Assembly (NCBI RefSeq): GCF_036365525.1
Contig: NC_090373.1
Span: forward strand, 40,649,590-40,713,589
DNA: 64,000 nucleotides
Reading direction: 5' to 3'
DNA from: Heterodontus francisci
Taxonomy: Eukaryota
Both the position numbers and the translations under genes were made by a program. The notes beneath the pieces were generated by a model that ran no database searches, was not told where the DNA came from, and saw only the letters and a list, made by a program, of their open reading frames with translations. This document shows positions 1 through 64,000 of this stretch, one piece after another (position 1 is the first letter of the stretch; every line of letters begins with the position of its first letter).

Positions 1-3000
1 ACACCAATCCAAGCACCGTCACCAGTCCACGCACCGTCACCAATCCACGCACCGTCACCAATCCACGTACCGTCACCAATCCACGCAGTCACCAATCCAC
101 TCAGCATCACCAATCGACTCTCCAACACCAATCCACTCGGCATCAGCAATCCACTCTCTGACACCAATATACTCACCGTCGCCAATGCACTCACCGTCAC
201 CAATGCACTCACCATCGCCAATCTACTCACCGACACCAATCTTCTCACCGACACCAATAGCCTCACCGACACCAAAAGCCTCACCGACACCAATACACGC
301 ACCGACACCAAACCACTCACCATCACCAATACATTCACCGTCAACAATCCACTCACCGTCAACAATCTATTCATCGACACCAACATGCATACCGACACCA
401 ATACATCCCCAACACCAATCCAGTTGGCGTCACCAATCCACTCGGAATCATCAATCCACTCGGAATTACCAATATACGCACTGACTCCAAACTACTCATT
501 GTCGCCAATGCACTCGGCATCACCAATCCACTCACCGATACCAATACACTCACCGACACCAATCCACTCACCAACACCAATACACGCACCGAAACCAAAC
601 CACTCACCGTCACCAAGACACAAACCGACACCAATCCACTCGGCATCACCAATCCACTCAGCGACACCAATCCACTCAGCGACACCAATACACTCAGCAT
701 CAGCAATGCACGCACTGACATCAAACCACTCACCGTCACCAATCCACTCGGCATCCCCAATCCAATCAGCATCACCAATCCACGTGGCAACACCAATCCA
801 ATCAGCATCACCAATACACTCAATGACACCAATCCAAGCACCGTCACCAGTCCACGCACCGTCACCAATCCACGCACCGTCACCAATCCACGCAGTCACC
901 AATCCACGCAGTCACCAATCCACTCAGCATCACCAATCGACTCTCCAACACCAATCCACTCGGCATCAGCAATCCACTCTCTGACACCAATATACTCACC
1001 GTCGCCAATGCACTCACCGTCGCCAATGCACTCACCATCACCAATCTACTCACCGACACCAATCTTCTCACCGACACCAATAGCCTCACCGACACCAAAA
1101 GCCTCACCGACACCAATACACGCACCGACACCAAACCACTCACCATCACCAATACATTCACCGACACCAATCCACTCGTCATTACCAATCCACTCTCTGA
1201 CACCTATACTCACCATCACCAATCCACTCACCATCGCCAATTCACCCACCGTCACCCATCCACTCACCGTCACCCATCCACGCACCATCACCCATCCACG
1301 CACCATCACCCATCCACTCACCGACAGCAATACATGCACCGAAACCAAACCACTCACCGTCACCACTACACAAACCGACACCAATCCACTCGGCATCACC
1401 AATCCACTCACCGACACCGATACACTCAGTGACACCGATACACTCAGCGACACCAATATACTCATCATCACCAATGCACGCACTGACATCAAACCACTCA
1501 CCGTCACCAATCCACTCGGCATCACCAATCCAATCAGCATCACCAATACACTCAACGACACCAATCCAGTCACCGTCGCCAATCCAGTCACCGTCGCCAA
1601 TCCACGCACCGTTGCCAATCCACGCACCGTCACCAATCCACTCGGCGACAACAATCCACTCGGCGACAACAATCCACTCACTGTCACCAATCCATTCGGC
1701 GTCACCAATCCATTCGGCATCACCAATCCACTCGGCATCACCAATCCACTCGGCATCACCAATCGACTCTCCAACACCAATCCACTCGGCATCAGCAATC
1801 CACTCTCTGACACCAATATACTCACCGTCACCAATGCACTCACCGTCACCAATCCACTCACCGACACCAATCCACTCACCGACACCAATACACTCACCGA
1901 CACCAATACACTCACCGACACCAATCCACGCACCGACACCAATCCACTCACTGACACCAATCCACTCACTGACACCAATCCACTCAGCATCACCAATCCA
2001 CCCAGCATCACCAATCCACCCAGCATCACCAATCCACCCAGCATCTCCAATCCACTCACCGACACCCTTAGTCTCACCGATACACTCACCGACACCGATC
2101 CACTCGGTGACACCAATCCACTCGGTGACACCAATCCACTCGGTGACACCAATACACTCGGTGACACCAATCCACTCACCAACACCAATACATTCACCAA
2201 CACCAATACACACAGCAACACCAATACACTCACCGACACCCTTAGACTCACCAACACCCTTAACCTCACCGACACACTCACCGTCACCAATCTACTAACC
2301 ATCGCCAATGCACTCAGTGTCACCAATCCACTCACCAACACCAATACACTCACCGACGCCAATACACTCACCGACGCCAATACACACACCGACGCCAATA
2401 CACACCGACGCCAATACACACCGACGCCAATACACACCGACGCCAATACACTCACCGACACCAATACACACACCAACACCAATAGCCTCACCGACACCAA
2501 TAGCCTCACCGACACCAATAGCCTCACCGACACCAAACCACTCACCATCCCCAATACATTCACCAACACCAATACACACGGCATCACCAATCCACTCGGC
2601 ATCACCAATCCACTCAGCGGCACCAATATATACATCATCACAAATACAAGCACTGACACCAAACCACTCACCGTCACCAATCCACTCACCGACACTAATC
2701 CACTCAGCGTCACCAATCCACTCAGCACCACCAATCCACGCACCGACACTAATCCACGCTCCGACACCAATATACTCATCATCACCAAACCACTCACCAA
2801 CACCAATACACTCACCGACACCAATACACTCACTGACACCAATACATTCACCGACACTAATTCACTCGGCGTCACCAATATGCTCACCTTCACCAATCTG
2901 CTCTGCGTCACCAATATGCTCAGCGTCACCAATATGCTCAGCGTCACCAATCCACTCGGCATCACCAATCCATTCGGCATCACCAATTCACTCCGCATCA

Positions 3001-6000
3001 CCAATCTACCCAGCATCACCAATCCACTCACCGACACCCTTAGACTCACCAACACACTCACTGACACCGATACACTCTCTGACACCAATCCACTCGGTGA
3101 CACCAATCCACTCGGCGACACCAATCCACTCACCGTCACCAATCTACTCACTGACACCAATCCACTCACCATCGCCAATGCACTCAGCATCACCAATCCA
3201 CTCACCGACACCAATCTACTCACAGATGCCAATACACTCACCGACACCAATACACTCACCATCACCAATACACTCACCGATACCAATCCACTCACCGACA
3301 CCAATCCACTCACCGACACCAATCCACTCACCGACACCAATCCACTCACCATCGCCAATCCACTCGGCATCACCAATGCACTCACCAAGACCAATATACT
3401 CACTGTCACCAATCCACTCACTGACACCAATATATTTATCGTCACCAATACCTGCATCATCACCAAACCACCCACCTTAACCAATCCACTCGGCATCGCC
3501 AATCCACTCGGCATCACCAATACACTCGGCATCACCAATACACTCGGCATCACCAACCCGCTCACCGTCACCAATACGCTCACTGACACCAACCCACTCA
3601 CCGTCACCAAAGTGCTCACCGAGACCAATCCACTCACCGTCACCAATCAACTCGGCATCACAAATATACTCATCATCACTAATACATCCGAAGAAGGGTC
3701 GCTGACCCGAAACGTTAACTCTGCTTCTCTTTCCACAGATGCTGCCAGACCTGCTGAGTGATTCCAGCATTTCTTGTTTTTGTATCACTAATACACTCAC
3801 TGAAACCAAACCACTCACTGTCACCAATACACTCGGCATCACCAATCAACTCAGCATCACCAAACCACTGACCGACACCAATCCGCTCACCATCACCAAT
3901 ACACTCACCGACACCAATACACTCACCGACACCAATAAACTCATCGTCACCAGTACACGTACCAACACCAAACTACTCACTGTCGCCAATCCACTCGGCA
4001 TCACCAACCAACCCGGCATCACTACTCCACTCGGCATCACCAATCCACTCACCGACACCAATGCACTCACCGACACCAATACACTCACCGACACCAATAC
4101 ACTCACCAACACCAATCCACTTTGCATCAGCAATCCACTCGGCATCACCAAACCAATCACCGACAGCAATATACTCATTATAACCAATCCACTCACCGAT
4201 ACCAATCCACTCACTGACACCAATCCACTCACTGACACCAATCCACTCACTGACACCAATCCACTCAGAGACACCAACATACTCACCATCACCAATACGC
4301 ACCAAAACCAAACCACTCACTGTCACCGATACACTCAACACCAATCCACTCAGCATTAGCAATCCACTTGGCATTCCCAATACACTCACCATCAACAATA
4401 CTCTCTCCGACACCAGTCCACTCACTGACACCAATACACTCAGCGACACCAATACACTCATCATCACCAATACAAGCACCGACACCAAACCACTTACCGT
4501 CACCAATACACTCACCGACACCAATGTACTCATCATCACCAAAACATACACTGACACCAAACCACTCACCATCACAAATCCACTTGGCATCACCAATCCA
4601 CTCGGCATCACCAATCCACTCACCGACACCAATCTACTCACCGACACCAATCCACTCGGCTTCACCAATAGACTCACTGACATTAATACACTCCGCGAGA
4701 CCAATATACTCATAATCACCAATACACACACTGAAACCAAACCACTCAGCGTCACCAATCCACTCAGCATCACAATTCCACCGGCATCACCAATCCACTC
4801 GGCATCACCAATCCTCCGACCAGCACCAATACACTCACCGACACCAGTACACTCACTGACACAAATTCACTCGGCATCACCAATACACTGACCGTCAAGA
4901 ATCTGCTCGCCGTCACCAATACACGCACCGACTCCAAACCACTCACCATCACCAATCCACTCGGCATCACCAACCACTCGGCATCACCAATACACGCACC
5001 GGCACCAATCCACTCGGCATCACCAATCCACTCACCAACACCAATACACTCAGCGACACCAATACACTCAGCGACACCAATACAGGCACCGACAGCAAAC
5101 CATTCACTGTCACCAATACACTCACTGACACCAATATACTCGGCGTCACCAATCCACTCATCGACACCAATCCACTCGGCATCACCAATCCACTCACTGT
5201 CACCAATCCGCTCACTGTCACCAATCCACTCAGCATCACTGATCCACTCAGCATCACTGATCCACTCACCAACAGCAATACACTCAGCGACACCAATACA
5301 CTCAGCGACACCAATACACTCATCATAACCAATACAGGCACCGACAGCAAACCATTCACTGTCACCAATACACTCACTGACACTAATATACTCGGCATCA
5401 CCAATACACTCATCGACACCAATCCACTCGGTATCACCAATCCACTCACTGACACCAATCCGCTCACTGACACCAATCCACTCGGCATCACCAGTTCACC
5501 CGGCTTCACCAGTCCACCCGGCTTCACCAGTCCACTGAACATCACCAATCTACTCGGCATCACCAATACACTCACCGACACCAATACACTCACCGACACC
5601 AATACCCTCGGCATCACCAATCCGCTCACCGTCTGCAATATGCTCACCGTCACCAATCCATTCGGCATCACCAATCCACTCACCGACACCAATCCACTCG
5701 ACTTCACCAATAGACTCACTGACACTAATACACTCCGCGAGACCAATATACTCCACCAATACACACACTGAAACCAAACCACTCAGCGTCACCAATCCAC
5801 TCGGCATCACAAATCCACCGGCATCACCAATCCAATCGGCATCACCAATCCTCCAACCAGCACCAATACACTCACCGTCACCAGTACACTCACTGACACA
5901 AATTCACTCGGCATCGCCAATACACTGACCGTCACGAATCTGCTCGCCGTCACCAATACATGCACCGACACCAAACCACTAACCATCACCAATCCACTCG

Positions 6001-8628
6001 GCATCACCAACCACTCGGCATCACCAATACACACACCGGCACCAATCCAATCACCGTCACCAATCCACTCACTGACACCAATCCACTCGGCATCACCAAT
6101 CCACTCACCAACACCAATACACTCAGCGAAACCAATACACTCATCATAACCAATATAGGCACCGACAGCAATCCATTCACTGTCACCAATACACTCACTG
6201 ACACCAATATACTCGGCATCACCAATACACTCATCGACACCAATCCACTTATCGACACCAATCCACTCGGCATCACCAGTCCACCCGGCTTCACCAGTCC
6301 ACTGAACATCACCAATCTACTCGGCATCACCAATACACTCACCGACACCAATAAACTCACCAACACCAATACACTCACCGACACCAATACCCTCGGCATC
6401 CCCAATCCGCTCACCGTCTGCAATATGCTCACCGTCACCAATCCATTCGGCATCACCAATCCACTCACTGACACCAATCCACTCGACTTCACCAATAGAC
6501 TCACTGACACTAATACACTCCGCGAGACCAATATACTCCACCAATACACACACTGAAACCAAACCACTCAGCGTCACCAATCCACTCGGCATCACAAATC
6601 CACCGGCATCACCAATCCACTCGGCATCACCAATCCTCCAACCAGCACCAATACACTCACCGACACCAGTACACTCACTGACACAAATTCACTCGGCATC
6701 GCCAATACACTGACCGTCACGAATCTGCTCGCCGTCACCAATACATGCACCGACACCAAACCACTAACCATCACCAATCCACTCGGCATCACCAACCACT
6801 CGGCATCACCAATACACACACCGGCACCAATCCAATCACCGTCACCAATCCACTCACTGACACCAATCCACTCGGCATCACCAATCCACTCACCAACACC
6901 AATACACTCAGCAAAACCAATACACTCATCATAACCAATACAGGCGCCGACAGCAAACCATTCACTGTCACCAATACACTCACTGACACCAATATACTCG
7001 GCATCACCAATACACTCATCAACACCAATCCACTCATCGACACCAATCCACTTGGCATCACCAATCCACTCGGCATCACCAATCCACTCACCGACGCCGA
7101 TCCACTCGGCATCACTTATCCACCCGGCATCACTGATCCACTTGGCATCACCAATCCACTCACTGACACCAATACACTCAGCGACACCAACATACTCATC
7201 CTCACCAATACACGCACTGACACCAATCCACTCGGCATCACCAATCCACTCAGCATCACCAGTCCACCCGGCTTCACCAGTCCACCCGGCTTAACCAGTC
7301 CACCCGGCTTAACCAGTACACTCACCGACACCAATACACTCACCGACACAAATACCCTCGGCATCACCAATCCGCTCACTGTCTGCAATGTGCTCACCGT
7401 CACCAATATGCTCACCATCACCAATCCACTCGGGATCACCAATCCACTCGGGATCACCAATCCACTCGGGATCACCAATCCACTCACCGACGCAAATACA
7501 TTCACCATCACCAATCCAGTCATCGACACCAATCCAGTAATCGACACCAATCCACTCACCGACACCAATCCACCCGGCATCACCAATCCACTCACCAACA
7601 CCAATCTATTCACCAACACCAATCTATTCACCGACACCAAACTATTCACTGACACCAAGCCACTCACCGCCACCAATCCACTTGGCAACACCAATCCACT
7701 AACAATTACCAATCCAATCACAGTCACCAATACACTCACCGACACCAATACACTCACCGACACCAATAGACTCACCTATAACAATATACTCACCTACACC
7801 AATCCACCCGGCATCACCAATCCACTCGGCATCACCAATCCACTCACCGACGCCGATCCACTCGGCATCACTTATCCACCCGGCATCACTGATCCACTTG
7901 GCATCACCAATCCACTCACTGACACCAATACACTCAGCGACACCAACATACTCATCCTCACCAATACACGCACTGACACCAATCCACTCGGCATCACCAA
8001 TCCACTCAGCATCACAAGTCCACCCGGCTTCACCAGTCCACCCGGCTTAACCAGTCCACCCGGCTTAACCAGTACACTCACCGACACCAATACACTCACC
8101 GACACAAATACCCTCGGCATCACCAATCCGCTCACTGTCTGCAATATGCTCACCGTCACCAATATGCTCACCATCACCAATCCATTCGGCATCACCAATC
8201 CACTCGGGATCACCAATCCACTCGGGATCACCAATCCACTCACCGACGCAAATACATTCACCATCACCAATCCAGTCATCGACACCAATCCAGTAATCGA
8301 CACCAATCCACTCACCGACACCAATCCACCCGGCATCACCAATCCACTCACCAACGCCAATCTATTCACCAACACCAATCTATTCACCGCCACCAATCTA
8401 TTCACTGACACCAAGTCACTCACCGCCACCAATCCACTTGGCAACACCAATCCACTAACAATTACCAATCCAATCACAGTCACCAATACACTCACCGACA
8501 CCAATACACTCACCGACACCAATACACTCACCGATAACAATAGACTCACCGACACCAATACACCCGGCATCACCAATCCACTCACCATCACCAATCCACT
8601 CACCATCACCAATCCACTCAACAACACC
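1..8628. repeat. 18-bp tandem satellite (consensus ~CACCAATCCACTCACCGA / CACCAATCCACTCGGCAT), runs off the left edge
   Basis: Obvious 18-nt periodicity giving hexapeptide-repeat ORFs in several frames (TNPLTD, SPIHSP, VSGLVS, WIGDAE). Duplicated blocks occur at offsets of ~823, ~785 and ~756 nt. Confidence 0.97.
3687..3783 (+). mobile_element. Penelope-like element 3' (pLTR) stub inserted in the satellite
   Basis: TCCGAAGAAGGGTCGCTGACCCGAAACGTTAACTCTGC...CCAGCATTTCTTGTTTTTG matches the 3' end of the PLE copies at 38109-38205. It is flanked by the repeat variant ATCACTAATACA at 3675-3686 and 3784-3795 (probable TSD). Confidence 0.88.
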
Positions 8629-8629
8629 A

Positions 8630-9048
8630 TTGGACAGGCTAGGCTTCTTTCGGCTGGAATTTAGAAGAGTAAGAGGCAACTTGATTGAAACATATAAGAT
8701 CCTGAGAGGTCTTGACAGGGTGGATGTGGAAAGGATGTTTCCCCTTGTGGGAGAATCTAGAACTAGGGGTCACTGTTTAAAAATAAGGGGTCGCCCATTT
8801 AAGGCAGAGATGAGGAGAAATTATTTCTCTCAGAGGGTCGTAAGTCTTTGGAATTCTCTTCCTCAAAAGGCAGTGGAAGCAGAGTCTTTGAATTTTTTTA
8901 GGCAGAGGTAGATAGATTCTTGATAAGCAAGGGGGTGGAAGGTTATCGGGGGTAGGTGAAAATGTGGAGTAATCAGTTCAGCCATGATCTTATTGAATGG
9001 CGGAGCAGGCACGAAGGGCCGAGTGGCCTAATTCGTATGTTCGTATGT
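8630..9048 (+). mobile_element. CR1 LINE 3' end (5'-truncated)
   Basis: LEFRRVRGNLIETYKILRGLD...RTRGH...FSQRVVSLWNSLP CR1 C-terminal signature and a (TTCGTATG)n tail. Confidence 0.9.
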
Positions 9049-9184
9049 CCAACCGGTGGTGAAAAGGGTGGAGCCTGCATGGGAACAGTCTCCGACTCCC
9101 AGGACAATGGTTGGAGACTAGGTTCTGAGGCAGTGTGCTGAGTTGGTGTCAGTAAATCACAAGGGGAAAAGCAATTGTCTTGGA

Positions 9185-9440
9185 AAGTAGTGGCTGATCA
9201 GGGCCAGAGTGATCTCCTGGACTCGTTTCGATCGCCTTAGGGGGTCGGAGAGGAATTTCCCAGATTTTTTTCCCAAATTGGCCTGGGATTTTTTGTCTGG
9301 TTTTTTGCCTCTCTCAGGAGATCACATGGTCTTAGGTGGGGTGGGGAGTCAGTCTGTATTGTGATGAAAAAGCATCGCAGTTGTGTGGGATGTGCTGGAT
9401 GGAGCAGACAGGAACCTATCCGTCTGTCAATTCTTTATTA
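9185..9440 (+). repeat. Probable CR1-group 3'UTR fragment with internal stem
   Basis: 11-bp inverted pair GTGATCTCCTG (9209-9219) / CAGGAGATCAC (9315-9325) followed by a degenerate CR1-like tail. Confidence 0.4.
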
Positions 9441-9597
9441 AGACACGTTAATTCACAACTTCAATGTGAAATCTGGAAATAAATGTGGACTCAAATTGGA
9501 CAAACTTTCTGTGTGTTTTCTGATTTGCGCGCAGACTAGAATAAGGACCAGAAAGGGGAACAGCCCTCTTCATCTTCAGATGCAGACTGATGAGTTT

Positions 9598-10000
9598 GTT
9601 TTTATTCATTCATGGGATGTGAGTGTTGCTGGTGAGGCCAGCATTTATTGCCCCTCCCTTCTTGAATACGGATGTGTGGCTTGCTAGGCTCTTTCAGAGG
9701 GCAGTAAAGGATGGCAGATTTCCTTTCCTGAAGGACATTAGTGAGCCAGATGGATTTTTACAACAATCCCCTAGTTTCATGGTCACCATTACTGATACAA
9801 GCTTTTTAATTCCACATTCTGATTTTATTAACTGACTTTAAATTCCCCAGCTGCTGTGATGGGATTTGAACTTGTGTCTCTGGATTATTAGTCCTTCTTT
9901 TGGGCCTCCTTATCTCGAGAGACAATGGATACGCGCCTGGAGGACTATTAGTCCTAGTCTCTGGATTACTAGTCCAGTATTATAACCATAATGCCACTGT
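9598..10000 (-). mobile_element. tRNA-derived SINE with LINE-derived 3' tail
   Basis: Reverse complement of the SINE at 28520-28878 (B-box-like GTTCAAATCCC, core CCATCTGGxTCACTAATGTCC, tail GGGCAATAAATGCTGGCC). Confidence 0.75.
9895..9943 (-). mobile_element. 49-nt 3'-terminal stub of the RTE family
   Basis: Reverse complement CCTCCAGGCGCGTATCCATTGTCTCTCGAGATAAGGAGGCCCAAAAGAA matches RTE 57024-57070. TATTAGTCC is duplicated at 9886-9894 and 9946-9954. Confidence 0.85.
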
Positions 10001-10729
10001 ATTGCCCTTCGGCTCAGCTATTGACTGTGTGAACTCTCTGATCCACATACGAGGCAGACCTCAACTCAATCCCCAGTCTGCTACAACAACGTACATAAAG
10101 ACTATCAGGTGCATCAAGCTCACCCCATTCAGCAGACAGTATAACCTCACACACTGCCACCTCTCTTCCACATTAACGCTATCTCTTGGAATGGAAAGAA
10201 CCGTTGCCAATTCAGGGAAATCCACTGGGCAACTACTCTGCCAACACCCTGAGGCTCCAGCAGGACACGTCACAATCTAACCTGACTACTAAGTCCTGTA
10301 ACTAGCAATATCCTTTCAGGAACTTAGCAAGTGCCTCTTTTAAGGGTGTCTCTGATGCACATGTTTGTTCCAGAGGGTGATGGGCCTATGACAAGTCATA
10401 CAGCACAGAAGATGACCATTCCGCCCATCGTGCCTGTGACATCTTTACCGGAGCCGTACACCCAATCCCACCCTCCCCAAGCCTTACCCAAACACAAACT
10501 GGTGAGAAGGAAAGAGACATGCACTAAATACATGGAGGGAACAGGGGACAGCAAGACAAGGGCAAGTACAAAGAGATTTGAAAATAAGTGAGAAAAAACA
10601 ATTAGGGCAAAGAAATTAAATTATCAAGGAATATAAAACAGGAGAGTAAAATATTTGACAGACACACAAATAAACAAATGGAAGTCTTAATGGGAATCAT
10701 GCCATTTAATGATGGACAGGATAATATCC

Positions 10730-11820
10730 CAACAACTTGTATTTATATCGCATAGTACAACATCCCAAGGTGCTTCGCAGGGGCATTATCAAACAAAATC
10801 AGACAAAGAGCCACAAAAGGAGATATTAGGGCAAGTGACCAAAAGATTGGTCCAAGAAGTAGGTTTTAAGGAGAGACTTAAAGGAGGAACATGAGTTAGA
10901 GAGGCAGAAAGGTTTAGGGAGGATATTCCAGAGTTTAGGGCCCAGGCAGCAGAAGGCACAGTGACCAGTGATTAAAATCGGGGATGCTTACGAGGCCAGC
11001 ATTAGAGGAGTGCAGATAACTCAGAGGGTTGTAGGGTTGGAGGAGATTCCAGAGTTAGGGAGGAGACAGGTCATGGAGGAATTTGAAAATAAGGATGACA
11101 CTTTTACATTGCTTGAACCAGGAACCAATGTAGGTTAGTGAGCACAGGGCTGATAGGGGAATGGAACTTAGTGCAGCAGAGGATGACCTCAAGTTTACAG
11201 AGACTGTAGAATGTAAGGGACCAGCCAGAAATGCATTTGAATGGTCAAGTCTAGAGGTAAAAAAGGCATGGATGAGGATTTCAGCAGCAGATGAGCTGAG
11301 ACAAGGGCAGAGTCCAATGATGTTAGGATCCTAGAAATAGGCGGCTTTAATAATGGCATGGATGTGTGGTGGGAAGCTCATATTGGGATCAAACATGACA
11401 TCAAAGTTGTGAACAGTCCTGTTCAGTCTCAGACTGCTGTCAGGGAGAGGGATGGAGTCAGTACCTAGGGAATGGAGTTTGGAGCCGGGATTGCAAACAA
11501 TGGCTTCAGCCTTCCCAATATTTAATTGGAGGAAGTTTCTGCTCATCCAGTATTGGATGTCGGATAAGCAGTTTGATCATTTAGCAACAGTGGAGGAGTC
11601 AAGAGGGGTGGTGGTGAGACAGAGGTGAGTGTCGTCAGTATACATGTGAAAACTAACACTGTGCTTTCGGATGATGTCACCGAGGGGCAGCATGTAGAAG
11701 AGAAATAGGACGGGGCCATGGATAGATCCTTGGGGGATACCGGAGGTAACTGTATGACAGCAGGAAGAGAAGTCATTACAAGTGATTCTCTGGCTACACT
11801 TAGATAAGAATGGAACAGGT
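10730..11820 (-). mobile_element. L2 LINE, RT domain to 3' end, degraded
   Basis: [41 protein letters not shown] and MSRNFLQLNIGKAEAI are L2 RT motifs. L2-type tail (rc of CAACAACTTGTATTTATATCGC). Confidence 0.88.
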
Positions 11821-11839
11821 AGGAGCAGCTCTAGGATGT

Positions 11840-13855
11840 CATTTGTGATCTTGATAAGCAGGCAACGACAGGGAAATTGCAGAAATATTAAATAATTACT
11901 TTGCTTCAGTATTTGCCAGGCAAACAGGACAGGTGGACACAAAATCGAATGATGAGATTAGAAATGAGATAACAGCACTTAAAATAAAGAGAGTTTAAAT
12001 ATTAAATAATCAGACTTAGAGGATAAAATCGCTGGTCTGGACAGATTACAACTGCACATTTGAAAAAAATCAAGGGAAGTGATAGCAGAGGCATTATTAC
12101 ATATTAATGATTCATTAGAGAAAGATGTCGTACCAGAAGACTTGTGGATAGCTCATATTATACCTATTTTTCAGAAGGGAGCTAGAACCTATTAGGGAAC
12201 GATAGACTGGTCAGCTTAATATCAGGGGTGAGAAAGGAGAGACTCAAGGAACATCCAGAAACCATAAATATAACAAATAGTCAGCATAGATTTCACAAGG
12301 GAAAGTCTTGCTTGACCAATCTCATTGAATCTTTTGAAGATGTGACAGAGAGAGTAGACAAAGGAAATGCTGTAGATGTAATTTAACCAGATTTTTGAAT
12401 GGCCTTGGCTAAGGTACCGCATCATAGACTGATGAATCAGGTCAGGGGACAAGTTGCAGAATGATGAGTTAGCTGACTGCAAGACAGAAAGCAAAGAATG
12501 GGAGTGAAGCATAGTTATTCAGAGTGACAGAATCGGGGAAGTGATATTCCACAAGGTTCTGTGCAGGGACCACTGCTGTTTACAATTTATATTAAATTTA
12601 GACTTTGTAACTAAAAGCACAATTGTAGATAACACCAAATTGGGGGGAAAGTCAACACTGAGGAAGACTCAAAAACTTTCAAGAAGATATGAAAAACTTG
12701 CAAAATGGACATTTAATTGGCAAATGAATTTCAATAGAGATAAATGGGAGGTATTAGATTTTGGCAAGAAAGATAAGACTGTTGCATATGACTTGGAAAA
12801 TAAGAATCTAAATGGGGTAAAAGAGCAAAGGGATCTGGGATTACAAGTATAACCATCACTAAAAGTAGCGACACAGGTTAAAAGGTCATAAATAATACAA
12901 ACCAAGCACTTGGGTTTATTTCTCGAGGGATAGATTTGAAAAGCAAAGACGTTACGCTAAACTTGCAGCAAACCTTGTTTAGACCACACCTGGAGTACCG
13001 TGTACAATTCTGTACACCATATAATCAAAAGGATCTTGAGGCACTGGAGATGGTGCAAAGCAGATTTACAAGGATGATAGCAGAACTGTGAGGTTCTACC
13101 AATCAGGAAAAGATGAACAGGCTGGGTCTCTTTCCTCTAGAAAAGTGAAGGCTGATGGACGACCTAATAGAGGTCTTTAAATTATAAAGTTTTGATCAAG
13201 TACAAACAGAATGTTTCCACTTGTGGGGAAGAGCAAAGCATGAGTCCACCAATCTAAGATAGTCATTAATAAATCCCATAGGGAATTCAGGAGAACCTTT
13301 TTTACCCAGAGTGGTGAGAATGTGAAACTCACTACCACAGGGAGTGGTTCAGGTGAATAGTATAGATGTATTTAAGGGGTAGCTAGATAAACACATGAGG
13401 GAGAGAGAAGGGAATAGAGGTTTATGATGCTAAGCGGCGCAGTGGTTAGCACCGCAGCCTCACAGCTCCAGGGTCCCGGGTTCAATTCTGGGTACTGCCT
13501 GTGCGGAGTTTGCAAGTTCTCCCTGTGACCGTGTGGGTTTTCTCCGGGTGCTCCGGTTTCCTCCCACAGCCAAAGACTTGCAGGTTGATAGGTAAATTGG
13601 CCATTATAAATTGCCCCTAGTATAGGTTAGGTGGTCGGGGAAGGTGGGGACGTGAGAGGGCAAGGGGATTAATATAGGATTAGTATAAATGGATGGTTGA
13701 TGGTCAGCACAGACTCGGTGGGCCAAAGGGCCTGTTTCAGTGCTGTATCTCTAAATAAATAAAAAAGTTAGATGAGGAAAGATGGGAGGAGGCTCAAGTG
13801 GAGCATGGACCGGTTGGGCCTAATGGCCTGTTTCGGTGCTGCATATTCTATGTAA
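11840..13855 (+). mobile_element. Degraded CR1 LINE ORF2/3' end, interrupted by a V-SINE
   Basis: Broken CR1 motifs: KSCLTNLIES, DNTKLGG, WQMNFN, RPHLEY..QF, FFTQ..WNSLP. The CR1 tail resumes after 13767. Confidence 0.85.
13434..13766 (+). mobile_element. V-SINE (shark HE1-like)
   Basis: tRNA-like head GGCGCAGTGGTTAGCAC...GGTTCAATTC, V-domain GGAGTTTGC...CCGGGTGCTCCGGTTTCCTCCCAC and CR1-derived tail GGGCCTGTTTCAGTGCTGTATCTCTAAA. Confidence 0.92.
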
Positions 13856-13914
13856 TACTGTGTAAATTTAGATTTCTAAGGATCAAAATAAGGTTTATCA
13901 TGTCATAAAAGCTG

Positions 13915-14100
13915 GTTGCACCTCAGGACCTCCCAAAGTGTTCACCGCCAATTGAACACTTCTGATGTGTGGTCACTGTTGCAATTTAGGAAACACAGCA
14001 GCCAATTTGTGCACAGCAAGCTCCCACAAACTGCAATGTGATCATGACCAGAAAAGCTGTTTTTACATGTTGGATGAGGAACAAATACTGGCCAGATCAC
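13915..14100 (-). mobile_element. Deu-SINE 3' part
   Basis: Reverse complement matches the SINE 3' half at 32700-32850 (GGGAGCTTGCTGTGCACAAATTGGCTGC...). Confidence 0.65.
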
Positions 14101-14237
14101 ATGATCAAATGTACTTTCACACATTTTTCAATTTTATTAACATTTTTTTCACTTGGAGACAGACCGAAATCTCCCTCAAAATCCTACAGTTGATACTTTT
14201 CTCCCCAGAGTCATCAACTCTTTCCACTGGAGACTAA

Positions 14238-14904
14238 GGGATGCATTTTACATGTCTGCTGCCGAAATCGGCGGCAGACGGAAACTATGGGCAGACCGCG
14301 CGTCGCAGAGCCGCCGCGATATTAAATGCGTCAGCTCATTTAAATGGCCAGGGCGGATGTGGATGGGGTGGTCCATCCAGTGCACCCCTGGCAATGGCGT
14401 CAGCAGCTTTTATGCAGGCACTGGCATCACTTTTAAAGGTCTTTGAGCCCTTCAATTTGATTAAAAATTTTTAAGGTAAATGCAATAAAGAAAATTAGAT
14501 CCATTTAAACTGCCCCTCTCCCAACCCCCCCAATAACTGTAAAATTAATTACTTCACCTGTCCCCTCCAAAACACTTCCCCTGCCCACCTGACCTTTCCT
14601 ACCCCCAAGTACATAAACTTTAAACTTTACCCCTTCCTACCATCCCCTACAAACAGATAATTTTGACCACACTCCCTCCTCTGCCGCATAGAGAAACTTA
14701 GCTGCTCCCCCCTCCTCACCAGTGTTCCGCATTGGATCCCTGGACTGGGATCCAAAAGCGCGGGAGTACTAGCCACCAGAAGCAATATCGCTATGGAGCG
14801 GACAGCGGGAACAGGTAAGTAATTAATTCCTTTATTTAAATGAATTTAAATATTGAGATGGGTCTCCTATCACCGAGTGGCAGGGGGTCTGTAAAATTCA
14901 CCCC
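14238..14904. mobile_element. Non-autonomous PIF/Harbinger element (MITE)
   Basis: Termini GGGATGCATTTTAC ... GTAAAATTCACCCC (12/14 inverted match), flanked by TAA on both sides. Related to 50380-51208 in the opposite orientation. Confidence 0.82.
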
Positions 14905-15945
14905 TAACTCTATCAGTGCCTACAATTCCAGAAGGAAAATCACTTTCAATGAAGGATCTGTTGTAAATCCAGAGAAGAACAGGAGAATCGGACTGCATTG
15001 TGAATGACACTCCACAATTGAGTCCTCCCTCTCAGCTCAGGACTGGAATAAGCAGCTTGTGCATTGACTGCATTGCCTGCCAGAACAGAAACAAGGCTTG
15101 CTCTTCTCTAAGCAGAGATAAAGGGATGTCCCAGTCAGATGAACGCTAATGATAAGGGTGAGCGGAGATAACAATGAGGGCGATAAGAATGGTGAACCTG
15201 CCACCAGGCCCAAATCCAATGCCAGTGTGTGACATGGTACATTGCCTACCAATCACCAGCTCATAAAACCCTTCTGTTTCCGCTCATGCACTTAGGCAGT
15301 CCTTGTGGGTTTTATTTTAATTTTTAAAAGTAAATATCCTTTATTATTTCATACGTTGTGCAACATCAGGGACTAGGACAGTCATATTCCAAAAGCAGCC
15401 TCTCCTTTTGAGCTCCCGGAGAGCATGAATGAACTGATCATGACCGTGTCTCTCTAACCAACCTTGGGCCTCATTTTCTACTGCTCCTCACACAGCACTG
15501 GGTTTGTTTGCTTACTGCACCTTGTCTCTTAAAAGATTACCGTTTTAAAGAACTCACCATCCCTGCAGATTAATTACCTTCTAAGTACTCACCTTCTGTC
15601 CATTCCTTGTTTCTCTGTAGCCAACAATTTAATGGGGGCACTATCACATAAAGTGACTGTACCAACACTCAGGCTAATGGATGGCCCCAATCATCACAAC
15701 TAAACTAACAGAAGGTGAAGTGTTGCTATCCCAAATCAATGTCAGTCAAGTCACCATTTGTACACCACACATTCCCATCTCATTATGCATATTTCAACGC
15801 ACTAGTTTGTGTTATTTCTGCATGTATAGCAGGAGGAGGCCATCTCTTTGCACTGCTGCGACTAGGCAGGACAAGCTGGGTTCCTGTGTCCAGATGCAGG
15901 CTGGGGTTAGGTCGGGACTGACAGACAATCAGTAGGACAGGGGTA

Positions 15946-16165
15946 AATAAAAACAAGAAATGTTGGAACCACTCAGCAGGTCTGGCAGCATCTGTGGAAA
16001 GAGAAGCAGAGTTAATGTTTTGGGTCAGTGACCCTTCTTCGGAACTGACCCGAAACGTTAACTCTGCTTCTCTTTCCACAGATGCTGCCAGACCTGCTGA
16101 GTGGTTTCAGCATTTCTTGTTTTTATTTCAGATTTCCAGCATCCGCAGTATTTTGCTTTTATTTT
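15946..16165. mobile_element. Miniature inverted Penelope-like insertion (two outward-facing pLTR 3' ends)
   Basis: A minus arm (15946-16049) and a plus arm (16044-16165) of the PLE 3' end, joined at a shared ACTGAC. 15-bp TSD AGTAGGACAGGGGTA at 15931-15945 and 16166-16180. Confidence 0.93.
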
Positions 16166-16180
16166 AGTAGGACAGGGGTA

Positions 16181-17000
16181 GATCTCTCTAACCAATCATT
16201 GAGCCACACATTTAATTATCTCATTTTATTTACCCTACATCAATTTGCTCATGGCTCAGGAAATAACCCAGAGATTATTACATTTGAGGTTCTGCTTTTT
16301 TAATTTAGCCCTTAGCTGCTCATACTCCCTATGCAGAACTGCTTTCCTAGTCCTATCTATATCGTTTGTACCCACGTGGACCACAAAAACCAGATCCTCC
16401 CTCTTCCACGGCAAGGTCCTCTCCAGCCCTAAGCAGATATCCCGAAACCTGGCACTGGGCAGGCAACTCAGCCTTCTAGACTCTCACTCTTGACCACAGG
16501 GAACTGTGTCTAGCCCCCTGACTATACTGTCCCCTATTACCACTACGTTCTTATTAACTCCCCCCACTTGCATGACTTCCTCTATCACGGTGCCATAGTC
16601 AGTTTGCTCATCCACTCTATGGCCTTCGCTCTCATCCATACAAGCTGGAAGAAACTCAGACCTGTTGAACAATTGCAAGAGCTGAGGCTCCTCCACTTCT
16701 GCCTTCTCGATCCCCTTAGCTGCCTCGCTCAATCACACCCTCCTGCCCCTGACTACTGACTAGATCAGAAGACCCTATCCTAAGAGGTGTGACTGCCTTC
16801 TGGAACAAAGTGTCCGGGTAACGTTCCCCTCTCCCTGATGCATCACAGTGTCTGTAGCTCTGTCTCCAGCTCAGTGACTTTGAGCCGAAGCTCCTCGAGT
16901 TGGATAATTACTGCAGATGTATTTGCTGTGGATCTCACTGCCGTCCATCAGCTCCTACATAGTGCAGCAGCAACACATCACCTGCCCTGTCATCCTTATT
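16181..17000 (-). mobile_element. CR1 ORF1 (SGNH esterase) remnant
   Basis: VVVIGDSIVRGLD...CLPSAR...VVHVGTNDI...IISGL motifs typical of the CR1 ORF1 esterase. Confidence 0.82.
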
Positions 17001-17349
17001 ATGTGTTAATTCATTTTTCTTAATTAATTTATAATTAATAAACCCTACTACAACTAAGCTTCACTGCTAATAACCTTCACTACTGTTGGTAAACCTTAAT
17101 ACTACGAATAAAACCTTACTAATGAATTTCCTGAGAAAATTCTTATTATTATTCCAATTAATGTTATACTAACCCCAATTTAAATTCTTTACTTTAGATA
17201 AGAGGGAAAAAAAGGAGAAAAAATGTTCACCAGCCAATCACTTAGCTTCGCTGATGGAACGTTCCCACCTTGACATTCTGACTACGTCTCACTCCATTAA
17301 AGTCTTCTCTCCGTGTGCCCCTTACTCCCAGTACCAATCCTTAACATTA

Positions 17350-17760
17350 CGTAAGAAATAGAAGCAGGAGTAGACCACTCAGCTTGTCGATCCTGCTCTG
17401 CCATTCAGTACGATCATGTCTGATCTGCTTCAAGTTCACTTTCCCGCCCGATCCCCATATCCCTTGGTTCCCTGAAACCAAAATCTGTCCCTCTCAGCCT
17501 TAAATATATTCAATGATGCAGCATCCACAATCCTCTGGGGTACAGAATTCCAAAGATTCAAAGCCCTTTGAATGAAGGAATTTCTGCTCTGATTAGCCCC
17601 TTATCCTGAGACTGTGCCTCTGTGTTTTAGATTCTCCAGTCAGGGGAACCAAGCTCTCAGTGTCTACCCTGTCAAGCCCCTTCAGAATCTTGTATGTTTC
17701 AATATGATCACCTCTCATTCTTCTAAACTCCAGAGAGTATAAACCCAATTTACTCAGTCT
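17350..17760 (-). mobile_element. CR1 3' fragment
   Basis: Reverse complement of the CR1 C-terminus and 3'UTR (AGCAGGAGTAGACCACTCAGC...ATCATGxCTGATC). Confidence 0.8.
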
Positions 17761-19625
17761 GTGGGCTCTGCCAGTAGATCAGCTCTCACCGCTCCTCTAA
17801 ACATCGCCCTCCAGAGTGTCCATTCACTTGTGAACAAGCCCCATGCCATCCATAAACTTATTGTGGCTGATTGGTTGAGGAGCATCTTGCCACTTAATGA
17901 AACATCCCCGCCTAGCTACATCTTCCACCACTTGTCCCGCCCACACTGTCGTGGTGGCGGTGTGGCACTTATCACCAAATCACATCTGACCCCCTGCTCC
18001 TCTGGCATTTTCTCCTTATTCAAGCATCTCACCTTGTTCCACTCCTCATACCTCTTTTTCAAAATCATCATTCCCTACCGCCCTCCCAAATATGATAAAA
18101 ATTTTCTCACCGAGATATCGTCACTGCTTTCCTCCCTCATCCTCTGCGCCAAGCAAATTCTCATCCTCGGTGATTTCAATGTCCATCACATAGAAACATA
18201 GAAAATAGGAGCAGGAGTAGCCCATTCAGCCCTTCGAGCCTGCTCTGCCATTCATTATGATCATGGCTGATCATCCAACTCAGTAACATGTTCCCGCTTT
18301 CCCCCCATATCCTTTGATCCCTTTCGTCCTAACAGCTATATCTAATACCTTCTTGAAAATATATAATGTTTTGCCTCAACTGCTTTCTGTGGTAGCGAAT
18401 TCCACAGGCTCACCACTCTCTCGGTGAAGTAATTTCTCCTCATCTCAGTCCTGAAAGGCTACCTTGTATCCTTAGTCTATGACCCCTGGTTCTGGACTCC
18501 CCCACCATCGGGAACATCCTTCCTGCATCTACCCTGTCAAGTCCTGTTAGAATTTTATAGGTTTCTATGAGATTTCCCCCTCACTCTTCTGAACTCCAGC
18601 GAATATAATCCTAACTGTCTCAATCTCTCCTCATAGGTCAGTCCCGCCATCCCAGGAATCAGTCTGCACTCTCTCTATAGCAAGAACATCCTTCCTCAGA
18701 TAAGGAGACCAAAACTGCACACAATATTCCAGGTGTGGCCTCACCGAGGCCCTGTATAATTGCAGCAAGACACCCCTGCTCCTGTACTCGAATCCTCTCG
18801 GTATGAAGGCCAACATGCCATTTGCCTTTTTTACTGCCTGTTGCACCTGCATGCTTAACTTCAGCGACTGGTGTACGAGAACACCCAGGTCTCACTGCAT
18901 ATTCCCCCCTCTCAGTTTATAGCCGTTCAGATAATAATCTGCCTTCCTGTTTTTGCTACCAAAGTGGATAACCCCAAATTTATCCACATTATACTTCATC
19001 TGCCATGCATTTGCCCACTCATTCAACTTGTCCAAATCACCCTGAAGCCTCTCTGCATCCTCCTCACAACTCACCCTCCCACCCAGTTTTGTGTCATCTG
19101 CAAATTTGGAGATATTACATTTAGTTCTCAACTCATCATGTTCTCTCTCTTCTGAGTTCACTGCCTTTTATCCTCCCTGAATCTGTGCTTGCATGTATAC
19201 TATCCAACTCCTCTTCACAGCCACCCCTCGACCTTGCCATCTCATGTGGTCTTGCTAGCCTCAGCGTATCAGTTACAGATAAGGCCATCTCTGATCACTT
19301 CCTTGTATCACTCACTACCCATATCCCCCTACCACACCCCGACTCTACCTCATTCTGTATCTGTCCCCAGAAAAATACTATCCCCCTATTCACTTACAAC
19401 TGCTCTTTCAAAATCTCAACTCACTAGCCTTCGGCCCTCCATTCGTCACAACATTTATGCCACTTAAAACACTATCGGGTTCTACTCTCATCTGCTAAAA
19501 CTATTCCAGGATCATCTTGGAATGCAAAGATAATACCCAGCTTTTCTCTACTGCAAACCGTCATCTTAAACCCCACTTCCCTGTCCCCTCCACCCTCACC
19601 TCCAACAATAAGTACAAGGAGCTCA
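17761..19625 (+). mobile_element. L2-type LINE ORF2 APE-endonuclease remnant, split by a nested CR1
   Basis: RGGGVALITK, YRPPK and ILGDFNVH (to 18188). It resumes after 19126 with LDLAISCG...ISDHFLV (APE catalytic motifs). Confidence 0.8.
18189..19126 (-). mobile_element. CR1 LINE 3' region (RT C-terminus to tail), nested in L2
   Basis: ISKFADDTKLGG, WQMKYNVDK and VRPHLEYCVQFWSPYLRKD motifs, with a (CATAGAAA)n tail at 18189. Confidence 0.92.
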
Positions 19626-19710
19626 TACAATCATACAAACATACGAATTAGCAGGAGTAGGCCACTCAGCCCCTCGAGCCTGCTCTACCATTTAACAAGA
19701 TCATGGCTGA

Positions 19711-20395
19711 TGTTACGAAAATGCCTCTATGTTTTGTTAAATATATTTTTTGAGGATTCATTTTTAAACGATTGAAGAAATGTTAAACTTTGGGGTTTTC
19801 AAAGAGGGTCATTTGACTTTGATTTGATTTTGAAAAACTGTCCCTGGAAATGTTTTTTTAAAAGAGTCACTGAGAGGTCTTGTGAGGAAAGCAAGGCTTT
19901 CCGGGAAACCACTTGACTTCCAGCTCAATAAACAACAGAGAACTTTGGACACCTAGAGAAGGTGTTTACGAAGCAGTGACAGGTCAAGATTGATGAAGGT
20001 CAAAAGGTCGACCTCCTGTTGTCGGTTTCGCTTTTGAATTGTTTTGAGTTGGTGTTGAACTGTATAAAAAGGAAGAGAACTTCCAAGGAGAGAAGAGAAT
20101 TCCCAAGGAAGGAGAGAAGACCACAACACAGCTCAGTTTTCCAACACCTCTCCAAAAGACCATGAGAAGTCCACTGTGTCAACTCATCTCGTCTCCTGTC
20201 TTTGAAGAAAAGCCTGAAAAATTAATTCTCAATGTTGCCTGAAAAGAACTGTTATAAAACATCCCAGTGACCCATCTACGTGTATTCGGAGGCCAGACTG
20301 AATGCCAGTTTTGGAACACAACATATCTCATCTGCAGTTTCTTCAAGAATGAGCAAGCGTCGTCAGCATTCTTGTGAAAAGTAATGCGGTGCTGT
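19711..20395. mobile_element. Possible LTR fragment inserted into a CR1 3'UTR
   Basis: A CR1 tail (19625-19710) breaks abruptly at TGTTACG, a typical LTR start, and a TATAAAA box lies at ~20063. No partner LTR or TSD is seen. Confidence 0.4.
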
Positions 20396-20419
20396 CAGAT
20401 GATGTCACTGAGGGGGACA

Positions 20420-22085
20420 TCAATAAATTGGTTAAACATGATTTCCCTTTCACAAAACCATGTTGACTTTGCCTGATTACCTTGAATTTTTCTAAGTGCC
20501 CTGTTATAACGTCTTTAATAATAGCTTCTAACTTTTTCCCTAAGACAGATGTTAAGCTAATTGGCCTGTAGTTTCCTGCTTTCTGTCTCCCTCCCATTTT
20601 GAATAAAGGAGTTACATTCACTATTTTCTAATATAATGTAACTTTCCCTGAATCTAGGGAACTTTGGAAAATTAAAACCAATGCATCAACTAACCTCACT
20701 AGCCACTTCTTTTAGGACCCTAGGATAAAGTCCATCAGGACCCGAAGACTTGTCAGCCCACAGTTTCAACAATTTGCTCAGTACCACTTCCCTGGTGATT
20801 GTAATTTTCTTGAATTCCTCCCTCCCTTCCATTTCCCGATTTACATCTATTTCTGGGATGTTTCTTGTAACCTCTATAGTGAAGACCATTGCAACATGTC
20901 TGTTCAATTCATCTGCCATCTCCTTATTTTCCATTATTAATTCCCCACTCACTTTCTATAGGACCAATGCTCACTTTGTTAACTCTTCTTTTTTTAAATA
21001 TCTATGGAAACTCTTACTGTTTTTTTATATTTCTAGCTCGCTTTCTCTCATACTAATTTTTCCCTCATTAATCTTTTAGTCATTTTTTGCTGATTTTTAT
21101 ATTCTGTCCAAACTTCTGACCTGCTTCCCATCTTTGTGCAATTATATGCATTTTCTTTACTTTTGATATTATCTTTAATCTTTTAGTTAACCATAGATGG
21201 TGGGTCCTCCCCTTGGAATTTATTTTTCTTGTTGGAATGTATCTATTCTGTGTTGTGACGGAAACCACGCCTGCCAAATGGAAACATATTAATTTTGTCA
21301 TATGGAACACTATTTGAACTTTTACCAGACATTGAACATAACTTGTTTAAAAAGACCACAAAGCTGAATGACTGAAAACATGGCTGCATATTTGCATTCT
21401 GAGAGACAGTTGAATAGAGAGACAATGGGAGTGCTCCCTGATTCAGTTAGGTTTTGTCAATAGTGATGATCAAAAGACACTGAGAGTCATTGTCTGTGTA
21501 AAAACCAGCACTCTGCTTTCATGCCCTCATAATTGCCCTTATTTAAGTTTAAAATAGTAGTCTTAGACCACTCTTCTTTCCCTCAAACTGAATGTAAAAT
21601 GCAATCATATTATGATTCCTGCTGCCTAGGGGCACCTCCACTATGAGGTCATTAATTAATCCTATCTCATTGCACAATACCAGGTCTAGTACAGCCTGCT
21701 CTCTGGTTGGCTCCAGAACATGCTGTTCTAAGAAACTATCCTGAAAACATTCTATGAATTCTTCATCTAGGCCACCTTTGCCCATCTGATTTTTCCAGTG
21801 TATATGCAGATTAAAATCCCCCATGATTATGGCCGTATCTTTCTGACAAGCTCCCATTATTTCTTCCTTTATACCTTGTCCTACCATGTGATTACTGTAG
21901 GGGTTCTGTACACCACTCCCACAAGTGACTTCTTGCCTTTAGCATTTCTCATCTCTATCCAAACCGCTTCTACATCCTGGTTTCCTGAACTTAGGTCATC
22001 CTTCTCTATTGCGCTGATACCATCATTAATTAACAAAGCCACCTCTCCACCTTTTTCTAGCTTCCTGCCCTTCCTAAATATCATG
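20420..22085 (-). mobile_element. CR1 ORF2 (APE endonuclease to RT start), with a foreign insert at ~21254-21520
   Basis: GGEVALLI, VGVVYRTP, IMGDFN, LDLVLCNE, GPDGLYPRVLKE, NYRPISLTSV and QHGFVKGKSCLTNL motifs. Confidence 0.9.
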
Positions 22086-22259
22086 TTACTCCACTCCCCG
22101 GGCTTTATTTATACATGCTCCGCTGCTCCCGACTGTCTCCCGCAGGTCCACTCCGCCTAGTAGGTAGGTTGGGCCACACTCCAATCCCCAGGCTTTATTT
22201 ATAGGTGCTCTGCTGCTCCCAACTGTATCCTGCAGATCCAATCCAACTCCCAGGTAGGT

Positions 22260-22530
22260 TAGGCTACTCTATGCATGTCTGGCTTCCCCCTAAATGCATC
22301 TATACTATTGACTTCAACTGCTCTCTGTGGTAGCGAGTTCCACATTACCACTCTCTGGATAAAGAAATTTCTTCTGAATTCCCTATTGAATTTCTTGGTG
22401 ACTATTTTATATTGATGACCTCTAGTTATGCTCTTCCCCACGAGTGGAAGCATTCTTTCTGTATCCACTCCATCAAAACCTTTGATAATTTTATAGACGT
22501 CTATTAGGTCACTTCTCAGCCTTCTTTGCA
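22260..22530 (-). mobile_element. CR1 3' fragment
   Basis: RRLRSDLIDVYKII...TRGHQYK...FFIQRVVMWNSLP. Confidence 0.85.
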
Positions 22531-22534
22531 ACCA

Positions 22535-23640
22535 TCAGCGAACATCCTCACTTCTGACCTTATGATGGAGGGAAACAACTGGGCCTAGGACATTGCTCTT
22601 GCAGTGATGTCCTGGAGCTGAGATGATTGGCCTCCAACAACCACAACCACCTTCCTTTGTGCGAGGTATGACTCCAACCAGTAGAGAGTTTTCCCCCCAA
22701 TTCCCATTGACTTCAATTTTACTAGGACTCCTTGATGCCATACTCTGTTAAATGCTGCCTTGATCTCGAGGGCAGTCACTCTCACCTCATCTCTGGAATT
22801 CAGCTGTTTTGTTGATGTTTGGACCAAGACTGTAATGAGGTCTGGAGCCAAGTGACCCTGGTGAAATCCATCAGTAAATAGGTTATTGATGAGTAAGCGT
22901 CACTTGAAAGCACTGTCGATGACATTTTCCATCGCTTTGCTGATGATTGGAAATTGATTGATGGGGTGGTAATTGGCCAGATTGGATTTGTCCTGCTTTA
23001 TAGGGACACAAGATACCTAGGCAATCGCCAGGTAGAGGCCAGTGCTGTAGCTGTACTGAAACAGTTTGGCTAGTGGCGCGGCTAGTTCTGGAGCACAGGT
23101 CTTCAGTACTACAGCTGGAATGTTGTCGGAGCCCATAGCCTTTACTGTATCCAGTGCCTTCAGATGTTTCTTGATATTATGTGGAGTGAATTGAATTGGC
23201 TGAAGCCTGGCGTCTGTGATGCTGGGGACTTCAAGAAGAGGCCGAGGTGGATCATCCATTTGGCACTTCTGGCTAAAGGTGGTTGCAAATGTTTCAGCCT
23301 TGTCTTTTGCACTGATGTGCTGGGCTCCACCATCATTCAGGATAGGCATGTTCGTGAAGCCTCATTTTCCAGCTAGTTGTTTAATTGTCCACCACCATTC
23401 ACGACTGGATGTGGCAGGACTGCAGAGCTTTGATCTGATCCATTGGTTCTGGGATTGCTTAGCTTTGTCCATTGCAAGCTGCTTCTGCTGTTTGGCATGC
23501 TAGTAGTCCTGTGTTGTAGCTTCACCAGGTTGGCACCTCATTTTTATTTATGCCTGGTGCTGCTCCTGGCATGCTTTCCTACACTCCTCATTGAACAAGG
23601 GATAGTTGCTTGGCTTTATGGTAATGGCAGAGTGAGGGAT
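22535..23640 (-). mobile_element. Non-LTR retrotransposon RT fragment (CR1-group, same family as 48960-49485)
   Basis: KAMGSDNIPAVVLKTCAPELAAPLAKLFQYSY and ALEIKAAFNRVWHQG...WLESYL RT-region motifs. Confidence 0.8.
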
Positions 23641-23839
23641 AGGCCGCTTATACATTGATAAAACCTTTTGAATTTGTACTCTGTTTCCCGACAAATTCAA
23701 CCTAGTAAATTATTTGCCTTCTACTATAATCTAGTACTGGATTGACACCTTTGTATATCTGTCCATGATCATCTCAAGATGTTTTTCTGATCAGCATGTT
23801 GTATGACTATTCTACTTAAAATCTGTCAGGAGTCATCTT

Positions 23840-24145
23840 GATCACTCTCTCCCCCTTCCTCTCTGTGTCCCCCCATTTTTGTGTGTGCCCTCTCTGTGTT
23901 CCCCCCTCTCTGTGTTATCCCCCTTTATGTATTGTTATCCCCTCTCTGTATTGTTCCTCCCCCTCTCTGTATTGTTCCCCCCCCCTTCTGTGTTGTCCCT
24001 CTCTGTGTTTTTCACCCCATTCTGTGTTGTTCCCCTTCTCTGTGTCATTCCTACTCTCTCATCCCCCTCTCTCTCTGTCTACACCCTCTCTCTGTCCCCT
24101 CCCTCACTCTCCGCCCCCCACCTCACTCTCTCTCTCTCTCTTTCT
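23840..24145. repeat. CT-rich low-complexity / degenerate tandem repeat
   Basis: Recurrent CCCCTCTCTGTGTT-like units ending in (CT)n. Confidence 0.75.
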
Positions 24146-24161
24146 GACTGTTGCTGAAATT

Positions 24162-24278
24162 GGGACAGCAGTTTCTGAATTTTGAACAGATTCGGGGTTT
24201 TCCAGCAGGATTTTAAAAGAAAATCCCATCCCACCAGAAAACCCCGAATCTACCTGAAGTTCAGAAACTGCTGCTCCC
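24162..24278. repeat. Short imperfect palindrome (MITE-like hairpin)
   Basis: CAGCAGTTTCTGAA..AGATTCGGGGTTTT pairs with AAAACCCCGAATCT..TTCAGAAACTGCTG. Confidence 0.7.
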
Positions 24279-24599
24279 ACTCTCAGGACCTGTTACCTGT
24301 CAGCTGCCAGCTCTGAAACTGACACTTGCATTTTTTTTTAAAAGTCGGACTGGTCTGAAAGAAGCAGTCAATGGGAAATTTCTCGTCCCTGAAATTACCA
24401 ATCATGGAGCTCAAAATCCTTTACCACAGTCACTGGTGTCCATGTATGGACATGTTGCCGACCCCTGCTCATAGTTCTCTGCTTTCCTACATGACAGCAG
24501 TGACTACACTCAAAAGTACTTCATTGGGTGTAAAGTGCTTTGAGACATCCAATGGTCATGAATGATGCTATCTAAATGAAAGTCTTTCTTTTATTTCTC

Positions 24600-25389
24600 T
24601 CCTTATGGGAGGAAAGAGCACCCAACCTCATGGAGAGGCTGTGAGGCCAGGATAGGGAGGTGGTTAGCCCTCCGGTAAAAGCTAAGTTGTAGTCCACTGG
24701 AAAGAAGGTCTTGATCCAGGAAGCTGCAGATGTCAGCAATGCCCTGCAGTGAAATCCTGAGCCTCCTGAGGCACTGGTGCTCACACATGTCGAGAGACCT
24801 GCTCCTCTGCCTGTAAACTCTGTTGCAGCTCCTCTTATTCCTCATCAAAGGTGCAAGGTAGAGCTGCATAAGCTGCTCCCATGCTGTAGTGAAGACTGAC
24901 AGTAGGGAAGTGCAGTTCAAGATGAGTGAAGTACAAGACAGGTGAACTGACTTCCAAGAAGTTGGCAATCACCAGTCAAGCAGCGAGAGTACACTCTCCA
25001 AAGAAGGGCTGTGAGTAGCAGCCTCTCACCTGGGCGAGTCAGCAGCTCTACAGTTTCATTGCTCAAAGCCTTCCCAACCTATCAGTTTCACTGAAGATGC
25101 ACTCCCCGCTGTGCACTCGCCTGGTTGACCCCAGTGAGTTGCTGACAGTTTGGTCAATCGGTGTGCTGACTGTTAAAGCCAGAATGGTTGGCTATAACAC
25201 CAGTTAATGACCTACTTGCATATGTCAATCACTCACCCAACAACTCCAAAGGGGTTCCCCACTCACCTGCAAGCCCAATCTGGAAGAGGGCAGAATAATG
25301 TTGGGATCCTTACCCGACGTCACTTTTAGGGAATTTAACTTTCCATACGTACCTGAACCCTTCTTCCCTTGGCAGTTAAGATTCTGCCC
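24600..25389 (-). mobile_element. Harbinger transposon remnant (terminus plus transposase N-terminus)
   Basis: MCEHQCLRRLRISLQGIADICSFL is homologous to the other Harbinger copies. Terminus-like TTAAGATTCTGCCC at ~25376-25389. Confidence 0.7.
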
Positions 25390-26547
25390 ATATTCCTTTG
25401 ATGGAACCCATATAGACTTTTTCCCCACTATGTCTACTGAATAACCTGTACAAGGAACAGAACAAGTGCTGTGAAGAATGAAATCTCCTTGTTTTTTGTT
25501 GTCTTCTTTGATGAGAAATAAGACACAGATAAAGTGAATGAATAGGAGATGAATATGGCAACTAATTAAGTACTTTTCCATGACAGGCCTGAAATAGGAA
25601 AGGTTACTTTCTGAAGGTTTTTCCATTCCCTCACTCTATTTAAACTCTAGGTTTCATGTCGGTTTCACCTTGCTTTTGAGTTACTGACCATGACTGGCTT
25701 TATACCTGCATGTTTTCGAAAAGCAAATTGTACATATTGCTGCTTCTAAATTTATTTCTTATGGCCTTTCAACTTTCCATTTTCCAATTCAATAAAATTG
25801 TCAGACAACTGGAAAATGTCATTATCATTTTAAAACACACTTAGTTAAAGTAAATGATGTAATCACATTTAGCCCGTGAATTTGAAACACATTAATTTCC
25901 TGATTAACAATTCAAACTCATGGGCTTCTTTCAAGAATCATACAAGGTTACAAATGCTTAGACCATTCAATTATCACTTTTAAACAGCCTGTACTAATTT
26001 AAATTTGTAATGTACTCAGTTTATTTACTTAGTTTGATTTCCTATCTTATCTGTGGCAGGTAGTCTGAAAATGTAAAATCCATGCTATCCAATGCAGTGC
26101 AAGGAAGCATCATGCTGAAAGGTTACCTTGCCTTCAAAGCTGAAATTTTCTCTTGTTCTTTTTGGGTCATAAAATACCACAAAATATTGAGCAATTTCCT
26201 GGCAGGGAGGGAAGAACGTGTACTGCCCCTTGGGTCCAAACTTTCACTTTAATGAAAAAATGGAGGAATGTTTCTCTCCATGACGAATGACTCATGAACA
26301 AAAATAGAGAGAATTTGATTTCTGATAATGTGATTTCTATTGTAATTTCTTAATTATGCACAAAAAACAAACATGCTTTTTTTCTCGGTAAAAGAAGAAA
26401 ACTTGGCTCCCAACCTGTCTGTGCTGCTGATCTGTAATGAACTATTTGAAGATAATTGAGTTCATCTCTGATTTCCTTTACCTCCTGTTTAGGGACCCGC
26501 CTTTCTAGCGCTTGGTGCCTCCCAGCTGATTGTCTCATCACAACATT

Positions 26548-28450
26548 GGCTCAGATTTTGCAGTAGTGACTCGAGCGAAATTGTCAGTGTTCGCTGTCAT
26601 TACTCACTTGAAACTGCCAGCAGCTTCTGGGGCCAGAGTTTTAAAGGCCATTGGGGCTGGGAGCGGATGCACGTGTGATTCTCAGAGGTCAGCACCAGGT
26701 CCCACCTCCTCCAGAACACGAAGACATTTTTGAAGGGACGCCAGGAGAGAGGGAATGGCAACACTGCATGCCTCCAATTAATTGCCTGTTGAGCTCATTG
26801 TGGAGCTCATTCACATGCTTGTCAGCAGCAGTTTGTGATTTTCGATGGAACAACTCATGGAAAACAGCTTGTCTGGATCACAGCAGGGTTTAGAAGACAT
26901 GAACAATGCGGAGGGCCATGAGGGCTATGGAAAAGGCCATGCAGGAGCCCAAAATGAAGCTCAGCTGCTCCAAAGGTGCCACAGAGTGGCCACTGCTGCA
27001 GCTGCAGACTTGTTTTTCTTAGTGGTGAGTGGCAGGAATCTGGAGCGAGGCATGAGCCAGGTGGCATTACTGTTGCAGCTGGGGTTGGCAGGGGAAGGCT
27101 TGGTGAATGCACAAAGCCCAGTTGAGGGAGTTCATATGGGAACAGGTTCCTCTGACATTGAACAGAGCACCAGGATGAGCTTCAGCAGATCCAGGACAGC
27201 AGGAGGCCAGAGAAGCACAGCAGGGGATTGCAAGGGAGAAGGCACTACCCAAGACATTGGATCTACAGCCCAAGAGTCAGCTACCTGCAAATGACAGAGC
27301 ACCAGTGCCGTAAGAGACTGCACCTATCCAGGCAGATGATTGCCGGCATTTGTGCTCTGATCCACAATGACCTGAGGCCTCGTGGGCCTCAAGGCAGTCC
27401 CTTACCTGCAGCTGTCAAGGTCACCATCGCCCTGAATTTCTATGCAGCTGGGTGGTTCTAGGGATCAGCTGCGAATCTAGGTGGCATCTCGCAATCGGCA
27501 GCTCATCATGCCAGCAGGAAGGTCACAGATGCCATACTCAGGAGGTTGGGGGTTGCATCCACTTTGACACAGATGGGCCTGCCTGGGCACAGAGGGTATT
27601 GGATTTTGCTTCTATCGCTGGATTCCCCCAGGTGCAGGGTATCATCACTTGCTCCCATGTAGCCATCAAGGCAGCCAGTGACCAGCCAGTGAGGTCCATT
27701 AGCAAGAAGGGCTTCCACTCCCTCAACGTCTAACTGGTCTGTGACCACAAGAGCTTCCTCCATGTGTGTGCTCGCATTCCTGGCAGCTGACATGATTCCT
27801 TCATCTTCCGCCAGTCCAGGCTAACTTGGCTCTTCACTCCATCCCTCAAAGTGTATGGATGGATCCAGGGGGGACAAGGGAAGTCCCTTGAGATGGTTAC
27901 CGACCCCTCTATGGGAGCCCCAGACAGAGGCACAGAGGCAAAGCAACTAATGCCACCTGCTCAGCAGGACAGCCATTCAGCAGGCCTTCGGGTTTCTGAA
28001 GATGTGCTTTTGGTGTCTGGACCAATATCCTCCTGCAAGGGTCTCAGTCATTACAGTGGTCCATTGTGCTGGCAATAACATGGCCCTCCAGAGAAGTGTG
28101 GACCTTGATGACAATGAGACCCTGGAAGGAGACAGTTCATTGGTGGAGGAGCAGGAGCCGGAGGTAAGAGGAGAAGGAAGAGGAGGCAGAAGGGGGTAAC
28201 ACTGAACAGAGAGGTGCCCCTGCTGCAGGACGAGGTGGCCTCCTCCTGCTGCCCTCTGAAAAGAGGACCTTCCTCCTCTCCCTCACAGCCTCTAGCATTA
28301 GATCACAGGTCGGCATCGATGAAGCGAGGGGCTGCCCTGCCCCTAGTGTCAGACTCCAGCTCCCCTGTGACATCTCATTTCCCTCTGGTGCAGTGGAAGG
28401 TTCTGGAACAAAGCGCAGATCTCTCCCTCAGGACAACCAGCATCAGGCTG
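26548..28450 (+). mobile_element. Decayed two-gene Harbinger: HARBI1-like DDE transposase (+, ~27291-28150) and Myb/SANT-like ORF (-, ~28220-28350)
   Basis: MTEHQCRKRLHLS, VKVTIALNFYAAG, AGFPQVQGIITCSHVAIK, KKGFHSLNV*LVCD and PGS*HDSFIFRQS motifs. The opposite strand reads AAPRFIDADL..MLEAVRERRKVLF. Confidence 0.87.
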
Positions 28451-28519
28451 TTTGGTATGAATTGTTGCCCTTATTTTGTTTTGGATGTTATGCACATTGC
28501 TGTTTAAGTAACACGAACA

Positions 28520-28878
28520 TAGTGGTTATTTTACTGTATTAGTAACTTAGAAGACTGAACTAATAATCTGCAGACATGAGATCAAATCCTACCACAGCAG
28601 CTGGGGAATTTAAATTCGGTTAATGAAATAAATCTGGAATAAAAAGCTAGTATCAGCAATGATGACCCTGAAACTAGCAGATTGTTGTAAAAATCCATCT
28701 GGTTCACTAATGCCCTTTGGGGAATAAAATCTGTCGTCCTTACCCAATCTAGCCTACTTGGGATTCCAGATCAACAGCAATGCGGTTAACTTTTAACTGC
28801 CTTCTGAAAGGGCCTAACAAGCCACTCAGTTGTATTGCAAATGTAATTAGGGATGGGCAATAAATGCTAACCTTAGCA
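28520..28878 (+). mobile_element. tRNA-derived SINE with LINE-derived tail
   Basis: A/B-box-like head, core GTAAAAATCCATCTGGTTCACTAATGCCC and tail GGGATGGGCAATAAATGCT. Confidence 0.75.
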
Positions 28879-29059
28879 TAGTTATGTTCTACAACTGTGT
28901 CTGTTCCCTGACAGATTGTGTTACCCTTATTCTGTACCTTAGTCTGGGCTTTATTCCCTTCGCCTATTTCTTTTACCTTCCGGTTTATGCCATTTTTGCC
29001 AGATCCCCCACCACCCCGTTTTAATAGATTGAAGTGTTATTCACGGCCCTACTTCTCGT

Positions 29060-29245
29060 TTCCCATTCTGGTTTAGGTAGACCCTGTCCCAGCAGTACAG
29101 CTCCTTCCTGTCCAAGTACTGGTGCCAGTTTCCCATGAAATGGAATCCTTCCTTCCCACATTGATCTTTCAGCCATGCATTCACCTTCCTGGTCTGTCTA
29201 CTTCTATGCCAATTAGCCTGTGGTAATCCTGAGATTACTACCTGA
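29060..29245 (-). mobile_element. CR1 ORF1 esterase C-terminal remnant
   Basis: Translates VNAWLKDQCGKEGFHFMGNWHQYLDRKELYCWDRVYLNQNG (degenerate DGxHLN motif). Confidence 0.65.
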
Positions 29246-29960
29246 GCGGTGTGTTAGGTTGAATTGAGAGAAGTAAACAATGCTGAGCTGAACTGAAAGG
29301 GGAAGTGGGAAAGGAACTGCCAATATAAACTTGAGGGATTAGCAAAATGAGGATGTCTCTGAAATAAGGTGTGAGGCAAATTGCATGCAATATATCTCTG
29401 AACTGGAGCAAGCGAGGGAGCTGGATGTTGAAGAGTGATGTTAAAGTAAATTTTTGGGGAACTGATGGTCCTGTTTATCTGTCAAAAACTGAAATGCCAT
29501 ATGATTTTACATTATAAAATTGCTTCAAATTAACCAGGCGATATCATGTAAAATTTAATATTTTGGGGGGAGGTATTCACTGTGGACCCATTGAAATGCA
29601 CTGCCAAATTTCCATCTTCAACATTTGCATTTCCTCTTCAGGTTTTCACTTTCTTATGCATATTTTCTCTTGAATACAACTGAAGAAATGTTGGGCATCC
29701 CTACAGATTAAGTTGCAAATCCCATCTAACCTCTTGCTTTCACAAAATGTATTGTGGGCAAACATCACATGACAGAGGAAGATATCAAAGGCTTTTGTCA
29801 AAGAGTACAGTCCACTTGATATAACTTGGTGTTGTTTGAATTTCAAAGGCCAAGTACCTTTGCATACCATTGTGGGGGGGGGCGGGGGCGGGATCACCGG
29901 TTCCAGCAACATTGCTAAAACTTTGAATCTACATTCTTGATTGATCTGAACCAAACCAAA

Positions 29961-30186
29961 CTCCGGTTTCCTCCCACATGCCAAAAGACTTGCAGGTTGA
30001 TAGGTAAATTGGCCATTATAAATTGCCCCTAGTATAGGTAGGTGGTAGGGAAATATAGGGTCAGGTGGGGATGTGGTAGGAATATGGGATTAGTGTAGGA
30101 TTAGTATAAATGGGTGGTTGATGGTCGGCACAGACTCGGTGGGCCGAAGGGCCTGTTTCAGTGCTGTATCTCTAAACTAAACTGAA
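29961..30186 (+). mobile_element. 5'-truncated V-SINE (HE1-like)
   Basis: Matches the 3' two-thirds of 33040-33395, with a (CTAAA)n tail. Confidence 0.9.
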
Positions 30187-30989
30187 ACCTTCTCTGAAAA
30201 TTCATCTCAAATAGCCACCATACTTCAGAAAAAAATTTGTCTTTCAAATCTTGCTTGATGTTTGAGTTTGTACTATGACTTGCACCCCTACTCTTGTTGT
30301 ACAAATTAGACAGCATGCATAATTCAACCTTATCTGCACTTTTCATTATTTTAAAGATCCTCAGTCCTTTTCTAAAGAAAGTAAGTTTAGTCACTTGTGT
30401 ATTTCCCTATAACTTTTTCACATCGGGCATGAATCATCCTAGTCATTTTTCTCTGAATTATTTTCAATACATCTAATGTCTATACATAGTATCTAAATAA
30501 TATAAATGACAATATCTAATAAAAGATATATAGCGATACAATAATATCTAATATTTATATGTAAAGTGTTAGCTATGGCTCAGTCAGTAGCATTCTCACC
30601 TCTGAGTTAGAAGGTTGTGAGTTCAAATCACGTTCCAAGACTTGAGGACAACAATCTAGGCTGACACTCCAATGCAGTAATCCGAGAGTTTTGTTCTGAC
30701 AGAGGTGCCATCTTTCGAATAAGGTGTTAAAGAAAGGCGCCGCCTACCCTTTTAAGTGGACATAAAAGAGCCCAGGGCACTTTAAAAAAAATGTATTCCT
30801 GGGATGTGTGCATCACTGGCAAGGCTGCCATTTGTTGGCCATCCCTAATTGCCTTTGAGAAGATGGTGATGACCGTCTTCTTGAACTGCTGCAGTCCATC
30901 TGGACTATTTCAAAGGAAAAGCAGGGGATTATCCCTGATGTCCTGGCCAATATTTATTCCTCAATCGACATCACAAAATCAGTTTAGCC

Positions 30990-32690
30990 ACAACAAAGCA
31001 ACTCGTATTTATATCGCACCTTTGACATAAATAAAATGTCCCAAGGCACTTTACAGGGCCATTATAAAACAAAGTACGATACAAGTCACATAAGGAGATA
31101 TTAGGCCAAATTACCAAAATTTTGGTCCTAGAGATAAGTTTTAACGAGTGTCTTAAAGGAGGAATGTGAAGTAGAGAGGCAGAGAGGTGTTGGGAGGGTA
31201 TGCCTAGGCAGCTGAAGGCATGGCTACCAATGGTGAAGCGATTAAAATCGGGGATGCTCAAAAGGCCAGAATTAGAGGAGTGCAGATATCTCAGAGGGTT
31301 GTAGGGCTGGAGGAGATTACAGTCCTATCCAGCTCAATGACAGTGGAGAGGCAGTGGCAGAAGATGTGGTCAACCATGTCAAAGACTGAAGACAGGTTGA
31401 AAAGGACTAGGAGGGAAGGTTTAGCTTTGTCAGAGTCACATAGGATGTCTCTTGTGGCTTTGATAAGAGCTGTTCCAGTACAGTGGCGGGGCGGAAACCT
31501 GAATGGAGGGATTCAAACATGGAGTTGCAGGAAAGATAAGTGTGGATTTGGACAGAGACAACAGATTCAAGGACTTTGTAGACAAAGGCAGGTTGGAGAT
31601 GGGGCAGTAGTTTGCAGGGACGGTGAGGTCAAGGGTTGGTTTCCTGAGGACAGGAGTGATGACAGCAGACTTAAAGGAAAGAGGGACAACACCTGAAGAG
31701 AGAACCGTTAACAATATCGGCTAACATGGGGAGCAGGAGGGAAGGTTGTGTGGTCAGCAGTTTAGTGTGAATAGGGCCGAGGAAGCAGGAGATGGTTCCC
31801 ATGGACAAGATGAGCTTGTAGAGGGCACGAGGGTAGATGGGAGAGAAACAAGATAGAGAGAAAAGGATGTAAATGCGTTGGAAGCAGTTCAAAGAAGGCT
31901 TACTAAACTAATACTTGGAATGGGCAGGCTATCTTATGAGGAAAGATTGAACAGGCCAAGCTTGTATCTGCTGGAATTTAGAAGAGTAAGAGGTGACTTG
32001 ATTGAAACATATAAGATTCTGAGGGGTTTTGACAGGGTGGATGTGGAAAGGATGTTTCCCCTTGTGGGAGAATCTAGAACTAGGGGTCATTATTTAAAAA
32101 TAAGGGGTCGTCCATTTAAGATAGAGATGAGGAAAAATTATTTCTCGCAGAAGGTCGTGACTCTCTTCCTCAAAAGGCGGAGGAAGCAGAGTCTTTGAAT
32201 GTGTTTAAGGCAGAGGTAGGTAGATTCTTGATAAGCAAGAGGGTGGAAGGTTATCGGGGGTAGGTGGAAATGTGGCGAAATCAGTTCAGCCATGAACTTA
32301 TTGAATGGCAGAGCAGGCTCACGGGACTGAGTGGCCTACTTCTACTCCTAATTCGTATGTTCGTAAACTAGAGAAAGATGTGAGTTCAGGGCTCAGACAG
32401 AGGGAAGCATTAGAGGAAGTTTGGCCAGTTGGGATGAGGGAAGTGGCAGAGGCAGCTGATCCGATGGCCTCGATCTTAGTGGCAAAGAAATCCATGAACT
32501 CTTTGCTCTTATTGTTGGAGGTGAGAGTGGAGAAGACAGGGGAGAGAAGTTTAAGAAGACGGTTTGCAATAGAGAAAGGAAGCCTAGGCTTATCGTTGCA
32601 TTCCAGGATGCTCCTGGAATAATGAGCAGTTTTAAAAGGCGAAAGCAGGACTCAATAGTGCTTTATGTGGTCCAGTCTGATCTGCTAGTG
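30990..32690 (-). mobile_element. L2 LINE fragment nested in the Deu-SINE
   Basis: L2 tail at 30990 and LSSGVVPLSFKSAVITPVLRKPTLD...NYCPISNLP motif. Confidence 0.85.
31862..32365 (+). mobile_element. CR1 3' end nested in the L2 (same family as 8630-9048)
   Basis: EAVQRRLTKLILGM..LSYEERL..LEFRRVRGDLIETYKIL, with a TTCGTATGTTCGTA tail. Confidence 0.9.
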
Positions 32691-33039
32691 GATGGGCTAT
32701 TCTGGTTATTATCCCAATACTGTTTACAGGAGTTTGCTATGTGAAAATTGGCTGCCGCATTTCCTACACAACTACAGTACTACACTTCAAAGAAGTATTT
32801 TATCGTGGTGTCGAGTGGTTATGAAAGGCGCTATATAAATGAAAATCTTTCTCTTTTTTCTCAATATATCTTCTTTAATCTCAGGAAAGCCTGTTCCTAT
32901 TTGGGCAACTAACCCAGCTTTACATCTGAACGACCCAGCAAAGGATATTTAAAAATAAGGGTTTCGAAGACCTTCTACACATAAGCAGACCACATTTTCA
33001 AACAATGGGTTGAACAGGCACAAAAGCTGCAGAGAAATG

Positions 33040-33395
33040 GCGGCACAGTGGCGCAGTGGTTAGCACCGCAGTCTCACAGCTCCAGGGACCCGGGTTCAAT
33101 TCTGGGTACTGCCTGTGTGGAGTTTGCAAGTTCTCCCTGTGTCTGCGTGGGTTTCCTCCGGGTGCTCCGGTTTCCTCCCACATGCCAAAGACTTGCAGGT
33201 TGATAGGTAAATTGGCCATTAGTAATTGCCCCCAGTATAGGTAGGTGGCAGGGAAATATAGGGACAGATGGGGATGTGGTAGGAATATGGAATTAGTATA
33301 GGATTAGTATAAATGGTCGGCACAGACTCGGTGGGCCGAAGGGCCTATTTCAGTGCTGTATCTCTAAATAAAAACAAAATAAAAAAATAAATAAA
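33040..33395 (+). mobile_element. Full-length V-SINE (HE1-like)
   Basis: GGCGGCACAGTGGCGCAGTGGTTAGCACCGC head, V-domain, CR1-type tail and A-rich end. Confidence 0.93.
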
Positions 33396-33667
33396 TGTAT
33401 CCCACTGCTTAGAATTCTGCTAATTAAAGCAATCTTTGTCAAAGTACAAAGCTGGAAGAGGCACCTGTTTTTTCAGTGAGCATTTCAAAAGCATGCTAGA
33501 GAAAAAGAAACACAAAAATGTTGCAATGATTTCCCGAGAATCAGGTCAACTTGCATCCATCCAGTTCCAAATATCTTTGAGATGATATAGAGTAAAGAAT
33601 TAGAAAAGAACTGCACATATTCCACTCAAAAATATATACATGTTGTACACTGAGTATAGAAACTCAC

Positions 33668-33853
33668 GTTTACATTGTGGGGTCTTCCAATTATTACTCC
33701 ACATTCCATCTTCTCTGCAAATAGCTATTGCTTGTTGACTAGATTCCAGCAGGAAGCCTTCACTGCACTGGTAGTTGACCTTGCTGCCCATGCTATAGTC
33801 TCTGCCAAAGACTGAGCCATTTCCAGGGGTTTTTGGAATACCACAACTGATGG
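33668..33853 (-). CDS. CSMD1: Next internal exon of the same CSMD gene (Sushi/CCP domain)
   Basis: 186 nt, phase 1-1, acceptor tttttttttcag|CC and donor AAAC|gtgagt. Translates (A)ISCGIPKTPGNGSVFGRDYSMGSKVNYQCSEGFLLESSQQAIAICREDGMWSNNWKTPQCK(P). The ESSQQA motif matches recalled CSMD1 and it splices in frame to the 63276 exon (CQ-AISC). Confidence 0.9.
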
Positions 33854-35888
33854 CTGAAAAAAAAGATGCAACTTAAATTTAGTTTGAACCTGACAAAACC
33901 TCCTTATGTGTTTTTAAGGTAGTCACAGTGCTCTACTAATGAAAAGCATGCAGCAGGGGGAAGATCTAGGATTTTCTTGTTGAGCCTAGATGAGCACTCC
34001 TGCTTCATAAGGAAAGTAAAAAAAAAAAATTAAAACTTACTTGTTGGGCCCAATCTTCGCCACTGTGTTGGCCTGACTGGAAGCTCACTGTCGCTTCCCA
34101 TTCATGCCACCCAGTAGAACATTAGAACATGCTAAAGTCAAAAATGAGCCCGCCGGTTTTTGGTGGGTTTCCTGACTGCCTGCTCAAGAGAATCGGAACC
34201 AATCAGCTTTAGATCGGGGAGGTAACTTCAGCAATTTTAACTGACCACATGTCTAGCTCCCACTGATCAGAGAGGTTTAAAATCCCCTCCTAGATCTTCA
34301 ATCACTTTGTTAAAAACTATGGGTGTTAAGTATAATCCCCTAATCAACATGTTGTCAAGGTAAGAACTACCAGAATGAAATGTGACCAATGTAGACATAG
34401 AGTGCAGTCACTAGTTGGGTCATAATTCTATTGTAGTACATTTACAAATAGTTACAATATACAGGGCATTAAAATGTGTGAAAATCATAACAGTGAATTA
34501 AACTTATTTGATGCACATAAATTACAGTAAATGATAATATTAGGGTCCTCAAATATTCATGGTACAATGCATAATGTAAAACAAAACATCCCTAATACTG
34601 TGGGCCTGTTAGCCCAATTTTCAAATTTGCATGTTGAGAAATATACCTTCAAGCAATATCCAATAAAGCATTATTCTATATAAAGGCTCACTGCCTTCGG
34701 AAAAATGTGCCTGAAGAGAAACAAGAGAGAAGTTCCGTCCCTTCTTATGTCACAATATTAATGGATTTTGTCATGGATTGCAGCAGATTTTAGATCATTA
34801 TGCTGGTTATTTTTAAGCCAGCAAAGCATGTTTGGCAAGCAATTTTTTTAGTGATGGTACTGCCCTTTTAAGAAAATTCCATAATGATGTTGTTACACAA
34901 CACTACTGAACTGAGGTATACCATTGCAGAGTGAGCACAGCTGCAAGTTCTGTGTGACACTGCAGGCTGCACCTGGTTGAGCCTTGCTCTATGAAAGCAT
35001 GCGCAGGGCTTGACTTTCTCTGGCTATTCCTTAATAAGAAGAGTGAGCGAGTGGCTTCATTTATTACAAAGATTCAATAGTACGTTTATAAAAAGGCCAG
35101 CAGATTCAACAGACCACCTGGGAAATGCTTAATCTCAGTTGGACTGGATTTACACTACACTGTGAAACCTGAACGCAGTATGACAGACTCCTGGGCAGGA
35201 GCTCACACTGTGTGCCTTTAGTGTGCCTGAGAATCAGCCTCGGGACTTGAACTGCAAGTTATATTGCCACCTCAGTGTGGACACTCACCTGAAAACACTT
35301 CACACAGATATAAAAATGGGATTGTAACTGTTGTTTGAATGGTCCTTAACACATTCAGTCATAGAATGTATGAAAAGCACTTCTGTGGCCATTACACAGC
35401 TGCAGCTTTCAAAACACAATTTCACAGCGCATTCAGTACAGTCTGGGTCCAAGGTCATACTGATTCTAAAATGATGCTGTATTTAAAACATGCCAGCATT
35501 TTGAAAGCTGTAAAATTGCTTGAACAGTTTTGAAATAATCAGGAAGCGATTTGGATGAGTACGGTCAGCGATTAAATTGGATGTTAATCTAGTTCTAAAC
35601 CGAGGGGCTATAAATATAATATAGTCACTAGCATAGATACATTTAAGGGAAAGCGAGATGAACACATGAGGGAGAAAAGAACAGAAGATTATGCTGATAA
35701 CAGTAAGGTGAAGGCGGGTGGGGTGCGAGGTGCTTTGTGTACACCATAGATAAGTTGGAACGAATAGCCTGTTCCTGTGCTGTACATTCTATGTAATTTG
35801 CCAAACATGTACAAAGTGGGATAAAATAAAAACAAGAAATGCTGGAACCACTCAGCAGGTCTGGCAGCATCTGTGAAAAGAGAAGCAG

Positions 35889-35925
35889 AGTTAACGTTTC
35901 GGGTCAGTGACCCTTCTTCGGAACT
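35889..35925 (-). ncRNA. Minimal type-I hammerhead ribozyme variant in the PLE pLTR
   Basis: Reverse complement reads AGUU-CCGAAGA-A-GGGUC/GACCC-GAAAC-GUU-AACU. Confidence 0.7.
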
Positions 35926-36284
35926 GACAAATATTAGAAAAGTCACAGGTTATAAGTAGGTGAGGTGGGGGTGGGGCAAGAGATAACAAAGGAGAAGGTG
36001 CAGATTGGACCAGGCTACATAGCTGACCAAAAGGTCACGGAGCAAAGGCAAACAATATGTTAATGGTGTGTTGAAAGACAAAGCATTAGTACAGATTAGG
36101 TGTAATACACGGAATATTGAACAGCAGCAAGTGCAAACCTGAAAAAAAACAGTGGGTAAGCAAACTGAACAAACTAAGATGAAATGAAATAAATGCAAAA
36201 AAAAAGATTGTAAAAAATGTAAAAAAGAATGTAAGAAAAAAGGAAGAAAAAAATAACTAAAAATGAAAGTAAAATGGGGGGCTG

Positions 36285-37428
36285 TCATGCTCTGAAATTA
36301 TTGAACTCAATGTTCAGTCCGGCAGGCTGTAGTGTGCCTAATCGGTAGATGAGATGCTGTTCCTCGAGCTTGCGTTGATGTTCACTGGAACACTGCAGCA
36401 ATCCCAGGACAGAGATGTGAGCATGAGAGCAGGGGGGAGTGTTGAAATGGCAAGCAACCGGAAGCTCAGGGTCCTGCTTGCTCACTGAGCGGAGATGCTC
36501 CGCAAAGCGGTCACCCAGTCTGCGCTTGGTCTCCCCAATGTAGAGGAGACCACACTGTGAGCAGCGAATACAGTATACTACATTGAAAGAAGTACAAGTA
36601 AATCGCTGCTTCACCTGAAAGGAGTGTTTGGGGCCTTGGATAGTGAGGAGAGAGGAGGTAAATGGGCAGGTATTACACCTCCTGCGATTGCAGGGGAAGG
36701 TGCCATGGGATGGGGACGAGGTGGTGGGGGTAATGGAGGAGTGGACCAGGGTGTCGCGGAGGGAACGATCCCTTTGGAATGCTGACAGGGGAAGGGAGGG
36801 GAAGATGCGACTGGTAGTGACATCACGTTGGAGGTGGTGGAAATGGCGGAGGATGATCCTTTGGATATGGAGGCTGATGGGGTGAAAAGTGAGGACAAGG
36901 GGAACCCTGTCACGGTTCTGGGAGGGAGGGGAAGGGGGGAGGGTAGAGGTGCGGGGAATGGGCCGGACACGGTTGAGGGCCCTGTCAACCACAGTGGGGG
37001 GAAAATCCTCGGTTGAGGAAAAAGGAGGTCATATCAGAAGCATCGTCATGGAAGGTAGCATCATCAGAGCAGATGCGTCGGAGACGGAGAAACTGGGAGA
37101 ATGGAATGGAGTCCTTGCAGGAGGTAGGGTGTGAAGAAGTGTAGTCGAGGTAGCTGTGGGAGTCGGTGGGCTTATAATGGATATTAGTAGACAACCTATC
37201 CCCAGAGATGGAGACAGAGAAGTCGAGGAAGGGAAGGGAAGTGTCAGAGATGGACCATGTAAAGGTGAGAGAAGGGTGGAAATTGGAAGCAAAGTTGATA
37301 AAGTTTTCCAGTTCGGGGCGGGAGCAGGAAACGGCACCGATACAGTCATCAATGTACCGGAAAAAGAGTTGGGGGAGGGGGCCTGAGTAGGACTGGAACA
37401 AAGAATGCTCGACATATCCCACAAAAAG
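36285..37428 (-). pseudogene. Truncated, frameshifted PLE ORF: RT (YIDD), thumb, Cys-rich linker, GIY-YIG endonuclease
   Basis: FFRYIDDC, LPFLD, YKPTD and SSHP motifs, linker CNRRRCNTC, VVYCIRCSQCGLLYIGETKRRLGDRFAEH and GLN. One frameshift near 37000. Confidence 0.93.
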
Positions 37429-38105
37429 ATGTAGTATACTGTCTTTCAATGTAGTCTACTGTATTCGCTGCTCACAGTGTGGTCTCCTCTACATTGGGGA
37501 GACTAAGCGCAGACTGGGTGACCGCTTTGCGGAACATCTCCGCTCAGTGCGCAAGCAGGACCCTGAGCTTCCGGTTGCTTGCCATTTCAACACTCCCCCC
37601 TGCTCTCATGCTCACATCTCTGTCCTGGGATTGCTGCAGTGTTCCAGTGAACATCAACGCAAGCTCGAGGAACAGCATCTCATCTACCGATTAGGCACAC
37701 TACAGCCTGCCGGACTGAACATTGAGTTCAATAATTTCAGAGTATGACAGCCCCCCATTTTACTTTCATTTTTAGTTATTTTTTTCTTCCTTTTTTTTTA
37801 CATTCTTTTTTACATTTTTTACAATCTTTTTTTTTTGCATTTATTTCATTTCATCTTAGTTTGTTCAGTTTGCTTACCCACTGTTTTTTTTCAGGTTTGC
37901 ACTTGCTGCTGTTCAATATTCAGTGTATTAACACCTAATCTGTACTAATGCTTTGTCTTTCAACACACCATTAACATATTGTTTGCCTTTGCTCTGTGAC
38001 CTTTTGGTCAGCTATGTAGCCTGGTCCAATCTCGACCTCCTTTGTTATCTCTTGCCCCACCCCCACCTCACCTACTTATAACCTGTGACTTTTCTAATAT
38101 TTGTC

Positions 38106-38142
38106 AGTTCCGAAGAAGGGTCACTGACCCGAAACGTTAACT
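38106..38142 (+). ncRNA. Minimal type-I hammerhead ribozyme variant in the PLE pLTR
   Basis: Stem I AGUU/AACU, core CCGAAGA (U4C variant of CUGANGA) plus extra A, stem II GGGUC-ACU-GACCC, GAAA, palindromic AACGUU stem III, and putative GUU cleavage site. Confidence 0.72.
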
Positions 38143-38349
38143 CTGCTTCTCTTTTCACAGATGCTGCCAGACCTGCTGAGTGGTTCCAGCATTTCTTGTT
38201 TTTATTTCAGATTTCCAGCATCCGCAGTATTTTGCTTTTATTATGTCCAAAGTGGGGATGTTAAAGTTGAGAATGAATCATTAAAATAATTTAAAAGGTG
38301 GCATCTATGTAAAATCCATTGTCATTTGACAGCAAAATGTTGAAACATA

Positions 38350-38959
38350 GGGCAGGATTTTCACCCCGATATGGGTGTGGGAAGGGAGACGGGCAGGCAT
38401 GTAAATTCGCGCCACTAGCCAGCGCACTGATTTCCTCACATCATCCTGCCCACAATACAATTTCCTGTGGAATTTTCCAGTCAGCCTGTGGGACCGCCCC
38501 CCCGCAACATCGGGAGCAGGGCAGCTGCCTGGAGGTACCTTCCCGGTGGCACAAGCGCTTCAGGAAGACTTACAGGCCCCCGTTCATTGTGTAGCTCAGC
38601 ACAGCTGTGGCCGCAGTCTGCCCTGTGAAGGTGTCTCCCCTCCACAATGGTAGTCTGGCAGCTGTGGCCATTTTTTTACTTCAAAAGTTTTAAAAGTTGC
38701 TGAGGGGGTGTCTCAAGATGGAGGTGCCCTCTCTCTCCCTTACCTGTAACAGCAGGCTGAAGCTCCTTCCAGCAACTCCTATTGGCCCTGCAGCTTGGAG
38801 AATCCACCCACCGTCCTTCATTCAATGGTGAGTGAGCCCTCTGGCCACTAATTGGCCAATCCAGGGACAATCGATGTCAGTTGACTGCTCTCGACATGCT
38901 GTGGGGTTGGGATCTGTATTTGGCCTCGGGGTTATGACCCAAAATGCAAAATCCTACCC
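38350..38959. mobile_element. Harbinger-type MITE
   Basis: Termini GGGCAGGATTTT ... AAAATCCTACCC. Confidence 0.7.
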
Positions 38960-39109
38960 AGACAGTCAGCTTTAATTTGAATGTACTATCAACTAAAGTA
39001 ATTTATATCCTTAGATCACTATGGAACACAATAGTGCCCCATTCATCTTCAAGCTGGCTGAAACATCCCTTGGAGTAAGAAACAAACTTAAAAGTCCCCC
39101 TTATTCCTC

Positions 39110-39290
39110 ATAACAATGACTGCCAAATTGCTATGAGCACAAACCCACTATGAACTGAGCTACCGCTGAAACTAATTTCATATAAAATCCATACAGCCAA
39201 CAGACCGAGGGGATGACTTTTATCACATTATTCTGGACTGGATTTGAACCATGGTCCCAAAGCAGAAAGCCCAGTTCATCATCTAGTTGC
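39110..39290 (-). mobile_element. Ancient LF-SINE-like element
   Basis: rc GGTTCAAATCCAGTCCAG..GTGATAAAAGTCAT..TCTGTTGGCTGT..TATATGAAATTAGTTT..CAGTTCATAGTGG is colinear with the recalled LF-SINE consensus. Confidence 0.55.
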
Positions 39291-39977
39291 CCAGTCTGTC
39301 TTAAAACAAACAAAAATATCAATGTTCCTGCTCCTTGAGGGCCCAAATTCTCTCAGGTGACACAATACTCACAGTTTGAGGTAAGCTCAGATCTGTTGCA
39401 GATAAACATTAAATGGCCAGAGATGTAAAAACTTTACTAATTTGAATTAAACCTGCTCAATTCTCCTGGTTTAGTGCCCAAATCAATGGGCATGTTTCAC
39501 CTTGGTATAAATTTTATAGGGCTTTTTTTATTAAGTCATATTTGTTTTCCTGCCACCTGCCTTTAGTTACTTTTTTCATTTGGAAAAGCAGAAAGTATTT
39601 GGATTAGGTTTGGTTGAGAATTTCGTGCCTTCTGTAAAGTGTCTACAAATAACAGCTAAATTGCTAGCTTCTATCTACTCTGTTGGAGTTTAAATAGTGG
39701 CAGCTTCCCTTGTGAATCTGTGCAAAATATGCCTCCCAGAAATGTAAATATTAAGCAATAGCTCAAGTGATTGATATTTTTAAACACAGTCATCCTATTA
39801 TTAAATAAACTGCTAACTATTGAGATTAGCTCATTATTATTATTTCCAATTGTACCTTTTTTTCTACTCTCTTACTTGGCTTTCCCTCAGGTCCTTTTTT
39901 TTTGCTTTCTATCCAGTGACAGAAAGTAGAAAGCAAAGAAAAAATTGACAGAAAGAAAAGTGTATATTTAACATCTG

Positions 39978-40629
39978 GGGCTGAATTTTCCTGATCCTGT
40001 GGAAGTGGGCTGGGAGGCTGGAGAGCTGGCAATATGGCAGGGGAAGGAGTCAGGAGAGCAGCCAGATGACTTCCCGTCGCCGTGGCATATTGCCAGCGGC
40101 GGGATTCTGAGTGATGCAGCTACCCACTTAAGGGCTCAATTTTGCCCGCATTAGGAGGGCCTGCTGCTGTGTGAGGAGAATGCCAGGTAAACCCTGTCAT
40201 CTTTTATGGGCACGCCACGGTCCATGGAGGGCTCCCCCCACCGGAAATGGCTGCCCCCCCCCCCCCGTGCCAAACTCGCTGCCGCTACAATGAACCGCAC
40301 CCCTCCAATCGCCCATGCCAGCCTGCCTGGCCTCGGCTTCCTCACAACTTAAGTGTCTTTGACGGCACTTCGGTATTGGGCGTCCTCCCCCTCAAGCTGC
40401 AGCCTCAGAGCTGGCCACCGTTACTGAGACTGTTGAGCTGCCGGCCTTCTGATATGGCTGGCAGCTCTGGGCGGTGGCGGGTGCAGGCTGCTACCCTCGA
40501 ATGGACAGAGGCCTGGCAGAGGCCTGTTATTCGTTGATCGCTGCCGGCAAAAGGCCACCTCAGGGTTGTACTGGCCGAGGCTTTTGGCCCCGGCAGCGGG
40601 ACATCTTCAGGGCTGACAAAATTCAGCTG
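39978..40629. mobile_element. Harbinger-type MITE (possibly nested; second left terminus at ~40131)
   Basis: GGGCTGAATTTT ... AAAATTCAGC, with an internal TAA|GGGCTCAATTTT. Confidence 0.7.
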
Positions 40630-40795
40630 GTGAATTAAATTCCTGATTTGATAGGGAGTAGGTGGAATTATAGAGCAGATATTGAGGAAAGAGAAAGATG
40701 AGAATGGTCTGAGCAAGTCCTGAAAGAGGAGCAAAATAACAAGGGGAGATGGAGGGTAGAATAATCTCAAACTATTGCACCACATCAGTTTCGGC

Positions 40796-40965
40796 ACATT
40801 GGTGTCATTTACTTGTTAGCTGCTGGGTGAAAAATGCAGATGGCGAATGAGCAGCCCATTTATACATTGCTTGAAAAGAAAATCGTGTGAAGCATAAAGC
40901 GGGCGGCCGATTCATTATCATCTGTTTCGCACTTGGTGATATAAGTTAAAATGTCACCACTATGT
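40796..40965. repeat. Degenerate palindromic element (old MITE-like)
   Basis: TGGTGTCATTT..CTT pairs with AAG..AAATGTCACCA, and inner CAGATGGCGAATGA..GCCC.TTTAT pairs with ATAAAG.GGGC..ATTCATTATCATCTG. Confidence 0.55.
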
Positions 40966-41844
40966 CCGTGTTAGCTCGACGCTATATTCTTCCCACTGCC
41001 CTGCTGTTCCCATTGCTCTTCAACCAATTACTGATTTTTAGAGACAAATATGAATATATCTACAACAAAATGAAAATAAAATAATAACAGAAAACAAACA
41101 TTTAATAATTAATATAATAAAAAAAAGAAAAATATGAAAAAGTACTTTAGATGTTTTTAGCATGCAAAAGGTTCAAAATGTTCTCCATTCTGCTTTTAAT
41201 ACTATAGAAAGCATATATTTTCTTTCTTTAACAATGAATTATCTTACTCAACTACAAGATGATGGTGCTCACTGCAGATGGAAGCTGACAGCCTTATCCT
41301 TTGCTACTAATCCCTGGTAGTCTCAGTGTATATGTATTGTACTTGGAATCCTGCTGTGCAGAATCAGTAACAAATGCAATTAAATATTTATACGAGCTTC
41401 CCTTGTTATTTTCTCAAAGATGTCAACCACTTTATTTTCAACGGATTAGTGCCTTCTTGAAAATAGCAGGGCACAGGAATGTCACTTGAATACACAAATA
41501 TATTCGTTGCCAATTCCTACGGGGCGATTTCTGATGAAACAATACACTGCATGATTCCATGGACAAATGCTCGAGAGGCACAATGCGCTATTCGGCATCT
41601 GAAAGGTAGGTCCACACTAGCAATGGAACCCTTATTTGAATGGGTCCCTGCAGTTTCTGAACTGATGCAGATGTGAAATGGTCATTGTCTTCAGGAAAGA
41701 ATGTGGATGCAAACCTTTGCTTAGTGTTTTGTTTTGATGGGGAAGAGAGGGATGTGGAGTTAAATAACCAATTACATTACCTTCTTTTTTAATCTGGCAA
41801 ACCATCATTTGAGAATCTAATGGGTGACAAAGCACAGAACTCTC

Positions 41845-42481
41845 TGGGATTTTGACTGGGGCGTCCCCTTAATTGGCATGGAGATAAGTGTTCAACTAAG
41901 GGTGCCAGGCAGGCTCCTGAAGCTGGAGGGCTAATCTGAGGCCTACCAGCTTGAAAGGATCACCCAGCTGCAGTACAGGGTAAGTAACTGAGAGGGTGCT
42001 TCAACATGAAGGTATCCTCTCATCAACTGTTTCAAAAATTCAAATAAATGCAGGAAAAGCAGCCAGTCCACCACTGTGAGGAGGGGGAATCCCTCTACAG
42101 GGTTTTCGTTGGCTGCACCCACACCCAGAGAGGCAGGGAGGGCCTATAGGCCTGGCTGGAGCACTGACTCCAACCCTCCCAACCTACCACTGAGTGCCCA
42201 CCTCCAGGCAGTTAAACTGTCCCCCGCCACATTGGGAAACTGGAGGCCAACTGAAAAATCCCAGTGGGCCTCCTTTAACAGCCCTTAACAAGGCTCTTAC
42301 TGAGCCTAATTTGCTGTCAACCTTGTGAAAGTGGGCAGCCCTGCCGGGTCCCGAATCCAAGTCCCCTACAATGGCCGTTGTCGGGAATGGGATCAGGAAA
42401 CCGGCACGATGGCCAGTGCCAGTATTTTCGTGTCCTATCCACCTCCGTACCTGACCTCGGCAGGACCTGAAAATTCTGCCC
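41845..42481. mobile_element. Harbinger-type MITE remnant
   Basis: Right terminus GAAAATTCTGCCC at 42469-42481. The body resembles 38350-38959 in reverse. Confidence 0.55.
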
Positions 42482-42759
42482 AGACAAAGAAATAAAGTGA
42501 GGGAAAGAAAGAATGGATTATGAGGGGAAAAAAGAGAGACAGAGATAACATTTTTAAAAAAAGAATTAAAACAAACAAGCAGAAGAAGAGGGCATTGTGA
42601 CCCAGTTGTGCTTGGGAACTGTTTTATTGGTCTTTGAGAAGTTAATGAGTGAACGGCTGGAAATATGCGTGAAACGTACAAACATTCTCACTAATATATT
42701 GTGCGCCAAAATTATTTTCTGAAAGAAATGATCTAATTGGCATTTCTGAGTGTAAACTA

Positions 42760-43745
42760 TTACCCTCTCATTCTGACTGACCTCATCAGTGGTGAGGTGC
42801 ACATAAGCACCGGCCGTAGCAAACATGGCCTTGGTCACCTGAGAGATCCACGTGTGGGCAGCAGATTTTAAAGTCCTGCAGATGTCACTAGCAGATCCCT
42901 GGAAGGAGCTGGAAGCAAAGAAATTCAAGCCTGTGGTAATCTTGCCTGCCACTGACAATTCATGGCCACCTGATTCACTCGGCAGGAACTCTTCTTCCAG
43001 GAGGTTACAAATGTCAGTAATGACCTGATGGGCATCTCTGAGCCTCCTGAGGGACTGGTGCTCAGTCATGTCCGGGAAGCTTATCCTCTGCCTGTAAACC
43101 CTGTGATGGGAGTACCGACTCCTTTAAGCTGGAGCTCCACGTCCATCTCTTTTGTCCATGGAGCAGAAGGACTGGTTTTGTTGCTCCTCTTATTCCTCCT
43201 CAGACACCCAAGGTAGAGCTGCATAAGCAGCTCCCGTGCTGCTGTGAAGGCTGACAGCTGGGAAGTACAGATCAAAGGCAAAAAAACTCCAAGGTAGCAG
43301 AAATGGCCTCCAAAGTGTTGGAAATCACCTTCAAGGCAGTGAAAGAACACCCTCACAACATGAGCAAAGGCCTTTCACTTAGGCGAAGCAGCAGTTGTCA
43401 CATCTCAGTATTTAGGGCTTTCTTGCCTGTCAATTGCTCAGCCCTGTCATTTCCAGCTGCCCTCTCACCATGTTCAACCTGCCGAGTTTCAGGAAACCAG
43501 GAAAACCCGTGCACTCAGCATTAAAGATAGAATCCGTGGCTAAGACTGCTGTTAATTTCCATTTTGCATATGTAAATGCAAGACCCACTAGTCCCCTGGG
43601 AGTTCCCCGCACGCTAACAAACACGCTTGAGTTAAATGCGGAAGTCAGCAGGTTCTTGCTGGCTTACTGACACACTGGCAGTTTCTGACATATTAACTGC
43701 TGCCTGCACAGAAACTCACCAGTCATGGCAGGTTAAAATTCAGCC
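42760..43745 (-). mobile_element. Harbinger transposon remnant (terminus plus HARBI1-like transposase N-half)
   Basis: MTEHQSLRRLR..VITDICNLL..KITTGLNFFASSSFQGSASDICR..SAAHTWISQVT, with terminus GTTAAAATTCAGCC at ~43732-43745. Confidence 0.82.
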
Positions 43746-45392
43746 TATGTCTCCCATGAGTACATGTAAATCCAACATGAATGCAGCTATTTCTTTTCCC
43801 TAAAACTTTATGAAACTGCCTGATATCTTGTTGAAAACATAATTTTCTCAGTTTAGGCAAACAGCAGTGTTTGCACTGCTGTTTCTTTTATAAGTCTGTA
43901 AAGTAACAGCTGTGGCAGAATTCAAAAGGTAATTGCTTTTTTCGAGACCTGACTTTAGTATTTCACTGCCACCAGTAAAAATTCAGAGCTGTGATTTTTT
44001 TTTAAGAAATGGGCCTTTTTAATTAAATATACATTTGTGCACAGCTTGACATTCACATATTTATTAATTCTGCAAAGAAATTGGATTTTTGCGTTAACAG
44101 GTAACATAAAATGCATGAAGCATTGGTTTCTTGTGTACCGACTGTGTTGTATAAATGATGCTGTCACTGCAATAAAATGAAGACAAAGCACATGGAATCA
44201 ATCTTACTATCAACAAGATGTCTAACCTGCTGCAATTACACAAACTTTAACCGTGGTGTCAAATCAAAATGAGTTCTTCCCTGCTGCCTGAATCAGCTCT
44301 TCGAGTCTCCCAGTAAATTGCGTCTATGTGGGATCATTTTCTAGAAAGTGGTCTCCTATACACTATGTAGAGAAAAGTTGTAAGTGTGTTTGAAAGGAAT
44401 AAAACTCTAGCTTTGCTACACGTTGTGCGCAGAAAAAAATCTTGTATGTGGTTCCTACAGGTTTATAGAACATGTATTTCCAGACCCTCCACAGTAAATC
44501 TCCAGAAGGAGAAACATACACATATGGGAGATGTTAACACATAACTACCCACCCGAGACAGCAGAGGGATGGTGACCTAACCTAATAGCATCCCAGTCAA
44601 GATAAGGGTCATCTCCATGTTCCTTTATGGTATATGTCCTCCCCTTGTCTAAAACCATCATAACATGTTGATCTGGAAACATGGAAGATTACTGTACCAA
44701 TGTGTATTACTACTGCAACAAACAGATAGCCTTATTGTTGTATGCTCAGATTCCAGAAAAGGATTGAGACTGTCCGACAAGATAAATAACTGCACAAGGT
44801 TTGGATTTCTGGGATAAATTTCGGTGTACCGGACTGGATTAGGTAGCAGGAAGTTGTGATGCATGGGTGGTAGTAGCTGTTAGTGATTTGTTACAGGAAT
44901 CATTGCTGGGATTTTCATAAAAGATTTGGAGGATCTGATCATGTCCAAAGTGTCTAAATTTGCAGCCGACACCAAACTGGGAGCAATGGCAAATAATAAT
45001 CAACTTTTTAAAATCCAACAGGATCTATAGAAGCTGATCGGGGGGCGGGGTGCGGGGTTGGGGCAGAGAAGTGACAAATACAGTAGAGAACTATAAAGTT
45101 ATGAGATTTGACAGAAAGAAGGTAGGATAGATTATGTACTCTGTGCTTGCAATATTACAACGGGAAAACTAAGATCTCAGGTAGCTAGATCGCTAAAACT
45201 ATCAGCACAGATTTCATAAGCAGCTACGTAAATGCACAGAATGTTGGGAAACAAGGCTACAGATAAGCCAAAACAAATAATAGTAAAATTATAATAAAAG
45301 CAAAATACTGCGGATGCTGGAAATCTGAAACAAAAACAAGAAATGCTGGATTCACTCAGCAGGTCTGGCAGCATCTGTGGAATGAGAAGCAG

Positions 45393-45429
45393 AGTTAACG
45401 TTTCGGGTCAGTGACCCTTCTTCGGAACT
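45393..45429 (-). ncRNA. Minimal hammerhead ribozyme variant (PLE pLTR)
   Basis: Same 37-nt motif as 38106-38142, on the minus (CSMD sense) strand. Confidence 0.7.
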
Positions 45430-48161
45430 GACAAATATTAGAAAAGTCACAGATTATAAACAAGTGAGGTGGGGGTTGGGCAAGAGATAACAAAGGAGAA
45501 GGTGCAGATTGGACCAGGCCACATAGCTGACCAAAAGGTCACGGAGCAAAGGCAAACAATATGTTAATGGTGTGTTGAAAGACAAAGCATTAGTACAGAT
45601 TAGGTGTGAATATACTGAATATTGAACATCAGCAAGTGCAAACCTGAAGAAAAACAACCTGAAAAAAACAGTGGGTGAGCAAACTGAACAAACTAAGATG
45701 AACTGAAATAAATACAAAAAAAGATTGTAAAAAATGTAAAAAGGAATGCCAACAAAAAAAAAAAGGGAAGAAAAAATAACTAAAAATGAAAGTAAAGTGG
45801 GGGGCTGTCATGCTCTGAAATTATTGAACTCAATGTTCAGACCGGCAGGCTGTAGTGTGCCTAATCGGTAGATGAGATGCTGTTCCTCGAGCTTGCGTTG
45901 ATGTTCACTGGAACACTGCAGCAATCCCAGGACAGAGATGTGAGCATGAGAGCAGGGGGGAGTGTTGAAATGGCAAGCAACCGGAAGCTCAGGGTCCTGC
46001 TTGCGGACTGAGCGGAGATGTTCCGCAAAGCGGTCACCCAGTCTGCGCTTGGTCTCCCCAATGTAGAGGAGACCACACTGTGAGCAGCGAATACAGTATA
46101 CTACATTGAAAGAAGTACAAGTAAATCGCTGCTTCACCTGAAAGGAGTGTTTGGGGCCTGGGATAGTGAGGAGAGAGGAGGTAAAGGGGCAGGTATTACA
46201 CCTCCTGCGATTGCAAGGGAAGGTGCCCTGGGACGGGGACGAGGTGGTGGGGGTAATGGAGGAGTGGATCAGGGTGTCGCGGAGGGAACGATCCCTTCGG
46301 AATGCTGACAGGGGAAGGGAGGGGAAGATGCGACTGGTAGTGGCATCACGCTGGAGGTGGCGAAAATGGCGGAGGATGATCCTTTGGATATGGAGGCTGG
46401 TGGGATGAAAAGTGAGGACAAGGGGAACCCTGTCACGGTTCTGGGAGGGAGGGGAAGGGGTGAGGGTAGAGGTGCGGGGAATGGGTCGGACACGGTTGAG
46501 GGCCCTGTCAACCACAGTGGGGGGAAATCCTCGGTCGAGGAAAAAGGAGGTCATATCAGAAGCACCGTCATGGAAGGTAGCATCATCAGAGCAGATGCGT
46601 CGGAGACGGAGAAACTGGGAGAATGGAATGGAGTCCTTACAGGAGGTAGGGTGTGAAGAAGTGTAGTCGAGGTAGCTGTGGGAGTCAGTGGGCTTATAAT
46701 GGAAATTGGTAGACAACCTATCCCCAGAGATGGAGACAGAGAAGTCGAGGAAGGGAAGGGAAGTGTCAGAGATGGACCATGTAAAGGTGAGAGAAGGGTG
46801 GAAATTGGAAGCAAAGTTGATAAAGTTTTCCAGTTCGGGGCGGGAGCAGGAAACGTCTCCATCTCTGGGGATAGGTTGTCTACCAATATCCATTATAAGC
46901 CCACTGACTCCCACAGCTACCTCGACTACACTTCTTCACACCCTACCTCCTGTAAGGACTCCATTCCATTCTCCCAGTTTCTCCGTCTCCGACGCATCTG
47001 CTCTGATGATGCTACCTTCCATGACGGTGCTTCTGATATGACCTCCTTTTTCCTCGACCGAGGATTTCCCCCCACTGTGGTTGACAGGGCCCTCAACCGT
47101 GTCCGACCCATTCCCCGCACCTCTACCCTCACCCCTTCCCCTCCCTCCCAGAACCGTGACAGGGTTCCCCTTGTCCTCACTTTTCATCCCACCAGCCTCC
47201 ATATCCAAAGGATCATCCTCCGCCATTTTCGCCACCTCCAGCGTGATGCCACTACCAGTCGCATCTTCCCCTCCCTTCCCCTGTCAGCATTCCGAAGGGA
47301 TCGTTCCCTCCGCGACACCCTGATCCACTCCTCCATTACCCCCACCACCTCGTCCCCGTCCCAGGGCACCTTCCCTTGCAATCGCAGGAGGTGTAATACC
47401 TGCCCCTTTACCTCCTCTCTCCTCACTATCCCAGGCCCCAAACACTCCTTTCAGGTGAAGCAGCGATTTACTTGTACTTCTTTCAATGTAGTATACTGTA
47501 TTCGCTGCTCACAGTGTGGTCTCCTCTACATTGGGGAGACCAAGCGCAGACTGGGTGACCGCTTTGCGGAACATCTCCGCTCAGTCCGCAAGCAGGACCC
47601 TGAGCTTCCGGTTGCTTGCCATTTCAACACTCCCCCCTGCTCTCATGCTCACATCTCTGTCCTGGGATTGCTGCAGTGTTCCAGTGAACATCAACGCAAG
47701 CTCGAGGAACAGCATCTCATCTACCGATTAGGCACACTACAGCCTGCCGGTCTGAACATTGAGTTCAATAATTTCAGAGCATGACAGCCCCCCACTTTAC
47801 TTTCATTTTTAGTTATTTTTTCTTCCCTTTTTTTTTTGTTGGCATTCCTTTTTACATTTTTTACAATCTTTTTTTGTATTTATTTCAGTTCATCTTAGTT
47901 TGTTCAGTTTGCTCACCCACTGTTTTTTTCAGGTTGTTTTTCTTCAGGTTTGCACTTGCTGATGTTCAATATTCAGTATATTCACACCTAATCTGTACTA
48001 ATGCTTTGTCTTTCAACACACCATTAACATATTGTTTGCCTTTGCTCCGTGACCTTTTGGTCAGCTATGTGGCCTGGTCCAATCTGCACCTTCTCCTTTG
48101 TTATCTCTTGCCCAACCCCCACCTCACTTGTTTATAATCTGTGACTTTTCTAATATTTGTC

Positions 48162-48198
48162 AGTTCCGAAGAAGGGTCACTGACCCGAAACGTTAACT
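48162..48198 (+). ncRNA. Minimal hammerhead ribozyme variant (PLE pLTR)
   Basis: AGTTCCGAAGAAGGGTCACTGACCCGAAACGTTAACT. Confidence 0.7.
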
Positions 48199-48959
48199 CT
48201 GCTTCTCATTCCACAGATGCTGCCAGACCTGAATAGTAAAATTATATCTGGTTTTGTTTATTCTGCATGTGGAGTGCTGCATGCAGTTTTGGTCTCCCTA
48301 ATTTAAAAAGAATATGAAGCTGCTGGAGGGAGTGCAAAGGAAGGTGACAATGGGAACAGAGCTATGAGCAGGGGTTAGCTAACCTCACAAAAGATCAAGC
48401 AAAGGCATGAACTGATACAAGCATTTCGGATTGAGGCATTTGGCAAATGTCTCAAATATGTTTTTCGGCTGCGTACAGAATTCAGAACAAGGGATAATAG
48501 TTTCCAATTCAAGGATGAAATAATAAAACAGTAAATGCGGCAACATTTTTCAACAAATGGGTGATATATGGAACAGAACAATGCACTGTGTGACATGAGC
48601 TTGCACTTCACAATCCTTCTTGCTCTGGGTTCCTGATTTCTGCTGTGGCACTGCAGGTGAAGTCATATACTCTGCAGAAAGGGAAAATTAAAGAGGAAAC
48701 CAGGTTGGTCATGTGTCAGAGACCTTCCAACTGTTGAAGCCGAGCAGCAGACGGACTGCCTGGCTAGGGAAGGGACCGAATACGAGAAACTCAGAAATGG
48801 GAGAGGAGAGAAAAGTACTATCGAAAGTGGAAACCTCCTGATAAACTCAAAAAGAAAAATGATGTCAGCAGGCTGGGTATGCAGCATGCCGATATACCAA
48901 CACATTGTGGCATGGAGAGGTGGAACCCATAGTTCTCTAGGCAGCGAGTTACTAACTTT

Positions 48960-49485
48960 TTTTCATTCGTTCATCAATGTGGGCATCATTGGCAAGGCCA
49001 GCATTTATTGCCCATCCCTAACTGCCCTTTAGAAGGTGGTGGTGAGCCACCTTCTTGAACAACTGCAGTCCATTTGGTGTAGGCACACTGACAGTGCTGT
49101 TAGGGAGTGAGTTCCAGGATTTTGATCCATTGACAGTGAAGGAACGGCGATGTAGTTCCAAGTCAGGATGATGTGTGACTTGGAGGGGAACTTGTAGATG
49201 GTGCACATTGCTGCCACTGTGTGCCACTGGTGGAGGGAGTGAATGTTTAAGGTGGTAGACGGGGTGCCAATCAAGTGTCCTGGATGGTGTGGAGATTCTT
49301 AAGTGCTGTTGGAGCCGCACTCATCTTGGCAAGTGCAGAGCATTTCATCACACTCCTGAATTGTGCCTTGTAGATGGTGGACAGGCTTTGGGGAGTCAGG
49401 AGGTGAGTTAGTCGCCGCAGAATTCCCAGCCTCTGACCTGCTCTTGTAGCCACAGCATTTATGTGGCTGGTCCAGTTCAGTTTCT
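48960..49485 (-). mobile_element. LINE 3' end (CR1-group) whose tail is shared with local SINEs
   Basis: RAGQRLGILRRLTHLLTPQSLSTIYKAQFRSVM and SWNSLPNS..FKKVAHHHLLKG, with tail GGGATGGGCAATAAATGCTGGCCTTGCCA. Confidence 0.82.
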
Positions 49486-49833
49486 TATGTCAGTTTCTTA
49501 GCTCAGCTATCAAGAAAGGCACAAAAAAGAAAGGTTAAAAAAAAAACTCCAGAGGGAGAAAAATAAAATGAATGGAGAGTCAACCCTGATTAGTCGTCTA
49601 AGCAGCGCCATCTCCCAGGCATCGAATGACATTAAGAGAGAATGCGAAGCAGGTTGACATTGCACTCCATTAACCACAAAATAGGAAGGAAAAGAAATGT
49701 AGTTCATGCCTTACATCAAGACAGTTTTTTTTTTAGAGGGCATCATAATGATTGCAGTGGTCCTATTTACATAAATCTTCTGCCAGTCTGTTGATGAAAA
49801 CAGGACAATTTATTTGAGTTACAGCAACTCCAG

Positions 49834-49852
49834 ATGCCACAAGGTGGCAGCA
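49834..49852 (+). promoter_or_regulatory. Candidate CTCF binding site
   Basis: ATGCCACAAGGTGGCAGCA fits the CCACNAGRTGGCAGC core and lies in non-repeat AT-rich intron sequence. Motif match only. Confidence 0.45.
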
Positions 49853-50379
49853 AAGGCACACTACATTGATAGATTTGTTTCCTTAATCCACTTTTCAAAA
49901 TGGATTCAGCATTTTGGTTTGCCAAAAATAGCCACTGCTTCTAGTTAAAGATAAAAGTGCACAGAACAATACTAAATAAATTTGGTATTTACTTAAATGA
50001 GAAAAAAATTACATGAATTTTCTGACATGAGATAGGAGGTAGAAGAAACAAGCTTGTCACATAAAAAATCTCCTGTCACACCTGTGTCTTTAATATACAT
50101 ATCAAGTTTGCCTAATAATAAGTTTTAGATGAGGTACAGATTTCTGCATACTACAGGATGATATCCATCACGAAGCAAGTTTGATGCCTCCTTGCCTAAT
50201 GTAATAAAATTGTGCTTCCAAACCAATGAATCAGCAAAGACGGTGGATTGTTACTGTGACTTTTGTAGTTGAGCACAGTGAACATGACAGTGTAGAAATT
50301 CAGATCAGTGAGATTCACCTGCAAATACTTAACATGTTCATACAATATTCCTGTGAACAAATGGGGTGCAGCACATTAA

Positions 50380-51208
50380 GGGCTGAGTTTTACCAGCCCC
50401 TCGATGCCAGGGGTCGTGGCAGTGGGGGGGGGGGGGCACATAAAATTCTGCTGGGTGAGGGCCACCATGACCCCCCCGATGTCAAGAAGGCTCCACCACA
50501 TTTTTCAGCGGCGGCAAGGCCTTGGTGCAGCCTCCCCCAGCCCCCGCCGCCTGGCAATGGGGCCTTCATTAAAATATTGAAATTAGCCACATTAACATGC
50601 TCATGAACTTACCTGTTGCCGGCAGCTGTCCCACGCCGATTTTACGGCCAACTGGCCGCCACACGCACGCCTTGCGGAACTCCGTTGGAATTCCAAGGCG
50701 ACACACTGGTGGGGAGGGGGGAGGGGGAGGAATAAAATTATCAGGATGGGAGGGTTAGGGGATTGGGGAAAACTATCCCTATTGGTTGCAGGGATGGTGG
50801 GAAGGGGTTGAGGGTCAAAGGGAATAAATCCCGGGCGGGAAAGTTCAGGGATATAAATAAAAGTTTTTTTCTGGGCGGAGAACGCAACTTATATATAGAT
50901 TACCCAGTGTGGGGTGGGAGACGGAATTTAAAGTTGTATTAACATTTTATTTTTAGTGCCTGGAACTTTAAAAATTTAAATGTCACTGATGGTCTTGAAG
51001 CCCTTTAAAAATGGTGCGGCGCCTGTGCGGAGGCGCTGGACGCGTTGCCGGGGACACAGCGACCGCCTCCGTCTACGTCATCAGGGGGCAGATGCTCTGC
51101 CCTCTCCATTTAAATCAGCCCCCATGCGTAATATCGCAGGGGCTGTGCGGCGGCACTTGCGTGTTGGAAGGCCGCTACGGAGCGCAACGCGCTGATCAAA
51201 TTCAGCCC
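50380..51208. mobile_element. Non-autonomous PIF/Harbinger element (MITE)
   Basis: TAA|GGGCTGAGTTT ... AAATTCAGCCC|TAA: inverted termini with a TAA target duplication. Confidence 0.88.
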
Positions 51209-53020
51209 TAAGTGTTTGCATATGAACTTTGTGGAAGTGAATTTCGGGCCTTTGATGTTCTGCCAGTGTAGGGGGCAGGGGCAGGGGCAGTGAGGTGGCT
51301 AGGGGTCTTTTCCTTCGAATTACTTTCTCTCCGCTCTTCTCACAACAGTAGATTACTAGGACGAAATCTCATCTGGTCTTGTTTTTTCTTTGTCACTTGT
51401 GCCTTTGGTCAGGGAGAGGGATTTGTTCAGTTAGATTTTAATCCTTGGGATGGGTTTTGAGTCCTTTGCTCCCCGCGATTGTGAACCCCATCCTTGCACT
51501 TACCTTGATGGGGACCAAGGTGGCATGATATTGGGCAACCTGAATTCAGTGAGATGTATTGGAATGCCTGCTTGGCACCTCACACCTTGCCAGCCTAGTA
51601 TAAATGAGGCTAGTGCCTCAAAGCCATGGCAATTGCTTGACTGTGGGTGACCGGGCAGCATTTATCCACCACTTGAACAGCCCAAATGAGGTTTATAAAA
51701 ATTTGTCTGAAATTTGCTGTCTATGATTTATGTGGAATCGTCCTCCACTGGTAGAGAGATCTGCGGATTTTATTTTACAATGTCATTTTATTTTTTAATT
51801 AGTCATTTTGGACGTTAGATAAGTACGTGCGATTACATTGTGGCACAATGGGTAGATCAGGACAGCTTCAATCTATCCAATTTCATACCTCTCGAACTGT
51901 GTAACTCTAAAGCTCACTCCTTCTGTAAACTGTAAATCCCTTTCCTCTAGTCTTCACTCTCTTTATTATGCCTCCCAGTCTCCACTCTATGTCTCGTCTT
52001 TTGTCTCTCATTCTCTTTCTACATGCCCCTCTCTCTGTTTCTATATATCGGTCATTGTTAGATAATAGACTATACTTTTTCTGTAGCAGGGTATCCAATG
52101 GTGTCTGCCTTTAGTTAGATTTGCCATCGCCCTTGAATGTTCAAACTTTTTCATGGCAGGCTGCTAACAGTATGAGCTGGTAGCAGTGCAGTGAGGGAAA
52201 CAGGACATCTGGGATTGGAGCAAACAGGGCAATGAACAGGGTACCTTCTTAACCAATGTATGTATGTGAAATTCAAAGCACGAGGACTGCGAAGCTGTGT
52301 AAATTAAGAGTGAGGGTAAATTCATTGTCAAATCAGGTACAGAAAAAGAAATAAAGAGAGGGAAAGAAAGATTGGATTCAGAGAGAAAAAAAGAGACAGA
52401 AAGGAGAAGTAGAAACAAAATACATTTTACATTTTTATTATTTCCAACAATTAAAACCTTAAGAAATGAGACTCCACATTATAGTTAATTTTCAGTGCCA
52501 TAAAGGTTGTTTGGCAGTAAATCACAGTTCTCACAACATTAAAATATTAGACTGGAATGGATGAGGCTTAACTTTCTGTGTTGAGTTTAGTTTGTATCTA
52601 CTGCACAAATACAGTGACTAACTGCAGAGAAACACATCTCGGACTGCAACTTTTGGATTTCTAGGTTTTTATCACACATCCTCCCCTATCCATGAATAAT
52701 AGGGGAAGCCATTAGCCTCACCTTTATCTTGACAACAAATTCTGGGTCAATGAATTACTCCATACTTTCTGTCATACCAGGAAAGAGGCTGCCCAGAGTG
52801 GTGTGCGTGTGCGTGAGGGCATGGGGGTGTTAGTCTTTGGCCCTGCTGGTTGGTCAGGAAGGAGAAGAATGAACTAAGCAGTAACGCTTGTGTCAGTGTG
52901 GGCTGGTGGATGGTCTCCTCCTTTCACCATTTCAATAAAGGCACGGGCCACAGACAGCTATGTGAAGAACAGAAGCTTCAGGTGAGCTGATAGGGTGGTA
53001 TTATGATCACAGGTAGGTCA

Positions 53021-53182
53021 ACAAACAAGAAACGAAGCGTCAGGTTCATCAAGCACGAAGTTGGCGGCCTGTGGATCAGCATCAAGGGAGGCAGGGAAAT
53101 CAAGCTGCCAATCCTGATCTCAAAGATCTTCAAAGGTCTGGCAGCCGACAAGACCAAGGCTCTATATGTGGGTGACACCATC
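53021..53182 (+). pseudogene. SNTB1: Orphan fragment of a syntrophin PDZ domain (beta-1-syntrophin-like)
   Basis: [54 protein letters not shown] versus recalled SNTB1 [54 protein letters not shown]. The GLGI loop is mutated to GLWI and the fragment is truncated at both ends. Confidence 0.88.
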
Positions 53183-53362
53183 GTAACACCCTGGATACCC
53201 CTTCCCCTGGCACCCCCTTCCCCTGCACCCCCTCCCCTACCCCCCCTGCAGCCCCCCTCGCACCCCCTTCCCTCCACCCCCTCCCCCCGCACCCCTCCCG
53301 CCCTGCACACTCTTCCCCCCACCTCCTCCCACCGGCATCCACCTATCCCTGAGCAGGGACCC

Positions 53363-56300
53363 TAACAATCCCACTGCCTTGTGGGCGTCTTGGGAGAGAC
53401 TAAGGCTAAGGGAGTAAACCCTAACAGAAAGTCCGGAGCGAAACCTCGAAGGCGGTCATGTATTACTTTTGATATGCTTCCAGCAGTTCCTGCAGCCATA
53501 CTGGTGCCAAACGTCGTGCTCTGCACTCCTTTGGACCCCACCAGGAAGGCCGAGAGGGGGTTTTGAAGCTTGGGCAACTCACAACCTCCATACATCTACC
53601 CAGGCATGCGCCATGGAGAGGTCACTCCATAGTCGCCGCACAGTGACCAAAACAGCACGGAAGGCAGCAGTTACGGGTTATAAGCCCAGCTCAATTGGCA
53701 TAGAGATTGGGTGCCACAGATTGCCTTTGTTGGTGGGAGTGGTCATTGCATCCCACTGGACAGCTACCACCCGCCTCAAACCGGGCAACCCCTGGTCAGT
53801 AAGGTTCAGTCCCGCCACAGTCCACCTGCTTCAATGGGTGCTTGGAGCTGAGGGTCATTGCCCGACAAGTGGAATGTAATACCGCACCAAACAGCACGAC
53901 AAAAAAAAGGAAAGAAGGTACCAGCCCTTTGTTTTGCAAGCTGGAAATTCAGAACTGTGAGGTCGGAAGACCTCAAAGAAATCAACGATTCTCGGAAGAC
54001 CGCCATCATTAACAACGAGCTCAGTAGACTCAATGTGACCATTGCAGCACTTCAGGAGACACGCCTCCCTATGAGTGGATCTCTAAGAGAGCAAGATTAC
54101 ACCTTCTTCTGACAGGGTAAGGATTCTGAAGAACCAAGACAGCATGGAGTGGGCTTCGCCATCAGAAACTCCTTGCTCAGCATGATAGAGCCACCTTCAA
54201 ATGGCTCGGAACGCATACTGTCCATCCGACTGCTCACCACCTCTGATCCAGTACACCTACTCAGCATCTATGCTCCAACACTCTGCTCCCCACCTGAAGC
54301 TAAAGACCAGTTCTACGAGGAACTCCATAATATCATTAGTAGCATCCCCAACACCGAACACCTGTTCCTGCTGGGGAACTTTAATGCCAGGGTTGGGGCC
54401 GACCATGACTCATGGCCCTCCTGCCTTGGGCGTTATGGCGTAGGAAGGATGAATGAGAATGGACAGAGACTGCTTGGGTTCTGTACCTATCACAACCTCT
54501 GCATCACCAACTCGTTCTTTCACACTAAACCCTGTCACCCGGTATCTTGGAGGCACCCAAGATCACGTCATTGGCACCAGCTGGACCTCATTGCCACAAG
54601 GTGAGCCTCTTTAAATAGCGTTCAAATCACACGCAGCTTCCACAGTGTGGACTGCGATACCGACCACTCGCTGGTGTGCAGCAAGGTTAGACTCAAACCA
54701 AAGAAGCTGCATCACTCCAAGCAGAAGGGCCACCCGCGCATCAGCACTCGTAGAATTTCTTATCCACAGCTGTTACATAAGAAATTCACTTGAAAAAGCC
54801 CTTCAAAACATTGCTGCAGGGGATGCAGAGACTAAGTGGGCCCACAACAGAGGCGCCATCTATGACTCAGCAATGACCATCTATGGCAAATGTGTGAAGC
54901 AGAATGCAGATTGGTTTCAATCTCACTTTGAAGAGCTGGAACCTGTCATAGCCGCTAAGTGCATTGCACTGTTGAACTACAAGAAAGCCCCCAGTGAGTT
55001 AACATCCATAGCCCTTAAAGCAACCAGAAGCACTGCACAAAGGACAGCCAGGCGCTGCGCAAATGACTACTGGCAACACCTATGCAGTCATATTCAGCTG
55101 GCCTCCAACACCGGAAACATCAGAGGAATGTATGATGGCATTCAGAGAGCTTTTGGGCCAACCAACAGGAAGATTGCCCACCTCAAGTCTAAATCAGGGA
55201 CACAATCACTGAGCAACACAAGCAAATGGACCGCTGGGTGCAGCACTACCTAGAACTGTACTCCAAGGAAAATGTTGTCACTGAGACCACCCTCAATGCA
55301 ACCCAGTCTCTGCCCGTCATGGATGAGCTGGACGAACAGCCAACTAAATTGGAACTCAGTGATGCCATTGATTCTCTAGCCAGTGGAAAAGCCCCTGGGA
55401 AGGATGGCATTACCCCTGAAATAATCAAGAGTATATTTTCAGCACTCTACGAACTGCTTTGCCTGCGCTGGGATGAGGCAGCAGTACCACAGGATCATCA
55501 CCCTCTATTAGAACAAGGGTGACCGCGAGGACTGCATCGACTACCGTGGAATCTCCCTGCTCAGCATAGTGGGGAAAGTCTCTGCTTGTCGCTTTAAACA
55601 GGCTCCAGAAGCTGGCTGAGCGTGTCTGCCCTGAGGCACAGTGTGGCTTTCGAGCAGAGAGATCCACCATTGACATGCTATTCTCCCTTCGAAAGCTGCA
55701 GGAGAAATGCCAAGAACAATAGATGCCCCTCTACGTTACTTTCATTGATCTCACCAAAGCCTTTGACCTCGTCAGCAGACGTGGTCTCTTCAGACTACTA
55801 GCAAAGATCGGATGTCCACCAAAGCTACATCATCACCTCATTCCATGACAATATGAAAGGCACAATTCAACATAGCGGCGCCTCATCAGACCCCTTTCCT
55901 ATCCTGAGTGGCGTGAAACAGAGCTGTGTTCTTGCACCTACATGGTTTGGGATCTCCTCACTGCTGCTCTCACATGCGTTTAAGTCTTCAGAAGAAGGAA
56001 TTTTCCTCCACACAAGATCAGATGGCAAGTTGTTCAACCTTACCCATCTAAGAGCGAAGAACAAAGTATGGAAAGTCCTCATCAGGGAAACTCTCTATGC
56101 TGACGATGCTGTATTAACATCTCACACTGAAGAGTGCCTGCAGAGACTCATCGACAGGATTATGGCTGCCTGCAACGAATTTGGCCTAATCATCAGCCTC
56201 AAGAAAACGAACATCATGGGACAGGACGTCAGAAATGCTCCATCCATCAATATTGGCGACCACGCTCTGGAAGTGGTTCAAGAGTTCACCTACCTAGGCT

Positions 56301-57080
56301 CAACTATCACCAGTAACCTGTCTCTAGATGCAGAAATCAACAAGCGCATGGGAAAGGCTTCCACTGCTAAGTCCAGACTGGCCAAGAGAGAGTGGGAAAA
56401 TGGCGCACTGACACGGAACAGAAAAATCTGAGTGTATCAAGCCTGTGTCCTCAGTACCTTGCTCTACGGCAGCGAGACCTGGACAATGTATGTCAGCCAA
56501 GAGCGACATCTCAATTCATCCCATTTTCGCTGCTTCCGGAGAATCCTTGGCATCAGGTGGCAGGACCTTATCTCCAATGCAGAAGTCCTGGAGGCAGCCA
56601 ACATCCCCAGCATATACACACTACTGAGTCAGCGGCGCTTGAGATGGCTTGGCCATGTGAGCTGCATGGAAGATGGCAGGATCCCCAAAGACACATTGTA
56701 CAGCGAGCTGGACCGGCCGTCCAGGTCTCCGCTTTAAAGACGTCTGCAAACGCAACATGAAGTCCTGTGACATTGATCACAAGTCATGGGAGTCAGTTGC
56801 CAGTGATCGCCAGAGCTGGCAGGCAGCCATAAAGGCGGGGCTAAAGTGTGGCGAGTCGAAGAGACTTAGCAGTTGGCAGGAAAAAAGACAGAAGCGCAAG
56901 GAGAGAGCCAACTGTGTAACAGCCCCGACAAACAATTTTATCTGCAGCACCTGTGGAAGAGTCTGTCCCTTTAGAATTGGCCTTTATAGCCACTCCAGGC
57001 GCTGCTCCACAAACCACTGACCACCTCCAGGCGCTTACCCATTGTCTCTCGAGACAAGGAGGCCAAAGAAGAAGAAGAAG
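53363..57080 (+). mobile_element. Near full-length RTE-clade LINE, disabled by stops and frameshifts
   Basis: APE motifs (IAALQETRL, GVGFAI, SIYAPT, LLGNFNARVG), RT motifs (YRGISLLS, QCGFR, FIDLTKAFD, GVKQSCVLAP, LYADD, FTYLGS), C2H2 finger CSTCGRVC..IGLYSHSRRC and a (GAA)n tail. The 5' boundary is approximate. Confidence 0.95.
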
Positions 57081-57899
57081 GTCTTGTTGCGAAGGTTTGG
57101 GCAACATTAGATTGGGAGGGAGAAGTGGGGGTGGGGTGGGGTGGGGGGGGTGTGCAGGCTGAAGGTGAAGATGCAAGGTAGTTTGAGGCCTGACACATCA
57201 GAAAGTACAGTCAGCAATCAGGCTGTGGGCAGCAGTGCTGGTCCAGGAAGCAGAAAGGAAATAATTACAGGCAGGTCACTGCAGAACCTTTGCTGTTTGC
57301 TGTTTAGGTAGGGGTGATGAAGCATGAACTCAAAACTACTATTATTTATTTGTGTGCAGTTTATTATTTGATATAAATACCAATGAAACGTAGCAATTAA
57401 AAGATATTATAATCGACCCAATATAATAATGACTGGGATGTTGGGAATTGTTTTGTAGTTTGACGGCAAAAAACCTGTTTTTGGCGGAATGTGATTTTTT
57501 TTTGTGTTGGTACCAATTTTGATTAACACTACCAATAAGATTTTGGCATTTGTTTGGCCCCAGGTTACACTGCGCCGGAATTTAATTGGTTGAAAGGAAG
57601 GATGGAGGCCCCAAGTCTCGGATTTGATTGATCAAACTACATTCACACATCCTTCCATTTCCACAATTACATACACTCTCTTCCTTTTAATTCAATGTTG
57701 TATGAAATGTATCGAAATTTTGAAAAGAGACCCATTTCTGTTTCATTAAAACTGCTTAATTTGTCAATTGGATAATTCATTGTTTTTAGTAAAAACAGCA
57801 CCTTAGGTTAACAAGAGTAAAGTGGCTGCCTGGATTTATACAGAAAGAAAACTATTAATAAGTTAGATATTAAAGTATATTAATGCATCAGAGTATTAA

Positions 57900-58231
57900 T
57901 TTTTTTAAATTTAGAGATACAGCACTAAAACAGGCCCTTCAGCCCACCAAGTCTGTGCCGGCCAACAACCACCCATTTATACTAATCCTACATTCACCCC
58001 ATATTCTCTATCACATCCCCACCATTCTCCTATCACCTACCTACACTAGGGGCAATTTCTAATGGCCAATTTACCTATCAACCTGCAAGTCTTTGGCTGT
58101 GGGAGGAAACTGGAGCACCCGGCGGAAACCCACGCGGTCACAGGGAGAACTTGCAAACTCCACACAGGCAGTGCCCAGAATTGAACTTGGGTCGCTGGAG
58201 CTGTGAGGCTGCGGTGCTAACCACTGCGCCG
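57900..58231 (-). mobile_element. V-SINE (HE1-like)
   Basis: Reverse complement of 13434-13766. Confidence 0.92.
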
Positions 58232-58436
58232 TTCATTAGTCAGAACACAGAATAATAGTTGCAAAGTTAGTCTCTATCACACAAACAAATACAAAAGGAA
58301 TTTTTAAAAAATGTTTGGGATCATTGTGCCCAATCAGCGAAAAACCACGAGCAAATTCTGTGATTGGCAGGGTATACACGACAGGCTGATTTCAGGGGAC
58401 GAGGGGCAGCCTCTAGCAGAACTGTCATGTTGATCT

Positions 58437-58591
58437 GAAATAAAAACTGAAAGTGCTGGAAAAACTCAGCAGGTCTGGCAGCATCTGTGGAGAGAGAAGC
58501 ATGGATGCTGCCAGACCTGCGGAGCTTTTTCCAGCACTTCCTGTTTTGATTTCAGATTTCCAGCATCCGCAGTATTTTGCTTTTATTTTGT
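58437..58591. mobile_element. Miniature inverted PLE insertion (older, lacks the hammerhead core)
   Basis: Minus arm 58437-58500 and plus arm 58504-58591 of the PLE 3' end. 14-bp TSD TGTCATGTTGATCT at 58423-58436 and 58592-58605. Confidence 0.9.
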
Positions 58592-61441
58592 TGTCATGTT
58601 GATCTCTCTGCAAAGTATGAGCATCTCCCTCCTGCCACTTGCAGAACAAGAGGGCATATAACAGGATGGCGACATCATGGACTGGCAGAGGGATGCCAGA
58701 CACCGGGCCTCTCTCCACGTCTGAGGATGAGGCACTAGAATTGGCAGGGACCCAGGGCGGCTGCTCCCTGTTTGACAGTGAGACTGGAGGCTCCAAGCAT
58801 ATATATATAATTTTCACAATAGACAAAATATCTTAAGTGCTTTAAGCAATAGAGATGTGCAGACTGAGCTCTGCAAGAGAGTGAGAATTGTCTTCCATCG
58901 ATATACAGTTCACTTCTGGAGACCCACATCACGTATGGTTGGCATGACGAGATCCGTACAGCAGAACCCACATGTTTGTGTTCTCTCACGCAGGTCGGCA
59001 TCCACAGGAGACTCAACCAGTAGGGGGACAGCCGTCCACCTCTGAGGAGGAATGCACCTGGAGGACTGTTGGTGGCCAGGCCCATGCAGAGCCCCAGGTT
59101 CATGATGAGCCTCTGATGTCGACACCACAAGGCATGCTGGAGTTGCAGAGAGAGGTAAGGTAACATCTGGTAAAGATGCCAGAGGCCATGAGCAGACGTT
59201 GGAGGAGTCCATCCATGCCATGAGTGCTGTCATGTCTCAGGCCTGTGAGAGCATGGCTTCCTCCATAGAGAGGTTGGTGACCCTCACGGAGAGTCAGATC
59301 CCATAGATGTGCATAGATCTGCACACCATCACCCTGGCCATGAGCTCAACACAGCAGTGGCAAGGCGAGAAATGGATGAGGCCCTGGAGTCTTCTCCCAC
59401 TCCTCGTCCTTCTCTGGTCAGCAGAGAGGTTCAAGTAAGCCTAGAAAGGGAGGAGGAGAGGCTGCCCTCCACATCTGGGGGCACCCCTCAGGGTACTCCG
59501 AATGTGGACACTGACTCCTCAGCCCATCTGCCAGTGAGCCCAGCTCCATCAGCTGCGATGCCCGAGTCCTGCAACAGCGCAGGAAACCTTCAGGCACCCG
59601 GGGCCCTCGAGGCCTCAGGCACCCAGAGGACGGCCACCGGTCATCTCAAGCCAAGGAGCAGCCTGATCAGCAGCCTGCCTCCAGCCCAGCTGCTCGCGAT
59701 GGGGGTCACACCTTATAGAAGCACTTGTAAACGTATAAAGAAAACCACACAAAGACACTTGGAAATCATAGGTGTTTGAAATTTGACATTTGCTTCATCA
59801 TATAAAGTTATTTTATTCAAGCCAGTAAGGTTCATTGTGTAAAAGTGATTATTCTATCATACATTAATTGTCAGCTGCTGACTTCCCCCTTCGTGGATTG
59901 CAAATGTAAGCACGGCCCTCATTTAAATATGATCTCCCATGGGCACTAACGCGTGGTTCAGCTGGGCACTGCGCATGGAACACAAATGGAAAGCAGATGA
60001 CAGACTACATGCATTGAGGTCAGCATTTATTAGATTCTCTGTGAGTGGGCATCAGGGTGTCTGGAAGCAGGTGATTATGAGATTATCTCTTGCCTCCTTG
60101 GCACATCACTCAATCTGCCTGGCCTCCAGTGCAAGGGCTTTACCTTCCAGGGGCGCTTCAGCCCTGCCCTCCTCGTTGGTGGAGGACTATCACTCAGGCA
60201 TCTCATCATCATGTAAGGCCTCCTTCCTCTGCAGTGTTATATTGTGCAGAGCACAGCAGACCACCACAATACATGAAACCCTCACTGCAGCAGACTGCAG
60301 ACCTCCACCAGTTCAACCTAGGTACCAGAATCTCATCTTCTGCAGCCCAATGGCTTGCTCAACGGCTGCTCAGGTGGAGCCATGACAAGTGTTGTACCTC
60401 TCCTCTGCTGCAGTGTGAGGGCTCCTCTCAGGTGTCAATGGCCATGTCTTCAGTGGGTAGCCCTTGTCCCCGAGAATCCATCCATGAAGGTGAGCAGGGG
60501 ACCTGTATAGCTGTGGCACCTGGCACTGTCAAGGTATGTAGGTGTTGTGGCTGCTTCCCAGGAAGTAGTCACACACCTGCAGGAAACACTTTTTGTGGTC
60601 CAAGACCAGTTGCACATCGATTGAATGGAAGCCCTTCCTGTTGATGAAGGCGGCAGGCTGGTATGTAGGAACCTTGATGGCCACATGTGTGCAATTTATC
60701 ACACCTTGTACCCGGGGGAACCAAGTGACAGCCCCGAATTCGATGGCCCTCTCTGCCTGGGTCGGTCTGGTATCACAAATAGTCGCCAGCCCCCTTGAAC
60801 AGGGCATTGATCACCTCCTTGATGCAGGGGTGAACTGTTGCCTGCGAGACCCCACATATCCCTGATGGATCCATGGAAAGATCCAGATGGATAAAAGTTC
60901 AGTGCCCCTGTGATCAAAGCTGCTGGCAGAGGAAGACTCCCAAATCCCATAGGTCGCAACTCGTCCTGCAGCAGGAAACATAGGTCGGTGACGGCCTCCC
61001 TAGAGAGGTGTACTCTTCGCTGACGATGCTGCCTGGACATTTGGAGGTAGCTAGTACACTGTCTGGCATAAGTGGGCCTTTTTGGCATGGCCGGCTGCTG
61101 TTGCTCTCGTCGTGGTGCTTCATGGACAAGCGCAGCTGCCTTTTGGCCCTCCCTCCATTGGAGGCGCTGCATCATGCCACCAGGGGTCCAAAAAGACAGG
61201 GTGTCTGAGAACCATGCCAGGTGACCTCTGGGCCTGCAAAGTGCCTTCGATGCAGAGGCGACCCTGCCATGGCAGTTTTCCCATTGCTCTTTCTCCCGGC
61301 AGACTCCCTGATGGCCCTCAGTGCCCACCCTTGCTAATAGCCAGCCCTCTCATCCAACAACCCAACAGTTTGGACACCCGATACAGCCACCCAAACCCCA
61401 GCGCCCCGCCCCACCCCACCCCACCCCCAACCCTTGCAGAG

Positions 61442-62590
61442 CACCCGGGACCCTGCTCACCCGGCACTCCCACCCGAGACCCTGCTCACCCGGCACCCCC
61501 ACCCGAGACCCTGCTCACCCAGCACTCCCACCCGGGACCCTGCTCACCCAGCACTCCCACCCGGGACCCTGCTCACCCAGCACTCCCACCCGGGACCCTG
61601 CTCACCCGGTACCCCCACCCGAGACCCTGCTCACCCAGCACTCCCACCCGGGACCCTGCTCACCCAGCACTCCCACCCGGGACCCTGCTCACCCGGTACC
61701 CCCACCCGAGACCCTGCTCACCCAGCACTCCCACCCGAGACCCTGCTCACCCGGTACCCCCCCTGCAGACCCTGCTCAGCCAGTTCTCCCACCCGAGACC
61801 CTGCTCACCCGGTACCCCCACTGCAGACCCTGCTCAGCCAGTTCTCCCACCCGAGACCCTGCTCACCCGGTACCCCCCCTGCAGACCCTGCTCAGCCAGT
61901 TCTCCCACCCGAGACCCTGCTCACCCGGTACCCCCACTGCAGACCCTGCTCAGCCAGTTCTCCCACCGGAGACCCTGCTCATCCGGAACTCCCACCTGAG
62001 TCTCTGTTCACCTGACACTCCCACCGGAGACTTTGCTCACCTGACACTCCCACCCGAGACCCTGCTCACCCGGTCCTCCCACCCGAGACCCTGCTCACCC
62101 GGTACTCCCACCCGAGACCCTGCTCACCCGGTACTCCCACCCGAGACCCTGCTCACCCGGACCTCCCACCTGAGACCCTGCTCGCCCGGTCCTCCACCTG
62201 AGACCCTGCTCACCCGGTCCTCCCACCCGAGACCCTGCTCACCCGGTCCTCCCACCCGAGACCCTGCTCACCCGGTCCTCCCACCCGAGACCCTGCTCAC
62301 CCGGTCCTCCCACCTGAGACCCTGCTCACCCGGTCCTCCCACCTGAGACCCTGCTCAGCCAGTACTCCCACCAAAGACCCTGCTCACCCAGTACTCCCAC
62401 CGGAGACCCTGCTCAGCCAGTACTCCCGCCTAAGACCCTGCTCACCCGATAGTCCCACCCGAGAACCTGCTCAGCCAGTACTCCCACCCAAGACCCTGCT
62501 CAGCCGGTACAACTACCCATGACCCTGCTCACCCGGTACTCCCACCCGAGACTCTACTTACCCAGCACACCCGCCCAAGACCCTGCTCAG
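61442..62590. repeat. 29-bp minisatellite (CCCACCCGAGACCCTGCTCACCCGGTACT) inside the Harbinger subterminal region
   Basis: 29-nt period is visible directly, and all three + frames give the same 29-aa repeat (3 x 29 nt). Confidence 0.95.
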
Positions 62591-63275
62591 TTGGTAATCA
62601 CACCCTAGACTATGACTGCCCTTGTGGACTACCCGAGACCAAGCCCATCCATGCAGAGTGCACTGCACTGTAGACCAGCAATGGCCTCTGCTCCCCACTT
62701 CCCCTGTGTGGTGCTGGTTATGGCTGCCTACCCGTCGCAGCACTGAGGACTTGCCTCAGTACCTCCAGCTTTCAACGGCCAGGAATCTGAAGGCATGTGA
62801 TGGCCACCTGTCGTGCACTTAATTCCAAGCCCCCCATTGAAGCATGATGAATTAGATGCTAATGCATTAAAATTAAGTGTTCATGCAATTTAAATAGCAT
62901 TCCTATTGCGTCGGGGCCGAGAGGCTGCCTTGGCGCTTACCCGGCATTGGCAAAGTCCGGAACTGAGGTCACGATGTCGGATTTTCAGATGGACGCATCC
63001 GACGTGATTCTCCAGCCCCCCACAACACCATTCCCACTCCAAATGGCCGCACTAAATTCAGCCCCTCATCATTCAAACAGCCAGAAGTGATACAAAATGT
63101 CAGAGCACTGTATTCAATCAGCGGCACTGAGATTAGTCAATGGTACACAAATAGAAGGTAATTAAAATAGGACATGTCTCTTTAGCACAGGCGGAAATCT
63201 AAAGGGGAAATGCCGTTTTAATACACAAAGCACTGAACTATCTAGTTATTGATTATAACCGTTACTAATTCTTAC

Positions 63276-63464
63276 CTTGACAAAGCGGAACTTCAGCATC
63301 CCACTGATACATGCCATTCGGATACCGCCTACAGGTGGCATTACTTCGACCAACCAACTGGTATCCGGCTTTACAGAAAAACTGCACCACGCTGTTGAGG
63401 GCACCTACTGTCTTATTCAGCACTCCGCCATTCAAAGGAACACTGTTCAAGCTACAATAGGAAG
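63276..63464 (-). CDS. CSMD1: Internal exon of a CUB and Sushi multiple domains gene (Sushi/CCP domain), CSMD1-like
   Basis: 189 nt, phase 1-1, acceptor ttttgtgtttccag|CT and donor CAAG|gtaaga. Translates (A)SYCSLNSVPLNGGVLNKTVGALNSVVQFFCKAGYQLVGRSNATCRRYPNGMYQWDAEVPLCQ, a 4-Cys Sushi pattern resembling recalled human CSMD1 ...GYRMVGHSNATCRRNPLGMYQWDSLTPLCQ. Paralogue assignment is from recalled sequence. Confidence 0.9.
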
Positions 63465-64000
63465 CTGGAAACACAAAAGGTGTATTCTCTGTTGAATTCC
63501 AACACTCATATAACTACAACATAAATATCAATGGAAAAGTCACAATTGCTCGAAAACTGGAATAACAGAATTGTCAGAAAGCTTCAACTGCAAGATCCCA
63601 TCTAAAATATTAACCTTAGTCCATCTTTCCTTTTGTGATGCTCGTTGATGTTGCATGACTCACGTGTTCACTTCTTAAGAAGGTGACACAGATTCTTAGT
63701 TAACTTATTCATTCATCATCATTATTAATTAATGCCTCGGTGACAATGAGTTAATCACACTCCAGCGGCTGCTCCACTGGCTTGTGCTATTTTTGTCCAT
63801 CACTTGGCACTCTCTCAGGGTCCACTGCAATGCAACCCAGCATTTCAGCAACTCAGAAACAAGAACTCATTTCAGAGGGCCATAATATTTGTTAAATTCC
63901 AAAGAAGTTAATTGCTGAATCAATTACAGAACCATTGCACTGGCGGGAAGCCATTACCTCCCCCTCCCCCACAAAAAAAGACCTCAAGCCAGATATAATA

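What the first reader, a model, noticed from the sequence alone, without database searches (positions are those of the whole stretch)
45294..48231. 2.9 kb near-perfect palindrome whose arms share private variants
Seen: arms of ~1377 bp differ, as far as I can read, only by one substitution (46704 region, TNF versus TNI) and one A-tract length. Both arms carry variants absent from the 35.8 kb copy (DTLIH versus DTLVH, SQG versus SHG, IPG versus IQG, an extra AGGTTGTTTTTCTTC). The join at 46855 has 1 nt of homology. Inference: both arms were copied from the same RNA or source element in one recent event, or are homogenised by arm-to-arm conversion. Such palindromes are expected to be unstable, so this may be a young, polymorphic insertion from an active family.
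Basis: partly seen in the sequence, partly recalled or inferred. Interest (0 to 1): 0.7.

Follow-up and report, generated by a model that had tools for sequence, protein, structure and literature searches.

The report
Young head-to-head Penelope retroelement insertion
The palindrome is two truncated copies of one Penelope-like jumping gene that landed head to head in a single recent insertion, an already described habit of these elements, although how the mirror copy is made is still unsettled.

Summary
Observation confirmed. Arms 45360-46737 (-) and 46855-48231 (+) differ by 1 substitution in 1377 and one T-tract base, against 3.0-3.5% from the 35.8 kb copy. They flank a 117-nt spacer inside one 15-bp TSD.

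The unit is the 3' part of a Neptune/Nematis-type Penelope-like element (PLE): RT thumb, CX4CxxC linker, GIY-YIG, and a minimal hammerhead in each arm. The layout is not special to this locus. 4 of 5 family insertions in the window are head-to-head pairs with a 14-15-bp TSD, one long-tailed and one short-tailed arm. Inverted 5'-truncated copies with a one-sided tail are textbook PLE features (PMC8557442, PMC3846280), and this scan noted them on other DNA before.

One event from one source is well supported; arm-to-arm conversion is not needed. Polymorphism and a read bridging the centre were not shown.

Likeliest mechanism (inferred, about 0.6): both target strands prime reverse transcription, at two start sites. 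In 5 of 6 resolved pairs the arms are not nested, which excludes simple fold-back there. This locus is the nested exception, so fold-back stays open for it. Ordinary feature, testable mechanistic angle.

The parts
45279..45293 (+). Left copy of the 15-bp target-site duplication
   Evidence: 15 of 15 identical to 48232-48246
45294..45359 (-). Single-copy 3' extension of the left arm; includes the family's ~35-nt 'tail' ending at the long RT start site
   Evidence: tail motif exact in 4 window insertions; family ends cluster at 45293-45296
45360..46737 (-). Left arm, duplicated part of the 5'-truncated PLE copy
45393..45429 (-). Minimal hammerhead ribozyme motif, left arm (predicted cut between 45397 and 45396)
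   Evidence: descriptor scan; 0 hits in each of 20 base shuffles; no Rfam hammerhead hit
45808..46854 (-). ORF remnant, 348 aa plus stop: end of RT and thumb, CX4CxxC linker, GIY-YIG endonuclease with CCHH; frame open
46738..46854 (-). 117-nt spacer, the single-copy 5' continuation of the left arm
46855..46855 (.). Inversion junction, 1-nt (G) microhomology
   Evidence: loose ends at 46855
46855..48231 (+). Right arm, 5'-truncated PLE copy; its 3' end equals left-arm position 45360, about 30 nt short of the family's usual short end
48162..48198 (+). Minimal hammerhead motif, right arm
48232..48246 (+). Right copy of the 15-bp TSD
35807..38256 (.). Insertion B: older head-to-head pair of the same family; 14-bp TSD with 1 mismatch, 842-nt spacer, arms 1.3% apart; the long tail is on the 5'-shorter arm
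15931..16180 (.). Insertion C: mini head-to-head pair; 15-bp TSD, 6-nt overlap at the centre; the long tail is on the 5'-shorter arm
58423..58605 (.). Insertion E: mini head-to-head pair of a more distant subfamily; 14-bp TSD; the long tail is on the 5'-shorter arm
3675..3795 (+). Insertion D: single 97-nt arm with a short tail and an apparent 12-bp TSD, inside the 18-bp tandem array (TSD less certain there)

Best explanation
A single, young retrotransposition product of an endonuclease-bearing Penelope-like element (Neptune/Nematis type; probably a shark host), made by priming from both target strands. SHOWN: one TSD, two 5'-truncated copies head to head, each running inward from its TSD copy in cDNA polarity, same source sequence, two different 3' ends. 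INFERRED steps: (1) The GIY-YIG domains cut both strands ~15 nt apart, leaving two 3'-OH ends. (2) Each end primes reverse transcription on element RNA from one source, one at the long-tail start and one further upstream. (3) Both cDNAs stop early, 117 nt apart. (4) One RT jumps onto the other cDNA's 3' end through a 1-nt G:C pair, and fill-in gives the palindrome and the TSD. Whether one RNA is copied twice or two RNAs from one locus are copied is unresolved. My odds: single PLE event from one source ~0.93; twin priming for this locus ~0.6.
For: One perfect TSD round both arms. Arms 0.07% apart versus 3.0-3.5% to B; 21 versus 0 informative sites. Same layout in 4 of 5 family insertions in the window, with TSDs of 15, 14, 15 and 14 bp and four different centres, so the centre is built at insertion. 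All 6 resolved pairs (A, B, C, E and the distant relatives L035, L049) have one long and one short 3' end; at even odds that has probability 0.016. Family reads confirm two end clusters, 45293-45296 and 45332, with diverse flanks. In 5 of 6 pairs the arm reaching further 5' has the short tail, so neither arm can be a copy of the other. A purified anole PLE protein cleaves and extends both strands, starts at two adjacent internal RNA sites and is predicted to be a dimer (PMC11167929, parts 1-2 of 4). An R2-derived RT jumps best with a 1-2-nt complementary overhang (PMC8857657, passages).
Against: This locus is the exception. Its right arm lies wholly inside the left arm's range at both ends, as fold-back predicts. 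Its right end (equal to 45360) is not the family's short start (45327-45332) and was not among the loose-end rows shown (4607 rows withheld). The in vitro data are from the Poseidon clade, report no difference in start site between strands, and do not discuss inverted insertions. The jump data are for an R2-derived enzyme on RNA templates. n is 6 pairs, two of them from distant hosts. No listed record bridged the centre at 46854/46855.
Confidence: 0.6

Rival explanations
1. Fold-back: one TPRT from the left nick makes the long-tailed first strand. Its 3' end, or the RT, turns back 117 nt and copies that cDNA, stopping 66 nt short of the start, and the end is joined to the target.
For: At this locus the right arm is nested in the left at both ends, ends at a non-canonical position, and differs by only one substitution and one tract base.
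Against: Only 1 nt of homology at the turn. Fold-back cannot give B, C, E, L035 or L049, where the 5'-shorter arm carries tail sequence that the other arm lacks, so it would be a second route in the same family.
Confidence: 0.25
2. Self-priming on an antisense template (proposed in PMC3846280), or retrotransposition of an already palindromic source transcript.
For: PMC3846280 (passages) reads palindromes at inverted junctions this way. Some opposite-strand joints in the family have many reads, e.g. 45562/45589 (56 reads in X21) and 45399/45399 (38 reads), so some centres recur.
Against: The centre here is a 117-nt non-palindromic spacer. All four centres in the window differ. Both outer ends are element 3' ends abutting one TSD.
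Confidence: 0.07
3. Two separate insertions, or one old insertion, homogenised by arm-to-arm gene conversion.
For: The six bases rare in family reads could in principle be post-insertion changes copied across; their 1-8% frequency is within background divergence.
Against: One TSD for both arms; TSD copies identical; the single-copy spacer has 0 of 117 differences from B; the frame is intact. The older pair B has accumulated 10 of 761 arm-arm differences.
Confidence: 0.04
4. Fold-back assembly or library artefact.
For: No record listed bridges the centre. The flank contig in X3 enters the element by only 21 nt, below the tool's 31-nt bridging rule, and X3 may be the source sample.
Against: An artefact would mirror flank rather than create a direct 15-bp TSD, a one-sided tail, a spacer and two arm differences. 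Three older diverged pairs have the same build.
Confidence: 0.04

Closest known systems
EN+ Penelope-like element insertions with an inverted 5'-truncated copy and a one-sided 30-40-bp tail (Craig et al. 2021, PMC8557442; Arkhipova et al. 2013, PMC3846280; Schostak et al. 2008, PMC2377424; all seen as passages)
   Same: Head-to-head inverted copies inside one TSD, tail on one end, 5' truncation, hammerhead near the 3' end, C-terminal GIY-YIG.
   Different: Both copies here are truncated to ~1.4-1.6 kb with no partial tandem or full ORF. The TSD is 14-15 bp against 8-10 bp in the rotifer examples. The end offset at this locus is 66 nt, not 30-40.
Neptune (or Nematis) clade PLEs
   Same: CX2-5CxxC linker before GIY-YIG, CCHH motif, C-terminal EN (criteria from PMC8557442). 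Closest named relative is a Chiloscyllium punctatum protein, 66% over 57% of the query.
   Different: Neptune versus Nematis was not resolved by a tree. No microsatellite target bias is evident at A, B, C or E.
Poseidon PAc of Anolis carolinensis in vitro (Frangieh et al. 2024, PMC11167929; parts 1-2 of 4 read)
   Same: Two adjacent RT start sites matching the tail; both target strands cut and extended; hammerhead upstream of the start sites.
   Different: Different clade (Penelope/Poseidon lacks the linker motif). The paper does not link these activities to inverted insertions.
L1 twin priming (described in bioRxiv 10.1101/2024.08.27.596794, passages)
   Same: Both nicks prime, two cDNAs join by microcomplementarity, and one TSD flanks an inverted product.
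   Different: In L1 the second primer anneals internally, so the pieces mostly do not overlap and there is one poly(A) end. Here both arms start at the element's 3' end and overlap almost fully, with no poly(A).

Membership tests
EN+ Penelope-like elements | RT fused to a C-terminal GIY-YIG endonuclease in one ORF | tested here: met
   GIY-YIG E=6e-4, 20.5 bits, just under Pfam's 22.6 cut-off. 84 longer homologues were found; the best have 44-53% identity over 82-100% of the query, and most carry RVT_1 N-terminally. The RT core itself is truncated away in A.
EN+ Penelope-like elements | CCHH motif with two Cys between GIY and YIG | tested here: met
   CxxC inside the GIY-YIG core and two downstream His; criterion from PMC8557442
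EN+ Penelope-like elements | Minimal hammerhead in the terminal repeat | tested here: met
   4 hits in the window, one in each arm of A and B; 0 in each of 20 shuffles. It has the extra base after A9 and a palindromic helix III as in PMC4209133. My descriptor allowed C at position 4. No Rfam hammerhead hit; activity untested.
EN+ Penelope-like elements | Inverted 5'-truncated copy, one-sided 30-40-bp tail, TSD | tested here: met
   4 of 5 insertions in the window; family ends at 45293-45296 and 45327-45332. At A itself the offset is 66 nt.
EN+ Penelope-like elements | Telomerase-like RT phylogeny; DKG motif | not tested
   The window copies lack that region. Full-length homologues show DKG. 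No tree was built.
Neptune/Nematis clades | CX2-5CxxC linker between RT and EN | tested here: met
   CX4CxxC at residues 214-222
Neptune clade specifically | RT tree placement with Neptune references | not testable with these tools
   No labelled reference proteins were available as tool sequences
Penelope/Poseidon clade | Absence of the CX2-5CxxC linker | tested here: not met
   Linker present
L1-type twin-priming 5' inversion | Largely non-overlapping pieces, poly(A) at one end | tested here: not met
   Arms overlap over 1377 nt; no poly(A)

The most novel reading that the evidence does not exclude
PLE inverted insertions arise because a protein dimer copies ONE RNA twice. The two target nicks prime at the two start sites; the RT starting upstream (short tail) leads, and the RT starting downstream (long tail) follows by strand displacement and usually stops first. 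This would explain the tail, the inverted copy and the arm identity together. It predicts that pairs always mix one long and one short tail (6 of 6 here) and that the long-tailed arm is usually the 5'-shorter (5 of 6, P=0.11; A is the exception). It also makes arm-arm divergence an LTR-like insertion clock. High-copy shark families would let this be tested on very many loci.
Probability: 0.25. Interest if true: 0.6.

Novelty: new member of a known kind. Interest (0 to 1): 0.25.

Why it matters
As a structure it is ordinary: the standard PLE inverted insertion, caught young. Its use is indirect. PMC8557442 calls the formation of PLE tandem and inverted structures still undefined, and a dense family that inserts mostly as TSD-flanked pairs gives a direct genomic test: tail pairing and nesting statistics separate twin priming, fold-back and antisense self-priming. 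Arm-arm divergence (0.07% in A, 1.3% in B) could date PLE insertions and measure how long inverted repeats survive in a vertebrate genome.

Tried and rejected
No whole genome is held, so no genome-wide census was possible. Rfam gave 3 chance-level hits over 35500-48600 and no hammerhead. Monomer folding of the 147-nt 3' end did not give the hammerhead fold (z -0.5); the 82-nt tail region folds weakly (z -2.3, 6 of 200 shuffles as good). An exact 35-nt tail motif found 0 loci in metagenome contigs. A protein-alignment scan found no relatives in viral contigs. In metagenome contigs it kept 80 loci out of 521 confirmed relatives. Of those 80, 5 showed an inverted upstream arm. I examined 4 of the 5 (L051 was not examined): 2 had a TSD, L050 had none, and L009 is cut by the contig end. 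Most contigs are too short for the rate to mean anything. Polymorphism test inconclusive: I laid 4 of 24 listed runs on 43600-46915 only. X21 had almost no flank depth, X5 and X9 none, and X3's flank contig runs into the element with no empty-site row among those shown; contigs drop rare variants. Summed depths are not copy numbers and were not used as such. Searches for a paper tying PLE inverted arms to twin priming showed none in their listings. The library lacks most subscription papers, and the early Penelope papers and Arkhipova 2006 were not read, so absence from print is not claimed. No supplements were read; those of PMC8557442 and PMC11167929 may bear on clade placement and start sites. 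No complex or structure prediction was run: the copy lacks the N-terminal region that the published dimer model uses.
Full report
OBSERVATION. The structure is as described. The arms are 45360-46737 on the minus strand and 46855-48231 on the plus strand: 1378 aligned columns with one substitution (46704/46888) and one homopolymer indel. The left copy continues 117 nt further 5' (46738-46854, the spacer) and 66 nt further 3' (45294-45359). A perfect 15-bp direct repeat flanks the whole unit. Arm-arm divergence is 1/1377; either arm differs from the 35.8 kb insertion (B) by 3.0-3.5% (Fisher P=3e-12). Of 729 gap-free columns shared by the four arms of A and B, 21 group A+A against B+B, none group crosswise, 10 are private to one B arm and none to one A arm.

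HOW PRIVATE ARE THE VARIANTS. I laid 4 of the 24 listed runs on 43600-46915. In raw reads of another sample with the same species label (X21), 92-99% of family reads differ from both arms at 45383, 45677, 45703, 45841, 46269 and 46536. The arms therefore share at least six rare bases. At 46704, 97-98% of reads carry the right-arm base, so the one substitution is derived in the left arm (RT error, later mutation or sequence error; not separable). 229 substitution rows were not shown, including any for the SQG site.

WHAT THE ELEMENT IS. The left copy reads as an open 348-aa frame. It has a weak GIY-YIG hit just under the Pfam cut-off and 84 longer homologues, most with RVT_1 upstream. The alignment shows it is the end of the RT, the thumb, a linker and the endonuclease. 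It has CxxC inside the GIY-YIG core with two later His, and a CX4CxxC linker. By the criteria in PMC8557442 (passages) that places it with Neptune or Nematis, not Penelope/Poseidon; no tree was built. The closest named homologue is from Chiloscyllium punctatum (66% over 57% of the query), so a shark host is likely but inferred. Each arm of A and B holds a minimal hammerhead motif: 4 hits, 0 in each of 20 shuffles, with the features given in PMC4209133 (part 1 of 4 and passages). Rfam did not detect it.

THE LAYOUT IS A FAMILY HABIT. The window holds five insertions of this family. Four are head-to-head pairs: A; B (14-bp TSD with 1 mismatch, 842-nt spacer, arms 10/761 apart); C (15-bp TSD, 6-nt central overlap); and E (14-bp TSD). 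D is a single arm. In each pair one arm ends at the long end (equivalent to 45293-45294) and the other stops earlier: 45327-45329 in B, C and E, but 45360 in A. Family reads give the same two end classes: 4306, 2220 and 3023 reads at 45293, 45294 and 45296, and 2457 at 45332 (4607 rows not shown). A 35-nt tail motif occurs exactly four times, once per pair, without mismatch. Among 80 loci of distant relatives, 5 show an inverted upstream arm, and two of the four examined resolve with a TSD of 16 and 13 bp and a one-sided extension. That extension is shared between the two loci and so is element-derived. This is the described PLE form: an inverted 5'-truncated copy next to the 5' end, with a 30-40-bp tail often on one side only (PMC8557442; PMC3846280; PMC2377424; PMC8969392; all passages). 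Earlier AI notes of this scan report the same on other genomes; I treat them as leads only.

MECHANISM. Geometry is informative: each arm, read inward from its TSD copy, is in first-strand cDNA polarity. That is what two 3'-OH ends of a staggered cut would give if both primed reverse transcription. A purified anole PLE protein cleaves and extends both strands, starts at two adjacent internal sites that match the genomic tail, and is predicted to dimerise (PMC11167929, parts 1-2 of 4); it does not discuss inverted insertions. All 6 resolved pairs mix a long and a short end (0.016 at even odds). Fold-back copying requires the second arm to be nested in the first. That fails in 5 of 6 pairs, where the 5'-shorter arm carries the longer tail. 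The 1-nt central homology fits an RT jump, which for an R2-derived enzyme works best with 1-2 complementary nt (PMC8857657, passages); that is a different enzyme on RNA templates.

AGAINST THIS READING. A itself is nested, and its short end is about 30 nt off the canonical site. The first three TSD bases match the element seven bases further on, so internal annealing plus a short slip could explain it, but this is speculation. Fold-back therefore remains open for this locus (0.25). The antisense self-priming idea of PMC3846280 rests on palindromic junctions, which A lacks, although some centres do recur in family reads. L1 twin priming (bioRxiv 10.1101/2024.08.27.596794, passages) is the nearest analogy but gives mostly non-overlapping pieces.

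AGE, STABILITY, POLYMORPHISM. A is younger than B by arm divergence (P=2e-4), by its intact frame (B's left arm is frameshifted) and by its identical TSD copies. Conversion is unnecessary: the single-copy spacer matches B at 117 of 117 positions. I give no age in years. Instability is probably modest: PMC10164571 (passages) cites a 300-fold fall in yeast recombination from a 12- to a 100-bp spacer, though long single-stranded regions remove that protection, and three older pairs survive nearby. Polymorphism was not shown. In X3, which may be the source sample, one contig matches 43600-45314 without differences, entering the element by only 21 nt. No listed record bridges the centre or shows an empty site. 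An artefact is unlikely on structural grounds but is not excluded by reads.

VERDICT. A real, young, single insertion of a known kind of element in its known inverted form. Interest 0.25. The one lead worth following is the tail and nesting pattern, which may show that PLEs prime from both target strands and perhaps copy one RNA twice; with six pairs it is suggestive only (5 of 6, P=0.11). Searches listed no paper making that link, but key older papers were not available, so I do not claim it is unpublished. bioRxiv 10.64898/2026.07.22.740005 (passages) reports Neptune and Poseidon PLEs as widespread in vertebrates and added nothing on inverted insertions. No supplements were read.

Noticed in passing
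window 45296-45330, 16126-16160, 38205-38239, 58550-58584: The 35-nt tail motif is identical in all four pairs, although pair E is 7-15% diverged from the other copies over its short aligned stretches, suggesting strong constraint on the start-site region.
   Followed up: partly
window 45327 / 45397 (joint): A recurrent opposite-strand joint (45 reads in X21, one contig in X9) has one side exactly at the last base before the predicted hammerhead cut; orientation is ambiguous. It may record cDNA started at, or ending at, a ribozyme-cleaved RNA end.
   Followed up: no
window 45291-45296 / 45332 (joints): 17 contigs in X3 join the long end to the short end on opposite strands, apparently tail to tail; could be insertion next to an existing tail or tandem palindromic units.
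   Followed up: no
window 45562/45589 and 45399/45399 (joints): Some inversion centres recur (56 and 38 reads in X21); the second is at the palindromic helix III of the hammerhead. Hotspots or amplified mini-palindromes.
   Followed up: no
window 3687 and 16049: The 5' ends of D and of C's left arm map to 45426 and 45432, the upstream edge of the hammerhead motif.
   Followed up: partly
window 37431-37460: B's centre has a short duplicated piece of its right arm's start, like a template slip, at a palindromic 8-mer in the GIY region; two joints in X3 (46076, 46084) fall in the same region.
   Followed up: no
window 45323-45345 (-): The family's short end lies at a pyrimidine tract followed by CAG that looks like a splice acceptor; Penelope has a 5' intron (PMC2377424). 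Resemblance only.
   Followed up: no
window 1-8700: Long degenerate 18-bp tandem array with strong strand skew and long open frames on both strands; insertion D sits in it.
   Followed up: no
window 54113-56431 (+) and 17743-18201 (+): Broken LINE with AP-endonuclease and RT pieces, and a separate AP-endonuclease fragment.
   Followed up: partly
window 61000-62400: GC-rich tandem repeat giving repetitive proline-rich open frames.
   Followed up: no
L035 2121-4569; L049 4512-6214: Distant PLE relatives in metagenome contigs with the same head-to-head build, TSD (16 and 13 bp), one-sided tail and hammerhead-like motif.
   Followed up: yes

Follow-up and report, generated by a model that had tools for sequence, protein, structure and literature searches.

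The syntrophin-like piece at positions 53,021–53,182 of the window, i.e. the whole 64,000-nt stretch of Heterodontus francisci DNA analyzed here, is probably the truncated, host-derived leader of a dead copy of a once-autonomous RTE-type LINE, whose branches carry spliced host 5′ exons, likely acquired via fusion RNAs made from host promoters. The SNTB1 capture from which the piece stems is old, was made elsewhere and is one step in a series.

Results

The window copy is a decayed LINE with a syntrophin leader

The window copy (53,024–57,079, plus strand; Table 1) is one 5′-truncated member of a dispersed RTE-type LINE. Translation of 53,021–53,182 gives a syntrophin PDZ piece, with beta-1-syntrophin as top PDB match (E 1e-19) and a match to positions 3–49 of 81 of the Pfam PDZ model, in agreement with the earlier sequence-only reading, which had also described correctly that no poly(A) follows and that C-rich DNA and a co-oriented LINE do; the C-rich DNA measures about 140–150 nt. 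The host-matching part, 53,024–53,182, is identical to the parent SNTB1 at 149 of 159 nt and represents codons 87–139, i.e. the 5′ part of the parent mRNA, where that reading had placed it. The LINE, announced as full-length, is full in extent but broken, its longest open frame being 212 aa; it gives Pfam matches to an endonuclease (below the curated cutoff) and a reverse transcriptase (RT), in the orientation of the syntrophin piece, and a (GAA)n tail ending at 57,079 closes it. A script found no repeat of at least 6 nt at the two ends of the copy. The broken GLGI loop reported earlier (GLWI) is present here, caused by a G>T change at 53,072, but is not a family trait: across 22 copies the residue is G in 18, as in the host, and W in 2.

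The copy lies antisense within an intron of a minus-strand Sushi-domain gene, presumably CSMD1; homolog, atlas and PDB searches with the exons of this gene returned 'Sushi' only and not the name CSMD1. Elsewhere in the window, positions 1–8500 and 61000–63000 hold strongly C-rich skewed tracts, probably tandem repeats.

Table 1. Features of the window copy and of the gene around it (window coordinates)
Feature	Position	Strand	Remark
Frame with Sushi-domain exon of surrounding gene	33603..33872	-	downstream side of host intron
Possible 5-nt target-site duplication, left copy	53015..53019	+	right copy 57079-57083; at this length within chance expectation
End of SNTB1 exon 1	53024..53053	+	5′ truncation point of window copy, 258 nt past parent ATG
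SNTB1 exon 2, first 129 nt	53054..53182	+	joined to exon 1 without the 13.9-kb intron
Short linker	53183..53196	+	absent from host exon; fixed SNTB1-to-LINE junction, 91 nt before host exon 2 donor
C-rich variable-length repeat of LINE 5′ region (about 140-150 nt)	53197..53332	+	families A-C: its 3′ part only
LINE 5′ UTR	53333..53804	+	common to all branches; no ribozyme match
Broken single ORF, endonuclease + reverse transcriptase	53805..57020	+	1095 codons open in majority of 17 copies
3′ UTR and (GAA)n tail	57021..57079	+	closes the LINE
Frame with Sushi-domain exon of surrounding gene	63268..63513	-	upstream side of host intron

The SNTB1 piece and the LINE are dispersed together

The fragment had been called isolated, which it is not: a DNA search with the syntrophin piece gave 40 scored candidates, all matching, and a protein search 61, of which 50 match. 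Among the 40 loci fetched, 38 carry both the piece and the LINE, and two are intact syntrophin paralogues (73% nucleotide identity); nine further loci, two of which may be one locus assembled twice, all carry both. The suspicion that a mobile element had captured the fragment and spread it genome-wide is thereby borne out, and the opposite idea, an older insert unrelated to the RTE, fails, as the piece and the LINE occur together at 38/38 and 9/9 non-gene loci. The junction pattern is found at 24 places in the genome; since 19 of these fall within 42 known copies, the family with the SNTB1 junction has roughly 50 copies. Leader and LINE are jointly flanked by target-site duplications of at least 9 nt in 11 of 41 copies versus 8 of 205 mismatched pairs (copies with both ends; 11 of 52 loci were dropped, their tail being absent).

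The parent SNTB1 was located on contig C5 via the half of the PDZ domain that is absent from the element. Exon 1 lies at C5:193407610-901 and exon 2 starts at 193421794, with a GT-AG intron of 13.9 kb in between, and a transcript contig spans the joint of the two exons and continues into host sequence. The syntrophin paralogues on C16 and C17, at 73% nucleotide identity only, were rejected as parents. The intron is absent in 22/22 family-A copies, and the SNTB1 piece therefore passed through RNA. Fuller family-A copies reach back to the SNTB1 start codon, their leader comprising codons 1–139. The junction with the LINE lies mid-exon, 91 nt before the exon 2 donor, and is the same in 19 of 21 family-A copies.

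The 13.9-kb intron (C5:193407901-193421794) is inside the PDZ-coding stretch of shark SNTB1; since the C16 and C17 paralogues have no intron there, and neither has mammalian SNTB1, it may represent an intron gain. At codon 84, the elements and the transcript of another organism share one base and the gene of this genome differs, for which reason the capture may predate a host change at this codon.

The SNTB1 piece decays neutrally. A simple count gives pN/pS 0.65–0.71, but a value below 1 was rejected as a sign of selection, being an effect of the mutation spectrum: with expectations drawn from the element's own spectrum (LINE body), N/S is 1.94 observed versus 1.91 expected, with 11 stops versus 11.7 (p 0.95). 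The LINE copies are 92.3% alike pairwise and each is broken; a majority-rule frame built from 17 copies, however, runs through 1095 codons without a stop, therefore the source elements encoded their own machinery. No chimeric SNTB1–LINE contig was present among the matches listed for four sequencing runs, none recorded as RNA, a result that is silent on expression.

Further host exons are nested on the SNTB1 leader

In family B, the first part of the SNTB1 piece is replaced by FAM122B exons 1 and 2, spliced (a 21-kb intron is lost) and ending exactly at the exon 2 donor. The FAM122B/SNTB1 junction is the same in 18 of 20 copies, and the host SNTB1 sequence before it is TG, not AG. Two derived bases of the window copy (335T and 340C) recur in most copies of family B, therefore family B descends from the window copy's sub-lineage of family A. 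In family C, a TNPO3 exon ending at its donor is joined to a CAG acceptor in inverted FAM122B, identically in 11 of 12 copies. The order of nesting is A (SNTB1), then B (FAM122B), then C (TNPO3). No source LINE copy was found in FAM122B intron 2, nor a sense source copy in the stretches examined within the 40 kb that follow the TNPO3 donor. In family C, about 30 nt that precede the TNPO3 ATG exon could not be placed in the host. SNTB1 exon 1 has 60% GC and a CpG observed/expected ratio of 0.72, and FAM122B 69% and 0.86, versus 46% and 0.41 for the window. We also observed that L057 and L135 have the same extra flank upstream of the FAM122B leader, i.e. a secondary 5′ transduction.

Other branches carry other leaders

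In a survey based on the 5′ UTR, 30 loci were picked from 2201 candidates. Their leader is of family A or B at 3 loci, an antisense BCL2-family piece at 6, a mosaic at 11, GRHPR at 2 and unknown at 3, and the element is cut inside the C-rich tract at 5. The mosaic combines BCL2 with a piece that we take to be SLC35E3-like. For one leader of the family, the top named match is a horn shark protein. Contigs bridging the mosaic leader occur in sequencing runs of two organisms, therefore the mosaic branch is not confined to this genome. Upstream of this leader, L201 has a stretch that to our eye resembles a histone H2A coding sequence, with no Pfam match at E 0.05.

The GRHPR leader consists of exons 1–3, spliced and ending at the exon 3 donor at 14/14 loci, and bears extra layers: a DUF498 exon (two copies; presumably NDUFAF3-like), a kinase exon (one copy) and an agrin NtA piece (seven copies). 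The NDUFAF3-like exon is joined after an internal CAG, and the donor patterns predicted from the NDUFAF3-like and kinase leaders have one genome match each. Two GRHPR-like genes lie ~47 kb apart (C4:149865865 and C4:149913383), the leader matching the second. Six junctions were traced to a host locus (SNTB1, FAM122B, TNPO3, GRHPR, NDUFAF3-like and kinase; agrin, BCL2 and the rest are outside the six), and five of them fall exactly at a splice donor, SNTB1 being the exception. An AG acceptor is present at the TNPO3 and NDUFAF3-like joints and absent at that of FAM122B.

Pfam searches on 25 leader frames gave one clear match (Bcl-2), with leaders F, I and several single ones unmatched. More leaders, unassigned to a host gene, are carried by L207, L211, L212, L214, L215 and L224, by L203, L209, L220 and L223, by L204, L208 and L228, and by L213. 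Inversions at the 5′ end are frequent (L013, L045, L110, L112, L113, L133, L188 and L239) and could explain the antisense leaders.

The inner 5′ motif has 227 exact genome matches; of its first 30 copies, none has its 5′ end at the motif, and in 28 the leader upstream recurs in at least one other copy. The motif, which is followed by the C-rich tract (L147, L201-L230), begins with an ATG from which a proline-rich frame extends; a short upstream ORF is one possible reading of it and an earlier capture another.

Outside CpG, branches diverge from their own majority by 2.7–3.4%, and the LINE-body tree is star-like (67 of 81 loci, 14 being dropped for short cover; branches are unresolved in it and monophyly is unsupported). 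By their sequences, the branches appear to have arisen in one burst.

Many copies start near captured start codons

The 5′ end falls within 10 nt of the captured ATG in 15 of 22 family-A and 10 of 19 family-B copies, and just before an ATGG motif in 5 of 10 family-C copies and 3 of 6 copies of another leader. Host SNTB1 contigs extend 76–129 nt upstream of the element starts, and 14 near-full family-A copies have no further flank common to each other or to the host. Note that the nested variants imply several successive source copies. Because starts cluster near the ATG without shared flank and the sources were several and successive, the pattern suggests that transcription initiates inside the captured exon, which would then be a putative portable internal promoter; similarly placed ends could also result if the RNA was trimmed, or the RT stalled, at the start codon. 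In mammals, a start-codon element doubles as a YY1 transcription element (PMC2518114, available portion).

RTE elements are described, in the accessible parts of two sources, as having no promoter of their own, being transcribed within introns and being freed by ribozymes (PMC6765202; PMC8501958). In the LINE 5′ region, no Rfam ribozyme was found at E values up to 10 (three chance-level hits), and an HDV-like ribozyme descriptor matched none of five decayed copies. A pairing between the inner 5′ motif and the UTR was considered as a ribozyme and dropped, its order not being HDV-like.

Discussion

The spread of the leaders is best read as SVA_F1-like exon trapping and 5′ transduction, the LINE presumably being transcribed from host genes. 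A LINE copy would land in sense in an expressed host gene, the host promoter would drive a host-exon/LINE fusion RNA, by splicing or read-through, and the LINE proteins would copy this RNA with the host part still attached, giving a new branch. For families B and C and the GRHPR group, the host exon would have been spliced into the element at the source locus; for SNTB1, read-through from a truncated copy inserted in exon 2 and an RT template switch would fit equally well. Later copies would become sources in turn, probably transcribed from near the captured start codon. The sequence-only reading had proposed either 5′ transduction or a template switch: the SNTB1 junction alone is indecisive, and the sister leaders favor transduction based on splicing. 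A more far-reaching version, in which a LINE without promoter or ribozyme of its own regularly relays through host genes, traps first exons of housekeeping genes, uses a YY1/TISU-like captured start-codon sequence as portable promoter and collects trains of host exons, is tentative, and we regard it as possible rather than probable.

Sources in host genes compete above all with RT template switching, by which all leaders would come from jumps of the LINE RNA copy to co-packaged host mRNAs, chimeras with GC-rich exons being then amplified. Switching would account for the mid-exon SNTB1 junction with its non-host linker, the lack of AG at the family-B junction, the 1–2 nt that several junctions share on both sides, as template switches do, and the failure to find source copies in the host introns checked, all of which count against host-gene sources; the antisense and mosaic leaders (BCL2-like, SLC35E3-like), which need extra inversion steps if host genes are the source, also speak for it. 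Yet switching on mature mRNA has no reason to choose exon ends, where five of the six traced junctions lie, and two of the donor-end joints have an AG acceptor in the target. As a general explanation we consider it unlikely; for the SNTB1 step alone, its chances are about even.

Leaders might instead have been built at the DNA level, or by break repair with cDNA of host mRNAs, independently of LINE transcription. Spliced inserts can be captured at double-strand breaks, and mosaic and inverted leaders would be readily made in this way, but the junctions at donors, the same place 5′ of the LINE in all branches and the target-site duplications shared around leader and LINE render it very improbable. 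Scarcely credible is a functional or nested syntrophin exon, or captured peptides that selection maintained as proteins: the leaders of families A and B are open from the host ATG, B is fused in frame and the simple-count pN/pS is below 1, but the N/S ratio is as expected under neutrality, the frame of typical copies stops directly after the junction, the piece is multi-copy and the true gene is on C5. For the copies, a functional exon is already refuted.

Transduction of spliced host exons has its closest counterpart in SVA_F1 (MAST2 exon 1) and the chimpanzee pt_SVA_D6 (STK40 exon 1), where a GC-rich host 5′ exon was likewise spliced on, replacing the 5′ end of the element. According to the available parts of the sources, an SVA_F1-type capture gave a subfamily of tens of copies, to which later copies added exons of eight more genes (PMC6139936; PMC12593883), and the acceptor of pt_SVA_D6 cannot be reconstructed, similar to the acceptor problem met here (PMC12593883). 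As in SVA_F1, the host exon ends at its donor for FAM122B, TNPO3, GRHPR, NDUFAF3-like and kinase, though not for SNTB1, and the captured exons are rich in GC and CpG (SNTB1 exon 1 and FAM122B versus the window). Membership of the SVA family proper was rejected, since the element encodes its own endonuclease and RT, whereas SVA is non-autonomous and moved by L1. The shark LINE further differs from SVA_F1 in that host-type leaders are the rule in the sampled copies rather than one subfamily, and in that captures are multi-exon, nested three deep and often antisense, with the SNTB1 junction off the donor.

Promoterless RTE and R2-type LINEs with HDV-like or twister ribozymes would likewise depend on host transcription (PMC6765202; PMC8501958, as far as accessible), but the shark LINE has no ribozyme match and no clean native 5′ start, and its host part is kept and amplified. 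Foreign 5′ heads and uniform chimeric families are also known from RTE-derived SINEs (7SL, tRNA, snoRNA and 28S heads; PMC7245038, available sections), where, however, the heads are non-coding RNA on short non-autonomous derivatives and not mRNA exons on a full element.

The element has a single ORF with AP-type endonuclease and RT, a 3′ microsatellite tail and variable target-site duplications, as in the RTE clade, a label that we give tentatively from this anatomy and from sequence motifs. Processed pseudogenes and U6-L1 template-switch chimeras also consist of spliced host RNA copied to DNA, 5′ of a truncated LINE in the latter. Introns are removed here as in a processed pseudogene (22/22), but an mRNA 3′ end and poly(A) are lacking: the shark leader is the 5′ part of an mRNA, with one junction amplified to ~50 copies.

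In the articles covered, including the accessible part of PMC5753468 and with the Repbase and Dfam libraries outside the scope, we found no account of this shark RTE family or of mRNA-exon leaders on RTE elements; exon-trapped subfamilies are described for the non-autonomous primate SVA, and L1 5′ transduction is called rare, in the available text of PMC12593883. A coding LINE with nearly all sampled 5′ ends derived from the host would reveal by what route a LINE that has no promoter can renew its 5′ end. The turnover of LINE 5′ ends is a long-standing question, and each capture step is readable here in one genome. The family scatters tens of sense and antisense fragments of housekeeping and apoptosis genes, which confuses annotation and could, speculatively, feed small-RNA cross-talk.
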